Below, in pieces: positions 1 to 64,000 of a stretch of DNA of 64,000 bases. A program made the position numbers and the translations under genes. Each line of letters opens with the position of its first letter. Positions within the stretch are counted from its first letter, which is position 1. The stretch comes from a virus, in IMG/VR virus record IMGVR_UViG_3300010370_002417, positions 13,259 through 77,258 of that record; one strand, 5' to 3'. The notes under the pieces are model-generated. The model ran no database searches and had not been told where the DNA came from. It was given only the letters and a program-made list of their open reading frames with translations.

Positions 1-31
1 TTATAATAAGCTCAAGAAAGATTGTCAAGAA

Positions 32-391
32 CTATCTCTTTGGTGGCTGGGGTTTATCGGTCTTGTAGTATTTCTGATAGGCTGCGATTACAGCTTGTTG
101 CTGCTGAATATATCGACGGAGTTCTGCAACGTTCATCGACAGATTCTGATAGCCTTGTGGCGTAATAGCAAACAACACAGCATTTCCGCCGCGACCTTCG
201 ATCTCTTTAATCTTTGCTTCATAGTTCTCTGGCGTGATGATAGTCCATGTAACATTGGCCTGAGAAACTGGAGCAACAGTAGGAACGACAAGTTCTGCTC
301 TCTCATAGAGAACCGGCTTATCTAGGACTTTAGCTGTTTCGGAGCAGCCGGCTAGTCCAAGAGCACACAACGCAATAACTAAATTCTTCAT
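32..391 (-). CDS. Outer-membrane lipoprotein, o-spanin (Rz1-like)
   Basis: Signal peptide with lipobox LAG-C. Overlaps the upstream TM/coiled-coil gene by 4 nt, the usual spanin-pair layout. Confidence 0.7.
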   Translation of the reverse strand: MKNLVIALCALGLAGCSETAKVLDKPVLYERAELVVPTVAPVSQANVTWTIITPENYEAKIKEIEGRGGNAVLFAITPQGYQNLSMNVAELRRYIQQQQAVIAAYQKYYKTDKPQPPKR

Positions 392-849
392 GGTTTTTCC
401 TTCGCAATCAACTCCTTAATAAGATCATTACATATTCCATTTCTTACTTTACCACTCTTTTCATCAGTTGTCAAGTTCGCACCTGTAATAAGTTCATTGC
501 AACGCAGCGCATCTTTTGTGCCGCGATTGACTTTCATTTCGGTTTCGTCTGGATTCTTAAGAGACGACGCAGCCAAATCGCGATTAGCAAACTTCTGACT
601 CAGCTGAGCAACTTCTTGCTGCGTGTCAGAAAACTTCTTAGCCATTTCATTATTAAGTTGCTGCATCTTGCGAACGTCTTCTTGCTGTTTCTCAAGAACG
701 ACTTTCTGCTGCTCAATAACCCCTTCCATTCGTTGCTGAATTTCGGCTGCTGCTTCGAGCTTGCCCTGAAGAGCCATGATATAGAAATATCCGCTAGTCA
801 TCACAGTGAATAATACACAAGCGATTATTAGCTTGATCTTCAGTCCCAT
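388..849 (-). CDS. Inner-membrane spanin (Rz-like)
   Basis: One N-terminal TM helix, long Q/E/K coiled coil, two C-terminal Cys; adjacent to the lipoprotein. Confidence 0.7.
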   Translation of the reverse strand: MGLKIKLIIACVLFTVMTSGYFYIMALQGKLEAAAEIQQRMEGVIEQQKVVLEKQQEDVRKMQQLNNEMAKKFSDTQQEVAQLSQKFANRDLAASSLKNPDETEMKVNRGTKDALRCNELITGANLTTDEKSGKVRNGICNDLIKELIAKEKP

Positions 850-852
850 GAC

Positions 853-1362
853 TTATCCTTTATGTGATGATTCCGATCCGTCGCTTCCGTTACCCATAGC
901 GCTCGTGCGACTGACCGCCTTGACGCGCTTTCCAAGAGCCTTGTAGAATACAGTAGCTTCGTTCGTTGCTTTTCTGCGGATGACAGCTTTGAACATCATC
1001 GGCTGTCCGTATTTCTTAAGAGTACCTTTCATACCAATCCGAGGTTGACGCTTGCTCCAATGCACAGGTTCTGTGCTTACACCAGCACCAGCTACGTTAG
1101 CGATCCCGCCAGTTGTTGGGCTTCCAGGACCGCCGCCTAGATCCTCATTAATTCTTTTCTTTGCGTCTGGATGATGAACGACATGAAACATCTGCGAACC
1201 ATAACTATCTGTGTGATATTGCATACCATACTTATGTGCGCTATCCCACGTATCGAAACGAGTATCAGGAACTCTTCTCAGAGCACCAGCGCGTGTTTTA
1301 GTAGCGATAGCGAACGGACCTTTGCTATGTTTGTCGGCCGGCTTTACTACTTCGTTAATCAT
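853..1362 (-). CDS. Hypothetical basic protein, possible internal head protein
   Basis: 169-aa ORF with a 1-nt stop/start overlap. INE/INE/TNE motifs separate basic segments. Confidence 0.6.
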   Translation of the reverse strand: MINEVVKPADKHSKGPFAIATKTRAGALRRVPDTRFDTWDSAHKYGMQYHTDSYGSQMFHVVHHPDAKKRINEDLGGGPGSPTTGGIANVAGAGVSTEPVHWSKRQPRIGMKGTLKKYGQPMMFKAVIRRKATNEATVFYKALGKRVKAVSRTSAMGNGSDGSESSHKG

Positions 1363-1751
1363 CAGATTTTCCTCAGCGTCTCGACTATTCGCATGTCCAT
1401 GATGATATCGTTTGATCTAATTGTTTCACTGTCTGGACCAATGTTTTCTATACGCTCCGGCCAATAGTTCAGCAACAAAAGAAACGGTTTCAGTAGATGC
1501 AAATGATCATACAGCTTAAAGGCCAACATTCGAGTAAGCGCTCTATGCTCAAAGACATTATATAAAACCATCAAATGATTTAATATCAATCTTTCTTTTA
1601 GCTCGCCGCGATTTTCATATCTACTGAACAGTCTTCGAAGATTCTTTATTCTAGCCAAATCTTCTAAGAATTCATTTTCATCTACACAAGGATTTAAGTA
1701 ATTTCGTGCAGCATAAAGAAAAAAATTATTATCGTCCAAAGTACCTTTCAT
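1362..1751 (-). CDS. Conserved hypothetical protein of T4-like phages
   Basis: FLLYAARNYLNP...EFLEDL.RIK...LKERLILNHL pattern, recognised from cyanophage-like T4 genomes. Confidence 0.75.
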   Translation of the reverse strand: MKGTLDDNNFFLYAARNYLNPCVDENEFLEDLARIKNLRRLFSRYENRGELKERLILNHLMVLYNVFEHRALTRMLAFKLYDHLHLLKPFLLLLNYWPERIENIGPDSETIRSNDIIMDMRIVETLRKI

Positions 1752-1752
1752 C

Positions 1753-2088
1753 TCACTGTTTAATTTCCTTAGCGGCCTCCACGATATCTTTATTGGCCGC
1801 TTCTGCCTTAATAAAAAAGCGCGCTGTCATAGACAACACGCCCCACGCTAAAAATCCAGTGACTGCTCCTGCTGCAAGAAGATGATCAATCGATTGTTTC
1901 GTTTCTAGAAACTCACAAATGATAGGAGCAAATATAATTGCTGATCCTGTGCAGACACCACCACGAATGGTAGCGTCTAGCACTGAAGATGGTCTCATGA
2001 AAGCAAACATAGTCAATCCGCCAAATAATCCACCAGCCGCTGATGCAGCTTTAGTGACAACGTATGAACCTGCTGCTTCGATACTCAT
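1753..2088 (-). CDS. Small multi-TM membrane protein, holin candidate
   Basis: About 3 hydrophobic segments and a charged C-terminus; close to the spanin genes. Confidence 0.5.
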   Translation of the reverse strand: MSIEAAGSYVVTKAASAAGGLFGGLTMFAFMRPSSVLDATIRGGVCTGSAIIFAPIICEFLETKQSIDHLLAAGAVTGFLAWGVLSMTARFFIKAEAANKDIVEAAKEIKQ

Positions 2089-2468
2089 TAGAATGTACCC
2101 AGTGCTACGCGCTTGATTGTTGTTGCATTAACTGCGATATATAAATGTGTATTTGTGAAACGCATTTCTCCTACAGCCATACCAACAGTTGTTGCGTTGT
2201 TAGATCCTGGCGTTGTACCAAATGTGATCTTAACAACATTAGCAGTAAGAGTCTTTGTAACATTAACATTAGAAGCGAACTGTGCGCGATTACCGCTCAC
2301 AGTTACGTTTGCACTGAATACTGTATTTGAAGGAACAGAACCGAAGAAGTTCTTTACTGTGATCTTCTTCGATACTGGCGTTCCGTTCGGATCATCAACG
2401 ATCATCAGCAGATCTGGAGCCGCTGTGGTCGTCAATGCTGTAAGTTGCGATACCTTTTTATCAGCCAT
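2088..2468 (-). CDS. Putative virion structural protein
   Basis: MADKKVSQLTAL...DLLMIVD...SKKITV N-terminus typical of small phage fibre/decoration proteins; T/N/V-rich. Confidence 0.6.
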   Translation of the reverse strand: MADKKVSQLTALTTTAAPDLLMIVDDPNGTPVSKKITVKNFFGSVPSNTVFSANVTVSGNRAQFASNVNVTKTLTANVVKITFGTTPGSNNATTVGMAVGEMRFTNTHLYIAVNATTIKRVALGTF

Positions 2469-2486
2469 CTAGCGACTCCGAATCTA

Positions 2487-3224
2487 TTACACGCCCTTTG
2501 GCGATACTGTGAAGTTGGTGATACGCTGACCCCAACCATTCGACAGGTTGTTAGCAACTGCGCCTGTGATTACAAGGTTAGCTGCGTGAGTCGTTCCCTG
2601 CTCTGGATTGTAGAGTGGGTTGCCAGTTACAGAAATCGACTGAGCATTGATGTGGTATGTAGCTTTAGCAGAACCAGCACCACCTTGCAGCTTAGGCATC
2701 GTGAATACGAGAACGTTGTTAGCAACATTTGCACGAGCAGCAGCAGAAGCTGCGATACGAGCAACACCATTGTTGCCGCCAGCTGTGTTTGCAAGATTGA
2801 TCGACAGAGCGTTTGATGACGCACGAAGATGGACTGGCATATTGAACACAACATACAGGTTAGCAGATACGTTCGCAGAAATCACGTTGTTCGCATTCGT
2901 CTTGACGAAGATCTCTACGATATCTGGACGACCAAGATGTGTGTTTGATGTGTAGTAGAAACCAGATCCTGGAGCAGCTGCAACAAGAGTTTCGTCGATC
3001 TGACGGCTGTTGCCGTGAGTATCAACCTTGTTTACGCGACGAACCCAACCAGCTGTCGTGGCAATTACGTTGCGCTTGTTAGCTGTTTGAATCGCACCAG
3101 CAGTACCCGCGTCCTGGGAACCTGATGCTTGTGGAAGCGGGCGATAGCCCTTTACGATACCAGCAACTGTGTTTGCACCAGATGCTACCTGATTAGATTC
3201 TCTTGAAAAACCCCAAAGTGCCAT
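2487..3224 (-). CDS. Putative virion structural / head decoration protein
   Basis: MALWG N-terminus and GWVRR...ETLVA motif seen in T4-like virion proteins; CTAAATA late promoter at 3278-3284. Confidence 0.6.
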   Translation of the reverse strand: MALWGFSRESNQVASGANTVAGIVKGYRPLPQASGSQDAGTAGAIQTANKRNVIATTAGWVRRVNKVDTHGNSRQIDETLVAAAPGSGFYYTSNTHLGRPDIVEIFVKTNANNVISANVSANLYVVFNMPVHLRASSNALSINLANTAGGNNGVARIAASAAARANVANNVLVFTMPKLQGGAGSAKATYHINAQSISVTGNPLYNPEQGTTHAANLVITGAVANNLSNGWGQRITNFTVSPKGV

Positions 3225-3280
3225 TTGCGTTTCCTTTCCGCTTTTCGTTAGTGACTACTCGGCATAATATAGATTAGTAT

Positions 3281-4312
3281 TTAGTCCTGATAACCAATTC
3301 TCTTACCGACGGCTTTATGAACGATCTTGTCGCCTTTTTCGCCGTACTTCTTTTTGATTAGAGCCTGGCTCTTATTTACCTTGCTCTGCTCTTTATCGTT
3401 CAGTTCATCACCGCGTTCGATCGCAGCGCCGTGAGCAGCAGTCTGACGCTTTACAGCTGTTCTGATCGCCTTCATCTTTGAGATCTCGTCGACCTGCTCT
3501 GCGTCTTCCTTGATACCAGCAGACTTCTTAGCAGCAGCCATTCCAACTGCATATGGCTCGCGAACAGAAGACTTATTCTTGATCAGCGACTTCGCAATCT
3601 CATGTCCCTTCTTGATGACAGACTTGGGAAGATTAGAAGCTTCCTTAAGAGGAGGATTTACTTCGATTGGCTCTTTGCCGAGCTTCGCATCCTTACCACC
3701 ATGAACTTCGCATTTCATCTTTGATTCGTTTGTCGAGTCGCAGGTGCATTTGTCATTGCCAGCCTTGATCGTCTGAAGCTTCTTCTGAGCCTTTTGCTGC
3801 ATAACGCTCATTTGCTTCTGCGCAATTTTCTGACGAATCTGCTTCTTCATCGCGTCTTTCTTAGCTGCGATCTGCTTTGCTACTGCGTCTTCAGCTTCGG
3901 TGACTTCTGTATCTTCCTTGACAGCTACGATTTTTGTTGGCTTGTTTTTGACGTACATTGGATGAGCTCTGACAACCTTCTCAGCTTCATCCTGTGTCTT
4001 AGCTTTATGTGCAGGAACAGTAACTGTAGCTTCGCCATGCTTTTTCGTTGTGACTTTGAACTTGAAGTTTTCTTCGACAGATTCCTTAGCTTGCTTCGCA
4101 GCTTGCTTCATCGGCTCTTTCTTATTGCCGTCCTTGTCGAGATCAAGGAAATCTGGCTTAGATCCTTCGCCGCGCAGCTTCTTGAAGTCTGCTCCAGTGA
4201 TCTTACCCTTTGGCTCTGCGACGTCAATCTTATGCTGATTGCCTTTGAGTGCTTCGCTTACTGCGTTCACCAGCGAATCGCTGAGACCAAACTTCTTTGG
4301 ATCTATTGACAT
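3281..4312 (-). CDS. Lys-rich putative internal head protein
   Basis: KPDFLDLDKDGNKKEPMK EF-hand-like motif; several (V/L/I)xE sites between basic modules. Confidence 0.6.
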   Translation of the reverse strand: MSIDPKKFGLSDSLVNAVSEALKGNQHKIDVAEPKGKITGADFKKLRGEGSKPDFLDLDKDGNKKEPMKQAAKQAKESVEENFKFKVTTKKHGEATVTVPAHKAKTQDEAEKVVRAHPMYVKNKPTKIVAVKEDTEVTEAEDAVAKQIAAKKDAMKKQIRQKIAQKQMSVMQQKAQKKLQTIKAGNDKCTCDSTNESKMKCEVHGGKDAKLGKEPIEVNPPLKEASNLPKSVIKKGHEIAKSLIKNKSSVREPYAVGMAAAKKSAGIKEDAEQVDEISKMKAIRTAVKRQTAAHGAAIERGDELNDKEQSKVNKSQALIKKKYGEKGDKIVHKAVGKRIGYQD

Positions 4313-4313
4313 G

Positions 4314-4565
4314 TTAGTTTCCCTTCTGACCTTTCATGTAGTCATAAACTGAGTTGATATAATCTTCAGCTTTGGTGATCTTGCTTTGGACCCATCCTTC
4401 AAGCTGAGTGTTATCGTCGAGCATAGAAATAAGTTCCTGCGCGCGCGAAGCGATCATACGCAGTTCACCTTTAGCCATATTGCCTTCGTCATCGATTTCG
4501 TTGTTCTCTTTGACTTTACCGCGAGCTGCTTCGCGGATAGTTGATTCTAAGCTCTTGTATGACAT
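4314..4565 (-). CDS. Conserved hypothetical protein
   Basis: EGNMAKGEL...LEGWVQSKITKAEDYINSVYDYM motif common in T4-like phages. Confidence 0.7.
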   Translation of the reverse strand: MSYKSLESTIREAARGKVKENNEIDDEGNMAKGELRMIASRAQELISMLDDNTQLEGWVQSKITKAEDYINSVYDYMKGQKGN

Positions 4566-4574
4566 TTGCTTTCC

Positions 4575-5891
4575 TTATCTTGAAATCTCTTCCCAATCTA
4601 GAGACGCATAAATATCTCCACCATTTGTATCCGCGGCTGCTGTGAGAGTTAGTTCAAACGGTGTTAGTGTAAGACCATTGCGTTCTAACTGAAATTTAAA
4701 CAGCGCTTCTTTTAAAATGTCGACTGGTGTAGATCCTTGAGCAGAACCGTTTAGAAATCCGCTAGCCATAGCTCTTCCGCCAGAAAATCCTGTTCCTGTG
4801 ATATTGTATTCAACAGCAGAATCTGTTCCCGCGCTAACCCAAGTTCCACCTGTAGTTGTTCCGCCTGTTACAACTTTCCAGTTATAATTTACGTTATTGG
4901 TAAAACCAAGAAGAGAAAGTGCAGTAAGAATAACAATAGCATCTAATCGATTTGGCGACGTTTTTAGTCTCAATGATATGACAGGATAGTATGTTCCTGC
5001 TGTTGTCAGATCACGAGGAGAACCAATAGGAGTTTCGATAGATTGTTGTGATCCGCGTAGTTCATATCCACCTTCTGAGATAACAGTAGAACATACCTGC
5101 TTCAATGTGCTATTGTTAGCAGTTGCTGCTGTATTTTTGATTTCATAACGCAACGGCAATGAGCCAGTCGTCATGTAAGTCGTTTCCAACACATTCGCGT
5201 GATGGAATGAATGACAGTGAATCTGTTGTCCATCAATAACAAAACCGCAACGAACAGTTCCCAATCCAAGCCACTCAATATCTGTAAATAGAATTTGAGC
5301 TTTAGACAAATCGAGCGTGAGATGTGAAGGGCTCGAAGAAACATTGCCAAGAAGCGTGTCAACATTCCAATTAGCTTGAGATACGCGATTTTCTCTCAAC
5401 GTTCCGTTGGTGTAGTTTCTTTCTACAAAGTAGATATCGCTGTTAGACTGCTCAAGATAGATACCATTGTTTGCACCAAAGTATCCAACGCGCTGCCTCA
5501 ATCCAGTTTTAGGCTTATTCATTACAAAAGTGTTCATGATCTGTAATGACTTACCCGGCTGATAGGAAAATACTTTGATTGTTTCGCGAACAATTTCTTG
5601 ATTCGCACCGGTCTTTATGTTTAGATTGATCAGGCCTTCATTTTGACTAAATGTGTATGATGTTCCAGCAGTATTTGATGTTGACCACAATCCGTTGTCG
5701 CGATATCTATGTGAAGAATCAAACAGCGTAAGTGGCATCGACACGCGAGAACGACCAAACGCATCAACAGCAACACCTGATGGGTTAGCAGGACCGATAC
5801 GATTTCCATAAGGATCAGCCAACATCACGACCTCAAAGATCGTGTTGCAGTTTGGTAGATATCTACTCGTATCGGTTCTAAACTGCGCCAT
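4575..5891 (-). CDS. Putative virion structural protein
   Basis: 438-aa beta-rich protein; DAFGRSRVS.P.TLFDS, YQPGKS and EWLG.GTVRCGF motifs of a widespread phage structural family. Confidence 0.65.
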   Translation of the reverse strand: MAQFRTDTSRYLPNCNTIFEVVMLADPYGNRIGPANPSGVAVDAFGRSRVSMPLTLFDSSHRYRDNGLWSTSNTAGTSYTFSQNEGLINLNIKTGANQEIVRETIKVFSYQPGKSLQIMNTFVMNKPKTGLRQRVGYFGANNGIYLEQSNSDIYFVERNYTNGTLRENRVSQANWNVDTLLGNVSSSPSHLTLDLSKAQILFTDIEWLGLGTVRCGFVIDGQQIHCHSFHHANVLETTYMTTGSLPLRYEIKNTAATANNSTLKQVCSTVISEGGYELRGSQQSIETPIGSPRDLTTAGTYYPVISLRLKTSPNRLDAIVILTALSLLGFTNNVNYNWKVVTGGTTTGGTWVSAGTDSAVEYNITGTGFSGGRAMASGFLNGSAQGSTPVDILKEALFKFQLERNGLTLTPFELTLTAAADTNGGDIYASLDWEEISR

Positions 5892-6331
5892 TACTCACCT
5901 TTAGTGAAGGAACGCAGCATCCACGCATGCTTCTCGTGAGTGTCGATGCGATCTTCTAGAAAGTTCACGATTCCGCGCTTACCAGCAGCTTCTGCAGCCG
6001 CATGCGCTGCTTGAAGATCAGCAAGAATGCGCATATTGTCTGCATATAGTTTTGCCATCATCGCACGCGAAGAAGGAACGCTCAGTTCGTCTTCGATTGA
6101 AGTGAGCTGCTGAAAACGTGTCAGTGATCCTGGAACATATGCGTCAAGAGTACGAATATGTTCTGCAATAGTATCTACTGCACCCCAAACTTCTGCGTAG
6201 AGTTCACCCAAGAAGGTATGATACTCCGAGAAGCTATGACCTTCTACGTTCCAGTGATAGTTGTGCGCCTTGAGATAGAAAGAAAAGCTGCTCGCTAATA
6301 CTTTCTTGAGCGACTCTACGAGTTGTTCCAT
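5891..6331 (-). CDS. dps: Dps/ferritin-like DNA protection protein
   Basis: KAHNYHWNVEG..F..YH, D.IAEHIR.L and HEKHAWML ferroxidase motifs; start trimmed to MEQLV. Confidence 0.9.
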   Translation of the reverse strand: MEQLVESLKKVLASSFSFYLKAHNYHWNVEGHSFSEYHTFLGELYAEVWGAVDTIAEHIRTLDAYVPGSLTRFQQLTSIEDELSVPSSRAMMAKLYADNMRILADLQAAHAAAEAAGKRGIVNFLEDRIDTHEKHAWMLRSFTKGE

Positions 6332-6332
6332 A

Positions 6333-6587
6333 TTACTTCGTTCCCTTTGCCTTAGCGACAGCCTTCGTTGCAGTCTTAGTTGCAACTTTCTTTGCGCGAG
6401 TTGCCGTCTTCTTTACAACTTCAACTGCGTCCTTAGCGTCTACCTTGCCGTCCTTGTTAACGTCAGCTGCTGCCTTTACGTCAGCTGCGTCTACCTTACC
6501 GTCGCCGTTAACGTCAGCCTTTGGCCAGAACGTCCAAGCAACATAAGCAAGAACACCAATCACTACGAGCGTTACAATAGTTTCCAT
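6333..6587 (-). CDS. Membrane-anchored protein with two EF-hand/dockerin-like loops
   Basis: N-terminal TM; DVNGDGKVDAAD and DVNKDGKVDAKD; K/A/T-rich tail. Confidence 0.7.
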   Translation of the reverse strand: METIVTLVVIGVLAYVAWTFWPKADVNGDGKVDAADVKAAADVNKDGKVDAKDAVEVVKKTATRAKKVATKTATKAVAKAKGTK

Positions 6588-6602
6588 TTTCAGTTTCTCC
6601 TC

Positions 6603-9600
6603 TTAACAATCCCATGCTCTACGCGACCAGTAGTTAGCACTGGTCTTCTTTGTTAGATTACCCTGTACGCTTGAGCGAGCACAGTATGATCTCTTGCGTC
6701 CAGGTTGATCTTTCTTAATGCTCAATTTCTTATCACCAAAGTTCACCTTCTTGATGTTTCCTGTTGAAGGATCGCGAACATAAACCTTGGACTTCTTAAC
6801 GTCGCCTTTCATAGGCTTATTCAAAGGAACATTACGTCCCTGATATATAGCTTCATTCATCGCATCTTCTTGTGCATCGAGAGCTTCTTGAACTTCTGGG
6901 TGATGCTCGAACGCAGACTGTACTTGGATTCCGTAGTCGCGTGCGAATGGAGCTAGCTCAAATCCAGCCGCGAATGATTCATTAAGTTCATTCTGCTCAC
7001 GGATACCTGAGAGTGCTTTACGAATCTCGTTGAAATGCTTCTTAGATGCATCATCCTTAGAATGATCTACTTCTGTTCTTGTGCGCGCTACAGGAGAACC
7101 ATACGATGGCTTTTCTGGAGAAAACGCAGCAACTCCAATTTGACCTGCAGCTTGTTCTTGTCCTGGAGTAGCAGCTGCATAGTTTCTGCGAATCGCATCG
7201 GTTCCTACGAAACGGTTTGATGGATCGTTAGGATTTGATGATGTTGGTTCTGAGCCAGTATATCCTTCACTTGCATCTTTGAACTTCTTTCTAAGATCAT
7301 CCTGCATTTCTTTGTTAGTCTTAGAAACATAAGGAATTTTGCCCGTAGGATGTGGATGTGAAGCTTCTTGCTGCACGGTCGTTGTTGTTCTTTCCTTACG
7401 GAATGTTGTAGTTCCGTCTGGATTGCGAACTTTCACCACCTTTACATCGGCAGTGCGTTGTGCTTCGTTTACTGACTTTGGATGCCAAGCATGAAAGCTC
7501 TTGACTTTCTTCACTCTCTTAGCAAGAGGAACAGCGTCATGTGTTGTCATGTTCTGTTCTGTGACACCAACCTTAGCAGCTTGATTCGGCTTCATATAAT
7601 CTCTTGGACGAATCATAGTCTTCGGAGTCTTTTTACCTGGAGGAAGAACTTTTACCTTACCTCCGGAAGCAGTAAATCTTGAAAACATTTTATCAAGAGT
7701 TTGTTTATCTTGTGCCTTCGATGTTTCTCCAGGTCTACGATAGTCCTTCAGTCTGTATCCAGTTTGATGATACAACTTATTGGGATCATAGTTGCGACCC
7801 TTCTCGTTACCCTTAGAAGTGGAACGAAGTCCTTCGTTAGTTTCTTTCTTCTTCGTAGCGAGCTTGATGAGTTCTTTCTTCTTCATCAGCGCCATACGAT
7901 TGATTGCTCCGCCCTTCTTGCCGCCAGCATATTCGCCGCGCTGCGTAGCAAGAGCAGCGCCAGCAGCGCGCTGTTGTGCGTCTGACTTAGCTGCTTCGTT
8001 CGTCGTATGAGTTACAACGCGCTTTCCAGAAGCATCGTTGTAGCCGTGAGTTACGACTTTCTTACCGTCTTTGTATGTCGTCGACTTGAATGGAACCTTG
8101 CCACCATGCTCCTTAGCTTTGTCGCCAAGAATCTTCTTAGCTGCAGGAGATACGTCTTCGTTCTTAGGAGTCTTACCTGCTTTCTTCATTGAGATAGCAA
8201 TCGCAGCTTGCTGTGCTGGACTTACAGCTTCTCCCTTTGCTGATCTGATCTGATCCGCTGTTGGTGCTCCCTTCTCACCTGGCTTACGCATGCGCTCACC
8301 AGAACCCGACTTGATTCTTTGACGCTTCGCGTGAATGTTAGCCCAAAGACCCTGACTCTTTTCACTTAGATCGTCTTCACGTAGATCCTTGTCAGCTCCG
8401 TGATAAGTTCCCTTACCTTTTGTAATGTAAGAGTTGACGCGAGCCATTCCCCATTGCTGCGGAGTTGTGCCTGGACGATGACCAGAGTTCCATGCTGCTA
8501 CGCCACGACGATAAACCTTTCGCAGCGTATCAATTGAAACGCCAGATTTCTTAGCCTTCGCTGCTAGACCAGCTTCTGCTGCTTCATCCATAGCTTCTTC
8601 TCCGTACATTCTCTTATATTTTAGAGTATGTTTTGATGGTTTTGTTTTTGCAGTCGCGTCTCCAGGTGCTGGCTCGTATGCGCGAGGATCACGATCGGAC
8701 AGCTTGTCCATCTTATCCCAATGAGCTTTTCTTGCAGATGCTGTCTTATCTGACAAACCAGCGCGATACTTGTGTGGGAGATCGACCTTTTCTGAAAGAT
8801 CGTTATCTATTTCAGCAGCCTTTCCGCCAGCAATGAATGAGTTGACACGATTGAACGCTTTTGCCGAATCGTTGTCTTCTTGAAGACCACGAACGAATAC
8901 TTCAGCAAGAATAGAAACGTCGATTCCTGATCTCTCAGCTTTATTGAGCAGAGCGAGCGCTTCTTTCGTCATAACGCGATAACGAACGCGTGAATATGTT
9001 GCTGGATCTTGTGTCGTGAGATCAATCAGTTTGTCCAACAGATCTGCGAGTTTTGCGCGCATCTCTGGCGATTGAAGTGCGGCTTTCTTTGAAGAACGCA
9101 AAGCACGACGATACTTTTGCAGCTCGTCTGTATCGGCTAGACCAAGACGAAGCAAAAGATCTAGCTTCTGTGAAAGCGGACGTGATTTATTTGGATCTTC
9201 TGGGCGATCTTCGTCCTTAGCAACTTCTGCGATACGACGATTGCCTGGTGGCTCATCGTTATCGTATGCAGATACAGTGCGTGAGCGTCCTACGCCAAGA
9301 TAAAACTCGTTGAACTTCTTACCGCCAAGGGAGATCTTCTTCTTCTCTGGCTTTGCACCATGAGCCATGACGTTCTTGAACGAAGCAAGAGATCTACCCG
9401 CTTGAATCGTGAATTCATGCTTATCCGCTGGAAGACGCAGAGCTTCGAACTTAGCGAGCATCTTCTTAGCGTCGGCAATAGAAACATGTGCCTTGTGTCC
9501 GTCAGCGAATGTCGTTTCGTGCTCGCCGCGAGAGTTGATTGTCTTGCGCATCTGATAGATAATGTTCGTATCGCCCGCATCACGTGCATCTTTGTCGGCT

Positions 9601-10994
9601 GAAGACTTGCGACCTTCGTCGACAGAACGAGCATAATGGGAGAGCTTTCTGTTCAAATGTAAGTGTCCTTGCTTTGGATTAGGCGCAACGCGATCGTTTT
9701 GAGTTGGATCAATACTAAGAGTATCCAGCTTCTGTGGATTGATATTCAGCGGAGAATCGTGTGCTGCGTCGGCCTTTGTCTTTTCCCAATCTGCAACAGA
9801 CATACCGCGTTTTGCAGCTTGAATCTTATCCTGTGCGACGTCCTTGGCTGATCCTTCTTTGTCCTTCGCTTCATAAACGAAAGACTCTTTTGTATCGCGA
9901 GCCTGTGCAACAGATGTTTGTGCTTTCTTACGAATCATTGGCAGTATTCTCTTTGAGATGCGATCTACAGCAGAATTCAATCCCTTACCAAAACGATTGA
10001 CAAGAGCATTATCTACGGCAACGCGCTGTGAACGTGAAAGTGTGCTATAATCTAGATTTGTCTTGCCTGTTGCACGACGACGAAGAATCATCAGTGCAGC
10101 CTTTCGCGCGCGCATGCGGAGTCTTTGTTGTGCTGGCATTTGCTTGCGCTTGATATCACGCAGACGAGCAAGACGCTTCGACATAGATTTCATGCGTTGA
10201 GCGAGCTTCTGACGCGTCTGTAAAGAAAGAACTCTTGCTTCGTCGACTTCTTCCTTCTCGTCAATATCTTGACCAAGTATCACGTCAAGCATGAGAGCGT
10301 CTGCGTCGTCAAGATCAAAATCGTCGACGCTCATGTCGTCAATATGCTTTGCGATTTCTCCGTCTGAAGGAATAGCAATATCCATCTCGTCGTCCGACGC
10401 TTCGACAATAAAGCCAACGAAACGTTCGTCATGACTGTAATCCATGACATCCTCTCCTAGCAATGCTTTACGAACAGCGTTATACATGTTCTTAGCTTGT
10501 GTGATCTTTAGCGTGTTTGGAGCGCCGCGAAGGAACTCTGCAACCTTTTCGTCTTTAGCAAGAGCGCGCATTTTGCTAGCCGACATTCCTGAAACGTCGT
10601 CTGCGTCTGGATCGCGCTCGCCAGCGGACTTCACTTCGATCTTCTCGAAGTTGTATTCTTTGCCATTGTATCTGTTGAGCAGATTAGTGAACTCGGGAAC
10701 GCGGTCGGATCCGCCAAACATTGTGACGTGAGTAAATCCTTCCTTCTCCAGATCCTTGAGAATCTGAATTACGTTCTTAGAGTTTGACTTGCGCACGATT
10801 GCTCCGAACGCTGCACGAGCGAACGAGATCTTCTTATCATACGGAAGGGGATCTTTTTTGCCTACGGAATGAGACAGATAGACGCGAGGAGTAGCTTTCG
10901 TCTGACGAGCGTGAGCGAGCAGCTTGTTGACAAGCAGCTGATGTCCCGTAGTTGGTGGGTTCATACGCCCAAACGTAAATACAACGCTCTTCAT
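6603..10994 (-). CDS. HxGH nucleotidyltransferase (cytidylyltransferase-like) fused to many small modules
   Basis: FTFGRMNPPTTGH, GSDR and RDPDADDVSGMSASKMR in the first ~180 aa; the rest is a chain of basic modules; TATAAATA late promoter and GAGGAG RBS upstream. Confidence 0.8.
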   Translation of the reverse strand: MKSVVFTFGRMNPPTTGHQLLVNKLLAHARQTKATPRVYLSHSVGKKDPLPYDKKISFARAAFGAIVRKSNSKNVIQILKDLEKEGFTHVTMFGGSDRVPEFTNLLNRYNGKEYNFEKIEVKSAGERDPDADDVSGMSASKMRALAKDEKVAEFLRGAPNTLKITQAKNMYNAVRKALLGEDVMDYSHDERFVGFIVEASDDEMDIAIPSDGEIAKHIDDMSVDDFDLDDADALMLDVILGQDIDEKEEVDEARVLSLQTRQKLAQRMKSMSKRLARLRDIKRKQMPAQQRLRMRARKAALMILRRRATGKTNLDYSTLSRSQRVAVDNALVNRFGKGLNSAVDRISKRILPMIRKKAQTSVAQARDTKESFVYEAKDKEGSAKDVAQDKIQAAKRGMSVADWEKTKADAAHDSPLNINPQKLDTLSIDPTQNDRVAPNPKQGHLHLNRKLSHYARSVDEGRKSSADKDARDAGDTNIIYQMRKTINSRGEHETTFADGHKAHVSIADAKKMLAKFEALRLPADKHEFTIQAGRSLASFKNVMAHGAKPEKKKISLGGKKFNEFYLGVGRSRTVSAYDNDEPPGNRRIAEVAKDEDRPEDPNKSRPLSQKLDLLLRLGLADTDELQKYRRALRSSKKAALQSPEMRAKLADLLDKLIDLTTQDPATYSRVRYRVMTKEALALLNKAERSGIDVSILAEVFVRGLQEDNDSAKAFNRVNSFIAGGKAAEIDNDLSEKVDLPHKYRAGLSDKTASARKAHWDKMDKLSDRDPRAYEPAPGDATAKTKPSKHTLKYKRMYGEEAMDEAAEAGLAAKAKKSGVSIDTLRKVYRRGVAAWNSGHRPGTTPQQWGMARVNSYITKGKGTYHGADKDLREDDLSEKSQGLWANIHAKRQRIKSGSGERMRKPGEKGAPTADQIRSAKGEAVSPAQQAAIAISMKKAGKTPKNEDVSPAAKKILGDKAKEHGGKVPFKSTTYKDGKKVVTHGYNDASGKRVVTHTTNEAAKSDAQQRAAGAALATQRGEYAGGKKGGAINRMALMKKKELIKLATKKKETNEGLRSTSKGNEKGRNYDPNKLYHQTGYRLKDYRRPGETSKAQDKQTLDKMFSRFTASGGKVKVLPPGKKTPKTMIRPRDYMKPNQAAKVGVTEQNMTTHDAVPLAKRVKKVKSFHAWHPKSVNEAQRTADVKVVKVRNPDGTTTFRKERTTTTVQQEASHPHPTGKIPYVSKTNKEMQDDLRKKFKDASEGYTGSEPTSSNPNDPSNRFVGTDAIRRNYAAATPGQEQAAGQIGVAAFSPEKPSYGSPVARTRTEVDHSKDDASKKHFNEIRKALSGIREQNELNESFAAGFELAPFARDYGIQVQSAFEHHPEVQEALDAQEDAMNEAIYQGRNVPLNKPMKGDVKKSKVYVRDPSTGNIKKVNFGDKKLSIKKDQPGRKRSYCARSSVQGNLTKKTSANYWSRRAWDC

Positions 10995-11032
10995 TTTCTC
11001 CTCGCGGGATTGCCTTAGCCTGACCGCATCAG

Positions 11033-11040
11033 TATTTATA
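11033..11040 (-). promoter_or_regulatory. T4-type late (gp55) promoter TATAAATA
   Basis: Exact T4 late consensus ~40 nt upstream of the 10994 start. Confidence 0.75.
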
Positions 11041-11049
11041 AAAAGGGGC

Positions 11050-11078
11050 TTGACAACTTCAGAATGTAACGATATAAT
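11050..11078 (+). promoter_or_regulatory. Perfect sigma70 promoter on the antisense strand
   Basis: TTGACA(11050-55)-17 nt-TATAAT(11073-78); no plus-strand gene follows. Confidence 0.65.
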
Positions 11079-11106
11079 GAGTAATGTGACGAGCGGTCAG
11101 TATACC

Positions 11107-12339
11107 TTAGCGTTGCCATCCTTTTATGATATCTGAACTAAAGTTAGCCTGACTGAATCCTAGTCTGTCAACTAGTTTCACAGCTCCTCCAGTAAGATGA
11201 TCAACTGCAACGTATCCCTCAGGAGAAGTGATCGTCAGTCCTTTATTAGTACGAAGGAACGTGCCAATAGAAGCTGACGAGTTCATCTTTGCGATGATAA
11301 GCAGTTTTGCTTCAACCACGAGATTCATAAAATCAAAAATGCTCTTTAATTGTATAGCTGGTGTGCGTACAATCGGTCCGAAGCTATTCTTGAATCTTTC
11401 TCTAACAGCTTGTTTACCCTTCTCGGTCTTCTTGCTGTTTTCTTCCTTCTTATAATAGTCATTCATGTAATGCACGAAGCCAACAACATGAGATGTTGTG
11501 TTCGCGATCTTTTCGCCAGCACGAACTTTGCTGTTATTATACGTCTTGATGCGAATTAGTAATTCTGGATCTGCGGAGAACGCATCTACAGCAGCGCGTG
11601 GCAGTTTCTGCAGAATTGTTCCCATCTGCGATAGAATCTTATTGAGCTGCTCAGTTTCCGCAGCAGTCATTGTTGCGGTACCGCTGACGTCTTTGTACGT
11701 TGCGTCGTCCATCCAGATCGTATTGACTTGCTTCAGCTTTTCGACGATACCTTTAGCAAACGATGCTTGCATATTCTCAAACGAGTCGCCTTCGTATGTC
11801 GTATGCCATACAACGCCAATACTCGCAGCATTGATTCTTTTTCCGAGAGCTGAGTTCACAGGGACGGCATATACAATCGTGTTTGGTTGGAATGTGTAAT
11901 AACTTGCGTCGTCGATCGTTTCTTTCTTCACGTCTCCCTTCGTGAACATCAGATCGCCCTGATATACACCGCGCGTGATTCCGAGCTTCTTGAACTCGCG
12001 CAGCGCTACAGTGAATTTGGCTGCAAGCTCACCGTCAAGATCTGCGTTGATATCAGCCTGTGTCTTGTACAGCTTTGGTGTCTTGTTGAAGATACCTTTC
12101 TTTGCGACAAAGAACTTTCCGTCGCGCGGATCAATACCAGCAAAGATCGCAGGTGCACCGTCCCACTTTACAGTCGCAGATACTTTCTTCTTAGTCTTTC
12201 CGCCAAGCATATCGCGGACTTGTGTCAGAAACGAGAAGATCTGCTTTGCGCCAGCAACACCATCATTGAGGATAAGATCCTCGATGTGCTCCATGTGCAG
12301 ATTTTTTTCTTCTGCAATAAATGTTGAGAGCTTTTTCAT
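11107..12339 (-). CDS. RNA/DNA-ligase-like covalent nucleotidyltransferase (DUF6267-like)
   Basis: Motifs I KWDG, III YQGDLMF, IV PEGYVAV and V VKLVDR; N-terminus MKKLSTFIAE resembles the T4 capsid-targeting sequence. Confidence 0.65.
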   Translation of the reverse strand: MKKLSTFIAEEKNLHMEHIEDLILNDGVAGAKQIFSFLTQVRDMLGGKTKKKVSATVKWDGAPAIFAGIDPRDGKFFVAKKGIFNKTPKLYKTQADINADLDGELAAKFTVALREFKKLGITRGVYQGDLMFTKGDVKKETIDDASYYTFQPNTIVYAVPVNSALGKRINAASIGVVWHTTYEGDSFENMQASFAKGIVEKLKQVNTIWMDDATYKDVSGTATMTAAETEQLNKILSQMGTILQKLPRAAVDAFSADPELLIRIKTYNNSKVRAGEKIANTTSHVVGFVHYMNDYYKKEENSKKTEKGKQAVRERFKNSFGPIVRTPAIQLKSIFDFMNLVVEAKLLIIAKMNSSASIGTFLRTNKGLTITSPEGYVAVDHLTGGAVKLVDRLGFSQANFSSDIIKGWQR

Positions 12340-13079
12340 TCAAAACAACTTAGGTTCATTTTGCCCTTTTGAATCGTGACGCTTTTGCCGTCAACAGGAG
12401 CAATGTTGAAAGGAGACTTCGATTTCATCGAGAATTGCATTTCAAATGTAAATTGATAGTTGTCGCTGCCCTTGTACTGAACGCGAGCGCGATAGATAGC
12501 TTTGGCTGATGCGCCAAATGTAGGAACGTCTTTTAGACCAAGAGGATTCTTTTTACCCATTAGATAGAATCCATGCGTTCCGACGTTCACATAGTACGTA
12601 TCTTTCTTATTATAGTATTCTTCGATCTTGGTCGCGGGAATTTCGCCCTTGATATCTTTGAATAGCTTTAGGTCGCGCTCATATCTTTGACGCGGAGTTT
12701 TCTTACCAGCGGTCACTTCCCATGCAGGGTCTTTATCTCTTTTGTATGGAACTTCTTTCCATTCCTTTTGAATAATCTTGAATAGGCCAACGTAATCGGC
12801 TAGTTCTTTGATGAACTGTTTTTCTTTTTCGTCTGGCTTGATAGTTCCGAATCCCCAAGGATTCTTTTTATTCTTAGCGTCGTACTTTAGAACAAGAGAT
12901 CCAGCTGAAGCTGCGGTGATCTTTAGCTCGCAACCAGCTTTGTTCTTTTTGTACTGTAACATAAGATCAGGTTGATCATGTCCAGCACCAGCAGGCACAA
13001 ATTCTTTGGGAACAAATCCCATAGGTTTCAATATTTTTGCAGCGTTCTGCTCATATAGAAATCCTTGTTGCGCCGCCAT
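12336..13079 (-). CDS. Hypothetical protein, possible PD-(D/E)xK nuclease
   Basis: GFLYE...QPDLML...GCELK spacing; ATAAATA late-promoter core at 13105-13111. Confidence 0.5.
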   Translation of the reverse strand: MAAQQGFLYEQNAAKILKPMGFVPKEFVPAGAGHDQPDLMLQYKKNKAGCELKITAASAGSLVLKYDAKNKKNPWGFGTIKPDEKEKQFIKELADYVGLFKIIQKEWKEVPYKRDKDPAWEVTAGKKTPRQRYERDLKLFKDIKGEIPATKIEEYYNKKDTYYVNVGTHGFYLMGKKNPLGLKDVPTFGASAKAIYRARVQYKGSDNYQFTFEMQFSMKSKSPFNIAPVDGKSVTIQKGKMNLSCFE

Positions 13080-13118
13080 AGCTTATCCTTGTTGTTATTT
13101 TGACTATTTATTCAAATG

Positions 13119-13149
13119 AAAAAGGGGAGTGGCACCACGCCACTCCCCT
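13119..13149 (-). terminator. Rho-independent terminator
   Basis: AGGGGAGTGGC-loop-GCCACTCCCCT followed by a T run on the minus strand. Confidence 0.8.
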
Positions 13150-13181
13150 GACTAATGACAAAAAATCCACCTCCTTGATCA

Positions 13182-13979
13182 TTAGCCCAAACGGCGATAT
13201 CCCAGCAAACGATTAGCAGGATAGTATGCGACATTCACTTCCTTGTTCTGATTCCCACCAAGAACCTTGATGTAGCGAATGCCATTCAATGTTTCTTCTC
13301 CCATATAGAATCCAACGTGTCCCGCATATTGACTGCGACCACGAGTGAACACCACGATATCACCTTCTTTAGGATACTTCGTAGCGACGCCGTATCCCAG
13401 GAAACTACGTGCTTGAAGCGAGCCAGTTCCTTCGTATCCAGTTTGCTTTAGAATAGCGTTAGCGAACGCTGCACACCATGGAATGCGTACTGGATCAACG
13501 ACCATCTCATTACCCTTAGACAACAGATCGCGGAGTTCGCTTCTGTTTCTCTGAGCATGATATCCTTCCCACTGCTGAGCAACACGAACTGGCTCTGGAG
13601 CAAGTGGCGTTTTATTACGACGCGCAGGCGTATCGTTCGTCTTACGCGCTTTAGCAGTTTGTGTCGTATTATATGTGACTTGAATATTAGCCATACGAGC
13701 ACGATCAGCAGCAAAGAATGCAGCTGCGCTGTCGTCGTCTGCGCGATAAGAATGAGCAGTTTCTACAGACGCTGGAGCTGGATTCCTGCGTGCGATTGTT
13801 TCTGGCTTCAGCATCGAGCAGAATCTAGCGTAATGAGCATACTTTGGTTGAACGCTCAAATTGCAGCGCTGTAGTGCGGTCTGCTGTGATACTTGCTTTT
13901 TCTTTTGAGGAGCAGCTTCAGCGGAAACTGCCATAAACAGCGGCGACGCTGCTGTTAGTGCGATGAAAGTCTTCTTCAT
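13182..13979 (-). CDS. TIGR02594-family NlpC/P60-CHAP cell-wall peptidase with signal peptide
   Basis: PWCAAFAN, ARSFL.YG, GDIVVF.RG...GHVGF and VLGGNQ motifs; N-terminal AxA signal peptide. Confidence 0.85.
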   Translation of the reverse strand: MKKTFIALTAASPLFMAVSAEAAPQKKKQVSQQTALQRCNLSVQPKYAHYARFCSMLKPETIARRNPAPASVETAHSYRADDDSAAAFFAADRARMANIQVTYNTTQTAKARKTNDTPARRNKTPLAPEPVRVAQQWEGYHAQRNRSELRDLLSKGNEMVVDPVRIPWCAAFANAILKQTGYEGTGSLQARSFLGYGVATKYPKEGDIVVFTRGRSQYAGHVGFYMGEETLNGIRYIKVLGGNQNKEVNVAYYPANRLLGYRRLG

Positions 13980-14056
13980 CTTATCTCCTATTTTTGCTTG
14001 CGCTACGAAAGGAAGATACGACGCTCTGGACGTAACTATACCATACGAATATCTAT

Positions 14057-14308
14057 TTAGCTAAACAGAGTCTCAAACGTGCCGTTTTTGATGGCCGCTG
14101 AGAGATCATCATAGCTACCTACTCTCGTTTCACCCACAAAGACTTGTGGAACTGTACGTACATTCGGAACCTGTTCGAAGAACTCTTCGCGAGTGATATC
14201 CCGACCAATCTTGATTTCATTGTACGAAACATTATGTAGTGCGAGCAGCGACTTAGCTCGCTCGCACCACGGACAATCATCTTTACTATAAATCTTAACT
14301 TCAATCAC
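14057..14308 (-). CDS. Glutaredoxin
   Basis: IYSKDDCPWCERAK and RTVPQVF motifs; GTG start overlaps the upstream gene end. Confidence 0.9.
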   Translation of the reverse strand: MIEVKIYSKDDCPWCERAKSLLALHNVSYNEIKIGRDITREEFFEQVPNVRTVPQVFVGETRVGSYDDLSAAIKNGTFETLFS

Positions 14309-14831
14309 CGTATATATCCCCACCCTTTTGCTTAAAATGATAATTATGCGCTCTACGCCACTCGTTGAAAATAATTTCCTGATCGCGGCGAGCTTCTTTT
14401 TCCCACGGCAGATCGAAATATGATCCGCGACCACGCCCCTCGGACTGAACTAATTTATTCTTCCATTTACAGTAGTCGGCGTGAGTAGCCAGATCTTTTA
14501 GGTCACCGGTCGCATATTGTCGAATATGGACTATCTCATGCGCGAGCACGCGGAACAGAGTTCTATCATTTATGTGATTGCACAAGTCCATATCAAACTC
14601 GCGCGGTCTGTTATTACTGTCAGCCCAAAGAACTGAACCGTAAACGTTCGTGTTCTTCAAATCGTTAACGAGATCGATTCTTAGGGAAACATTGTTGGCA
14701 AGTCTTGTTCCTAGGGTATAGCCAAGCATCCATCTAGCCGCAGCTTCGACGAGTTTTTTCTTCCTAGGTTTACCGCCAGCCACGTATATGTCGGCGGTAT
14801 TATTCGAATATTCCAAAGCCTCTGGGAACAT
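14301..14831 (-). CDS. Putative zinc metallopeptidase (HExxH)
   Basis: LAHEIVHIRQY...PWEKEA; GGAGG RBS and a sigma70 promoter upstream. Confidence 0.75.
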   Translation of the reverse strand: MFPEALEYSNNTADIYVAGGKPRKKKLVEAAARWMLGYTLGTRLANNVSLRIDLVNDLKNTNVYGSVLWADSNNRPREFDMDLCNHINDRTLFRVLAHEIVHIRQYATGDLKDLATHADYCKWKNKLVQSEGRGRGSYFDLPWEKEARRDQEIIFNEWRRAHNYHFKQKGGDIYGD

Positions 14832-14855
14832 GGCACCTCCCTCGCTTATTGGACT

Positions 14856-14884
14856 AGTATATTCTACTGGCGACAAAATGTCAA
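14856..14884 (-). promoter_or_regulatory. Sigma70-type promoter
   Basis: TTGACA-17-TATACT. Confidence 0.7.
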
Positions 14885-14895
14885 GACTATTTAGT

Positions 14896-16317
14896 TTAGA
14901 ACTTGAAGTTGTTGAATTTGGGTTTAGGCTTGTTGCGCTCACGATCTTCCATCCCGAATTTGGTATTATCCATCACAGAGTCATATCGTTTAGTCTTACC
15001 ACCGCGGCTGTCGTCGATCAAGTCATCCTGGGCTGTTTCTTCGACATCAAAAAGACGCATTTTGACACGATCGATACCCACGAAGAATCTCTTGTTTTCG
15101 CCAGGATCGCTGTAGCGATTTTTCAGCTGCTTGATAAGTATCTGTCCCCTTTCATCCATATCTTCAGTACGAACAAGAGCAATCATAAAGTCTGCAGTCG
15201 CAGGCAAGCCAAACGATTCCGAAGTATCTTCAAGCCCAGGATCGCTGTTGGTGTATCCAGAGCGAGTCGTTTGCGTAGCAGAAACAATTGGTACATTCTT
15301 CTCAACAGCCAATCCACGCAGTTCTTCAGCGATAGCCTTGACATACGTGTAGCTGTTTACGTTCGATCCGGTCTTGATACGAGACGACATACAGATATTG
15401 AGATAATCAATGTAGATAATATCAGGAACAAAATTTCGCTTGAGATTGAGCTCATTGATAAGATGACGGAAATGTCCAACGTGAGCCGACGCAGTGGGAT
15501 ACTCCTTGATGATTAGCTTGCCAGTAGTCTTGGCTCTGAGCCTTTCAATCTTCTTTTCATATATATCTTTAGGCAGCATCGCAAGATCTTCTGATGCAAC
15601 GTTCAACAGATTCGCGTCGATACGCTCAGCGATCTTTTCTTCAGCCATCTCCATAGTTATATAGAGAACGTTCTTTCCCATCGCAAGATTGGCTGCGGTC
15701 ATATGACACATAGCCAACGTCTTACCGACGCCAGTTCCTGCAAGGATAATATTCAAAGATTTGCGAGATAGTCCGCCGCGTGTTACCTTGTTGAGTAACT
15801 CAATATCGAATGGGAGCTTTTCTTCAACGCGATGATAATAATCAAATCGACGTTCGTAGTCTTCGATGAAGTCATGGCCGATATGACTATCAAATGAAAC
15901 GCCAAGAGCTTCTGACAAAATCTCAGGGATAGAGTTCTTGGTGCGATTCTTATCTTTGCCGTCAAGAATAGAGATGCTATCCATGACCGCATTATATACT
16001 GCACGTTCTTGACAGAACTGCTCAGTGGTATCGAGAAGCCATTGCATTTCGCTAGGCTCAGGCTCGATTAGATTGCGAACGATATCCATCGAACGCTTGT
16101 GTTCTTCTTCCGTAAGATTAGTCGCAGATTCAAGTTCAATACCAATCGCTTCGCGTGTAGGATTGGTGTTGTACTTAGTCATAAAGTCAGTGATTCGTTT
16201 GAACACCTGACGCTCAGACGAATCACTGAAATATTCTTCTTTTAGAAAAGGTAGAGTCTTACGGGCGAAGTCTTCATTATGAACCAGATTCTTCAGAATC
16301 GTCAGTTCGATCTTCAT
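14896..16317 (-). CDS. 41: Replicative DnaB-like helicase gp41
   Basis: AGTGVGKT Walker A; ITMEM, IYIDYLN, SATQTTR and SESFGLPATAD motifs. Confidence 0.95.
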   Translation of the reverse strand: MKIELTILKNLVHNEDFARKTLPFLKEEYFSDSSERQVFKRITDFMTKYNTNPTREAIGIELESATNLTEEEHKRSMDIVRNLIEPEPSEMQWLLDTTEQFCQERAVYNAVMDSISILDGKDKNRTKNSIPEILSEALGVSFDSHIGHDFIEDYERRFDYYHRVEEKLPFDIELLNKVTRGGLSRKSLNIILAGTGVGKTLAMCHMTAANLAMGKNVLYITMEMAEEKIAERIDANLLNVASEDLAMLPKDIYEKKIERLRAKTTGKLIIKEYPTASAHVGHFRHLINELNLKRNFVPDIIYIDYLNICMSSRIKTGSNVNSYTYVKAIAEELRGLAVEKNVPIVSATQTTRSGYTNSDPGLEDTSESFGLPATADFMIALVRTEDMDERGQILIKQLKNRYSDPGENKRFFVGIDRVKMRLFDVEETAQDDLIDDSRGGKTKRYDSVMDNTKFGMEDRERNKPKPKFNNFKF

Positions 16318-16624
16318 TCCCAATCCTTCCTACTTGTTTAAGTAAAATATCGAAAAGAATACCAGCAATCGTATCTTCAAATCGTTGCTTGATACTATCA
16401 GTCAGCATTTCTTCAGCAATGAACGATTCGACGACGTGATAATTGAAGTTGAGCATCGCGTCGCCGTTTTCGTCTTCGGTATCGCTTACTTTTAGATTTT
16501 CGTAATGATACACCATCCCTTCGAACTCGCCTTCGTTGATTTTGATGCAAACGAATTTTTCTACTTTGGGATGCATAATATGACTATAATCTACTGCGAC
16601 CGGATTGTCAATAGCTCTACTCAT
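16277..16624 (-). CDS. gp40-like head vertex assembly chaperone (positional call)
   Basis: Acidic ~115-aa ORF between uvsX and 41, the T4 gene 40 position. Confidence 0.5.
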   Translation of the reverse strand: MSRAIDNPVAVDYSHIMHPKVEKFVCIKINEGEFEGMVYHYENLKVSDTEDENGDAMLNFNYHVVESFIAEEMLTDSIKQRFEDTIAGILFDILLKQVGRIGNEDRTDDSEESGS

Positions 16625-17657
16625 TTTCATCTCCAAGGATAGCACCATGGGCGATGGAGTATCGTTCTTTGATATACTTAGCAAAGTCTGTTTCCTTGAA
16701 CATCGTCTTCCAGAACTCGCCGTTGTCTTCGATATCCGAAGCTCTCATGTTCGGCGCAAGGACTTCTCCAGTCTCTTTGTCTACCCTAGCATACCACCCA
16801 TTTTTTGGCTTAACAATATAACCGCCATCCAGAGCAACGTCAAGTAAACCGCTCCAGCGATTAATGCCACCTTCAAATGAAACGCTAATAGGGATCTTTG
16901 ACTTTTCTTTGACATAACGACTCTTCTCCACGTTGATAACGAAGTGATATCCTTGGATACCTTCAGAATCCTTATCTTGCTGACGACCAAGAATCCAGAT
17001 GTTGTCTGAGCCGTAGTACGAGCCAGTGCCGCCACCAACGATATCCTTCGGGAACATACCAATCTCTTTGTAGGTATGATTGACAACAGCCATAGGAATA
17101 TCTTTGAGAGTGAGATAAGGAGTGATCATACGGAACAGCGACTTGAGCTGCTTCGCACGAGACATATCTGCGACAGATTTTTCATTGAGCGCGTCTTCGA
17201 CTTCCTTCTTAGAAGCAAGATTACCAATCGAGTCAATGACAATCATAACATGATCGCCGCGCTCCAGCTCTGTGAGCTGTTTCATTATGTCGAATTTGAG
17301 TTGTTCGACGTCAGTGATAGGAGTATGCACAACAGAGTCAAAAGGAATACCAAAGGTATTAAAATAGGACTGAGGAGTACCAAACTCAGAATCGTAAAAA
17401 AGTATAACGCCATCTGAATACTTCCTTAGAAAGGCTGAAGCCATAAGAAGCGCAAATCCAGTCTTAAAATGCTTAGACGGACCTGCAAGCATTGTAAGCC
17501 CAGGAGTCATTCCGCCATCAATGCTACCAGACAACGCAACGTTGATCATGGGAACTGTGGTTGGAATGACGTCTTTCTTTGTGAAAATCTTAGAATCTTC
17601 AAGAGTGGCTGTAAAAGCGATTGTACTATTTTTAATCAGTTTTTCTTTGAGCGACAT
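16617..17657 (-). CDS. uvsX: UvsX RecA-like recombinase
   Basis: AGPSKHFKT, FYDSEFG, IDSIGNLASKKE and NVEKSRYVKEK motifs. Confidence 0.95.
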   Translation of the reverse strand: MSLKEKLIKNSTIAFTATLEDSKIFTKKDVIPTTVPMINVALSGSIDGGMTPGLTMLAGPSKHFKTGFALLMASAFLRKYSDGVILFYDSEFGTPQSYFNTFGIPFDSVVHTPITDVEQLKFDIMKQLTELERGDHVMIVIDSIGNLASKKEVEDALNEKSVADMSRAKQLKSLFRMITPYLTLKDIPMAVVNHTYKEIGMFPKDIVGGGTGSYYGSDNIWILGRQQDKDSEGIQGYHFVINVEKSRYVKEKSKIPISVSFEGGINRWSGLLDVALDGGYIVKPKNGWYARVDKETGEVLAPNMRASDIEDNGEFWKTMFKETDFAKYIKERYSIAHGAILGDENE

Positions 17658-17675
17658 AATTCACCTCCAACATGA

Positions 17676-17704
17676 ATACTATCATACTAAGCATAAGTTG
17701 TCAA
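17676..17704 (-). promoter_or_regulatory. Sigma70-type promoter for uvsX
   Basis: TTGACA-17-TAGTAT, then a GGAGG RBS. Confidence 0.7.
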
Positions 17705-18508
17705 GTTTTCTTTCTCGACTTTGATCTCTTTCCAGATATCACCATCAGTTGTTACAGCTCCTACAGTTCTTATGTCACGACTGGCTGCAATGATAAGAAG
17801 AACAGCCAGAGGATCGATGACTAGTACAAGCAGAATAATCATGATACGTATAGCAGATTCTAAATCCTTCTCAGAATCAGCGCCATATATCAGTTCTGCG
17901 ACATAACGTATAGGACCGACTTCATTTCTAATCTCGCGAGTAGCCTTCATCAGTGGCGCTTTCTCGTCGAGCAACTTTTCGATATTAGTTTGCGCGTCTT
18001 TGATTTCAGCAGCTATGGTGTCGCGCTCTTTCTTTTGCTGATTGCGTATCTGTAATGCAGTTTGAGCGCGATTGTTTCTGTCTATGATACTATCTATTGC
18101 TCGATCTAACTGTCCAACTTGTTGTTCTGCTTTCGTGATGCGCGCACGCTCGCGCGTGAGCGAGCCATCTATTCTTTCTATCTTGGCTGCAACTTCGCCA
18201 CTCGGAGCAACTTGATCTAGATGCGCTTTGGATAAGAACCCAAAGATACCCATGCTTGTGATCAGCATGAGAATGAATAATGCGCTTACGAAATATGTTT
18301 TCATCAGAAACGGAACGTGCTTCCAGTTTCTGTATAGCCATGACGCAAGGATTATTTTTCCGAACTCCAACGTGCCGCCAAGAATGACGATCGCCCAGAA
18401 TGCTCCTGCGAAGATAGCTGTTAGACCTGTGACTGAGTACCACGCAGCGACAACGGATAATGCTATCCCTGTTGCCATAATCAACCAACGATCTAAGTTA
18501 AGTGCCAT
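17687..18508 (-). CDS. Membrane protein with a long coiled coil
   Basis: Three N-terminal TMs (ITSMGIFGFLSKAH), coiled coil, EVGPIRYVAE, C-terminal TM (DPLAVLL). Confidence 0.75.
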   Translation of the reverse strand: MALNLDRWLIMATGIALSVVAAWYSVTGLTAIFAGAFWAIVILGGTLEFGKIILASWLYRNWKHVPFLMKTYFVSALFILMLITSMGIFGFLSKAHLDQVAPSGEVAAKIERIDGSLTRERARITKAEQQVGQLDRAIDSIIDRNNRAQTALQIRNQQKKERDTIAAEIKDAQTNIEKLLDEKAPLMKATREIRNEVGPIRYVAELIYGADSEKDLESAIRIMIILLVLVIDPLAVLLIIAASRDIRTVGAVTTDGDIWKEIKVEKENLTTYA

Positions 18509-18677
18509 CGTGATCTTTTAGTAGCATCTTGGATGCTTCTACCCATAGACGGACCGAAAGGAGATCATGGTATCCCGCAGTTCCATCATACAGTTCGACA
18601 ACCATTTTTGCCACTTCCAGATCGCGTCCGTGCCACGTTAGGAAATCTTTATAGTTTTCTTTTGTTACTTCAAACAT
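18498..18677 (-). CDS. Hypothetical 59-aa protein (not in ORF track)
   Basis: Translated by hand: MFEVTKENYKDFLTWHGRD...KDHDGT. Overlaps both neighbours and fills the gap. Confidence 0.55.
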   Translation of the reverse strand: MFEVTKENYKDFLTWHGRDLEVAKMVVELYDGTAGYHDLLSVRLWVEASKMLLKDHDGT

Positions 18678-18891
18678 TGATCTTAGACATCTTTCTTCGA
18701 CCTATGGTTTCGTTAACTCGAGCGCGGATCTGTGCATTTTCCCAGGTCCAGCACTCGCCAGTGTCATCCTGAAACACAACCCACATCAAATCATTTTCCA
18801 TACCGTAGTCAATAAGAAAGTGAGCCATAGCCCGACCCTTTGGTGTCATCAAAGGAATCGGTGGATCAATTCTTGTAATCGTACTCTGCAT
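18670..18891 (-). CDS. Conserved small hypothetical protein
   Basis: PIPLMTPKG.A.AHFLIDYG.E.DL.WV.FQD.TGECWTW pattern. Confidence 0.7.
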   Translation of the reverse strand: MQSTITRIDPPIPLMTPKGRAMAHFLIDYGMENDLMWVVFQDDTGECWTWENAQIRARVNETIGRRKMSKINV

Positions 18892-18892
18892 A

Positions 18893-19261
18893 TCATCCTC
18901 TAGTTATTTTCAACACAGCATCCAACTGACGCTGACAGACTTCGCGCCTGTTAGGCCAGTGAATCCATTCTTTATCTGCAGTCTTCAATAGATTATTCAG
19001 CAGCGGAACTACGATAGCTTCAAGCTGTCTGATCTTATCGCGCATTTCTGTTTCTGTAGCACTGGAAGCTACGTTGTTCTGCATTCTGCTAAACTCAACA
19101 AGAATGCGATCTAGCTTTTCATCAACAGAATCGAAGCGATCGTCGAGATCGATATTGATAACTGGCTGCTCAACAGGAGCTGGCTTCGCGAAGTCTGGCT
19201 CATCGACTGCGGAGAACCCATAGTCTTGTCCAAGATATTCAGCAGGGATATTCACAGTCAT
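18893..19261 (-). CDS. Conserved hypothetical protein downstream of gp43
   Basis: DYGFSAVDE...PLLNNL....KEWIHWPNR motif; 4-nt overlap with gp43. Confidence 0.7.
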   Translation of the reverse strand: MTVNIPAEYLGQDYGFSAVDEPDFAKPAPVEQPVINIDLDDRFDSVDEKLDRILVEFSRMQNNVASSATETEMRDKIRQLEAIVVPLLNNLLKTADKEWIHWPNRREVCQRQLDAVLKITRG

Positions 19262-21753
19262 GCAAAGAAATCCTCCAATGTACTTTGCTTTTCTTCGTGC
19301 CAGTTGATCACTTCAAGAATAGCGCGCAACGGCTCGAGAAACGTCTTGTCAAATTGCATATCGTAATCAATGTACTTCTTCAGATTGAACTCTGCCGGCA
19401 GTTCATTGATCGCAGATATCACATTGTCATGTAATGGGTTTGGCATCTTGAGATAGGAGAAGCGAATCTTCTCACCATCTTTGATATACTCATACTTCTT
19501 ATTCAGTTTCATCTCGCGAATCTTGCTGTTATACAACAGAGCGCCGCGCACATGAATCGGAATAGACTTTGTTTCCTTGGCATATTTAGTTAGATTCTGC
19601 ACAGATCTTGGGAATGATACTTCTTCGAACGGCAGCTGGTTGAACTCGCTTCTAAAGTTCGCTATGAAATCCTGCAGCGTTGTTTCATCCTTCGACATAA
19701 TAATGTTCAGCGCGTCGATGATAGCCTGACGACAAACTGCAGGAGTCGACGACTTAACTGCTTCGATACCCATGATCTTCAGTTTGGGCTTTGCATATCG
19801 CACGCCCTCAGAGTCATGAACGTTGAGGATATATCGTTTCTTCGCAGTCCAGATACCGCGGTCAGCAATAACCTCGCGCTTCATGTTCATCTTTTGCGCG
19901 AACGCCCCCATCCGAATAGCAAGATCCGAATAGATGCGATCAATAACTGGTTCGATCTTCTCGCTAGCCATCTTATCAAGGAACGAAACAATCCGATCTT
20001 TCGAAACTTCTGAGTCGTTATCCGTCTCTCCTCGTTCTTCAAACACCATGTGTACAAGTCTATCAAACGAGATGTAAAGTGAATCCGTATCCGAAGCAAT
20101 GACATAGTCTTCTCCGTCAGTCTTGAGTAGTTTGTTCAGATATTTGTTTATCTCATTCTCAGCCCAGCGAATAGAAAGCTGACCGCCGAGAGTAATCGCT
20201 GTAGCCTGATCAATATCAAAGAAACGAAAGTGAGGATTACCAATCGCGCCGTAAGCTGAGTTCAACTGAACTTTCTTAGCGAGCTGCATATTTTTGTATC
20301 GAGATATATCTTTAGATGCTTGCTTATCTTTCGTCGCTTCGTACTTCTTCTGCGCTTCGATCATCTTGTTTTTATATACAACACGATCGTTGTACATACG
20401 TTCCATGATCTCAGGTAGGAATCCTTGCTTGTCTTTCTTGAAGAAGCATCCATTCGCAGCCATGCCATACCCATCCGGCACTTCAGGGAATATGCCATCG
20501 AGCAGTTCATCGACGCTGGTCTGTGCTCTCTTTCCACGCAACAACGTTTCAGGACTGATGTTGTACTGCATGATAAGATGCGGATACAGAGAGTTCAAGT
20601 CGAATGACATAACCCAGTTGTGTGCTCCGACCTGCGGATCTTTGACGAACGCGCCAACATACGCTTCGTCTTTGCTTCCGCCGCCAGTCAGCGGAACTGC
20701 AATCTTCTGCTTCCATAGATGATTGTGAATGATGACGTCCCACATACGAACCTGTGTGAACACATCGAGCAATGTGACTTTCGCATCGTACGCGAGCGCG
20801 AGAGCCATGTCAATCAGTTTCATCTTGTCATCGAGCTTTTCTACGAGCTCAACGTCTCGAATGTTATAGTCGATGAATCGCTGGAAATCTTTTACATAGA
20901 ACTCATGCAGCGTGTCGTAGTCATATGATAGCTTTCGTTCGCCTAGCTCAATGAAGCCAATGTGATCTAGCTTGTATGACTCTTGCTGAGAATATGTAAA
21001 CTTCTGATACATCTCAAGATAGTCGAGAGTCGCGATGCCGCCGATGTTGAATACAGTTTCTTCTTTGAACTTCGTACGAACCTGACGCTCTTTGAAGATT
21101 CTCCACGGTGAGAATCGCTTCGCTTCGCTCTCGCCAATGATTTGATTCATGCGACGAATGAGATACGGAATATCGAAGAACGTGACGTTCCATCCAGTTA
21201 CGACATCAGGGTAGCCGCCTTCAGCCCACTCGCTGAGGAAGCGGGTGAGCAGTTCTCTTTCGTTGTTGCATTGATGATAGAACACATCGTTGCGCGAAGG
21301 AACATAGTCGCCATATCCCCACACATGGAATATGCTATCTTTCTTCAGCGTGATGGCTGTAACTTCGTGGAGTGCTTCGTCTGCGCTTGGAAAGCCAAAC
21401 TCTGAGCTCACCTCGATATCGATGTACGCGACTTTGATTAGATCACGATCGTACACGACTTCTTCTGGATATTCTTCGTTCAGATACGCATAGATAAATC
21501 GTGGGAGACCATAGACCTTGAAGTTAGATACATCTTCGTATCTATTGATAAAGTCTTTAGCCTCTCGGATAGAATCAAACTGCATACTATCCAGGGGCAC
21601 GCCACGGATATCGCGCCAACCTGCATTCTCACGCTTGGAGGGAACAAACATCTTTGGCTTGTAGGGAATCTTTTCAGAGAAGGCTTGTCCGCGATCATAG
21701 CCGCGGACAAGAATGTTGTTTCCGTACTCGAGAGCATTAGTATAGAACTTCAT
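19258..21753 (-). CDS. 43: Family B DNA polymerase gp43
   Basis: Exonuclease DIEV and GWN..FDIPY; polymerase SFDLNSLYP, KVQLNSAYG, ASDTDS and KKRY. Confidence 0.97.
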   Translation of the reverse strand: MKFYTNALEYGNNILVRGYDRGQAFSEKIPYKPKMFVPSKRENAGWRDIRGVPLDSMQFDSIREAKDFINRYEDVSNFKVYGLPRFIYAYLNEEYPEEVVYDRDLIKVAYIDIEVSSEFGFPSADEALHEVTAITLKKDSIFHVWGYGDYVPSRNDVFYHQCNNERELLTRFLSEWAEGGYPDVVTGWNVTFFDIPYLIRRMNQIIGESEAKRFSPWRIFKERQVRTKFKEETVFNIGGIATLDYLEMYQKFTYSQQESYKLDHIGFIELGERKLSYDYDTLHEFYVKDFQRFIDYNIRDVELVEKLDDKMKLIDMALALAYDAKVTLLDVFTQVRMWDVIIHNHLWKQKIAVPLTGGGSKDEAYVGAFVKDPQVGAHNWVMSFDLNSLYPHLIMQYNISPETLLRGKRAQTSVDELLDGIFPEVPDGYGMAANGCFFKKDKQGFLPEIMERMYNDRVVYKNKMIEAQKKYEATKDKQASKDISRYKNMQLAKKVQLNSAYGAIGNPHFRFFDIDQATAITLGGQLSIRWAENEINKYLNKLLKTDGEDYVIASDTDSLYISFDRLVHMVFEERGETDNDSEVSKDRIVSFLDKMASEKIEPVIDRIYSDLAIRMGAFAQKMNMKREVIADRGIWTAKKRYILNVHDSEGVRYAKPKLKIMGIEAVKSSTPAVCRQAIIDALNIIMSKDETTLQDFIANFRSEFNQLPFEEVSFPRSVQNLTKYAKETKSIPIHVRGALLYNSKIREMKLNKKYEYIKDGEKIRFSYLKMPNPLHDNVISAINELPAEFNLKKYIDYDMQFDKTFLEPLRAILEVINWHEEKQSTLEDFFA

Positions 21754-21759
21754 ATTCTA

Positions 21760-21788
21760 ATACTATCATATCAAGACGCGGTTGTCAA
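21760..21788 (-). promoter_or_regulatory. Sigma70 promoter, predicted leaderless, for gp43
   Basis: TTGACA-17-TAGTAT-6 nt-ATG. Confidence 0.7.
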
Positions 21789-22115
21789 GATCCCTTTCTT
21801 GGGTAATACAAGTCCAGAACCAAAGTTCTGATTGTATGTGTTCTCGATCTGTTCGTCTGGTTCGTATGTGAAAAGAACATTGCGCGGATCCAGAATGATT
21901 TCTTTGTTCCTAGCCATAGGAATGAAATCAATCAGAGCCATTTGTGTCTTTCCAGTTGCCGTAGGCTGCAACAGAACAGCTGCAGGTTTCAGCACTCTAA
22001 TCATATTACCAGCGACACCAACCTTTCCGATGATCTCGTCGCCATTCAGCAAACGAAGCATCATAATGGTTGTACCAACATCTTGACTAGCAGCATTCAC
22101 AGGATTCACATTCAT
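21771..22115 (-). CDS. Sm-like fold hypothetical protein
   Basis: LRLLNGDEIIG...YNQNFGSGLVLP pattern of T4-like Sm-like proteins. Confidence 0.65.
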   Translation of the reverse strand: MNVNPVNAASQDVGTTIMMLRLLNGDEIIGKVGVAGNMIRVLKPAAVLLQPTATGKTQMALIDFIPMARNKEIILDPRNVLFTYEPDEQIENTYNQNFGSGLVLPKKGILTTAS

Positions 22116-22124
22116 ATTATTTCC

Positions 22125-22607
22125 TCACTTCGTTACGCCCGCCATCTTCTCCTGACCACGGGACCAAGCAGCAATACCAAGAACAGCACCCATTGCGAGA
22201 TGGAACAGACCAGCGCCTTGCAGCGTGAGAGGATTCCATTGCGTGAGTGGCATCTTTACCATGACTTGTGCGACCGACCACATAATTGGAAAGACCGCCA
22301 TGTCGAGTACGCAGATAACCATATAACACCAACCCATTGCTGGACGCCATTTCTTCGCCATCCAGTCTTCATTCTGCTTTGCGTTTTCCGCTTCCCACTT
22401 CTTCTTCTCTAGTTCGATAGCAGCAAGTTGTGCTGCTTCTGATAGTTGTGGAGCAGCAGAAGCGACTGGACCAGAAGAACGAGTAGTGGTCTCTACATAT
22501 GTAGTTGGAATAGAAGCAGCTGCACCTTTCGTAGCAGCAGGAATCTGATCCATAGCAGGTTTCGCGACGATTGGCTCGTCGTCTGTTGTAGTTCCGAATT
22601 TTGGCAT
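22125..22607 (-). CDS. Holin (GTA 3TM-holin-like)
   Basis: KWRPAMGW...MGAVLG.AAWSRGQEK motif; directly downstream of the endolysin. Confidence 0.75.
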   Translation of the reverse strand: MPKFGTTTDDEPIVAKPAMDQIPAATKGAAASIPTTYVETTTRSSGPVASAAPQLSEAAQLAAIELEKKKWEAENAKQNEDWMAKKWRPAMGWCYMVICVLDMAVFPIMWSVAQVMVKMPLTQWNPLTLQGAGLFHLAMGAVLGIAAWSRGQEKMAGVTK

Positions 22608-22617
22608 CGTGATTTCC

Positions 22618-23235
22618 TTATGCGAATATTTCTAAAGCAGCCGCATAATGTTCTTCACGATCTTTCAATCCTATAGTTCCACCGTTGATTTTCTTTGTGA
22701 CAGTAAGAACGTCACCTCTATCAGCCCACTGATTCAGTTCACGAGAATCCCAGAACCAACCAGCGGACCAAGCCGCACCTTCAGCTGTTTCGAGCCACTC
22801 AGTTGCTTCCGCGAGATCCATGTTCATGTCTGTCGCAAATGCTTGATAGTTGCTCTTTCCTGTCAGCTGAATAAGTCCACGCCCACAATAACGATAACCG
22901 TCTCCAGACTCTGGAGGACCGTTACCCATACGACTGGCGTAAACTAGATTTGCAATCTTTTCAGGCTGTTTAGCGTATTGATTAGGATCTTTACCACGGA
23001 AATACTTTGGGAAGATCTTTACTAGCGTCTCAGCTCTATAGTTTAGATTTTCCTTACGAGCACGCAGTCCACCTGATTCGTGTCCTACCTGTGCAAGGAA
23101 CATTGAGATACGATTCTTATTATTGATTTCGTAGAACTCCATCACTTCGTTGAGTGGTTCTACGAACTCCTGAACGATGTCTTCGTCCGTATCCTCGAAA
23201 AACTCATTCAGTTGGTCAAATGTAACAAGCGCCAT
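22618..23235 (-). CDS. Glycoside hydrolase family 19 endolysin
   Basis: FLAQVGHES, ENLNY, GRGLIQLTGKSNY and TKKINGG motifs; CTAAATA promoter at 23255-23261. Confidence 0.92.
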   Translation of the reverse strand: MALVTFDQLNEFFEDTDEDIVQEFVEPLNEVMEFYEINNKNRISMFLAQVGHESGGLRARKENLNYRAETLVKIFPKYFRGKDPNQYAKQPEKIANLVYASRMGNGPPESGDGYRYCGRGLIQLTGKSNYQAFATDMNMDLAEATEWLETAEGAAWSAGWFWDSRELNQWADRGDVLTVTKKINGGTIGLKDREEHYAAALEIFA

Positions 23236-23330
23236 TGGACCCTCCTTTCAGCTGTATTTAGCTGTAAGGGCGGTTCCCCATCTTTTCGCGCATTAGATTC
23301 TTGGTTTCTGTGATGATGTTGCATATAAAC

Positions 23331-23480
23331 TTAAGCATTGGGCACCAGATGTGTTTTATAAGCGACGTAAACGATTTCTTCGCGATACATACCAAGCTGC
23401 TCGAGCTCGTCGTCGCTCAGCTTCATAAGCTCGATGATTGTGTTATAGTAACGATATGTTTGTGTGAACCAGTCTAACAT
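23331..23480 (-). CDS. DUF1127 (YjiS-like) small protein
   Basis: YRYYNT..EL.KLSDDELEQLG.YREEI fits the DUF1127 pattern; AAGGAG RBS. Confidence 0.7.
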   Translation of the reverse strand: MLDWFTQTYRYYNTIIELMKLSDDELEQLGMYREEIVYVAYKTHLVPNA

Positions 23481-23497
23481 GTGTGTCTCCTTAAACA

Positions 23498-23528
23498 GAA
23501 AAAAGCTGGGCAGCGTGAACTGCCCAGC
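23498..23528 (-). terminator. Rho-independent terminator after hsp20
   Basis: GCTGGGCAG-TTCACG-CTGCCCAGC-TTTTTT. Confidence 0.8.
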
Positions 23529-23554
23529 GCATAGCAAAAAACTCAATAGGATGA

Positions 23555-24013
23555 TTAGTCCTTGATTTCGATCTTCTTAGACTTTTGATGCTCTGGAATA
23601 AGATTCTCGAGCCACACCTTAAGAATGCCGTTAACGAGCTCTGCGTTCTTGACTTCTACCGTGTCGGAGAGCGTGAAGTGGCGCGTAAATGCGCGTTCAG
23701 CGATTCCCTTATAGAAGTAGTAAACGTTGGCGTTGTCAACGTCGTTCGCTTCCTTCGTCTTTCCTGAGATGACGAGCTTTCCGTTCTCAAGAGTCATCTC
23801 GATGTCTGTCTTGGCGAATCCAGCTACAGCCATCTCGATAACGTATTTGTTATCGCCGACCTTCTTGATATTGTATGGAGGATAGCCTGGAAGGCTCTTT
23901 CCAATGTTATCAAGTTGAGAGGAGAGGAGCTTGAAGGTCTTGTCGAATCCTACAGAGAATGGATCGAACTGACCGAAAGGCGAAGGGATTTGTGCGTATT
24001 CATTCTTTGCCAT
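23555..24013 (-). CDS. Small heat shock protein Hsp20 (IbpA-like)
   Basis: YPPYNI...IEMAVAGF...YKGIAERAFTR.F.L...AELVNGIL motifs. Confidence 0.93.
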   Translation of the reverse strand: MAKNEYAQIPSPFGQFDPFSVGFDKTFKLLSSQLDNIGKSLPGYPPYNIKKVGDNKYVIEMAVAGFAKTDIEMTLENGKLVISGKTKEANDVDNANVYYFYKGIAERAFTRHFTLSDTVEVKNAELVNGILKVWLENLIPEHQKSKKIEIKD

Positions 24014-24019
24014 AGTGTT

Positions 24020-24064
24020 ACCTCCTGTTAGGCAAGGTTGAGTTTGTGACCTCGAAAGCGTCAC
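24020..24064 (-). promoter_or_regulatory. ROSE-like RNA thermometer in the hsp20 5' UTR
   Basis: Hairpin GUGAC..GUCAC, then ACCUUGCCU-AAC-AGGAGGU pairing over the SD with a bulged G. Confidence 0.55.
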
Positions 24065-24198
24065 ATCAGTATATATAAGCGGTGCAACCAAAAATGTCAA
24101 GGGTGTTGCACAAATAATATTGGAACCTGTATGCGAAGTAGATTCCTACAGCCAGCCCTATATTCAGCAGCTGGCTGAAGAAATGAACTAGGAATAGA

Positions 24199-24606
24199 TC
24201 AGTCGACTGATCTTTTCTTCCCGATGTTATACTTGGCTTCCAGTTTCCAATCATTCTTTTCCTTATGCGCTAGAATCTTGATTTGATTCAGCGGCGCGAT
24301 AGGATCCTTCGTGCGATTGTCGTCTACAATATCAATCAAGTCCCACTCAGCCAAAAGATTGGCGATCGTATTGCGACGCGCCTTATCTTCGTCCGAGAAA
24401 TTCGTAGGTTTGCCGTCGAGCGCAAACAGCTCTTTGAAATGTACGATATAGTAACGCCCTTGCTTATGCAGAATGTGACAGGACTGAAACAGAACCTTGT
24501 CTCTGCGTGACGCTACACCAATTCTTGTGAGGGTTTCTCTGATCTTCAAAAAGTCTTCTGCTGTGCGCAGCTTGACTTCCACCATTGAATCAACCGATGC
24601 ATTCAT
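24199..24606 (-). CDS. regA: Translational repressor RegA
   Basis: DFLKIRETLTRIG...QSCHILHKQGRYYIVHFKELF motif. Confidence 0.95.
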   Translation of the reverse strand: MNASVDSMVEVKLRTAEDFLKIRETLTRIGVASRRDKVLFQSCHILHKQGRYYIVHFKELFALDGKPTNFSDEDKARRNTIANLLAEWDLIDIVDDNRTKDPIAPLNQIKILAHKEKNDWKLEAKYNIGKKRSVD

Positions 24607-24998
24607 ACCTTTCCACCTTTGTCGAGTGCTACCTCGATCATGGTCAACTGTTCATCGGTTAAGACTCGCAATGCCTGCTCCGCCTTAGCACGACCATAGC
24701 CGAAATACTCCATGATCATTTCGACGGTTGCGTCGGGGGCTTGCTTTTTCCATTTGGCATACCTCTTACGCTTCCGCAAGCTATTTAGTAAATACTCGTA
24801 CTGCGGCTTATGCTCGAGATGTGGGCGCACATTCATCTCGTTGGCGTAAAGGATTGAGTCCTGAAAGTAAGACAGCGAACGATTAGTCAGATAGGGCTTG
24901 TAGCCTTTCTCTGCGAGTTCATCGTTCGCTGTCCCACGCATCAGATTCTTTTTAGTATGGCTTACACTATCGACATAGACAAAGGGATTACTCATCAA
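24603..24998 (-). CDS. 62: Clamp loader small subunit gp62
   Basis: Y.PYLTNRSLSYF.D.ILYANEMN...RKRKR..KW motif; upstream of regA. Confidence 0.9.
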   Translation of the reverse strand: MMSNPFVYVDSVSHTKKNLMRGTANDELAEKGYKPYLTNRSLSYFQDSILYANEMNVRPHLEHKPQYEYLLNSLRKRKRYAKWKKQAPDATVEMIMEYFGYGRAKAEQALRVLTDEQLTMIEVALDKGGKV

Positions 24999-25287
24999 AG
25001 AATCTATCTAAAGTTGCTCCAACGCGATCGTTCTTTTCTTTATCGCGGCGCATCTTAGTCTGTGCATCTCTACACTCGACGCATATGCGTTCAGAAGGAT
25101 CGAGCACGTTGTATGGTTTCGTTTTGGTGTAATCGGGCGATCTCATATAGAAGCTTGTTAGCGATCTGTGATTATAACATTTTGGGCAGAACTTGCTTCT
25201 AACTGTGGTCGTCCCGTATATAGTATTCGTTGTCAGTTGTTCAGGAGTCTTTCGCCATACAACTGGTATATTCGCTTCTCTTCTCAT
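24988..25287 (-). CDS. Hypothetical Zn-finger protein
   Basis: CPKC...FY...CVEC. Confidence 0.6.
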   Translation of the reverse strand: MRREANIPVVWRKTPEQLTTNTIYGTTTVRSKFCPKCYNHRSLTSFYMRSPDYTKTKPYNVLDPSERICVECRDAQTKMRRDKEKNDRVGATLDRFFDE

Positions 25288-25595
25288 TATTTAATCCTCT
25301 TGATCTCGGGTCCGCAGAGGTAAATAATGGCTTCGTTGACTTCATCCAATGTGATGTCACCAAACCATTCAAATCCGCCTGCCCTCAAAAGTTTATCCCT
25401 GAAATAACGATGGAGCACCTTGTCCGATCCACGGGCGCGCTCTCCGATATTCCAGATAGCTCTAGTATATAATGGTTCAAATGTTTTGTCAAACTCTATT
25501 CTGCGTTTCTCAACGCCTGATAGAGATTCGGTTTCACCAATCTTCAGGCGGTTAGCCTGAAGATCAGTGTCGGTAGCAAGACAGTAGATATACAT
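25287..25595 (-). CDS. GIY-YIG-like (T5orf172-type) protein
   Basis: YIYC...LKIGET...R...D..LH..F.....EWF pattern. Confidence 0.6.
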   Translation of the reverse strand: MYIYCLATDTDLQANRLKIGETESLSGVEKRRIEFDKTFEPLYTRAIWNIGERARGSDKVLHRYFRDKLLRAGGFEWFGDITLDEVNEAIIYLCGPEIKRIK

Positions 25596-25596
25596 C

Positions 25597-26529
25597 TTAC
25601 TGTTTCCGATAGGGCAGAAACTCGTAAGTGATTTCCATTGAGCAATATTTCAGCCAATCATTGATAGCCTTGATAGTGCTCGTCTTGAGCTTGGTGTCGC
25701 TGTAGTTCTTGAAGTGAAATACAATATGCGCCCTGTTATAATTCAGCGCATTTCCAACAGCCTTGCCTAGCGTCTCGTAGATCTTATCGCGAGTAACAAC
25801 GGCCCAAGTGACTGCAACGCTCTCGTCGTTCTGTTCGAACTCCTCTTCAAGCTCCTGCTTGATGAGATTCATTTCACTGGCAGAATATTGTCTAAAGTTG
25901 AACTTGGAGCGAAGCTCTTCTTCTTTAAGATCATTCTTAGCTTCCATGATCAGCTTACCAATCGTGGAGCTCTTCATCTGCACAGAAGCAGAAATGGCAG
26001 ATTGATAGTCAGCCGTATCCACATTGATACCACTGATGATATCTTTACGAATCATATCGCGCACATCAGACTTGGTTGTCTTGTTATGTACAACTTCTAT
26101 ACGATTCATCACAAGCGCAATTTGAACCAGCACTCGTTCACGATCATTAGCATCTTCGGGAAGACGATTTTCGGGGATAACAACGATCTTGGCGTCAGTC
26201 AGTCCCTTGACCAGCTTCTTCTCAAAGGCTTCAACATAAGCGGCGCATGTGTGATTGCCGTTAATGAGTCGAAGCGAGCCATCGACGCGGCGCTCAACAA
26301 GAATCGGATCAGCGAAATCCATGTGACCAAAATATCGAATACGATCGATGATTTCAGCCAATACATCAACATTGATTTTGTTTGATCGAACTTGAAGAAC
26401 GGAAGTTTCGTCTGTATACCATTTAAGGACCTGCTTAAAAGCAGCCTTAGAAATGGCGAACTTGCCATCTTTATAATCTGCGACGATAGATTCAGCCACG
26501 CGCAGGTGTTCATTATGCGTCATACCCAT
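25597..26529 (-). CDS. Hypothetical protein with ParB/Srx-like motif
   Basis: PILV...RLINGNHT.AA resembles the ParB-like D/NGxHR box; has its own promoter and RBS. Confidence 0.55.
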   Translation of the reverse strand: MGMTHNEHLRVAESIVADYKDGKFAISKAAFKQVLKWYTDETSVLQVRSNKINVDVLAEIIDRIRYFGHMDFADPILVERRVDGSLRLINGNHTCAAYVEAFEKKLVKGLTDAKIVVIPENRLPEDANDRERVLVQIALVMNRIEVVHNKTTKSDVRDMIRKDIISGINVDTADYQSAISASVQMKSSTIGKLIMEAKNDLKEEELRSKFNFRQYSASEMNLIKQELEEEFEQNDESVAVTWAVVTRDKIYETLGKAVGNALNYNRAHIVFHFKNYSDTKLKTSTIKAINDWLKYCSMEITYEFLPYRKQ

Positions 26530-26617
26530 TTGCTTTCTCCTCTAAAGGTGCCCGATCTGTCACAGCGACTATTCGGCTACAGCCTTTTTCTAAGTGAGCA
26601 AATCACTCACTATCTTT

Positions 26618-26646
26618 ATAGTACCACGATGGCACCAGATTGTCAA
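26618..26646 (-). promoter_or_regulatory. Sigma70 promoter of the inserted cassette
   Basis: TTGACA-17-TACTAT. Confidence 0.7.
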
Positions 26647-26650
26647 GGGT

Positions 26651-27589
26651 TCATTTGAACTCACAATCGATCATAATCTGCGTCATGCAGGCTGCCAAGT
26701 TGATTTCTTGGTCAACAACGAACGCAGCCTTGTACTGATAGTCAGCCAAGGCTAGAACCAGTGGCGGAATCGACTCTGGCTTCATAATTGCGCTTGCTGC
26801 GTCATACAGCTTACGAAATAGCACATTCACGTCCATGCTGGCGTTCTGGGCGACCCATTTGCGCATATTCTCGAACTCGCGTCCCTTTAGATACTTTACC
26901 AGCTCCTTGATCTCCACGTTGTCCACGGAGGCAAGAATGCCAGCATCAATCGCGCCACGGGCAGAATACCGCTGCAACTCATTGATAACTCGACGCCAAT
27001 CAGGGAAGTGCTTCATAATCACTTCGGCTAGGACTTTCTTGTCATAGCCAACGTTCTCCTGATCCAGGATCCCGCATGCGCGCGCGAGGAACTGTTTAGC
27101 CAATTCGCCCTTTTCCTTGCTGCCAATCTTAAACTCTACGACAGAGCAACGAGAGTGCAGAGGATCAATGATACGATTAACAAAATTACAAGTAAGAATG
27201 AATCCACAATTTGATGAATATTCTTCCATAAAATTGCGGAGAGCAGGCTGAGTGCTATTCGCGTTGAGATAGTCAGCCTCGTCAAGGATGACATACTTTC
27301 TTCCTCCGCCGAAGGAAACTGTCGCTGCGAAGTTACGAATGTCCGTTCGCAACGTATCAATGTTTCCATTCATTGATCCGTTAATGATAATGTAATCTGC
27401 TTCGATCTCCTCCAGCATAGCACTAGCAACAGTCGTCTTACCAACGCCTGCTGTGCCAGAGAGAAGTAGATTGGGAATGTTGCCGTCTGCTACAAACTGC
27501 TGGAATGTAGCCTTGAGATCCTCGGGCAGAATGCAATCTGCGATCTTACGAGGACGATACTTTTCAACCCACAGAAATTCTTCGCGCAT
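26651..27589 (-). CDS. 44: Clamp loader large subunit gp44
   Basis: LWVEKYRP, GTAGVGKTT, ILDEAD and LHSRC motifs. Confidence 0.96.
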   Translation of the reverse strand: MREEFLWVEKYRPRKIADCILPEDLKATFQQFVADGNIPNLLLSGTAGVGKTTVASAMLEEIEADYIIINGSMNGNIDTLRTDIRNFAATVSFGGGRKYVILDEADYLNANSTQPALRNFMEEYSSNCGFILTCNFVNRIIDPLHSRCSVVEFKIGSKEKGELAKQFLARACGILDQENVGYDKKVLAEVIMKHFPDWRRVINELQRYSARGAIDAGILASVDNVEIKELVKYLKGREFENMRKWVAQNASMDVNVLFRKLYDAASAIMKPESIPPLVLALADYQYKAAFVVDQEINLAACMTQIMIDCEFK

Positions 27590-27610
27590 ATTGGCTCCAT
27601 GATATAAAGA

Positions 27611-27633
27611 GGAAAGGGGACCGAAGTCCCCTT
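27611..27633 (-). terminator. Hairpin terminator (cUUCGg loop) after gp45
   Basis: AAGGGGAC-TTCG-GTCCCCTTT. Confidence 0.7.
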
Positions 27634-27634
27634 G

Positions 27635-28303
27635 TTATTCGCCATACTTGCTAGACTGTTCTGTAGCAATCCAGTATTCCACATCTCCAGTCTTCGACTT
27701 GAAGTGAGAGATACCCTTAGCTGACACGCGAACTTCGTAATCGCGATTGAGAATCTTGAGATTGTCAATCTTGAAGATCATGCGATAGTTAGCCTCAGCC
27801 AAACCAACTTCGTACTCAAACGAGTTGGAGCCATCGTTGCGAGAATCAATCGCAGCAAGATAAGCCTTGCCCTTACGACCAATCAACGCAATCTCAGGAA
27901 GACCAAGAACACCAGCTGCGCGCAATGCGCTCTGCAATGCAGAAGCATCGAGAGTGAACGAGATCTCCGTGGAAGGAAGATTGATTTCCTTCGCAGGCGG
28001 CGCTTGGATCAGATCCGTCTTAGCATAGCGAAGAGTCGTCTTAGCCTTACCATTGGTGATCGTAAGCGAATCGTCGCCAAGATTGAGATCGGGATCTTCG
28101 AACATAGAAACAGTCGAGATGAACTGCGTCAGATCGTAGATAGCGAACTCCTTGTCGAAGCTCTCGGTAACATTAGCCTTAGCAAGAACAGTCTTCTGCG
28201 GGCTGACAGTCTTCTGTACACTGCCAGCCTGGAAGATAAGCGACGGATTGATCGCCGCAAAGTTCTTGAGGATTTCGGTAGTCTCTTTAGAAAGTTTCAT
28301 CAT
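27635..28303 (-). CDS. 45: Sliding clamp gp45
   Basis: KLSKET..ILKNFA.IN, FAIYDL.QF and YWIA.E motifs; TTGACA-17-TATATT promoter at 28321-28349. Confidence 0.93.
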   Translation of the reverse strand: MMKLSKETTEILKNFAAINPSLIFQAGSVQKTVSPQKTVLAKANVTESFDKEFAIYDLTQFISTVSMFEDPDLNLGDDSLTITNGKAKTTLRYAKTDLIQAPPAKEINLPSTEISFTLDASALQSALRAAGVLGLPEIALIGRKGKAYLAAIDSRNDGSNSFEYEVGLAEANYRMIFKIDNLKILNRDYEVRVSAKGISHFKSKTGDVEYWIATEQSSKYGE

Positions 28304-28350
28304 GTTGTCTCCTCATATTCAATATATCACTATGTATGCGGATTGTCAAA

Positions 28351-29211
28351 TCACTTCTTCTTTTTCTTTGGCATAGAAGTCTCGTCAGCCGTAGCTCCAG
28401 CGCCAATCGTAGCAAGATCCATAAGAGATCCACCAAACACATAAGAGCCAGTATGCTGCAACTTCATCCAGGGGCAGAGCCAAGTCTTAAGACCAACTTC
28501 TTGCGCCTTCTGACAGAACCAATAGTCTTCTGAAAGATAACGCTTCGACGCTGGATCAACTTCGGCTTGGAAAGCCATAAGAATCTCGCGCGATCCATCG
28601 AAATGCTCTGTGCGAACGTGATCTGGCTTGTAGTAGTATTGCGGATACGACTTAGCGAAATGCTCCAGTGCTTCGCGCTGGATCATCATAAAGCCAGTGC
28701 CGCCTTCAAGAACTTCTACAGGCTCATCGAGAGGAATCGAAGTCGTTTCGCCTTTCGGATTGAACACATAGTCGCCAACATATTTCTCAAGATTGCTAGG
28801 ATCTTTGTCAGCGAATCCCTTATCGACTGCTCGCTTGATCTTTTCCCAGGCGATGCACTTCTTAGGATACGGACCGCAGACGATATGCTTATCGGAGCCG
28901 GCTTCAGCGATAACCGCAAGAGCGATAACGTCGTTCGGATCGAAGCCAATGTCTGAGTCGATAAACATCAGATGCGTACAATCAGAGCGGAGAAACTCAT
29001 CGACAAGATAGTTTCTTGCTCTGGTGATTAGTGATTCGTTGAAAAGATAAAAGAAGCGAACGTCCATACCATACTGTGCAGCCATAGATGCTAGATCAGC
29101 CGTGGACTTGCAATACTGTCCGCCGCAGATGCCGCCATACATTGGCGTCGCGACGAAGATTTTCTTTTTGCGTAGTTCTTCAACAGATACTGTAATTTCA
29201 ATGCCAGCCAT
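28351..29211 (-). CDS. Glycosyltransferase-like (GT-A) protein
   Basis: VATPMYGG, ESLITRARN, HLMFIDSDI (DxD), GTGFMMI and YLSEDYWFC motifs. Confidence 0.75.
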   Translation of the reverse strand: MAGIEITVSVEELRKKKIFVATPMYGGICGGQYCKSTADLASMAAQYGMDVRFFYLFNESLITRARNYLVDEFLRSDCTHLMFIDSDIGFDPNDVIALAVIAEAGSDKHIVCGPYPKKCIAWEKIKRAVDKGFADKDPSNLEKYVGDYVFNPKGETTSIPLDEPVEVLEGGTGFMMIQREALEHFAKSYPQYYYKPDHVRTEHFDGSREILMAFQAEVDPASKRYLSEDYWFCQKAQEVGLKTWLCPWMKLQHTGSYVFGGSLMDLATIGAGATADETSMPKKKKK

Positions 29212-29246
29212 GATTACTCCAATGTTGTTTTATTATATATGCTCCA

Positions 29247-29486
29247 TCAGAGCAGTTCTTGAATCTCAGCCTGCTTTTTCTTCCAGCGAATGATAGCCTG
29301 CTGATGCTTCAGTCGACGCTTGATCGAAGGCTTGGTATAATGTTCACGATCTGCCAAATCGCGCAAGAGATTCTCGCGCTGGACTTTCTTCTTCAAAATG
29401 CGCAAAGCACCGTTCACATCATTATTGCGAACAGTGACGGAAATACCCTTGAGATGCTCCCAAGGCTCACGATTATCAGTGGACAA
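29247..29486 (-). CDS. rpsU: Ribosomal protein bS21
   Basis: V.VRNNDVNGALR.LKKK...L...REHYTKPS.KRR matches the bS21 signature. Confidence 0.88.
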   Translation of the reverse strand: MSTDNREPWEHLKGISVTVRNNDVNGALRILKKKVQRENLLRDLADREHYTKPSIKRRLKHQQAIIRWKKKQAEIQELL

Positions 29487-29508
29487 TTATCTAAACTCCA
29501 TGAAAGAT

Positions 29509-29535
29509 AGGGAGGGGAATTGCTCCCCCTCCCTT
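29509..29535 (-). terminator. GC-rich hairpin, probable terminator
   Basis: AGGGAGGGG...CCCCTCCCT inverted repeat after the 29544 stop; weak U tract. Confidence 0.5.
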
Positions 29536-29543
29536 ATATAGCA

Positions 29544-29807
29544 TCACGCAGCGTGAGAAAACGCGGTCGTGCCGAGAACCGCATACGCAGCAGCGACCAT
29601 CGCGCGCGAAGGCGTGCCGAGACGGTACTTCTGCGTCACTTCGCCCTTCGAGTTCGTGCGCTCGTTGAGATAGATCGCGTAGCCCTTCTCGCGAAGAACA
29701 CGAACAACCTCATGCGGATTGCCAACGGCGAAGCGCGAGCGGATCTGCGAAGCGGTCAGCTCCTCACCAGAGAGAAGAGCCTTGAGAACGGAATCAGTCT
29801 TAGTCAT
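29544..29807 (-). CDS. Small winged-helix/HTH DNA-binding protein
   Basis: VL.ALLSGE.LTA.QIRSRF...LREKGY.IY.N...KYRLGTPSR pattern. Confidence 0.7.
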   Translation of the reverse strand: MTKTDSVLKALLSGEELTASQIRSRFAVGNPHEVVRVLREKGYAIYLNERTNSKGEVTQKYRLGTPSRAMVAAAYAVLGTTAFSHAA

Positions 29808-29844
29808 AACAATCATACTCCATAGATGGTGGGTTTAATTACGC

Positions 29845-31044
29845 TCAGAAAGAGATTTCCTGAGCGTTCTCCGCTGCTTTGTCAGTTTCTGCAGCAGGAG
29901 TCTCGGTGACGGGATTGATCGTAGGATCAACCTTTGAATAGAGATCAAGGAATGCAGTCTTGGTCTCTTCGTCGAATCTGTTGATGCACAGGCGAATAGA
30001 CTTCGCACGATCGCCAATCATACGATACGTCTGTGCAATATGAACAAGGCGGCGAGTTGAAATAAGCTCGTCAATCGCACCCTCGGTGAAAGTCTTGCGA
30101 ATGATCTCAGACCAAACAACAAGATGCTCAACGAACGCCTTATCATCTTCAGTCATTGTATCATCTGACAAGTAATTTGTCAAGATCTTTTTCTCGATGG
30201 CAGGAGTCGGATACTCTTGCTCAATCGTGATCGGGAAACGCTCGAGCCACGCATCGTCGAGCATCGTAGCAGCAACGTATCGACCGTCGTCGGAGCCGCG
30301 ACCCTTAGTGTTAGCCGTAACAACCACGTTGAAGCCAGGAGTGGCTGTGACGATCTCGCCAGTCTTCTTCATGAAGTAAGGCTTGCCTTCGAGAATGCCC
30401 TGGAGACACATAGCCTTGCCAGGATCAGCGCGGTCAGCTTCGTCGATCAGCAAGAGAGCGCCGATCTCCATCGCGCGAAGGACAGGACCCTTCATGAACT
30501 TAGTCTCGCCGTCGATGAGACGGAAGCCGCCGATGAGATCGTCTTCGTCAGTCTCGCGTGACATTTGCACACGGATCATCGGACGCTTGACCTTGGCGCA
30601 AACCTGCTCGACCATGAACGTCTTGCCGTTGCCAGAATGACCTGAGATAAACACGGGGAAGAACTGACCAGACGAGATAATCTTCTCGATCATCTTGAAC
30701 TCGCCAAACGGCACATAGTGCTTGTCCTTAGCCGGAATCTGCGCATAGTCATGCTCGGAAACAACGTTCGGATCGAACTTCTTGGCGCTCACAGGATTCT
30801 CGCGACGGATAGGAACGATATCAGCCGCCATGGCTGCAATGGACTTAGAGTCGCCTTCGTATCGAGGCAGACGATACTGTCCGCGATCGTGACGATACTT
30901 GGGCTTGTAGAGCCAGTGGTGATCTGCGTTGGCTAGATTGTGCTGACGAGCCAGCTCGACCAGCTCAGCGACAGCCACAACAGCTTCGCTGCCAAATGTA
31001 TCAGTAGCCAACTCGAGGAACTTGCTTTGATTCGCCTTCAACAT
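29845..31044 (-). CDS. MoxR/CobS-like AAA+ ATPase
   Basis: GHSGNGKT, LLIDEAD, ATANTKGRG, ERF and ISTRRLV motifs. Confidence 0.9.
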   Translation of the reverse strand: MLKANQSKFLELATDTFGSEAVVAVAELVELARQHNLANADHHWLYKPKYRHDRGQYRLPRYEGDSKSIAAMAADIVPIRRENPVSAKKFDPNVVSEHDYAQIPAKDKHYVPFGEFKMIEKIISSGQFFPVFISGHSGNGKTFMVEQVCAKVKRPMIRVQMSRETDEDDLIGGFRLIDGETKFMKGPVLRAMEIGALLLIDEADRADPGKAMCLQGILEGKPYFMKKTGEIVTATPGFNVVVTANTKGRGSDDGRYVAATMLDDAWLERFPITIEQEYPTPAIEKKILTNYLSDDTMTEDDKAFVEHLVVWSEIIRKTFTEGAIDELISTRRLVHIAQTYRMIGDRAKSIRLCINRFDEETKTAFLDLYSKVDPTINPVTETPAAETDKAAENAQEISF

Positions 31045-31071
31045 GATCGTCTCACCTTTCATCATATATGT

Positions 31072-31100
31072 ATTGTATCACAGGCGTCAGTGGTTGTCAA
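31072..31100 (-). promoter_or_regulatory. Early promoter with ATGATGAAAGG leader
   Basis: TTGACA-17-TACAAT-6 nt-ATGATGAAAGG. Confidence 0.8.
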
Positions 31101-31101
31101 G

Positions 31102-31254
31102 TCACATTCGTTCGATAGTCGGTTTGCCAACAAGCCCAGTAGAATTGATAAGGGCTCGCATGAATGCAAAGGCATCCTTGAGATAGCGGAACGTGGCAGA
31201 CTCGTCCGTGAGCAGTTTATCTTCGCCCTTGAGCGTATATGTTACCTTGAACAT
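31102..31254 (-). CDS. Hypothetical 50-aa protein (not in ORF track)
   Basis: Translated by hand: MFKVTYTLKGEDK...GKPTIERM. GAGGAG RBS and its own TTGACA-17-TATACT promoter (31281-31309). Confidence 0.65.
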   Translation of the reverse strand: MFKVTYTLKGEDKLLTDESATFRYLKDAFAFMRALINSTGLVGKPTIERM

Positions 31255-31305
31255 TTTGCCTTCTCCTCTACTCTAAGATAAGTATATATGGTCTAGGTTC
31301 TATTG

Positions 31306-33570
31306 TCAAGCGGCAATCTTCTCGATGAATCGAGAAAGAACCATACGAGATCCGCCACGCTTGTTCTGGGCGTTGATGAACGCTTTGGCTAGTTGCCCCT
31401 TCTTCAAGTCCTTGGCTTCTTCGAACTTAGCCTGCTGTGCCTGAAGATTCGCGCCACCCTGGATAAGATAGAACTCATGGAAGTTCAGCATCTTAGGGAT
31501 GATCAGACTTCTTTCTTTCTTATATTTGGCTAAGGTCTTATCATATTGTTCTGCAGGCGTGTATCTTGAGATGGCGTTACGAACTTCGTATGTGTTGTTC
31601 GTAATGTAGAAGCCAACGAAGTTAGAATCTGTGGCATCACGAACGATGCGCGCAAACATAGCCGTGACATCCGAATAAGCATTGAAGTTCATTGCTGTCT
31701 GCATTCGCGTTTCTTCGTCGATGAAGATGCGCGTGACATTACTCCACGTTGGCATAAGATTCATCATACGTTCGACGCCCTTTGTATCTGTGACGATCGA
31801 ATGATTGCTCTCGCCATCCGTGATGCAGATGAAATTCATAATCTGCACGTTCTTTTCTTTGCGGAACTTATTGATCAAGTCGCGACACACAAGCAACGAA
31901 TCATTGAGCGGCGTACCGCCAAGACCAAAGAATCTAAGACCATAAAAGCCAAAGATGCTATCCATCATCGAATTTTGGCCATTGAGCGTAAAGCCGTTCT
32001 TGATTGCGAACTCGTTGCTATGATAGTCGAACTTCGAGGCTACCGCAAGAAGAATGCCAATCATTTCGTTGAATTCTTTGAGATTCATCTTCTCGTTGAA
32101 TAGTTCGAGAAGATCGAACTCTTTGTCGGGGAACACGAAGTCCTTGTTGAGGCGTTGTTGGATTCTGCGCTTCATCTCTCCGCGCGCGCCAGAGCGAGCG
32201 AGCTTGGTCTTAGTCCAGACCTGATCATTGCCAGAAATAACGCTGGTGAAGCCATAGAAACGATGCGGGATACCAACGCGGCGGCAGAACATAGCCAACG
32301 AGATCAGCTGATCCATCGCGCCACGATAATTCTGCGACATAGAGCCAGACATATCAAGGATCGCAACAACGCCGTGATTCTTGCCAGTAGGCTCAATGGT
32401 CAGTCGCTTGAAGATATCATCGTTGAACTTGTAGCTGTGGAGCTTGTTCACGTCGATCACGCCAGTCTTAGCCTGCTTAGAGCGAGAGTAAGCGATAGCC
32501 GCTTTCTTCATCTCGAACTCTTTGACCATATAATTGATAGCCGAGTTGTTCTCACGGCGGAACTTGGTAGTCAGCCAGCCACAATAAGATCTGAACAGAT
32601 ACGGATTCTTGGCTCGCGCCAAGTCACTATCCACCAGCTCTAAGACTTCGCGATAGCCATAGGTGAACGGCTCGTATGCTAGATCTTTGGGAAAGTAGAT
32701 ATATTTGAACTCGCGGCTCGAAAGACTAGGATCGAGGAGCTGTTCCATACGTTCGCTCATCGCGCGATCAGTCTTAGCCTCGTCTACATTATCTTCTTGC
32801 TCTTTCGTAGTGGCACTATCAATAGAACCGTTGTTGCCAACGCCGTTTTCATCGTGGTCATCAGCTTCGCCTTCGCCTTCGCCGCTATCGTCTTCGATTT
32901 CGTCGAATTCTTCGCCTTCTTCACCCAGTTGGGCAAAAGACTCAGAAGTCTGCTCCAGCTCTTCTTCTTTCTTAGCCTTGACATACTCAAGGATATCGCG
33001 GGCAAGATTCTCCACGTCTTCGAATGTGATAGTCTGTTCAGCTCGCTGCACGAACATACGTTCTTCTTCACTGAACTTGACGCGAACAATCGTGCCCAAT
33101 TTGAAGTAGAGATTGATACGATCGATCAGCGATAGGCTGTCAAGATCGTCGTTCTTGATCTCGAAGAAATCGTTCTCGTGCAGCCACTTGTAGCCGTCGA
33201 TGAAATCGCGGCGCGATCCAGGGAACTTGGTCTTGATCTTGCGCTCGATGCGAGCATCTTCTATGACGTTGAGATAGCCCTGGAATGTATGCGCGATGCG
33301 CTTGGACTCTTTTTCTTCTTCTATCTTGTCGATAGCGCCTTTCCATTCCGTGGCGTCAGTATATAGAGCGTGGCCAACCTCATGCAGCGCAAGGAAATGA
33401 TACAGATACTCTGGCATGTCCTTCCACATAGGAAGAGCCAGGACACGATTCTTCACGTCGAAATAAGCCGTTTTGATGGGCTTGTGTTCGACCATAATAT
33501 TTTCTGCCGCCAACAATTTAGCCAGCTTATCTAGCGAGCCAGGCTTGATTAGATTCGTGGTGTCAGCCAT
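31306..33570 (-). CDS. CobT-like VWA protein with N-terminal HExxH domain
   Basis: LHEVGHALYT, NVIEDARIE, acidic linker, MIDAS DMSGSM...GGTPL...ITDGE; promoter TTGACA-17-TATCAT at 33595-33623. Confidence 0.88.
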   Translation of the reverse strand: MADTTNLIKPGSLDKLAKLLAAENIMVEHKPIKTAYFDVKNRVLALPMWKDMPEYLYHFLALHEVGHALYTDATEWKGAIDKIEEEKESKRIAHTFQGYLNVIEDARIERKIKTKFPGSRRDFIDGYKWLHENDFFEIKNDDLDSLSLIDRINLYFKLGTIVRVKFSEEERMFVQRAEQTITFEDVENLARDILEYVKAKKEEELEQTSESFAQLGEEGEEFDEIEDDSGEGEGEADDHDENGVGNNGSIDSATTKEQEDNVDEAKTDRAMSERMEQLLDPSLSSREFKYIYFPKDLAYEPFTYGYREVLELVDSDLARAKNPYLFRSYCGWLTTKFRRENNSAINYMVKEFEMKKAAIAYSRSKQAKTGVIDVNKLHSYKFNDDIFKRLTIEPTGKNHGVVAILDMSGSMSQNYRGAMDQLISLAMFCRRVGIPHRFYGFTSVISGNDQVWTKTKLARSGARGEMKRRIQQRLNKDFVFPDKEFDLLELFNEKMNLKEFNEMIGILLAVASKFDYHSNEFAIKNGFTLNGQNSMMDSIFGFYGLRFFGLGGTPLNDSLLVCRDLINKFRKEKNVQIMNFICITDGESNHSIVTDTKGVERMMNLMPTWSNVTRIFIDEETRMQTAMNFNAYSDVTAMFARIVRDATDSNFVGFYITNNTYEVRNAISRYTPAEQYDKTLAKYKKERSLIIPKMLNFHEFYLIQGGANLQAQQAKFEEAKDLKKGQLAKAFINAQNKRGGSRMVLSRFIEKIAA

Positions 33571-33626
33571 AGTCATCTCCGTCACTATTTACTAATGATA
33601 GCGGGTTGGCGGCGAGTTGTCAAGGG

Positions 33627-33833
33627 TCAATGCGCCTCAAAATAGCGGATATCCGCTTCCGTGGTATACGGATCCTCAGCTTGGATCTGGCGAATCAGCT
33701 CTTCGCGGCGCTCGCGCAAGGCATCGATCTGTTTCAGCAGATGATCAGCCAGCGGATAGGCACCGAATTTCATAGCCATGTCATAATTAGACTCCAGCTC
33801 GTCGAGGGTGGTGCGAATCTGATTGATGTTCAT
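33627..33833 (-). CDS. Small early hypothetical protein
   Basis: Own promoter (33858-33886) and AAAGG RBS. Confidence 0.7.
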   Translation of the reverse strand: MNINQIRTTLDELESNYDMAMKFGAYPLADHLLKQIDALRERREELIRQIQAEDPYTTEADIRYFEAH

Positions 33834-33857
33834 TTCGTTACCTTTCATCATATGTTC

Positions 33858-33886
33858 ATTGTAGTAAGTTGGCGGGCAATTGTCAA
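33858..33886 (-). promoter_or_regulatory. Early promoter
   Basis: TTGACA-17-TACAAT-GAACAT-ATGATGAAAGG. Confidence 0.8.
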
Positions 33887-34212
33887 GCGCCCGTCCAGCG
33901 AACGTTCGACAAGGCCTGCAGCACATTGCCACGGGCGAAGTTCTTCGCGGGGGCGCGCCAGCTAGCCGCCTTGAGAATGTCGCCGCGCTTGAACTTGCCA
34001 TCGTCGTCCAGCATAATGAAAGAATGAACGCCAGTCTGCGGACCGGTGATCACCTTGATGAACTTACGATGGATCTCGTATCGAATCGAGGCGTCGAACT
34101 CTTGGATCATTTCAGCGCGAGTGGGTGACATCGGGCTATATCCAGCATAGTCAGCCTTGATGGCTTGAATGTAACGTTCAACGCCAGCCTTGAGGTCAGA
34201 AGCGATAGTCAT
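33883..34212 (-). CDS. Conserved early hypothetical protein
   Basis: KFIKV....GVHSFI......GDILKAASWRAPAKNFARGNV, a widespread phage family. Confidence 0.8.
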   Translation of the reverse strand: MTIASDLKAGVERYIQAIKADYAGYSPMSPTRAEMIQEFDASIRYEIHRKFIKVITGPQTGVHSFIMLDDDGKFKRGDILKAASWRAPAKNFARGNVLQALSNVRWTGA

Positions 34213-34236
34213 GCCATTTCCTTTCATCATATGTTC

Positions 34237-34265
34237 ATTGTACACGGTGGCAGGCTGGTTGTCAA
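34237..34265 (-). promoter_or_regulatory. Early promoter
   Basis: TTGACA-17-TACAAT-GAACAT-ATGATGAAAGG. Confidence 0.8.
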
Positions 34266-34468
34266 TACCGTTCCGACCACCGATCGTTTTCTTCGTCTTC
34301 GTCGAGAAAGAATTCCGCCAGCTGACCCAAGAAAATGATCAGGTCTCTGGTATCGCCCTTCTTAATGTTTTCGCTCGGCCAATCAAAGCCGGCTTTGACC
34401 GCCGAAGGCTTGAGCATAAGTATGGCTTCGATCAAGTCGTTGCGGTTGGTTCGGGTCTTGTAACTCAT
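34262..34468 (-). CDS. Small early hypothetical protein
   Basis: Own promoter (34493-34521) and AAAGGA RBS. Confidence 0.7.
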   Translation of the reverse strand: MSYKTRTNRNDLIEAILMLKPSAVKAGFDWPSENIKKGDTRDLIIFLGQLAEFFLDEDEENDRWSERY

Positions 34469-34492
34469 GTGGCTTCCTTTCATCACTTTTTC

Positions 34493-34521
34493 ATTGTATG
34501 GGGTATCGGGTTGGTTGTCAA
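34493..34521 (-). promoter_or_regulatory. Early promoter
   Basis: TTGACA-17-TACAAT-GAAAAA-GTGATGAAAGG. Confidence 0.8.
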
Positions 34522-34610
34522 ACGAAAAAACCCCCTGTAAAAACAGAGGGTTATAGCTAAGTCACTGATATTATGGGGAAAACTTTTTTGTAAAATCTTG
34601 GTTACGATCG

Positions 34611-35294
34611 TTAAGGATTTTTTAACGCAATAAAGCCGGTAAAGGCATGATTTTGCCAGAACGAATCGACTACCTTGAAGCCGGCGGCTTTACACATATC
34701 CACGATTTCCTGCCTGGTGCTAGGCTTAGTCATGTGGCGTAGTTGTCGTTCCTTATCCATAATGTCTTCTGTCGTAAATGTCTTGCGCTTGAAATCGTAG
34801 TAGGTAAATGTGCGGATCTCGTGTACGCGCACGTTCTCTGGCATAGTCTTTTCTGCGAACACGAACGCGCCTCCAGGTAGCAAACCGTCGTGAACTTTAC
34901 TTACAACTTCTTTGCGATCCTTGAACGACATAAACTGTAATGTAAAGATTGAAGTGACATAAGAACAGTTTCTAAAGTCATAGTTTAAGACATCGCCGCG
35001 ATAGTATGTCAAATTCTCATATTGATTTTCGTCAGCGATGAATCCCTTCCAAAAGTCTTCTTCGATCTCGATACCTTCATAGATGGCGTCTGGAGCAAAT
35101 GTGTTCTGTGCGATCATGCTCTTAAGCATCTTGCCAGTAGAACAACCAATATCAACGACAGAGGTATTGTTCTCGACGAAATACTGCGAGATGTCAACGA
35201 CGTCTTGCCAAAGATGACCATATCCACGGATCGATCCGTCAATGTGATTGTCAAAGCCTTCTTCGCGTGTAGCAAACGTGAACTTACCTGTCAT
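34611..35294 (-). CDS. cmoA: CmoA-like carboxy-SAM synthase / SAM-dependent methyltransferase fold
   Basis: FDNHIDGSIRGY, VDIGCSTG, SIFTLQF, L.PGG.FVFAEK, FKR and AGF..VDSFWQ...F.G.IALK follow CmoA; ATGA overlap with the MTase. Confidence 0.8.
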   Translation of the reverse strand: MTGKFTFATREEGFDNHIDGSIRGYGHLWQDVVDISQYFVENNTSVVDIGCSTGKMLKSMIAQNTFAPDAIYEGIEIEEDFWKGFIADENQYENLTYYRGDVLNYDFRNCSYVTSIFTLQFMSFKDRKEVVSKVHDGLLPGGAFVFAEKTMPENVRVHEIRTFTYYDFKRKTFTTEDIMDKERQLRHMTKPSTRQEIVDMCKAAGFKVVDSFWQNHAFTGFIALKNP

Positions 35295-36430
35295 GACAAT
35301 TCCTTGTAGGGCTTCAAAATGTTTTCGTAAATGCAAGTAGAAAGGGCGCACATCATCTTTGGTGCAACCATGCGACCGATGCGTTCAGCCTGCTGATCGA
35401 ACGTACCAGTCAATTCATAATCATCAGGTAAGCTCATGATACGCTTCATTTCTTTGATTGTCAACTTTCTATTCGCCGCGTAGTGCATAACACCACTGGC
35501 GCTTCTTTGCTGACCCATCTGTGTGAGCGTAGGAGATGGCTTGTTGGGAGCTGGTCGTTTCATATTGAAGCAAGACGTCTTACCGTTGACTGGTCCTGGC
35601 TTCAATACTTTGTGAGGATTGAAAGGCATTGTTTCCACGAATTTCTTCTGGAAACTATTTTCGCAGAAGTCCAGGAGCATTTGAACTTCTGCTGGATCAT
35701 TATCGATCCCTTCTATTGCGCTGGCGATTGATACACCATCGCTTGTCGTAGGCATTGGAAATACTCGACTCGCGAGTTGATACTCCTCCAGCCCCAGAGC
35801 CGCGAACACATCGTTCCTGACTCCCACGAAGAATGTTCTCATACGACTCTGGGGCACCCCAAACTTCGAAGCATCCATGACTTGATACACCATCTTATAG
35901 CCTGGTGTAATGCGTTCGAAGCCTGTTACGAAATCTCTTAGTTTCTCAATAGCAGCTCGGGCTGTGATTCCCTCGACGTTTTCTGCTATAATGACTTTAG
36001 GTTGGATATCCTCTGCAATCCTTATATATTCCAGGAACAAGTCTTCAATGTTCTTTACAGTCTTGCCATCGGAATATTTTTTCTCTCTGTTCCAACCTTT
36101 CTTCCCTTTACCAGAAGATGAAAATGCAGAACACGGTGGAGATCCATCAAGAATATCAAGCTCGCCTGGATTTAGATTACCGATCTCGAGCAGATCTTTT
36201 CCTTTTATATTCTTGATATCTCCAAGGATTACCTTCGTGTCGGGAAAGTTGCGCGAATAGGTAGCCACTGCTTCCTCAACGAACTCGTTGATCGCGACAA
36301 CTTTCCCGCCTGCAAGCCGATATCCAGTTGAAGATCCGCCACCGCCTGCGAATGTTGAGACCACCGTAAACAGTTCGCGCGCGGACGAGCGTCGCACATC
36401 TTCAATAGTATATGGCTGATAGTTGCTCAC
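35291..36430 (-). CDS. C5 cytosine DNA methyltransferase, candidate carboxymethyltransferase
   Basis: Motifs I FAGGGG, IV GSPPC, VI ENV, VIII PQSR.R and IX RKLT..E..R; motif X reads IGRMV instead of GNxV. Confidence 0.88.
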   Translation of the reverse strand: MSNYQPYTIEDVRRSSARELFTVVSTFAGGGGSSTGYRLAGGKVVAINEFVEEAVATYSRNFPDTKVILGDIKNIKGKDLLEIGNLNPGELDILDGSPPCSAFSSSGKGKKGWNREKKYSDGKTVKNIEDLFLEYIRIAEDIQPKVIIAENVEGITARAAIEKLRDFVTGFERITPGYKMVYQVMDASKFGVPQSRMRTFFVGVRNDVFAALGLEEYQLASRVFPMPTTSDGVSIASAIEGIDNDPAEVQMLLDFCENSFQKKFVETMPFNPHKVLKPGPVNGKTSCFNMKRPAPNKPSPTLTQMGQQRSASGVMHYAANRKLTIKEMKRIMSLPDDYELTGTFDQQAERIGRMVAPKMMCALSTCIYENILKPYKELS

Positions 36431-36957
36431 GCAGTCCTCATTCTTCGTTCAGCTTTGTTCTTGAAGTTCTTCGCTTGTTCTAGATGAAACCGATTAGCTC
36501 TTTGCTGGAATGTGATTCCATTGAGATGATCGTACTCGTGCTGAAACACGCGAGCAGTATATCCTTCATAACGTGTAGTGCCAGCTTCTCCATCCCATCC
36601 ACGATAGCGGACACGAATACCGCGCGATCTTTTGATTTTGATGAACATCCCAGGATACGTCAGACATCCTTCTTCGTATATCACTTTTTCTTCATCGTAG
36701 TCTAGGATGATTGGATTGAATACGCCAATGATGCTTGCTGGATCGCTGAAATTGCCAATAACAAAAACGCGAGTCATGATTCCTAGCTGACAAGCAGAAA
36801 GACCGACACCTTTGTTGGCTATCATCGTATCGCGCAGAAGCTCGTACAACTCTTTGGCGTTGTAGTGAGTTCCGTCTTCTGTCGTGTATCCCGCTTCAAA
36901 GTCAAACTCTGGGCAGATTTGCGAAAGCCTTGGATCGTTACCTTTTAGAAGTTCCAT
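36427..36957 (-). CDS. def: Peptide deformylase
   Basis: GVGLSACQLG, EGCLT and QHEYDHLNG motifs. Confidence 0.95.
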   Translation of the reverse strand: MELLKGNDPRLSQICPEFDFEAGYTTEDGTHYNAKELYELLRDTMIANKGVGLSACQLGIMTRVFVIGNFSDPASIIGVFNPIILDYDEEKVIYEEGCLTYPGMFIKIKRSRGIRVRYRGWDGEAGTTRYEGYTARVFQHEYDHLNGITFQQRANRFHLEQAKNFKNKAERRMRTA

Positions 36958-38660
36958 TACACTATCCTACTAAAATTCTTCTGCTTTGTAAAGCGAATAA
37001 CGTTGCTAAACTTATCGTGTAGAACATCACCCTTATGCGAGATGACAAATATATTCGTTTGTTCCAAATTATGAATGAGCTTCAGAAACTCATCACAGCC
37101 ATTTGCATCAAGCGACGCGTCGAATACTTCGTCTAGAATCAGAAGATTCGTGTTGGCGCTGTTCTTCATGCGAGCGATTGAACGCCACGTGAAAAGAAGC
37201 GCAAGATCGATACGCATCTTTTCGCCTTCACTGAAAGAATCGTAAGTAAAGTCGTCGCGATGGCGCGATAGGATCTTTTCTTCGAACGACTCGTTCAACT
37301 CGAACTTCACGAAGAAGTCCATGGCGGCGAGGTATTTATTCACCAAAGTATTGATGACTGGTACATACTGTTTTATGATGCGAGACTTGATGCCGCTATC
37401 GCGAAGGATAACAGTAGCAAGATCGAACATTTCACGCTCTTCGAGAATAACATTCTTCTTTCCTAGAAGTGCAGTATAGTCTTCGTTCAATTGTTTGATG
37501 ACAGATTCGTTGAACGCTTCTGTCTTTTTCTCGGCGTCATTTATTTCTTTAGTCCAAAGAGAGATTTCTTTTTGATGGGTCTTGATGGAAGACTGTAGCT
37601 CCCGTAGAACGTTTTGCTTTGCACTAATCTCACGTTGTATCCGCGAGATAGAATCCAACCGATTCTCCGCTTCGCGTAAGTTGTCTTGTAACGACGCGAG
37701 CGCGATATCAACATCTGTGATAATCTTTTCTTTCTCATCGATTTTCTCACATTTTATAGTTTCGTCAATATTCTGCGTGCATGTAGGACATTCATCGTTA
37801 TCGTGATAGAACTTGATAGTTTTGCGCGCATTACTCTTTTTCTTCTCAAGATTAGATTCGAGATTGAGTATCTTTTGAATTCTTGCGCTTACAGTTTCTT
37901 TGTCGTCGATTTGCGTAAGAAGATCATTGATTTCAGCTTCAACAGTAGCAGCTTCCGCTTCGTCACGCAGGAACGATGCGTTAGCTGTTTCAATACGCTT
38001 ACGATATTCATCGATCTTCTCGCTCTTTTCTTGCGCCAAGTCGTTGCGCAACTTCTCTTGCAGTTTGATGCTTTCGCTTGTGTTGGATATATCGTTTTCG
38101 TTGAGCTTATATGTTTCGCGATTAGTAGCAACGCGATCTTTGAGCAACAAAGCCATCGAGGAAAAGACGCGGATATCTAACAAATCCTCGATGACTTCGC
38201 GTCGCACATTGGTTGTAAGTTGCATGAACGGAACGAAAGAAGAAGATCCCAGGATAACTATCTGGGTGAACGACTTCATGCTCAACTTAAGAATGTTCTT
38301 CTCAAGCATTTCCTGATAGTCGCGCATAGCTGCGTCTTGATCGATCAGAGATCCGTCTTCATAGATCTCAAACAGATTTGGCTTGATACCACGCTTGATT
38401 ATGTACTGATGATCGTGTGTGTTGAACTCAATCTCAACAACAACATCGCGTCCATTGACCGAGTTGATAAGTTGATCTTTCTTGATCTTACGGAATGGCT
38501 TGCCATACAAACCAAAACACAATGCGTCGAGCATTGTAGATTTGCCAGCGCCGTTCTCACCAACGATGAGCGTAGAGTCGTTCTCGTTTAGCTTGATTTC
38601 TGTAAATGCGTTGCCAGTCGAAAGGAAGTTCTTCCAGCGCACCTTTTTGAAATGAATCAT
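36957..38660 (-). CDS. 46: Recombination ATPase gp46 (Rad50/SbcC-like)
   Basis: GENGAGKS, CPTC hook, FSEGEK, LILDE and ISH motifs. Confidence 0.96.
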   Translation of the reverse strand: MIHFKKVRWKNFLSTGNAFTEIKLNENDSTLIVGENGAGKSTMLDALCFGLYGKPFRKIKKDQLINSVNGRDVVVEIEFNTHDHQYIIKRGIKPNLFEIYEDGSLIDQDAAMRDYQEMLEKNILKLSMKSFTQIVILGSSSFVPFMQLTTNVRREVIEDLLDIRVFSSMALLLKDRVATNRETYKLNENDISNTSESIKLQEKLRNDLAQEKSEKIDEYRKRIETANASFLRDEAEAATVEAEINDLLTQIDDKETVSARIQKILNLESNLEKKKSNARKTIKFYHDNDECPTCTQNIDETIKCEKIDEKEKIITDVDIALASLQDNLREAENRLDSISRIQREISAKQNVLRELQSSIKTHQKEISLWTKEINDAEKKTEAFNESVIKQLNEDYTALLGKKNVILEEREMFDLATVILRDSGIKSRIIKQYVPVINTLVNKYLAAMDFFVKFELNESFEEKILSRHRDDFTYDSFSEGEKMRIDLALLFTWRSIARMKNSANTNLLILDEVFDASLDANGCDEFLKLIHNLEQTNIFVISHKGDVLHDKFSNVIRFTKQKNFSRIV

Positions 38661-38845
38661 TTATTCCCAATAATATCACAAGGATGATCTTGGTCATCCC
38701 ATCTGTATCGACCAACAAGATTTAAGAGAAGGCGCGTCTTAGTTTCAGCGCATTCAAATATCTGTACGCCTTGGCGACGTTCAATATAAATGTATTCTTT
38801 GCCTTCACGACTTATATAGGTTTCGCCAGCAACGAATGTCATCAC
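38657..38845 (-). CDS. Small hypothetical protein
   Basis: 62-aa ORF with 4-nt overlaps on both sides. Confidence 0.6.
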   Translation of the reverse strand: MMTFVAGETYISREGKEYIYIERRQGVQIFECAETKTRLLLNLVGRYRWDDQDHPCDIIGNK

Positions 38846-39903
38846 TCAGTTTCCATTTGAAGAGCTTCATTATATAACGAACGCATGAGCTTGTCAAGTT
38901 TTTCATTATCTACATTAGACTCAATCGTCTTGATATATTTCGACAGAATCGTAAGAGTATCTTCAGCCTCATTCAATAATTCTTGCTCGTCGATAGAATC
39001 CATGTTGCGATGATCTTCGACGATAGTAACTTCAATTGGGCTGGCTTCGTAGAGCTTCGTAGTAAACAAATCAAACGTGAACGGATTATCTTTGTTAGAT
39101 ACAATGAGTTTTACGTATGCGCCAGCATACTTACTGAAGTCGCGTTCTAGGATTTCTTCTGTCGTCTTATCTTTATCGTTGTACCACACTTTGCGAAACA
39201 TCTTGTAAGGATTTTCTATAAACGCCAACTCACGAGTTTCAGTATCGAAGATATGGAATCCCTTAGGGTCATCGTAGTCGCTCCAAGTAAATTCAGCATG
39301 ACTACCAAGATAATGGATATTCCCACTAGAGGAACGATGATGATAATGACCAGAGCATACCAAATCAAACCTATCAAAAATAGACCGGTCATCACCGTGA
39401 CTGACAGGACTGCCTCGATACATTTCGAAGCCAGCGATTTCAAGATGTCCCATGCAGATTTGAGCATTGGTCTTCCTTATGAGATTCATCGCGTGTTCAC
39501 GATTGTCTTCGCAAATCCACGGCATAAACAAAATCTTGACACCATCGAACTCGACTTCCGTCGCTTCTTCATACAGAATGAAGTCGTCTAGATACGCTTC
39601 TCTAATGGCGTTGACTGAATTCGTATTCTTGTAATAGGTGTCGTGGTTTCCGAGGGTGAGATGTGGCTTGATGCCTCTTGCGTGTAGAGGTGAAATAAAA
39701 TCCTCACGCAGGCGTCGCGCTGTATAGATGTTAATGTATTTACGGCGATCAACAAGATCACCGAGATGGATAACAGTAGAGATGCTATTATCATCGATAT
39801 ACGGAAAGAAAACATTATCTAGAAACTTCTTGTTGTTGTCAAGGAACGCAATCTGATCGTTGCGCACACCCCAGTGGGTGTCAGTGATAATAGCAATTTT
39901 CAT
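38842..39903 (-). CDS. 47: Recombination nuclease gp47 (Mre11/SbcD-like)
   Basis: DTHWG, GDLVD, GNHD and SGHYH motifs. Confidence 0.95.
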   Translation of the reverse strand: MKIAIITDTHWGVRNDQIAFLDNNKKFLDNVFFPYIDDNSISTVIHLGDLVDRRKYINIYTARRLREDFISPLHARGIKPHLTLGNHDTYYKNTNSVNAIREAYLDDFILYEEATEVEFDGVKILFMPWICEDNREHAMNLIRKTNAQICMGHLEIAGFEMYRGSPVSHGDDRSIFDRFDLVCSGHYHHRSSSGNIHYLGSHAEFTWSDYDDPKGFHIFDTETRELAFIENPYKMFRKVWYNDKDKTTEEILERDFSKYAGAYVKLIVSNKDNPFTFDLFTTKLYEASPIEVTIVEDHRNMDSIDEQELLNEAEDTLTILSKYIKTIESNVDNEKLDKLMRSLYNEALQMETE

Positions 39904-39909
39904 AATGTA

Positions 39910-39938
39910 ATTCTATCACGCTACCTTAGAGTTGTCAA
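39910..39938 (-). promoter_or_regulatory. Sigma70 promoter, predicted leaderless, for gp47
   Basis: TTGACA-17-TAGAAT-6 nt-ATG. Confidence 0.7.
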
Positions 39939-40458
39939 TCTTTTTATTGCGCTTGATGTTCTTGCTCGCTTCGAAGTCAGCCATGAACTTTTCCATCTGC
40001 TCCTTCGACCACTCGCCATACTTGATATCTGTGTCATGTGATCTATCGCCATCCTGCGATTCAGAAGTCTCACCCATGATATTGGCGTATTCGATAGCGG
40101 CATACTTAGTGTAGAGATGCTTCTTCTCTTTCTGAATGCGACGAATGAATGCAAAGTAAATGATCTGCGTAAAATACGCAAACGGATTCTGAGACTTAGC
40201 AGGATCGAAGTTATTGATGTAGAGCAAACAGTTCTCGATACCGTCAGAAATCATTTCTTCGCGGAACGTATAGTTTGCAAAGTTCGGACGATAGGCTAAG
40301 TGAGTAGCGATCTTCATGATACACTCGCCAATGTAGTGCGGGATACGAGGGTTTTGTTTACCTGTATCTTTAGCTTCGTTGACAAGATTCTTGTATTCTA
40401 TCATCGCAGCATACAGATCTTTGTTGTTGACGTAGTGTGTCTTCTTCTTAGCAGTCAT
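39916..40458 (-). CDS. 55: Late-transcription sigma factor gp55
   Basis: HYVNNKDL, YIGECIMKIA..L...PNF..Y and NPFAYFTQI motifs. Confidence 0.95.
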   Translation of the reverse strand: MTAKKKTHYVNNKDLYAAMIEYKNLVNEAKDTGKQNPRIPHYIGECIMKIATHLAYRPNFANYTFREEMISDGIENCLLYINNFDPAKSQNPFAYFTQIIYFAFIRRIQKEKKHLYTKYAAIEYANIMGETSESQDGDRSHDTDIKYGEWSKEQMEKFMADFEASKNIKRNKKIDNSKVA

Positions 40459-40859
40459 TAGTGTATGGTTCCTGAACTGTTGTTCGCATTATTGATGATA
40501 GCCTGTGATAGCGCGCGACTTACTAAACGACGGGCTTCTTCTTCGCGCATCTGCCTAACGCTTCTAGATTCTTTATTGATAGAGTTTAGATACTTTTCTG
40601 CAACTTCGTCATCTACTAACATATACGTCATAATATGCGACTTGTCAAGTCTTATCTTCTCAGTCATCATATTTTCGAATGGAATCCATCGCATGATGGC
40701 TGTAGTCACAACCATATTGGAAGGAGACTGCATGGCTTCTACTCTGTATGGCTGAGTGACATATAAGCAATCTGGCTCATCGCCAACAAGCATGCAAAGT
40801 AGATCTTCGCCATTATTCAGTTTCAGAAAATAAACTTCGCCTTCCTGTTGCATCATCAC
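40458..40859 (-). CDS. Sm-like hypothetical protein
   Basis: LKLNNGEDLL...WIPF pattern; conserved position between uvsW and 55. Confidence 0.65.
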   Translation of the reverse strand: MMMQQEGEVYFLKLNNGEDLLCMLVGDEPDCLYVTQPYRVEAMQSPSNMVVTTAIMRWIPFENMMTEKIRLDKSHIMTYMLVDDEVAEKYLNSINKESRSVRQMREEEARRLVSRALSQAIINNANNSSGTIH

Positions 40860-42309
40860 TCCTTAGCTTGATAGCGTGCAGTTCATAAGGAAACCCTTCG
40901 CTATTATACATCTTGACACGTTCAATAAGATGATTGAGAGTATAGTTTTTCTTATTGCTGTGTGACAGATTATCAGCGATATCAAATAGTGTGCAAGTAT
41001 TCTTTACGTCTGAAATGCGAAGTCCACGACCAATAGATTGCAGCGTTCTAATACGACTCTTCGTTGGGCTTGCGAATATGACGTTGTGTAGGTTTCTGAT
41101 ATTTATACCCGTCGAGAATGTGCCGTAAGATGCGACGATTATAGCATCAGTTTCTTTCTCTACGATACTGCGAATCTCTTCGCGTTCTTCACCGTCAACG
41201 CCGCCATGCACGAAAAACACTTTACGATTCTCAGCTTTGTTGTTTATCAGATCGTAGAGAACTTGTCCATGCTTCTCGACGTATGCGTAGAGTATCAGCG
41301 TATTACCTTTGAGCGATAGCGCAAGATTACGGATAAATGTGTTGCGCGGCGGAAACGAGATTATATGCTCGACTTCTTCCTGATAGCTGCATCCAGCTAG
41401 TCGCTTGCATTCTTCGATAGGATGATTGAGCGTAAGAACTTTCACTTTGAGCTGTGCGAGTTTACCCGTATCAATAAGTTCTTTCGTATCGATGATCTTA
41501 TGCGTAGGACCAAACAATCCTGTTAGTACAAGCTCGTTGACCTGCGATCCATCCAGTGTACCAGTAAGACCAAAACGATATTTCGTGTTAGTCATATTAG
41601 TCATGATCTTTGTAAGAGACTGCGCTTTGAACAGATGCGCTTCGTCACCTATGATTAGATCAAACGAATCAAAATACGATTTAGGAAGTTCATAAACCGA
41701 TTGCCATGTTGAGATGGTAACAGGCTTATTAGATGCTTTGTCTTGTCCACCAAATACAGTATGAACGTTAGCATCGACATCAAAACCGTAATCAGCAAAA
41801 TCGGAACGTAGCTGATGAACAAGAGAAATAGTCGGAACAAGTATAAGAGCACGACCAGCATAATAACGAACCAATGAGTAGATGATTAGTGACTTACCAC
41901 TAGCAGTAGGAGAAATGAGAATACCGCGATTGTTCCTAATCGCCAGAGCAAGTGCGCGTATTTGATGCTCGTGAGCTTCGAATGGTAGATTGAGTGATTG
42001 TGTGAACTCTTTTGCTTCTGCAAGAGAATATTCCTCTGTTTCTATTAAATTGGAATCAACTTCGATGGAGTAGTCGCGTTCTTCGCAGAATTGCTTGATC
42101 TCGTTAGCCAGTCCTGCATACGTTTGCATGTTGCGTGAGTTGAGCAAACGAATCTTTCCATCCCACACACGCGACTTATATTTTGGTGAGAACTTAGCTC
42201 CAGGCACTTCAAAAGTTAAATGTTCCGCGAGCTCGCGCGCGATACCCATATCGCCGTCTACGCGAAGCCATGCTTCATTTACTTTTGTGAGCTTTAGGTC
42301 AGAATCCAT
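40813..42309 (-). CDS. uvsW: UvsW SF2 helicase
   Basis: WDGKIRL, SPTASGKS, GDEAH, GLTGT and QSIGRGLR motifs. Confidence 0.95.
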   Translation of the reverse strand: MDSDLKLTKVNEAWLRVDGDMGIARELAEHLTFEVPGAKFSPKYKSRVWDGKIRLLNSRNMQTYAGLANEIKQFCEERDYSIEVDSNLIETEEYSLAEAKEFTQSLNLPFEAHEHQIRALALAIRNNRGILISPTASGKSLIIYSLVRYYAGRALILVPTISLVHQLRSDFADYGFDVDANVHTVFGGQDKASNKPVTISTWQSVYELPKSYFDSFDLIIGDEAHLFKAQSLTKIMTNMTNTKYRFGLTGTLDGSQVNELVLTGLFGPTHKIIDTKELIDTGKLAQLKVKVLTLNHPIEECKRLAGCSYQEEVEHIISFPPRNTFIRNLALSLKGNTLILYAYVEKHGQVLYDLINNKAENRKVFFVHGGVDGEEREEIRSIVEKETDAIIVASYGTFSTGINIRNLHNVIFASPTKSRIRTLQSIGRGLRISDVKNTCTLFDIADNLSHSNKKNYTLNHLIERVKMYNSEGFPYELHAIKLRSDDATGRRSLFSETE

Positions 42310-42736
42310 TCGTGAACTTTCGCCACTCAATCGCAGACTTGATATCGTATCCGCGCTTGTGAATGCACTTCATAATTTCTACGATCACTTCAACCTTTTC
42401 TTCGAGCAACGCTATCCGTTCATCCATCTTGATAAGATCGCGGTCTGAATCTATGTAGCCCTGAACTTCGTTCTTCAGGACTTTGTTAAGAAATGGCTCG
42501 CGCCCAATACGTTCGAGATCTTGTGGATTGTTTAGATTGCCAAGATAATAATCACGGAGCGTGCTATAATGTGACTTCTTCTTAATCATGATCGCGCGCA
42601 ATTGACTGCGCGTTTCGCTCAGTAGGCGATTGTATTTGGCGTGTAATGAGGATATGTTAAGAGAGTCGGCGTCCAAGTTAAGATCATCGTACTTGGCGTC
42701 TTTTTCCCACATTTCATAAAGTTCTTCAAGGGTCAT
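42299..42736 (-). CDS. uvsY: UvsY recombination mediator
   Basis: W.KD...LHAKY...IKSAIEWRKF.NG motif; upstream of uvsW. Confidence 0.88.
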   Translation of the reverse strand: MTLEELYEMWEKDAKYDDLNLDADSLNISSLHAKYNRLLSETRSQLRAIMIKKKSHYSTLRDYYLGNLNNPQDLERIGREPFLNKVLKNEVQGYIDSDRDLIKMDERIALLEEKVEVIVEIMKCIHKRGYDIKSAIEWRKFTNGF

Positions 42737-42742
42737 TTTATA

Positions 42743-42771
42743 ATTCTACTACAGATTAAGCCAGTTGTCAA
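42743..42771 (-). promoter_or_regulatory. Sigma70 promoter, predicted leaderless, for uvsY
   Basis: TTGACA-17-TAGAAT-6 nt-ATG. Confidence 0.7.
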
Positions 42772-42784
42772 GAATAAAAATATC

Positions 42785-42813
42785 TTGACAAGCAAACAGT
42801 TTGGCCAAATAAT
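42785..42813 (+). promoter_or_regulatory. Divergent antisense sigma70-like promoter
   Basis: TTGACA-17-AATAAT pointing into the 3' end of gp3. Confidence 0.45.
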
Positions 42814-42836
42814 TTGAATGTGTTCAAGCGATCATA

Positions 42837-43382
42837 TTACGTTTCTAAAACGTAACGGCGATATCTAAATGTGGCTGTAGCTTCGAGATATTCTAACGTG
42901 GTGTTAGTCGTATCAAAAGTAAGCTCTGTCAATCCAATTGGAAACAGATCATAAAAGAAAACATTTTTATTGAGATTCTTGTTACTTGTCAATATCGACA
43001 GTACGCCGTCAGAAACGAAAGTCATAGCTGTTCCTATTCCACGATACATAGGAACTTCACTTCTAATCTGCTTTGATAGGTTAGTGGTTTGTTCGAGGCT
43101 TTCAGGATGTCCTAGTCCTTCAATCCAGGACTGAATCTCAAAGTAATTTCTAAGATCCTCGTCAACTTTAAATCTAATTGTCAGCGGATCATATGTAATT
43201 CTATCCCCAGGACGAGGAACAAATGCAAATGGCGTAGGAGATTCAATCGCGACCATAGAAACGGAAGGGAGCGTTACGGTCTGACAGAAATAATTAACGC
43301 CAGGCAATCTCTTGATCGCAAAACGAAATCCGTTTTGACCAAGGAAATTGATATTAGTAGGTTGATTGTCTAATGCTGACAT
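42837..43382 (-). CDS. 3: Tail completion / tube terminator gp3-like
   Basis: NFL....FRF.I.RLP...YFCQ...LP, L.IRF.VDEDL.NY.EI..W and ATFRY motifs; follows gp23. Confidence 0.8.
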   Translation of the reverse strand: MSALDNQPTNINFLGQNGFRFAIKRLPGVNYFCQTVTLPSVSMVAIESPTPFAFVPRPGDRITYDPLTIRFKVDEDLRNYFEIQSWIEGLGHPESLEQTTNLSKQIRSEVPMYRGIGTAMTFVSDGVLSILTSNKNLNKNVFFYDLFPIGLTELTFDTTNTTLEYLEATATFRYRRYVLET

Positions 43383-43396
43383 ATCACTATTTAGTC

Positions 43397-43424
43397 AAAA
43401 AAAAGGGAGAGCCGAAGCTCTCCC
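43397..43424 (-). terminator. Rho-independent terminator after gp23
   Basis: GGGAGAGC-TTCG-GCTCTCCC followed by a T run. Confidence 0.9.
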
Positions 43425-43451
43425 AGTTTGCGGCTTGAAACCGTCTTCTTA

Positions 43452-44846
43452 TTACATAAGGTTCGTAACAGCAACGAAGCGATAGTAGAGGTTCGCCTTT
43501 GCGTCGCCGAACGAGCCGATCGTGCCGTCTGCAGTCGACGTTGCGAATGGGTTTGCAACCATGCCGTAACGTGTCTTGAAGCCGATCTTTGGCTGGAACG
43601 TATCCTGACCAACGGCGCGAACCATCTGGAGAGGAACGTATGGGCAGTAGAACAGACCGGCGTCGAAAGCTGAAGAGCCCTTATAGCCGAGTGTGAAGTA
43701 CTGCTTGCCAGAAGACGATGTGAAGTATGGGTCGATATAGACCTTGATACGTCCATTGAGAACACCAGCGAAGGTGTTGCCCGTGTCGTCGACGTTGAGG
43801 TTGTTAGCAAGAGCTGGGGTGTAGTCCAGAACGCCTGCCATCTGAAGAGCTGATGCAACGTCCGATCCGCAGATCAGAACGTTACCCTTGCCGCGGCGGG
43901 TTGCCTTAGCAATCTGGTTAGCTTCGCGCTCGATCTGGAACAGAAGTCCCTTGAACTTCTCAACCATCCAACGACCGTTTGAGTCAACGTCGAGGTTAAA
44001 CGTACCAGCAGTTGTTACGTTTTCCTGAGCGCCAGCCGAAGCGGTGTAGTTGATTGTACGAACAACTTCTCTGTTGATTTCCGAAAGGATTTCAGCAGCG
44101 AGGATGTTGGAGAGCTCGGTCTCAGCGTCGAGGCCGTGGATAGCCTTGAGATCCTGAGCGAGTTCCATCGTGTACTCAGCCTTCAGAGCACGCGATACGG
44201 CTGTAACAGCAACCTTCTCGATCGAGAAAGCCATTTCCTGGAAGCCGTTAGCAGCTCCGTCGCCGAGAGCTTCAGCAGCGGAACGTGACATACCGGTCGA
44301 AACGGTATAGCCAGAAGCGCCAGCCTTTACACGACCCGTTGGATCGCTGCCGTCCTGAACACGTCCGGTTGAAGAGTTAGCAACAACCTTACGTGAAGCT
44401 GTGTTACCAGCAGCAGAAGCAGAGAAGGTTGTGTTAGCTTCGTTGAAGAGAGCTTCCGAACCACCCTGTGTGCTGTAACGTGAACGCATTGCGAAGATCA
44501 GGCCTGTTGGACCTGTCATTGGCTGAACGCCGCAGATATCGTATGCGATCAGGTTTGGCATGGAACGACGAACCAGCGAGATGAGAACTGGATCGAACGT
44601 GTCGATCGAGCCGTCACCTGCTGTGGATGACGAAGCACCCATAGCGTTGATTGGAGCAGCTTCGCCCAGGAGACCTGGAGCGCGATATCCGCCCGAACCG
44701 AATGAATCTTCACGAGCAGCCTTCTCCTGATTCTCAAGGAGCTGAGCCACTACGCTACGACGATGAACGTCCTTAATGGGAGCCAGATCAGGATGTTCCA
44801 GGACTGGCTGCCACTTCTTCTGAATTGTCTCGTTCAGAGATTGCAT
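43452..44846 (-). CDS. 23: Major capsid protein gp23
   Basis: LVRR.MP.LIAYDICGVQPM.GPTGLIFAMR, RALKAEYTMELAQDL and FQPKIGFKTRYG motifs. Confidence 0.98.
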   Translation of the reverse strand: MQSLNETIQKKWQPVLEHPDLAPIKDVHRRSVVAQLLENQEKAAREDSFGSGGYRAPGLLGEAAPINAMGASSSTAGDGSIDTFDPVLISLVRRSMPNLIAYDICGVQPMTGPTGLIFAMRSRYSTQGGSEALFNEANTTFSASAAGNTASRKVVANSSTGRVQDGSDPTGRVKAGASGYTVSTGMSRSAAEALGDGAANGFQEMAFSIEKVAVTAVSRALKAEYTMELAQDLKAIHGLDAETELSNILAAEILSEINREVVRTINYTASAGAQENVTTAGTFNLDVDSNGRWMVEKFKGLLFQIEREANQIAKATRRGKGNVLICGSDVASALQMAGVLDYTPALANNLNVDDTGNTFAGVLNGRIKVYIDPYFTSSSGKQYFTLGYKGSSAFDAGLFYCPYVPLQMVRAVGQDTFQPKIGFKTRYGMVANPFATSTADGTIGSFGDAKANLYYRFVAVTNLM

Positions 44847-44871
44847 TTTCTTATTTCTCCTAATTTACCTA

Positions 44872-45975
44872 TTACTTCTTGATTCCGCGAGCGATCGCGT
44901 TCATATAAGCAGCCATTTCAACTGGAACCTGTTTTTCAGCGACGTCGTCGCCCACTGGTTCCTCATCGAGAGTTACGCTTTCAGACAAAGTCCCGGCCGA
45001 AGACTTTGAAGGGAAGTAGCTCTCACGAAGAGTTCCAACCTTCTTCTTGAATGATTCAACATCCTCGAAGTCGATGGACTCAGAAAGTGAAGACAGCTTT
45101 GCAACTTGCGTATCTGTCAGGCCTTCTGAAACTTCTGCGAACGCGAGTGAGCGTTCGAATTCCTTGATGCGAGCAGTAAGCTCAACATTCTTCTCGATTT
45201 CTTCGTTGATTGCAGACTCGAGAACTTCTACCTGAGAAGCAAGCTCTTCTGCAACGTCAACGGCGTCGTCTGGAATGTCGATGTAGTGCTCTTCGAACAG
45301 ACCCTTCAGTCCGTTCATGAACGACTCAACGATCTCAGCCTTAAGACCGCGCTCGATAGCAACGGCGTTGTTTTCCATCCACTGCTCAACAACATAATCG
45401 AGATATGTGTCGATGCGCTCAACGAGTTCTTCGTTGATCGTTGTGGTTTCTTCGCTGATAGTAGCCTGAACTTGCTCGTCGAGAGCTTCGATCTGCTCGT
45501 TTACCTTGGAAAGAACAGCAGCTTCGAATACCTGAGTAGCCTTAGCGATGAACTCTTCGGAAACGTCGGCACCAGCAAAGATAGCCTTGATATCTTCGGT
45601 TACGTCGATATCCTCGGCTGTCAGCTTTGCGAGCTTCATTTCTGTCTCCTCAGCAACGCGGCCCTTTGGACTAACAGATGAACCCTGCATTGGATTTGTC
45701 TTGTCGCCCTTGAATGAATCATAAGCGGCTGATACTTCCGCCTTCTTCATGCCGGTAAGAGCCTGAACCATTGCATTGATCATTCCGACCTTTGTATATG
45801 GCTTGATTCCAGAGCCCTGTGTCATTGGGCCTGACTTCTCACCCTGCTGGGCAACACCACCAGGAACTGCGGCCTGAACTCCAGTAGGGTCAGCGACCTC
45901 AGCGTCAACGCCGTAGCTCGCCTTCTTTGCTTCTTGCATGTCGAGCTTTTCGACATTTGTGTCCTGAACTGACAT
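44872..45975 (-). CDS. 22: Prohead scaffold gp22
   Basis: Acidic coiled coil, YLDYVVEQW..EN..AIE.G; between 21 and 23; TATAAATA at 46017-46024. Confidence 0.92.
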   Translation of the reverse strand: MSVQDTNVEKLDMQEAKKASYGVDAEVADPTGVQAAVPGGVAQQGEKSGPMTQGSGIKPYTKVGMINAMVQALTGMKKAEVSAAYDSFKGDKTNPMQGSSVSPKGRVAEETEMKLAKLTAEDIDVTEDIKAIFAGADVSEEFIAKATQVFEAAVLSKVNEQIEALDEQVQATISEETTTINEELVERIDTYLDYVVEQWMENNAVAIERGLKAEIVESFMNGLKGLFEEHYIDIPDDAVDVAEELASQVEVLESAINEEIEKNVELTARIKEFERSLAFAEVSEGLTDTQVAKLSSLSESIDFEDVESFKKKVGTLRESYFPSKSSAGTLSESVTLDEEPVGDDVAEKQVPVEMAAYMNAIARGIKK

Positions 45976-46037
45976 ATTAATATTCTCCCTCAGGGTTGTA
46001 GAAGATTCTTCTAGTTTATTTATAAAAATGACGCCAT

Positions 46038-46691
46038 TTAGAGTTTCTTGAGGAACTTATTAAACGCATTGAGCAGAATTGCTTCACGCTCCTCGCGAGT
46101 GCTATATCCCTCGTTAATCTCTGCCTTGATTCGAGCAACGTCCTTTTCTACGAGGATGCCGTTGTCCCAAACCCACTCTTTACCTTCCATGATTCCATTA
46201 GCGAGTGCTGCTGGGGCCGATGGATCGGCAACGATATCTGCAGCCGTAGCAAGATAGAAGTCTTTCTGTACTTCCATCAGATCGCCTCTCTTAACGAGCG
46301 ATCCCATGCCACGAGAAGAGAACCCGAGTTTGGCTCCTTCTTTCATCAGATTCTTTACGATGTTTCCGTACGGTGTGTCCATGATCTTAACGCGGCCGAC
46401 GAAATTATCGCCTTCCTGACGCAGTGACTTGATCATGTGTGAAACGCGCTCGAGATTGATGGTTGGTCCTTGTGGATGACCAAGCTCGCCGTAAGCGCGG
46501 TTCTGCTCAACGAACTCACGATTGTAACGTGAAACTTCGTTGGCTAGTGTTTCGGTAGGATACATACGACCATTTTTGTTCTTGAGATTACCCTGCATCA
46601 GGATACCTTCAAGAAAATACTGTTTCTCACCTGCTTCATTAGATTCTGTGATGATCTGTATGTTTTCGTTAACTTCGCAGATGAGTTTCAT
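46038..46691 (-). CDS. 21: Prohead protease gp21
   Basis: NKNGRMY, GELGHP, SSRGMGS and DIVADPSAP motifs. Confidence 0.96.
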   Translation of the reverse strand: MKLICEVNENIQIITESNEAGEKQYFLEGILMQGNLKNKNGRMYPTETLANEVSRYNREFVEQNRAYGELGHPQGPTINLERVSHMIKSLRQEGDNFVGRVKIMDTPYGNIVKNLMKEGAKLGFSSRGMGSLVKRGDLMEVQKDFYLATAADIVADPSAPAALANGIMEGKEWVWDNGILVEKDVARIKAEINEGYSTREEREAILLNAFNKFLKKL

Positions 46692-47077
46692 TAGTATTGC
46701 GAGCCTCCGGCAATAGAAACGGTTTTATGCAACTTGAGAACAAGTGTTGCGGGACCAGTTCCAACTTTTGTTACAACAACATTTGAAGTCGCTTCTGCGT
46801 CGCCATTGTCGATGAGACGTGAATCAGAAAAATCCATAACGTGCTGACCGTCTGTTAACAGCAGAATTGTGTTTGAGCCGCGCTGAACTACCCAGTGTAC
46901 GTTGTTACCGCAAGACCACTCAGCTGAAACAATGTTCATACGAGTGACGTTTTCGCCTGCGGAATTAGCACCAATTGTAGCTGTTGGATGATTTCTTTTA
47001 ATGAAACCACTAGCGTTGAACTTGGCGATGAACCATCCGCCTTTAACGTGCTTGTTTACAATTCCTTCTGCAGCCAT
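46691..47077 (-). CDS. Hypothetical head-cluster protein
   Basis: 128-aa beta-rich ORF coupled to gene 21. Confidence 0.65.
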   Translation of the reverse strand: MAAEGIVNKHVKGGWFIAKFNASGFIKRNHPTATIGANSAGENVTRMNIVSAEWSCGNNVHWVVQRGSNTILLLTDGQHVMDFSDSRLIDNGDAEATSNVVVTKVGTGPATLVLKLHKTVSIAGGSQY

Positions 47078-47643
47078 TATTCATCTCCGAGTGATTCTAC
47101 AACGAAGTCAAGAATCTTCTCAAAAGAATCTGCGCTTTCGTTGACGGCTGCACGGAATACTTCGCGATTGCCTGTATTCAGATTTTCATAAACCTGATGG
47201 AGAGCATCCCAAGTATCTTGATTGATTTCGATTGCATCCCCGTTCAGCAGATCAATATAAACGATGTCTTCGTCAGACTCGCTGATTACTGGCTGATTAA
47301 CGAAGAGTGATTCTTTGAACGCTTGAACTGAAGAAGGAGACTGACGTACTGGCTTCATATCGCCTTGTGTCTTGTCAGCGCGTGTCAGTGGCGTCTTGCT
47401 GCCTTTGAATCCAGATTGATCCTTAAGATCGGAAGTTCCCTGCTTGATAGGAGAGCGATCGCCGTTCTCTGGTTGATGCTCAGCTTGCTTGGTCTCACCA
47501 CCCTTGCTTGATACAGGATAATCTTTTACTTCGCGAGTATGCGCATCAGCAAAATCAACTTCTCCCTGAGCGCGCGGTCTAAGAGCGGCCGCTTCAGGAT
47601 TTGCTTTGTCTAGAGCCTCACGCAGTTGTCTGAACGTCTTCAT
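47077..47643 (-). CDS. Putative prohead core / internal protein
   Basis: MKTFRQLRE N-terminus like T4 capsid-targeting leaders; T4 gene 68 position. Confidence 0.6.
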   Translation of the reverse strand: MKTFRQLREALDKANPEAAALRPRAQGEVDFADAHTREVKDYPVSSKGGETKQAEHQPENGDRSPIKQGTSDLKDQSGFKGSKTPLTRADKTQGDMKPVRQSPSSVQAFKESLFVNQPVISESDEDIVYIDLLNGDAIEINQDTWDALHQVYENLNTGNREVFRAAVNESADSFEKILDFVVESLGDE

Positions 47644-47827
47644 CTGAAATATTCTCCTGTTCTGCGGGCTCTTCTGCCTGAGAATTAAACATGGAAGAAG
47701 CGATCTCGATCTTTCTCAGCTCGAGGGCGTCTTGAATCTTTGTTGCTATAGCAGCACCAATGGCGTCACGAAACTCCGCGGCGTTCTCGTTTGATGCGGC
47801 TTGAATAGCAGTGTAAATATGTTCCAT
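47618..47827 (-). CDS. Prohead core protein (gp67-like)
   Basis: KI.DALE.RK.EIA..MF with an acidic tail; TATAAATA at 47851-47858. Confidence 0.7.
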   Translation of the reverse strand: MEHIYTAIQAASNENAAEFRDAIGAAIATKIQDALELRKIEIASSMFNSQAEEPAEQENISDEDVQTTA

Positions 47828-47870
47828 TATGATACCTCAACTTGTGATTCTATTTATAAAAAACATCTTG

Positions 47871-50800
47871 TTAAAAGAAGGTTAGGAATCCTTGCTCTCT
47901 TACAAAATTCCATCCGTTCGAAGTTTCAGACCCAAAACCAGCTAGATCTGTTGCATCATCGTTGTAAAATAGTGCGGTCGCAGGAATAGCTTCTTTAGGA
48001 GAATTACGAACATAAACTGAAGACCGCACGCTTCCTGGTGTTACAGAAGTATTAGGTGTAGCAACTACATTATAATTGTTTATTTTAATGTGACGTACAT
48101 TTTGCGGCGTTGTATTAGCAACTACAATCTTAGCGTACCAACCACCTTCAATTGGATCTGATACAACGTCAGCTGTGCTATCTACAATAATTGGATTTGC
48201 TGTATTCGCTCCAGATATTTCAAATTTATTAGTTAAAATGAATGTGCTGTTTCTATTAAAACTAATTGTTGCATTATAGGCCGTATTTTTGATGCTATAG
48301 AAAGTAGCAGTTTTTGATCCACCTACAACACTTCTAGAGCGAACAGTTAGCGTACCAGCACCGGCCTGATTCAACGTAGAAAAAATGTTTCCATTAGCTG
48401 TGAACGTCTTAGCAGAAGCAGAAGTCATATTAATTGTACCAAGACCAGAATATGTGATGTTGCTGCCATCTGCCAAAAATGCTGAAGCTCCGCTTCCAAC
48501 AACTGTTATCTGACCGTTGGTGCCATGATTGATTGTTCTCGAAGCAGTTCCAGAAGCAGTAAACGTTCCTATTGTAAACGTGTATCCATTCAATACAAGA
48601 TTGCCGGATGTGTATGTTGTTAGGCGTGTTGAACCAACTGTAACCGCGCTCCCTAAAGAATAAGATCCTGTACCGCTGAATGTTACAGGTTTATCAATAG
48701 TTTCGCCGTTGGTAGTAATTGTTTGCGTTCCAGTACCAGCGAATGTTAATGTGCCGCTGCTTCCACCGGTAAATGTAACATTGCTGCTTCCTTCAAAAAT
48801 AAAATTGCCATATACTGTAAGATTTTCTGTTATTGAACTGAATGTATAAGCCTTGTCTTTAAATGTGATATTTTTAACGCCATTCCCCGATGTTATAGTG
48901 AAAGTTCCATCCGTTAAATCGATTACAAAACTAGTAGAATTAGATTGTGTCAATCCAGTCGAACCTGGAGAGATCTGTCTGGTATTTGTTGAACCAGATC
49001 CATATAGTTCTACTGTAAGATCAGTGATAGTTAGATTTGTAGCAACCGCAGTATTCCAAACGTTTGTAGTGCTTGAAATATTGTATGTGTTTTTCCAAAC
49101 ACCGCCAGTTGAAGTTATGCCTCTTACGCCAGTACCGCCTCCGCTAAATGTTCCAGCAGTTTGAACAATATTGTAATTGCCCATAACAATAGTTCCGGTT
49201 GTTAATGTAATAGAACAACCGTTTCCAGATGTGCCACAAGTAAATTGATCTTGCAAAGTATATTGTGCAGTACCGCTAAAAGTTATGTTACTCCAGTTAA
49301 CATTTTTACCATTGGTTGTGATATACTGATACGTTTGCCCATTTGCTACAGTCCCTGCAAATGTTAATGTTGTGCCAGTAGAATGATTTATACTCATTCC
49401 GCTTGATATTATTAGATTACCATATATCGTAAGGGTGTCTGTACTCCATGTAGTAGTACTTCCAGTGAAATCAAGAGTTCGAACGTAACCTTGAATATTA
49501 TGTACGCCTGTTGTTGAAGAAGTGATATACAAATCAACAGAATTTGTTTCAGTAGCACCTGAAGTATCACCATGGAAAAATATTATTCCAGGAGTATCTG
49601 TATATTCTACTCTTCTGTTACCAGATACAGTAAAGTTGGTTAATGTAGATCCGTCCCATTCTCTATTTGATGGTTGTCCCACACTTCCAGTAAGAACAAT
49701 TTTTCCACTAGTACCAAAAGCAATACTTCTAGCCGTTGAGCCAGTAAATGTAAACGACGGTGTTGTTAATGTTTTATCGTTAAGAGTAATAGTTCCTGCT
49801 GTTAAAATAGTATATAATGTAGCAGTATAATTATCTTGCAACGTCCATCCACCACCAACACCGTTAAATTCAACTTCTAATAACGAAGTGCCATTTGTAG
49901 TGATTGTTTTTCCAGTAGATGTACTTGCAAATACTAATTTTCCAGATATAGTTTCTATGCCAGTAAACGAAAAATTAGTAGAAGGAATATAAAAATCGCC
50001 ATAGACATTAATTATAGCACCTGAGCCATATATTGTTAATGTCATTGCGCGATCTAAACCGGAAGCTGTAAAATTTCTACAATTTACAGTAACACCTGTT
50101 CCAGTTAAAATATCAAATGCAGATCCGCTATCTGATCCTGCGTCAAAATATACATCAGTGTATTGATCTGGATAATATCCTGCGCTGCTTCCTCCAGAGA
50201 AATAAGACCAATTGGTAGTGCTTGAGTTGTTCCATGTTCCACTACCACCAATCCAATACAATGGTGGATTGTAGAAATATAGATTTGTGTTGTTGCTGGT
50301 GTTAGTTGAGTTTGGTCCCATGTACCAAGTATCAACTGGGCTGCCTGTGATATCTCTTACAGTCACATAGTTTGTGCGAACTTTAGATGATCCAGCATAA
50401 ACTAACGTGGCTGCAACACCAGCAGTTGTAGTATCTAGCGTAGAAACATCGCCTGAGTTATTTGCAAAAGAAAATGTGCTGAATGTATTTGTTGTTCCAG
50501 CTTCAAATCTTAGATTACCACCAGAAGTAATAGTTAACGTGTTAAATGTGTTACTTCCATATATGTCAAATCTATTTGAAGATGATGAAGTTGTAAGATT
50601 ATTATATGTTAATCCACCACCTCTAAACTCAACCGTAGTAGTTGAAGCATGAGTTGAAGAAATATTGGCTGTACCTTTTATAAAAGTAAGATTTGTCGTA
50701 GTTGTAGTATTCCAAATGGCACCAGTACCATTTAAAGTCCATGTTCCGGAACCCATATTAACAGTTCGAACATTGCTGTTATTGCTGGCAAAAACTCTGC

Positions 50801-53800
50801 ATGTAATATTGTACGAACCAGCTTCAAATGTGCCGTTTGTAACAGTTAAAGCCGCAGTGGTGGCACCACTTCCAAGATTTAAATTGCTTGCTGCTTGGAA
50901 AGTTCCTCCAACACCATCAATAACTAAACTAAAATCATGTCCTGCAGCAGGAGAATTAAGACTTATAGTTTTAGTTCCGCTTGTAGCTGCAAGATTGAAT
51001 ACTCCACCGGATGCTATTCTTCCATTACTTGCACAAGTAAAATTGCCATAAACATAGATTGGATTTGTTGTAGTAGGTTGAATTCTAGTTAAAGTATCAG
51101 ATGAATTGTGAGTTAAATTTCTAACTTTACTTAATGAAACCAATTCTACTAATCCGCTACCAGTAGCAGTAACAGTTAAATCTGGCGTATTACTTTCTAT
51201 TGTTCCACCAGCAGTGCTTCCAAAAATGTATTGTCTTGAGTTTGATGAAGAACCAGTAATTTCAATAGTAGGATTTCCTGTTAAAGTAAAATTCGTAACT
51301 GTAGCACAGTTAACAACTGCTGCAGCAGTAGTGTTAAACAAAACAAGTTTTCCAGAAGTACCAAAATCAATTTCTCTTACATTTGAATTGTTTGAACTAA
51401 ATTGACTAATAGTCATTGTATATTCATTTAAATCAAGCGTACCGTTAGTTAACGTAACATTGTTTGATAATTCTAATGAAGTATATGCGTCTAACAATTG
51501 AACTATAGTTCCAGTTCCGTCAATTGTCATTCTAAATTGAATAGTTTTTCCATTTGTTGTAACTGTTTGTGTACCGCTAGGTTTAGAAAATGTTAACGTT
51601 CCATTATTAAAAGTTGGATTTGTGCCAGCTATTACAAGATTACCATACAATCTTGCCGCTGTTGATATATTAACAGTCGCTCCAACAAGATTTTCAACTG
51701 TTAAATTATTAAATGAATTAGTTATTACAGCAGTAGCTGTTCCTGCTGGATTAATTCTAAGATTTGGCGCAGAAGCTTGAATAGCATTACTTCCGTTAAG
51801 ATTAATTGTAACTGCACCGCCGGTACCATTAAATTCAAATAAAGGATCAGAACCAAGATAACTAAGATTTGTAGCAGTGTTTAAATTTAACGCAGAATTA
51901 CCAGAAATGCTTAATGTTAACACTATTTTTGATACTGATCCAAAATCAATTACTTTTGCGTTACTTCCGGAAGCTTCAAAAGTACCAAATATGGTCATAT
52001 TATATTCGTTTAGATCAATAGTTCCTGATGTAAGAGTTACTACTCTTATCGTAGAAGTGCCAACGCTCATATTATCTAGAAGTTGCCAAGTTCCACCAAC
52101 GCCATTAAACGTGATTGGAAAATCAATTACTTCGCCATTTGTAGTAATCGTGTGCGTACCACTAGTTGCTGCGAAAGTTGTTACTAGAGCACCAGCAGTC
52201 AATGTTGGGCTTGTTCCACCAATAGTTAGATCACCATAAATTGATCTTGTTCCATTACTCAAAGTAATATTAGAACTATTGTCAATTGTAAAATCTTTAA
52301 TATTACCTGTAACAGCAATTGTTGCTGCTGCGACAGGCGACAATTGAAGATTTATCAAACTAGAAGTTGAAGTTACAGTTAACGGTCCTACTCCAGAACC
52401 TGTAACTTGAAACAATGGATTTGTACCAGTAACAGTTAAATTGGTTTCTGTTGTCATAGTACAAAGTGTTGTCGTAGTTGCTCCTGTAGCTGAAAGAACA
52501 ATTTTACCAGTAGTGCCAAACGCAATCGTTCTGGCATTTGAATTGCTTGATGAAAATTGACCAAAAATTGTAAACGTAAATCCATTTAGATCAAGAGTGC
52601 CATTTGTAAGAGTAACAGTTCTTACTGTAGATGTTCCAACGCTCAGAGCATCTTGCAATTGCCACGTTCCACCAACACCACTGAATGTTAGCGGAAAATC
52701 AATCACATCACCGTTTGTTGTAATCGTTTTAATACCACTAGTAGCTGCGAATGTTGTTACAAGTGCGCCTCCAGCTAAAACAGGCGTTGTGCCAGAGATA
52801 GTAAGATTACCATAAAGTGTTCTGGTACCATTATTAAGAGTTATATCAAAGTTATCTATGGTAAGATTGCGAATAGAACCAGTTAATGTAACAGCTGTTG
52901 TTGTTGCGCTTGAGAGTTGAACGTTAATTGATCCAGACTCTGAATGAGCGCCAAATGACATAGTAGCTGTGCTACCAGTTGCAGTCAATTGAACTAGTGG
53001 ATTTGTTCCTAAAACTGAAAAATTAGTAGCTGTTCCGGTATTCCAAATCGTAGTTCCTGACAAAGTAAGAATAATTTTAGATGCGCTACCAAAGTCTATT
53101 GTTCTTGTGTTAGAGTTAGAAGAAGTAAACAAACCATAAATTGTCAAATTGTATTCATTAAGATCAAGTGTGCCTTGAATAAATGTTACAGTTCTAGAAG
53201 TTGCAATACCAATATTAAGATTGTTTGCTAATTGCACTGTTCCTGTACCATAAAAATTAAACTGTACAGGGCAATCCATGGTGTTGCTATTATTGCCGTT
53301 TAGATTGATAATGTGAGTAGTGGGAATTCCAGAAAAATACATAATTTGAGCGTTAAAGTTTATCGTTGGGTTTGTTCCATTGACGATAAAATTACCGCCT
53401 ATCACCATAGGACCATTAAAATTGAATGTGATGCTGTTGTTTTCGATTGTTAAATTACCAAACGACTGACCATCAGCAACTGCACCAAAATTAATTGTTC
53501 CTGCAGTTGCAGCAATTTCCCAATTAATATAAGATGCGCTTCTATCGCCTACAGCTCTTGCTGGATCATATCTTCTGGTAGTTGCAGCATTGCTACCTAA
53601 TACACGAACAGTAATATTACCATCAGTAGTATTGCCTGTGTTTACGTTTCCATCAAAAACAGTAGCAGTTGTATCAAGAGTAAGAATAATTCTATTTGTA
53701 GTTCCACCAGTGTTCTGAAGTCTGATACCACCAGCAGTTTGATTCCATGTTCCGTACAGAGTAAAATCATAACCCATCAAGTCAAATGTGCCATTCGACA

Positions 53801-56800
53801 TTGTAACAGCACGAGAAGTAGATGTACCAACTGTTAACGCACCAGTTAATTGCCAAGTACCACCAACTCCATTAAATGTTAATGGGAAATCTAATGTTTT
53901 TCCACTGGTTGTAATTGTTTTCGTACCACTAGTTGCTGCAAACGTCCACGCATTAGCACCCGCAGTTAATGTTGGTGTTGTTCCGTTGATAGTTAAATTG
54001 CCGTAAATGGTAATTGCTATATTTGATATTGTAATGCTATTATTGGCGATAATAAGATTTCTTACAGTATTACTTGCAGTAAAAGAAACTGTACCAGCCG
54101 TATTCAATAAACTAAAACTTATTGAATTAGCTTCAGATAATGCTCCAGCACTAATAGTTTTCGTAGTAGCTCCACCACCCGTTAATTCAACTAATGGCGT
54201 ACCACTAACTGTTAAATTCGTTACTGTTCCCGTATTCCAAACCGTTGCAGTAGAAGCAGATGTGACTACTATTTTGCCGGTGCCAAAATTGATTGATCTA
54301 GTATTGCTGTTACTACTTGCAAAGTTATCACAAGTGAATGTGTACGATCCTAGTGCAAGAGTACCGTTTGTTAACGTAGCTGCGCCTGTGATTGTAGCTG
54401 CATCTTGTAAAGTCCAAGTGCCACCTACACCGTCAAATGTAAACGCAGTAAACGATTTACCATTCGTTGTAATAGTTTCAGTTGAAGTACCAGCAAATGT
54501 AATTGTGCCAGTATAACTTTGCGTGAAGTTAGTCGCAGGAACAGAAAAATTACCATAAACGGACATGGCTCCAGAGCCACTCCATGTCATAGTTTGATCT
54601 AATCCTGAAGCTGTTAAATTGTCGCAAACTGCTCCTGCGTTGATTGTAACAGTAAATGGCGCAGATGAATCAGAACCAGAGTCAAAAACAACTTTAGTTC
54701 CAGATTTAGGTGCTCCTACTCCACCAGTTCCGCCAGAAGACGTTGCCCAATTTGTGGTGGTAGTGCTATCCCATGTTCCAGATCCACCAACCCAGTATAA
54801 CTGATCAGCATCTAATTGTAAAACAGAAATTGTGACTTCGTCTGCGCCTGTAGTTGTTGAAGCAGTTTCCGATAGATAATCTAAGTTAATATAAGAAGTT
54901 GTTCCGGAAGAATGTAAATAAAGACCACCAATTCTGCTTGCGTGAGTAGAACCATTTACAGACTCTTGAACAGATTCAAGCCACGTTACTGGACTTGGAG
55001 AAGCACTTGTTATGAATCTATATTGATTAGACAGTGTTGTGTTATTGCCGTCAATAGTGGCAGTTCCAATAACAAGACAGTTTAAGTTGCTAGGAAGAAA
55101 AATAGGAGCGAATGAAGTTTTAGTAGTGTACGATGTGCTTGTAGTCGTAGTTCTCGTCGTATCTGTTTTAATAGTTGCGAAAGAAAATTCATCTAGACGC
55201 AAAGCCAAAAGTTTTGCATTACGACAGTTAACAGTATTTCCATTGATATTAGAAGAATACTGCATCGTAATGCTTTGAGAAGATGCAGCCAAATTACCAA
55301 CAGACGCTTGTAGCAAATTAGAAATATAATTTGTTTGATCGTTAGGTCTATTTGCAGATGCGCTGTAAGCAACACTATTATGTGTTATTTGCGTATTTAC
55401 GATTGTACCGGATGAAGTAGTTCTTAATTCACACTGACCAAGAATAAGATAATTACCTGCTGATGCTGGCGTAAATGTAAGCGTCGTTGCAGTTTGTAAA
55501 GTTGTGCTAGTTGTAGTGGCGTCTGCAGTGTTTTCTACATATTGATCGGCCGAACTTAATTTAATCGCAATAAGTCTAGCATTTCTTATTGATGCTGTTC
55601 CACCTGCGTTTTCAGTAGAAAAGTTTAGAGTTATAGATTGGCTTGTTGGAGAAGCACCAAATGCTTCAATATCAAATCCTGATACAGCAAATATATCTGT
55701 TGTATCTTGAGGTTCAATATTCATACTACAAACAGCTGTTCCTGCGTTATTTTTTAGATTAACGCGCGTGTCGTATGCAGTGCTACCATTACCAACTTCA
55801 CAATTCCAAATGTACGCATATGTACTGTTTGCATCTGGAGTAAATGTAAGTGTAACTTTTGTAGTATCAGTTGTAGAAGTGCTAGTAGAAGTAGTTGTAC
55901 TTTCAGCTGAATGATACTTACGACCTTTAGTGCCCGTAATTGGCTCTAACGCCAAATACAGCAAAGTTGTATTGTAGTTGCCTGTTGTAGTAGCACCGTC
56001 TCTTCTATACTGAACATTTGTAGTAGATTGCCCAATACCACTAGTTCTTACATATACACCGGCGTTTCTTGATACTGCTCGTCCAGTTCCGGAACCAAGA
56101 GTCGTATTGGTGATATCCGATTCAGCCCACGTTACACCATCGGTCTGCCAACGGAAATGGGCTTGTATAGATGCGCTTGTTGTGGTATAATGCGCACAAC
56201 CAAGAATCATATAGTTGTATTTTTGCAGATCTAATGTGCCGGTTGTTTCGGCTGTAGCGTATGATGTACTTGTAGTAGTCGTATTGTTGCTGTTGTTAAT
56301 GCCAATATTTGAATAATCAAACTCGTCCATTCTTAGAGCAAGAATTTTAGCATTGCGACAGCTTACTGTATTACCGCCATAAGAATTAAATTCATACTTG
56401 ATATTGCATGATCCACTCAACGAGGTAGAATAACTTACAGACATATTAGGAATAAAATCTGTAACTAGTGAAACTAGCTCTGCAGAGTTGTATGAAAGAA
56501 CATCGTTAATGGTTACACGATAGCGCCCTGCGCCACCATTGCTACCGCTGTTTTGTTCGCAATAACCGAGTACCGCATAGAATCCGGCTGATGCTGGCGT
56601 AAATGTAGCTGTTGTTGCGGCTGTAAATACAGAAGTCGACGAACTCGTAGAAGTTCCTGTATTCTCAGAATAAACGTCTGCGCTCGTTAGCTTAATAGCA
56701 ACGATTCTTGCGTTCTTAATGCTGGCTGTAATGGTGCCTTCTGAAGAATAGGTTAGCGTGATGCTTTGACTAGTTGGTGAAGAACCAAATGTTTCAATTG

Positions 56801-57056
56801 CAAAACCAGAGTAAGGAATAAAATCATTAGCATCGTTATTTTGATGATTACCATTGCAGAGAACTGTTCCTGCGTTGTTTTTTAATTTTACGCGAACATC
56901 ATAGTTAGTAGCGCCGCCTGCTTGGCATGACCAAATGTACGCATATGTACTGTTCGCATCTGGAGTAAATGTGAGTGTGACTTTCGTCTGATCAGACGTT
57001 GAAGTAGTGCTTGATGTACCAGTGCTTTCAGCGGATGCGTATTTACGAGCGGCCAT
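47871..57056 (-). CDS. Giant T/G/S/N-rich repeat protein, putative fibre/adhesin
   Basis: 3061-aa ORF: two tandem ~370-aa N-terminal domains, two LYW(V/I)GGSGTW modules and many ~150-aa TITTNG...GVGGTWQL repeats. Confidence 0.75.
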   Translation of the reverse strand: MAARKYASAESTGTSSTTSTSDQTKVTLTFTPDANSTYAYIWSCQAGGATNYDVRVKLKNNAGTVLCNGNHQNNDANDFIPYSGFAIETFGSSPTSQSITLTYSSEGTITASIKNARIVAIKLTSADVYSENTGTSTSSSTSVFTAATTATFTPASAGFYAVLGYCEQNSGSNGGAGRYRVTINDVLSYNSAELVSLVTDFIPNMSVSYSTSLSGSCNIKYEFNSYGGNTVSCRNAKILALRMDEFDYSNIGINNSNNTTTTSTSYATAETTGTLDLQKYNYMILGCAHYTTTSASIQAHFRWQTDGVTWAESDITNTTLGSGTGRAVSRNAGVYVRTSGIGQSTTNVQYRRDGATTTGNYNTTLLYLALEPITGTKGRKYHSAESTTTSTSTSTTDTTKVTLTFTPDANSTYAYIWNCEVGNGSTAYDTRVNLKNNAGTAVCSMNIEPQDTTDIFAVSGFDIEAFGASPTSQSITLNFSTENAGGTASIRNARLIAIKLSSADQYVENTADATTTSTTLQTATTLTFTPASAGNYLILGQCELRTTSSGTIVNTQITHNSVAYSASANRPNDQTNYISNLLQASVGNLAASSQSITMQYSSNINGNTVNCRNAKLLALRLDEFSFATIKTDTTRTTTTSTSYTTKTSFAPIFLPSNLNCLVIGTATIDGNNTTLSNQYRFITSASPSPVTWLESVQESVNGSTHASRIGGLYLHSSGTTSYINLDYLSETASTTTGADEVTISVLQLDADQLYWVGGSGTWDSTTTTNWATSSGGTGGVGAPKSGTKVVFDSGSDSSAPFTVTINAGAVCDNLTASGLDQTMTWSGSGAMSVYGNFSVPATNFTQSYTGTITFAGTSTETITTNGKSFTAFTFDGVGGTWTLQDAATITGAATLTNGTLALGSYTFTCDNFASSNSNTRSINFGTGKIVVTSASTATVWNTGTVTNLTVSGTPLVELTGGGATTKTISAGALSEANSISFSLLNTAGTVSFTASNTVRNLIIANNSITISNIAITIYGNLTINGTTPTLTAGANAWTFAATSGTKTITTSGKTLDFPLTFNGVGGTWQLTGALTVGTSTSRAVTMSNGTFDLMGYDFTLYGTWNQTAGGIRLQNTGGTTNRIILTLDTTATVFDGNVNTGNTTDGNITVRVLGSNAATTRRYDPARAVGDRSASYINWEIAATAGTINFGAVADGQSFGNLTIENNSITFNFNGPMVIGGNFIVNGTNPTINFNAQIMYFSGIPTTHIINLNGNNSNTMDCPVQFNFYGTGTVQLANNLNIGIATSRTVTFIQGTLDLNEYNLTIYGLFTSSNSNTRTIDFGSASKIILTLSGTTIWNTGTATNFSVLGTNPLVQLTATGSTATMSFGAHSESGSINVQLSSATTTAVTLTGSIRNLTIDNFDITLNNGTRTLYGNLTISGTTPVLAGGALVTTFAATSGIKTITTNGDVIDFPLTFSGVGGTWQLQDALSVGTSTVRTVTLTNGTLDLNGFTFTIFGQFSSSNSNARTIAFGTTGKIVLSATGATTTTLCTMTTETNLTVTGTNPLFQVTGSGVGPLTVTSTSSLINLQLSPVAAATIAVTGNIKDFTIDNSSNITLSNGTRSIYGDLTIGGTSPTLTAGALVTTFAATSGTHTITTNGEVIDFPITFNGVGGTWQLLDNMSVGTSTIRVVTLTSGTIDLNEYNMTIFGTFEASGSNAKVIDFGSVSKIVLTLSISGNSALNLNTATNLSYLGSDPLFEFNGTGGAVTINLNGSNAIQASAPNLRINPAGTATAVITNSFNNLTVENLVGATVNISTAARLYGNLVIAGTNPTFNNGTLTFSKPSGTQTVTTNGKTIQFRMTIDGTGTIVQLLDAYTSLELSNNVTLTNGTLDLNEYTMTISQFSSNNSNVREIDFGTSGKLVLFNTTAAAVVNCATVTNFTLTGNPTIEITGSSSNSRQYIFGSTAGGTIESNTPDLTVTATGSGLVELVSLSKVRNLTHNSSDTLTRIQPTTTNPIYVYGNFTCASNGRIASGGVFNLAATSGTKTISLNSPAAGHDFSLVIDGVGGTFQAASNLNLGSGATTAALTVTNGTFEAGSYNITCRVFASNNSNVRTVNMGSGTWTLNGTGAIWNTTTTTNLTFIKGTANISSTHASTTTVEFRGGGLTYNNLTTSSSSNRFDIYGSNTFNTLTITSGGNLRFEAGTTNTFSTFSFANNSGDVSTLDTTTAGVAATLVYAGSSKVRTNYVTVRDITGSPVDTWYMGPNSTNTSNNTNLYFYNPPLYWIGGSGTWNNSSTTNWSYFSGGSSAGYYPDQYTDVYFDAGSDSGSAFDILTGTGVTVNCRNFTASGLDRAMTLTIYGSGAIINVYGDFYIPSTNFSFTGIETISGKLVFASTSTGKTITTNGTSLLEVEFNGVGGGWTLQDNYTATLYTILTAGTITLNDKTLTTPSFTFTGSTARSIAFGTSGKIVLTGSVGQPSNREWDGSTLTNFTVSGNRRVEYTDTPGIIFFHGDTSGATETNSVDLYITSSTTGVHNIQGYVRTLDFTGSTTTWSTDTLTIYGNLIISSGMSINHSTGTTLTFAGTVANGQTYQYITTNGKNVNWSNITFSGTAQYTLQDQFTCGTSGNGCSITLTTGTIVMGNYNIVQTAGTFSGGGTGVRGITSTGGVWKNTYNISSTTNVWNTAVATNLTITDLTVELYGSGSTNTRQISPGSTGLTQSNSTSFVIDLTDGTFTITSGNGVKNITFKDKAYTFSSITENLTVYGNFIFEGSSNVTFTGGSSGTLTFAGTGTQTITTNGETIDKPVTFSGTGSYSLGSAVTVGSTRLTTYTSGNLVLNGYTFTIGTFTASGTASRTINHGTNGQITVVGSGASAFLADGSNITYSGLGTINMTSASAKTFTANGNIFSTLNQAGAGTLTVRSRSVVGGSKTATFYSIKNTAYNATISFNRNSTFILTNKFEISGANTANPIIVDSTADVVSDPIEGGWYAKIVVANTTPQNVRHIKINNYNVVATPNTSVTPGSVRSSVYVRNSPKEAIPATALFYNDDATDLAGFGSETSNGWNFVREQGFLTFF
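54810..57050 (-). repeat. Tandem duplication of the ~370-aa N-terminal domain
   Basis: RKY(A/H)SAEST...TKVTLTFTPDANSTYAYIW twice; near-identical DNA at ~55806-55860 and ~56931-56985. Confidence 0.85.
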
Positions 57057-57069
57057 TTATTATTTCCAA

Positions 57070-57270
57070 TTACTCAGTAGGCGTTTCTTCTTCCACGGGA
57101 ACAGGAGGATTCATAATCATATTTAACCATTTATCAAACCTTTCCTGTTTCATTATTTCAATTTGCTCGTCTGTATAAGAATGATTTTCAGGCAAATGCA
57201 ATGCGTCAGAATATGAATACACGCCGTCTTCGCTTGTTTTAGTAAAATTGATTTTAATAAAACCTTCCAT
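57070..57270 (-). CDS. Small acidic protein, possible fibre chaperone/accessory
   Basis: 66 aa, DALHLP..H.YTDEQIE.MKQERFD.W; GAGGA RBS. Confidence 0.65.
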   Translation of the reverse strand: MEGFIKINFTKTSEDGVYSYSDALHLPENHSYTDEQIEIMKQERFDKWLNMIMNPPVPVEEETPTE

Positions 57271-57282
57271 GTCAATCCTCTA

Positions 57283-59352
57283 TTAAGTTTCTTGTGCCAC
57301 TGCGATAACATCCCAACGAGAATCTGTTGAGTTATAAACACAACCAATATATGTTGTTTTAGTAGCAACAGTAGTAGTTGGCAATGTTACACCTATTGCT
57401 CTAAACGAGTTTGTTGTTCCAGTCGTCCATGAAATTGTTCTGGCTGTACCATTGTCTTTGAGCCTAAACATAATCTTTTGACCGTTGCTTGGCGAACCAG
57501 AATCTGCATTAATTGTAGTTGTTGCTGCTACCGCAGTTAATTGATATTGTTCGTAGTTATTACTATTCCACGATAATGTAGATTGCGATGTATTGCTGAA
57601 TACTCTAGGAACGTATAGAGAATTATCATTACCCCAATAGACTGATGTTCCATTTGTCTTGAGAACTTTACCAGAAGTGCCAAGAGATCCGTTGGCGATA
57701 ATACCAGAAACAGTTGCGTTTCCAGTTACAACAAGATTCGTAACTGAAATAGATTGTCCGTTAGAGAATCCTCCTCCGCCGCCTGTTCCAGTCGCGTCTA
57801 CTCCCCAATACACACTAGTGCCGTTGGTCTTAAGAACTCTACCAGCAGTACCAAGAGATCCGTTGGCTACAAGACCAGTGATTGTAGTGTTACCAGTGAC
57901 AGAAAGATTCGTAGAAATTGCAACGCGACCAGTGTGGTCTAGCAATCCAGAAGTCGTTGGGTTTGATTTAGTCGCATATGTTGCAACAGCATTGGCTACT
58001 TGTAGTCGATCGCTGATCAGAGTGCGAAGCGCAGTATTAGTGCCCGTAAGATTAGTATTTACGAGAGTAATTCGCGCGTTCGTATTAGCCAACGCTGCTC
58101 GTTCTGTAGCGATTGTTTGATATGTTGCTGCTGCGTTCGCAACTTGTAGTCTGTCATTGATTAATGTGCGAAGCGCAGTGTTAGTTCCTGTGAGTGCAGT
58201 CCAACTGGCTCGTGTTGCAATGTATGCATTCGTGTTAGCCAAACGAGCATCGGCTGTAGTTTTGGTTTCATACGTTGCTGCAGCATTAGCAACTTGTAAA
58301 CGATCAGAGATTAAAGTTCTTAACGCAGTATTCATGCCAGTAAGATTTTGATTTACAAGCGTAATTCTAGCGTTGGTGTTAGCAAGAGCAGCACGTTCAA
58401 CTGCTTTTGTTTGATATGTTGCTACTGCGTTGGCTACTTGTAGATATTCGTTTGTTTGCGCAGCAATTGTAATCGTATCTGTCGTAGGATTGGCTGCAAG
58501 TGAAATCTTTGATCCAGCAACAAATGTAAGTCTGTCTGTAGAAGAATCGGCCGAGATAACATTTGATCCAACAAGAATTCCAGAGAATCCGTTAGAAGCA
58601 GCGCCACCAGATGAGCTAAATGTGATTGTATCTGTTGTAGGATTGGCTGCAATGGTCATCCCACTGCCCGCTACAAATGTAAGTCTGTCGCTTGTCGAAT
58701 CAGCTACAACTACGTTTGAACCGACGAGAATTCCAGAAAATCCGTTGGAAGAAGTGCCCCCACCAGCAAGAAGATTTGATCCTACCCCTGTTGCAGCTGC
58801 GCTAATATCAATATATGCGCCACGATTTGTACCGCCGTTTTCAAAAATTCTTAGTCTGTCTTGATATACGTCAATAGTGACGCCATTTGTAATAGTAGTC
58901 CCTGTAGCTGGTTTATTTAGAAAGATCTCGCCGCCTTCATTTCCATTTGAATATACAGACTCAAGATTTCCATTAACTTTGATGCTGACACCATCATATT
59001 GTAAACCAGAGCTTCCAGTTAACGTATTAGAAGAATTTCTATACAGAATCTGATTGGTTGTGCCTACAGCAGCTGTATCTGTACCCCAATAGCTTGTTGT
59101 GCCATTCGTCTTAAGAACTTGTCCAGAAGTTCCTAATGAATTGTTAGCCTTAACACCAGCTACAGTCGTATTTCCAGAGACTGTGAGATTGTTCAGCTGA
59201 GAGCCTATCTCGAATACAGCTGTGCCGTTCGAAGAATAGAGCTTCTTATCTTTTGTGTTGATTGCTATTTCGCCAGTAGTGAGATCAGTTGTTAACGGTA
59301 CTTTGCCCGCAACACTACTGCGCTTGATTTTAATTGTAGAGGCCACACCCAA
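57283..59352 (-). CDS. Fibre-like protein with IKIKRS N-terminal domain
   Basis: IKIKRS..GEIAINT.DKKLY N-domain; 50-aa coiled-coil repeats; C-terminal LPTTTV..KT.YIG..YN..DSRWDV domain. Confidence 0.75.
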   Translation of the reverse strand: MGVASTIKIKRSSVAGKVPLTTDLTTGEIAINTKDKKLYSSNGTAVFEIGSQLNNLTVSGNTTVAGVKANNSLGTSGQVLKTNGTTSYWGTDTAAVGTTNQILYRNSSNTLTGSSGLQYDGVSIKVNGNLESVYSNGNEGGEIFLNKPATGTTITNGVTIDVYQDRLRIFENGGTNRGAYIDISAAATGVGSNLLAGGGTSSNGFSGILVGSNVVVADSTSDRLTFVAGSGMTIAANPTTDTITFSSSGGAASNGFSGILVGSNVISADSSTDRLTFVAGSKISLAANPTTDTITIAAQTNEYLQVANAVATYQTKAVERAALANTNARITLVNQNLTGMNTALRTLISDRLQVANAAATYETKTTADARLANTNAYIATRASWTALTGTNTALRTLINDRLQVANAAATYQTIATERAALANTNARITLVNTNLTGTNTALRTLISDRLQVANAVATYATKSNPTTSGLLDHTGRVAISTNLSVTGNTTITGLVANGSLGTAGRVLKTNGTSVYWGVDATGTGGGGGFSNGQSISVTNLVVTGNATVSGIIANGSLGTSGKVLKTNGTSVYWGNDNSLYVPRVFSNTSQSTLSWNSNNYEQYQLTAVAATTTINADSGSPSNGQKIMFRLKDNGTARTISWTTGTTNSFRAIGVTLPTTTVATKTTYIGCVYNSTDSRWDVIAVAQET

Positions 59353-61210
59353 CTCCTATAAAGGAAGTGAGGGGAAGCACTTGTCCCCTCACTGGTATAT
59401 TAATTTATATTAGTATGTACCGCCGTCTATGACAGCTTCGATTGTAGCGATTGTATATCCTGCTCCTCCAGTATCTACTGTAGTAGTAGGTTCACTCTGC
59501 AATCCATAGTAGAACTTAAATACTCCGTCTGTTGCATCGCGGAACAATCCAGAATACTTAGTGCCACTAGAAACATACTTGGCATAGAGACCGGTATCGA
59601 CTGTATCAGCTGCGTTGTTAGCAGCCAACTTAATCATCGAGTCGTCAACGTTCAGCGTAGATGACGAGATATAAGTGACCGATCCTTCAACCGTTAGATC
59701 GCCGTCAACAAGCAGATTACCGCTAATGCTCGTGTTGCCGGAAACAGCAAGATTTGTTGAAATCGTTGCGCGTCCAGTATGAGCCAAGATTCCAGAAGTT
59801 GTTGGATTAATCTTAGTGGCGTAAAGCGAAGCTGCGTTTGCAACTTGCAGTCTATCACTAATCAGAGTGCGGAGAGCTGTGTTTGTGCCTGTAAGAGCAG
59901 TCCACGAAGCTCTTGTTGCGATGTATGAGTTAGTATTAGCCAACGCAGAGTTGAACGTGGTCGTGTTGACCTTAGTCGCAATATATGCGTTGGTGTTAGC
60001 AAGAGCAGCGCGCTCTGTAGCAATTGTCTGATACGTAGCAGCAGCGTTGGCTACTTGCAATCTATCAGAAATGAGTGTACGAAGCGCGGTGTTCGTACCA
60101 GTGAGTGCTGTCCATGAAGCTCTTGTAGCAATGTACGAATTTGTATTCGCAAGAAGCGTATTTACATAGCTGTTTGCAGCTGCATAAGCCTTGGTTGCAA
60201 ATTTAGCGTTTGCATTAGATACTTCAAGATACTTGTTGAAGTTACCTGGCGACCAGAATACATTCGTTCCATTCGTCTTAAGAACGTAACCAGAAGTACC
60301 AAGCGAACCGTTTGCAAGAAGTCCTTTAACAGAAGTATTTCCTGCAACTACCAGATTGTTCGCTACAGTTACGTTAAGAGCAGCGAATGGTGCAAGCTCA
60401 AACGAAGCATGACCAGTGTTAATATAAACGTTCGCATCTGGTTCAAGCGTGTACTTATGGAATACCTTGAACGTGCCATTATCAGAAGCATCGCGGAAGA
60501 AACCAGCGTGACGATATACGCCATCGTTGTAGTTACCTGCGAAACCGAGATCTGGGTTCGACACAACGCTGTTAGCGTTGAGATAGATCATATTATCGCT
60601 TGTGCTTACGTTGTTAGCGAAATATGAACTGACACCACCCGTTACAGTAAGTTTACCTTGAATGAAAACGTTGGCAGAAAATGATACGTTCGTATTAACA
60701 GATTGAGAAGAAGCTTGTGTGCCAGTCTTCTTAAGGAACGTATTGTTTACGTATGTGTTAGAAGCAGCATATCCCTTAGTCGCATAAAGCGCAGCAGCGT
60801 TAGCAACCTGAAGACGATCTGCAATGAGCGTACGAAGCGCTGTGTTGGTGCCAGTAAGAGCTGTCCACGATGCGCGCGTAGCAATGTAGGAATTCGTGTT
60901 AGCCAGACGAGCATTGGCTGTCGCTTTCGTCTCATACGTTGCAGCTGCATTGGCTACTTGCAAACGATCGCTGATCAATGTGCGGAGCGCTGTGTTTGTT
61001 CCAGTCAGCGCAGTCCATGACGCACGAGTCGCGATATATGCGTTTGTGTTAGCTAGACGAGCGTTAGCTGTAGATTTCGTTTCGTATGTAGCTGCTGCGT
61101 TAGCAACCTGAAGTCTGTCGCTGATGAGCGTACGAAGTGCAGTATTAGTGCCGGTGAGTGCTGTCCACGAAGCTCTCGTTGCGATATATGCGTTCGTATT
61201 AGCTAGGGCG
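57960..61210 (-). repeat. 50-aa repeat shared by two fibre genes
   Basis: LTG(T/M)NTALRTLI(S/A/N)DRLQVANA occurs 5 times in 59410..61353 and 3 times in 57283..59352. Confidence 0.9.
59366..59393 (-). terminator. Intergenic hairpin, possible terminator
   Basis: AGTGAGGGGA...TCCCCTCACT inverted repeat. Confidence 0.5.
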
Positions 61211-61353
61211 CTTTCGCCGATTTCAAATACGGCTGAACCATTAGACGAGAAGAGTTTTCTGTCCGTAAGGTTGATCGCAAGCTCACCCGCTTGAAGCGAG
61301 CCGGGCACCGATCCTGGTGTCGTACTTCTTTTGACTCTAATAATTGAAGCCAT
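59410..61353 (-). CDS. Fibre-like protein with IRVKRS N-terminal domain
   Basis: IRVKRS..GELAINL.DRKLF N-domain; repeats; two G.FRDA(S/T)D modules; C-terminal IDGGTY. Confidence 0.75.
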   Translation of the reverse strand: MASIIRVKRSTTPGSVPGSLQAGELAINLTDRKLFSSNGSAVFEIGESALANTNAYIATRASWTALTGTNTALRTLISDRLQVANAAATYETKSTANARLANTNAYIATRASWTALTGTNTALRTLISDRLQVANAAATYETKATANARLANTNSYIATRASWTALTGTNTALRTLIADRLQVANAAALYATKGYAASNTYVNNTFLKKTGTQASSQSVNTNVSFSANVFIQGKLTVTGGVSSYFANNVSTSDNMIYLNANSVVSNPDLGFAGNYNDGVYRHAGFFRDASDNGTFKVFHKYTLEPDANVYINTGHASFELAPFAALNVTVANNLVVAGNTSVKGLLANGSLGTSGYVLKTNGTNVFWSPGNFNKYLEVSNANAKFATKAYAAANSYVNTLLANTNSYIATRASWTALTGTNTALRTLISDRLQVANAAATYQTIATERAALANTNAYIATKVNTTTFNSALANTNSYIATRASWTALTGTNTALRTLISDRLQVANAASLYATKINPTTSGILAHTGRATISTNLAVSGNTSISGNLLVDGDLTVEGSVTYISSSTLNVDDSMIKLAANNAADTVDTGLYAKYVSSGTKYSGLFRDATDGVFKFYYGLQSEPTTTVDTGGAGYTIATIEAVIDGGTY

Positions 61354-61359
61354 ATTCTA

Positions 61360-61671
61360 TTACCCCTTATAGATCTTTTGTCTGTTCGTTGTGAAACCGT
61401 TCACCTTCACCTTTTCGACTTCAGGAATCTCCTCGACTCTAGGCTTGTCAGCATTAGAGGAAGCGATGTCACTTAATCCCATTCTTTTAGCTACAACAAT
61501 CTTGTCATCAATCTGTTTTTTGTATTGACTATTTATACTTTTAAGATCTTGAATTTCCTTAGACATTATCTTAACTTTGGTCTCGGAAATCATAAGAGCT
61601 TGAGTAAGTTCTTTAATTTTTTGTTGTTGCTGTTCTATAAAAATGTTTAATGTTTCAGCTTCTTTACTCAT
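61360..61671 (-). CDS. Small coiled-coil hypothetical protein
   Basis: 103 aa with an N-terminal heptad pattern. Confidence 0.6.
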   Translation of the reverse strand: MSKEAETLNIFIEQQQQKIKELTQALMISETKVKIMSKEIQDLKSINSQYKKQIDDKIVVAKRMGLSDIASSNADKPRVEEIPEVEKVKVNGFTTNRQKIYKG

Positions 61672-62309
61672 TAATAATTACCGCCATCCATTCCAACAGA
61701 AATGTCACCGCTAAATGTAGGAACGCCGTTTGCTATAGTTAGAACTTCGCCTTCAGCTCCAACTGCAAACGCAAACGCTGAAGTGTTGGCTGCATATAGT
61801 AATCCGCCTTGTGTAAGCGACGTGAATCCAGTTCCGCCATACTGAGGACCAAGAACGCCGTTTAGAATTACGTTAGTGATGCTTGAATTAATGATCGACG
61901 AATTTGCAATAGAAACATTAGAAAACGTCGAAGGATTCTGAGAATCAAAGTTCGCGATGACGTCGTTAGTTTGATTCTTAAATACAACGCCGCCAGTGTT
62001 TGACTGGATCTTAAATCCACCAAGATTAATCGTGGTGCCAGCAAGATACAGATCTCTCCATCTTTTCGTAGGAGAACCTAGATCATATGTAATATTTGCT
62101 GAAGGAAGTATGTTCGTTGTAACGAACTGAAGATTTGCTGTTGATGTAGCTAGATCGCTGAACTTAGCAAGACGTGTTCCGCCTACTGTTGCTCCATCAT
62201 GTACTCTTAGGGTTTTGTTCGTGACGTCAACCGTAATCGCACCATTCGCTCCAGTGAACGAATTGTGCTGTCCGGCTGTACCCCTTCTGAACTTAACCTG
62301 GATAGCCAT
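61671..62309 (-). CDS. Mtd_N-like (major tropism determinant N-terminal) fibre protein
   Basis: QVKFRRGT..QH..FTGA.G.ITVD....TLRVHDG.TVGG; ILP...TYDLGSPTKRWRDLYL; C-terminal DGGNY. Confidence 0.75.
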   Translation of the reverse strand: MAIQVKFRRGTAGQHNSFTGANGAITVDVTNKTLRVHDGATVGGTRLAKFSDLATSTANLQFVTTNILPSANITYDLGSPTKRWRDLYLAGTTINLGGFKIQSNTGGVVFKNQTNDVIANFDSQNPSTFSNVSIANSSIINSSITNVILNGVLGPQYGGTGFTSLTQGGLLYAANTSAFAFAVGAEGEVLTIANGVPTFSGDISVGMDGGNY

Positions 62310-63241
62310 TACAGCGTCCCGTAATCCCTACTCGTTTCTATATCTACTGCGCCAGTTATTGTACCGTAATCAATAACCTCAGAGCTAAATTCTGTTGCAA
62401 TAACATTACCAGCCTGCCACTTATTTATAGTGGTGTTCCACACCAGTGCTTGTCCATTCGCTGCTGCTTGAACGCTCGTATAATCAACGTCGTCTAATCT
62501 GTTGAGTTTTACTTCACCAGATCCAGCAGAACTTCCTCCTCCACCTGTAGCAATAGTGAATGCGAGACGAGAAATTCTTTTCTCGACAATATCTTTGAAC
62601 TGTTCGAGTTCTTTTTTGATTGGTTCAACATCTGCATCAGAGCCAGGATCACCTTTGTCTCCCTTATCACCCTTATCGCCTTTAAGGCCTTGTAATCCTG
62701 CTGCACCTGTTAAACCTCTCGGTCCAGGTTCTCCGTCCTTTCCATCAATACCATCGCGTCCGTCTCTACCAGCAGGACCAGCAGGACCTGTGTCACCCTT
62801 ATCACCTTTGGGTCCTTTAGCACCACGAACGCCTGGTCTTCCTGGATTTCCTTGCGGACCCTGATCACCCTTTTCGCCTCGTGCGCCAGTTAGTCCTCTT
62901 GGTCCTTGTTCACCTTGTGGACCTTGATCTCCTTGCAAGCCACGAACAGTTCGTATCTTGCTTATACCTTCAAGATCTTCAGGATTGGGAATAAATGTTT
63001 CGGATATTATGCGTGTTTCTAAATCTTTAAGGGTCTTCTGTAATTCTTCTCGAACTACAGAAGCCTCAGACTTAGCGAACTTGGATGCAATGGAAAGGAG
63101 TTTTGCTTTTTCTAGTTCGTAGCTAGGACTAGAAAAGTATTCATGGAATTCGCGTAGAACATCGTTCCGAACTTCTTCAGCTTCAGACTTGGCGAACTTA
63201 GCCGCAATAGATAGAAGTTTGGCGTGTTCTAGTTCTTCCAT
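62309..63241 (-). CDS. Collagen-like protein
   Basis: About 33 Gly-X-Y triplets (~62645-62945); duplicated ELE.AKLLSIA.KFAKSEA; GSGEVKL.RLDDVD; C-terminal DYG x2. Confidence 0.85.
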   Translation of the reverse strand: MEELEHAKLLSIAAKFAKSEAEEVRNDVLREFHEYFSSPSYELEKAKLLSIASKFAKSEASVVREELQKTLKDLETRIISETFIPNPEDLEGISKIRTVRGLQGDQGPQGEQGPRGLTGARGEKGDQGPQGNPGRPGVRGAKGPKGDKGDTGPAGPAGRDGRDGIDGKDGEPGPRGLTGAAGLQGLKGDKGDKGDKGDPGSDADVEPIKKELEQFKDIVEKRISRLAFTIATGGGGSSAGSGEVKLNRLDDVDYTSVQAAANGQALVWNTTINKWQAGNVIATEFSSEVIDYGTITGAVDIETSRDYGTL

Positions 63242-63243
63242 CT

Positions 63244-64000
63244 TTACAGTTCATCCCTAGCATCTTCTTCTATCTCGTCAAGATCTTCCTTCGATACACG
63301 CTCGATTGCGCGAGTCATGCTCTCAATGAGTTTCTTGTCTTCTTCAGTTAGAGGCTTAGGAACGAACTCTTCTTTCTTGACGCTCTTCACGCCAGAATTA
63401 TCATTTTTCACGCTGATCTCTAGCTTCTGTGGTTTGTTGCTAGTGTTGGCGTCTCCGCCAGCATTACCGCCAGAGCTACCTGGAGCATTAGCTATAGATT
63501 TCTGTGCGGGATCAGTTGTTGGCGTATCGCCGTCTGCTGGTCCTTCCGCAGCAATCTGCGCATCAATCTCTTTAATGTCCTCATCTGTCTGTCGAAGAAC
63601 GTTCTTACGAATCCACTCTACAGAATAATACTTGCCTGCATATGCGTCTACAACACCTAGAGTACCTAGACGCTGATTAATCATTTCTTGTTCTTTGATT
63701 TCCGCGTAATAGTTATCGCGCTGGAAATCATACTTTAGATCGTTCTTGATATCTTTCCATTCCTCGCGGGTCATTACGCCCTTAAGAAGAAGTTGAATCT
63801 CAAGAAGATTGTCAAATAGATGCGTGAAACGATCGCGCAGTCTTGAAGTGAATTTGGCGAATTTTACTTCGTCGCGAGTAATCTCACCCTGACGACCAAG
63901 TGAAAATTGACCTTCTGGTTCAAGACGGGAGATCGGAACTGAAAGTGACTTATAGAGCTTCTTGCGGAAGTAGTCTACGTCGTCCATCTGTCCCAGATTC
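63244..64000 (-). CDS. 20: Portal protein gp20 (3' part; starts beyond the window)
   Basis: NLGQMDDV.YF.KKLYKSL.VP.SRL, EITRDEVKF.KF..RLR and KYYS.EWIRKNVLRQTD motifs. Confidence 0.95.
   Translation of the reverse strand, partial: NLGQMDDVDYFRKKLYKSLSVPISRLEPEGQFSLGRQGEITRDEVKFAKFTSRLRDRFTHLFDNLLEIQLLLKGVMTREEWKDIKNDLKYDFQRDNYYAEIKEQEMINQRLGTLGVVDAYAGKYYSVEWIRKNVLRQTDEDIKEIDAQIAAEGPADGDTPTTDPAQKSIANAPGSSGGNAGGDANTSNKPQKLEISVKNDNSGVKSVKKEEFVPKPLTEEDKKLIESMTRAIERVSKEDLDEIEEDARDEL

Follow-up and report, generated by a model that had tools for sequence, protein, structure and literature searches.

Two overlapping genes on the minus strand form the locus: cmoX, encoding a homologue of DNA cytosine C5-carboxymethyltransferase, and cmoA, encoding a homologue of carboxy-SAM synthase (Table 1). 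They lie in a window of 64,000 nt (the whole stretch of DNA that was analyzed), which covers positions 13,259–77,258 of the IMG/VR virus record IMGVR_UViG_3300010370_002417; the parent contig is 77 kb in length and amounts to ~37% of the estimated genome. The window lineage is T4-type and non-cyanophage-like, its gp23 being nearest to the gp23 of Pelagibacter, Stenotrophomonas, and Methylophilales phages, and a megablast search found no nucleotide-level match to the window DNA among isolated phages.

The two genes, in the order cmoX then cmoA, close a gp47-gp46-def run. An earlier note made from the letters of the sequence had placed the pair at the end of this run, and the Pfam matches of the upstream genes confirm this position; the ATGA overlap between cmoX and the CmoA-like gene that the note described is likewise present in the sequence. 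A second overlap, GTGA at 36427–36430, brings the def stop onto the GTG start of cmoX and constitutes translational coupling. The start codon of cmoA is preceded by an AAGGA Shine-Dalgarno sequence located 7 nt upstream. A longer, GTG-started version of the gene (34611–35351) was rejected, since the ATG at 35294 has this Shine-Dalgarno sequence and fits the N-termini of the homologues. Promoter-like sites are also present in the locus, and the transcription unit is ended by a terminator-like hairpin composed of a 10-bp stem and a T run. The def gene is an anchor conserved in related phages, and both def and regA are translation-related genes of the neighborhood. Capsule-synthesis and GT8-like genes occupy the far left of the contig, ~42 kb off, and nothing ties them to the locus.

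Table 1. Coordinates of the features discussed, numbered from the first letter of the window.
Feature	Position	Strand	Remarks
Junction of pol43 (gp43) and orf122, empty cmoY site	19070..19261	minus	tblastx synteny and tblastn
ParB/Srx-like and T5orf172-like cassette	24988-26529		between gp44 and gp62
Terminator-like hairpin	34529..34552	minus	~60 nt past cmoA stop
cmoA, carboxy-SAM synthase homologue	34611..35294	minus	227 aa, ATG at 35294
ATGA overlap, cmoX TGA stop and cmoA ATG	35291..35294	minus	plus strand reads TCAT
cmoX, DNA cytosine C5-carboxymethyltransferase homologue	35291..36430	minus	379 aa, GTG start
Arg353 codon CGC, motif-X position	35372..35374	minus	read from sequence
Catalytic Cys100 codon TGT in SPPC	36131..36133	minus	aligns with Cys98 of SpCmoX
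Peptide deformylase (def)	36427..36957	minus	directly upstream of cmoX; PF01327 at 4.8e-32
gp46-like SMC_N/AAA_23 protein	36957..38660		upstream of def
gp47-like Metallophos protein	38842..39903		upstream of gp46-like gene

Sequence features of CmoX and CmoA

The CmoX product carries all of the C5-methyltransferase motifs that the earlier note had listed, namely FAGGGG at residue 27, the PPC of SPPC at residues 97–100, and ENV at residue 150, together with GRMV at residue 352, and it matches the Pfam family DNA_methylase (PF00145) at 3.7e-51. Motif X reads ERIGRMV, and Arg353 stands inside it, encoded by the CGC codon that had been singled out. No second C5-methylase is found in the 77-kb contig. 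In a phmmer search against PDB, residues 6–373 match 8YF3, the structure of SpCmoX from Synechococcus phage S-B43, with an E-value of 3.7e-103, and a MAFFT alignment gives ~51% identity between the two proteins. The S-B43 system was described in December 2025: its CmoA makes carboxy-SAM (Cx-SAM), and its CmoX writes 5-carboxymethylcytosine (5cxmC) by means of Arg350 at the site of the motif-X Asn (Yang et al., Nat Commun, 2025; PMC12783734). SpCmoX accepts Cx-SAM and does not use SAM, R350 touches the carboxylate of Cx-SAM and occupies the position of M.HhaI Asn304 in a structural overlay, and the R350N variant is inactive (Yang et al., 2025).

The Cx-SAM and catalytic residues of SpCmoX (F25, E47, F48, D69, C98, and R350) correspond to F27, E49, F50, D71, C100, and R353 in the window protein, where SPPC 97–100 is aligned with S95–C98. 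Arg353 pairs without gaps with the functionally defined Arg350 in both the phmmer and the MAFFT alignments. It is also unchanged in 12 related sequences that are 58–100% identical, and thus it is not a chance substitution. An AlphaFold2 model of CmoX, built on a shallow alignment of 12 IMG/VR sequences, has a mean pLDDT of 47.5, too low to place Arg353; the residue is predicted to lie next to the cofactor on the strength of the 51% identity to the 8YF3 crystal structure. The target-recognition region is just 41% identical to that of SpCmoX, and therefore the window enzyme need not share the GC specificity of SpCmoX.

For the product of cmoA, the best family in NCBIfam is TIGR00740 (CmoA), which matches at 1.9e-25 over residues 3–225 of 227, and the next-best family reaches 1.7e-06. 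The score of 89.9 bits is under the TIGR00740 cutoff of 193.3, which the assayed SpCmoA, with 115.6 bits, also fails to reach. The window protein matches two structures of E. coli CmoA, 4GEK and 4IWN, at ~1e-18, and PHROG 4752 matches it at 2.2e-54; its sequence identity amounts to 51% with SpCmoA, 55% with the homologue of Synechococcus phage S-CRM01, and 27% with EcCmoA. Arg199 of E. coli CmoA is known as a carboxylate-binding residue (PMC3663124). By alignment, this column holds Glu in the three phage CmoAs (window, SpCmoA, and S-CRM01), followed one residue later by Arg in the window and by Lys in SpCmoA and S-CRM01; an invariant Arg stands four residues past the Arg199 column. Since the active SpCmoA presents the same pattern, the Arg199-type feature may have moved along the sequence and not have disappeared.

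Distribution of cmoY and other partners in related contigs

CmoB (PF08003) gives no match in the 77-kb contig, and ParB_N (PF02195) gives none in the contig either. In S-B43 the ligase CmoY, an asparagine-synthase-like, AMP-forming enzyme, turns 5cxmC into a glycine amide (Yang et al., 2025). Searches of the 77 kb, which cover ~37% of the genome, with PF00733 (asparagine synthase), SpCmoY, and the CmoY proteins of the related contigs G001 and G003 gave no match, and Pfam and PHROG scans of ~60 contig ORFs revealed no hypermodifier, ligase-like, ATP-grasp, or amidotransferase family. The absence of CmoB and of an obvious downstream hypermodifier, which the earlier note had stated for the window, holds across the whole contig; some close relatives do carry CmoY.

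Of 15 related contigs, six have cmoY. Among the six, G001, G007, and G008 encode CmoX proteins with 92–94% identity to that of the window. G001, the closest near-complete relative, has the order pol43, cmoY, orf122, and its cmoY encodes a protein of 269 aa with 54% identity to SpCmoY. In the window and in G002 and G005, pol43 directly joins orf122 with no cmoY between them (tblastx and tblastn), and G002 (139 kb, 78% complete) contains no PF00733 match. In phages of the G001 type cmoY is 16 kb away from cmoX, so that adjacency of the two genes is not required. The complete relative G003 shows yet another arrangement, def-cmoY-cmoX1-cmoX2-cmoA, with a second CmoX in tandem. Within this lineage the hypermodifier gene cmoY is naturally polymorphic, present in some contigs and missing from others, with CmoX proteins 90–94% identical to the window's on both sides. 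The cmoA gene accompanies cmoX in all five related contigs searched. The IMG/VR identifiers of the close relatives are absent from three supplementary files of Yang et al. (2025) in a text search.

A fast-diverging cassette of ParB/Srx-like and T5orf172-like genes is present in the cmoY-less window, G002, and G005, and none of the contigs with a 90–94% identical CmoX has the cassette plus cmoY. A scan of viral contigs for the ParB/Srx-like protein returned only seven loci, all from the window lineage, and the exclusivity with cmoY is one seen in a single lineage. In the published survey of 5,615 candidate CmoX sequences, ParBc proteins of unknown role occur on 1660 of the CmoX contigs (Yang et al., 2025). 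It is doubtful, and put forward as a speculation, that cmoY-less phages package free 5cxmC as the terminal base and that the carboxymethyl mark has a functional link to the ParB/Srx-like protein, which might then serve as another ATP-dependent activator of the carboxylate or as a nuclease able to tell the marks apart.

Proposed function and alternative readings

We consider it probable, at roughly 0.85, that the locus is a two-gene CmoA/CmoX-type DNA cytosine carboxymethylation module of an uncultured T4-like myovirus. The reading is a homology-based one, and we infer both enzymatic activities by carrying them over from the S-B43 work at ~50% identity. It agrees with the suggestion made earlier from the sequence, in which Cx-SAM is produced by the phage itself and used to carboxymethylate cytosine, and which is supported by the full-length homology of both proteins to the S-B43 pair (~51% each). 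In this scheme CmoA would convert SAM and host prephenate into carboxy-SAM. Cys100 of CmoX would then attack C6, and the resulting C5 carbanion would attack the cofactor, as is usual in C5-methyltransferase chemistry; a carboxymethyl rather than a methyl group would be moved because Arg353 of motif X would pair with the cofactor carboxylate. The expected product is 5cxmC at short target sites in the phage DNA. Since translational coupling ties the two genes to each other and to def, and an early/middle replication-gene unit closes with them, the modification would accompany replication. The benefit is likely to be resistance to restriction and other DNA-targeting defenses, and the modification of the S-B43 system stops HhaI (Yang et al., 2025).

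Which base would finally be packaged is a separate question. Given an active system, 5cxmC itself may be the final mark here, because no CmoY is found in the 77 kb and the syntenic site is empty, and we lean slightly toward this answer. It is possible, and on our estimate rather unlikely, that 5cxmC is instead an intermediate, and that an amide such as 5-glycylcarboxymethylcytosine is made by a ligase in the ~60% of the genome that is missing or by a non-homologous enzyme on the contig. As the contig represents only part of the genome, a ligase or another hypermodifier could sit in the unsequenced portion, and a distance of 16 kb between cmoY and cmoX, as in G001-type phages, is tolerated. S-B43 virions contained the glycine amide alone, with free 5cxmC not detected and 5cxmC being called a handle (Yang et al., 2025), and the orthologues of CmoY in six related contigs point in the same direction. 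However, the window, G002, and G005 have no gene at the site where G001 carries cmoY, asparagine synthase is lacking from the larger G002 contig and from the complete S-CRM01 genome, and the contig ORFs scanned show no ligase-like, ATP-grasp, or amidotransferase family.

Two further explanations concern the role of the pair itself. CmoX might be an ordinary SAM-dependent 5mC methylase, with CmoA serving host tRNA cmo5U34 through the host CmoB and so tuning translation; databases do label the homologues tRNA methyltransferase and DNA methylase, and the translation-related def and regA are nearby. We regard this as highly improbable, since SpCmoX uses Cx-SAM only and the Arg replacing Asn is kept in the window CmoX, the contig is without CmoB, and cmoA, which is linked to the methylase by translational coupling, is inherited along with it in each of the relatives looked at. 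The other explanation, compatible with the carboxymethylation module, is that CmoA chiefly depletes SAM and blunts SAM-dependent host defenses, DNA carboxymethylation being secondary. It was raised by Yang et al. (2025) as a possibility only, along with the observation that SpCmoA is ~10-fold faster than EcCmoA. It has no sequence support, and the tight coupling to CmoX argues for cofactor supply as the selected role, so that depletion as the chief function seems very unlikely to us.

The carboxymethylation module, as we read it, is of low novelty. The earlier note mentioned a recent report of natural phage carboxymethylcytosine, and this is borne out by the paper of December 2025, which presents natural 5cxmC and the CmoA/CmoX/CmoY pathway (Yang et al., 2025). 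The window pair is a ligase-less member (within the 77-kb contig) of this published system and not a discovery, and its chemistry is no longer new. What it adds is the occurrence of the module in a T4-type lineage that is non-cyanophage-like. The minimal two-gene form, with relatives gaining or losing cmoY and one carrying a tandem CmoX, offers a natural comparison set for the contribution of the ligase step. We know of no native virion in which free 5cxmC has yet been seen as the terminal base, and native DNA bearing unamidated 5cxmC, which was undetected in S-B43, would most naturally be sought in a cmoY-less phage. Carboxymethyl labeling of DNA could also gain further sequence specificities from a CmoX whose target-recognition region has diverged.

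Comparison with known systems

The cellular counterpart is the CmoA/CmoB pathway for tRNA cmo5U34 in E. coli (b1870/b1871; 4GEK, 4IWN), with which the window shares the Cx-SAM synthase fold and the best family match. It departs from that pathway in the 27% identity of CmoA, the absence of CmoB, the Arg199 column that is not conserved, and the acceptor, which would be DNA rather than tRNA. M.MpeI N374K, a neomorphic carboxymethyltransferase compared here by description, illustrates that a C5-methylase can work with Cx-SAM once a positively charged residue takes the place of the motif-X Asn (reference 21 in Yang et al., 2025; PMC12783734). Unlike the window enzyme, it is engineered, bears Lys and not Arg, has CG specificity, and needs the host CmoA.

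Synechococcus phage S-CRM01 has an uncharacterized cmoA-cmoX pair (SCRM01_149c and 148c), in which the motif-X Arg is present and CmoX is 50% and CmoA 55% identical to the window proteins. Its complete isolate genome contains no CmoY homologue and is thus of the same two-gene form as the window, whereas its genes run from cmoA to cmoX between gp62 and regA and the window pair follows def. The S-B43 module differs in gene order, cmoA-cmoY-cmoX as against cmoX-cmoA in a contig without CmoY, and in location, near a primase-helicase gene rather than after gp46-def; the window CmoX also has an 8-residue deletion past SPPC relative to SpCmoX. Both S-B43 and the window phage are nevertheless T4-like myoviruses, neither with CmoB and each with its genes in one operon, and both proteins of the window are full-length homologues (~51%) of the S-B43 enzymes that keep SPPC, the motif-X Arg, and all of the reported Cx-SAM contacts.

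A ligase-less member of a published DNA modification system

In December 2025, Yang et al. (Nat Commun; PMC12783734) described a DNA modification system in Synechococcus phage S-B43, in which CmoA converts SAM and prephenate to carboxy-SAM (Cx-SAM) about 10 times faster than E. coli CmoA, CmoX, a C5-methylase homologue, carboxymethylates cytosine C5 at GC sites with Cx-SAM and does not use SAM, and CmoY, an asparagine-synthase-like ligase, converts the resulting 5-carboxymethylcytosine (5cxmC) to a glycine amide, which was the sole form detected in virions. The earlier note had suspected that such a system was already published, and this was correct; its proposal that the phage makes its own Cx-SAM and carboxymethylates its DNA through a motif-X Arg is supported by homology to the S-B43 enzymes. 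Judged by sequence comparison, the window pair is a new, ligase-less and uncharacterised member of this system.

The coupled genes close a run of replication genes (see table), and the C5-methyltransferase motifs, the ATGA coupling and the Arg codon that had been noticed earlier are all confirmed. CmoX carries FAGGGG at residue 27, SPPC at 97–100, ENV at 150 and a C-terminal ERIGRMVAP, whose Arg353 is encoded by CGC at 35372–35374 as read from the sequence. GAGGA precedes the GTG start of cmoX and AAGGA lies 7 nt 5' of the cmoA ATG. Because a hairpin and T run follow cmoA and strong TTGACA-N17-TAnAAT sites are positioned upstream at 39938 and 38897, cmoX-cmoA is placed at the end of an early/middle replication-gene unit. 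A further promoter-like site in the 3' part of cmoX, some 140 nt before cmoA begins, could allow cmoA expression independent of cmoX.

Features of the cmo locus, its surroundings and the gp44/gp62 insert (window coordinates)
Feature	Position	Strand	Remark
cmoX	35291-36430	-	379-aa ORF
cmoA	34611-35294	-	227 residues, downstream of cmoX
cmoX/cmoA overlap ATGA	35291-35294	-	cmoX TGA stop and cmoA ATG share four bases
def/cmoX overlap GTGA	36427-36430	-	cmoX GTG start over deformylase TGA
Pep_deformylase gene (def)	36427-36957	-	Pfam
gp46-like SMC_N/AAA_23 ATPase	36957-38660		Pfam
gp47-like metallophosphatase	38842-39903		Pfam
10-bp hairpin, then T run	34552-34529		~60 nt past cmoA stop
Promoter-like TTGACA-N17-TATCAT	35436-35464	-	11/12 matches
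MMKG-type small ORFs	33595-34521	-	between cmoA and CobT-like gene
CobS-like and CobT-like genes	29845-33585	-	just 3' of cmo module
Three-gene insert	24988-26646	-	separates gp44 from gp62
ParB/Sulfiredoxin-like protein	25597-26529	-	310 aa; ESM Atlas

The small ORFs past cmoA share similar MMKG-type N-termini, and each is preceded by one of four near-consensus promoter-like sites (34521, 34265, 33886 and 33623; TTGACA-N17-TACAAT or TATCAT). Since cmoA directly abuts the CobT-like gene in the related contig G003, they are regarded as lineage-specific early genes. Beyond them are a CobS-like AAA_5 ATPase (406 aa) and the CobT-like protein (759 aa; PHROG 459, ‘peptidase’), whose G003 counterpart directly follows cmoA.

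The two enzymes and their cofactor residues

CmoX is assigned to the C5 DNA methyltransferases by Pfam (3.7e-51) and TIGR00675, and among solved structures the S-B43 enzyme SpCmoX (PDB 8YF3) is by far its best match (E 3.7e-103, residues 6–373), followed by M.HaeIII at 1.5e-18. The two phage proteins are 51% identical, the motif IX–X alignment is ungapped, and all residues named in PMC12783734 are kept, with F25, E47, F48, D69, C98 and R350 of SpCmoX aligned to F27, E49, F50, D71, C100 and R353, the last unchanged in 12 of 12 relatives compared. The structure model reached a pLDDT of 47.5 on a shallow alignment; as modelling failed for too little alignment depth, the spatial placement of Arg353 is taken from homology to the SpCmoX crystal structure. 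Identity to SpCmoX is 55% in the N-terminal core versus 41% over residues 211–315, the variable region from the catalytic core to motif IX, and it would be unsafe to assume that this enzyme shares the GC specificity of SpCmoX.

For the CmoA homologue the best curated family is CmoA itself (TIGR00740, 89.9 bits, 1.9e-25, whole length), with the next-best family at only 1.7e-06, and among solved structures the protein best matches E. coli CmoA (4GEK, 4IWN) and H. influenzae YecO. It shares 51% identity with SpCmoA, 55% with its S-CRM01 counterpart and 27% with E. coli CmoA. The score falls under the NCBIfam CmoA cutoff (193.3 bits), as does that of the assayed SpCmoA (115.6 bits). In E. coli CmoA, Arg199 binds the Cx-SAM carboxylate (PMC3663124). 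This column is Glu in all three phage CmoAs aligned, including the biochemically active SpCmoA; the three have Lys or Arg one position past it and an invariant Arg four residues past it. Carboxylate binding may differ in the phage clade.

Distribution of the ligase gene and of a ParB-like cassette

The phage is a T4-like myovirus of 44.7% GC with head genes (gp23, scaffold protein, gp21 protease), replication and recombination genes (UvsW, gp47, gp46, gp45, gp44, gp62, gp43, UvsX and a gp41-like helicase), regA and hsp20. The gp23 sequence shares 63–66% identity with its counterparts in Pelagibacter phage Mosig, Stenotrophomonas phage DLP_6, Methylophilales phage Melnitz and cyanophages. Left of the window (bases 13259–77258 of the IMG/VR record), contig bases 1–13300 hold host-like auxiliary genes and then primase; the former encode a PstS-like phosphate-binding protein, peroxiredoxin, a Bax1-I family membrane protein, outer-membrane beta-barrel, capsule-synthesis-like and weak GT8-like proteins, and a class II (B12-dependent) ribonucleotide reductase, a content that fits an aquatic Gram-negative host.

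Neither Pfam PF00733 (Asn_synthase) nor three different CmoY queries found a match in the contig of 77,258 bp, estimated as 37% complete. The IMG/VR scan gave 15 related loci with CmoX 58–99% identical, and cmoA accompanies cmoX in 5 of 5 related records searched. The closest near-complete relative, G001 (157.6 kb, 90% complete, CmoX 92% identical), is almost gene-for-gene colinear with the window and carries cmoY (269 aa, 54% identical to SpCmoY), flanked by the DNA polymerase gene and orf122. These two neighbours directly adjoin, with no cmoY between, in G005, in G002 (139 kb, 78% complete) and in the window. G003, a complete, terminally repeated contig of 155,201 bp, shares its anchor genes with the window and adds the ligase and a second tandem CmoX, in the order def, cmoY, cmoX1, cmoX2, cmoA and CobT-like gene (8620–15167). 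Its CmoX copies are 62% identical overall, 43% in the variable region, and both keep the motif-X Arg, which suggests two target specificities supplied by a single CmoA. As cmoY occurs in 6 of the 15 related contigs, the window is best described as the minimal two-gene form, the ligase having been gained or lost within the lineage. With about 60% of the genome outside the contig, a ligase may be encoded elsewhere; provided that the system is active, we weigh 5cxmC as the final mark against 5cxmC as an intermediate at roughly 55:30.

The insert at gp44/gp62 shows a different distribution. Its 310-aa protein has no match in Pfam or PHROG and groups in the ESM Atlas with ParB/Sulfiredoxin-like proteins (feature score 0.95; structural TM ~0.5 to ParB_N clusters); its other proteins are T5orf172-like (102 aa, weak) and zinc-ribbon-like (99 aa). 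Divergent ParB-like homologues (31–41% identity) occupy the identical site in three relatives (G002, G005 and G015) and occur in 0 of 6 cmoY-bearing contigs; of seven contigs spanning both sites, reckoned from contig coordinates, four have cmoY only and three the ParB-like gene only. This pattern is no more than suggestive, as the contigs come from related phages and the cassette, found in only 7 IMG/VR loci, is confined to the window's lineage; the insert could be nothing more than a mobile nuclease cassette.

Comparison with known systems

Other phage homologues vary at the motif-X residue. It is Arg in Moraxella phage Mcat8 (L033 2887–3957), Leu in Methylophilales phage Melnitz (L032 2995–4212) and other Melnitz phages, and Met in Flavobacterium phages, e.g., FPSV-S2 (L034 2884–3951). 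Neither Moraxella nor Methylophilales (Melnitz) phages were among the CmoA matches in the phage-collection search, so Mcat8 may rely on host Cx-SAM.

Yang et al. collected 5,615 CmoX candidates with SPPC and Arg from IMG/VR, UniProt and MGnify, with CmoA on the same contig in 4,257, the ligase in 2,251 and a ParBc protein in 1,660 (PMC12783734); the ParB-like/cmoY pattern echoes this unexplained ParBc association. Of interest here are the presence/absence polymorphism of cmoY, a possible native terminal 5cxmC and the diverged target-recognition region. S-CRM01, a complete genome without any CmoY homologue, has the order cmoA-cmoX, whereas S-B43 has cmoA-cmoY-cmoX and the window cmoX then cmoA. 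S-B43 CmoX was likened by its authors to the engineered M.MpeI N374K (PMC12783734).
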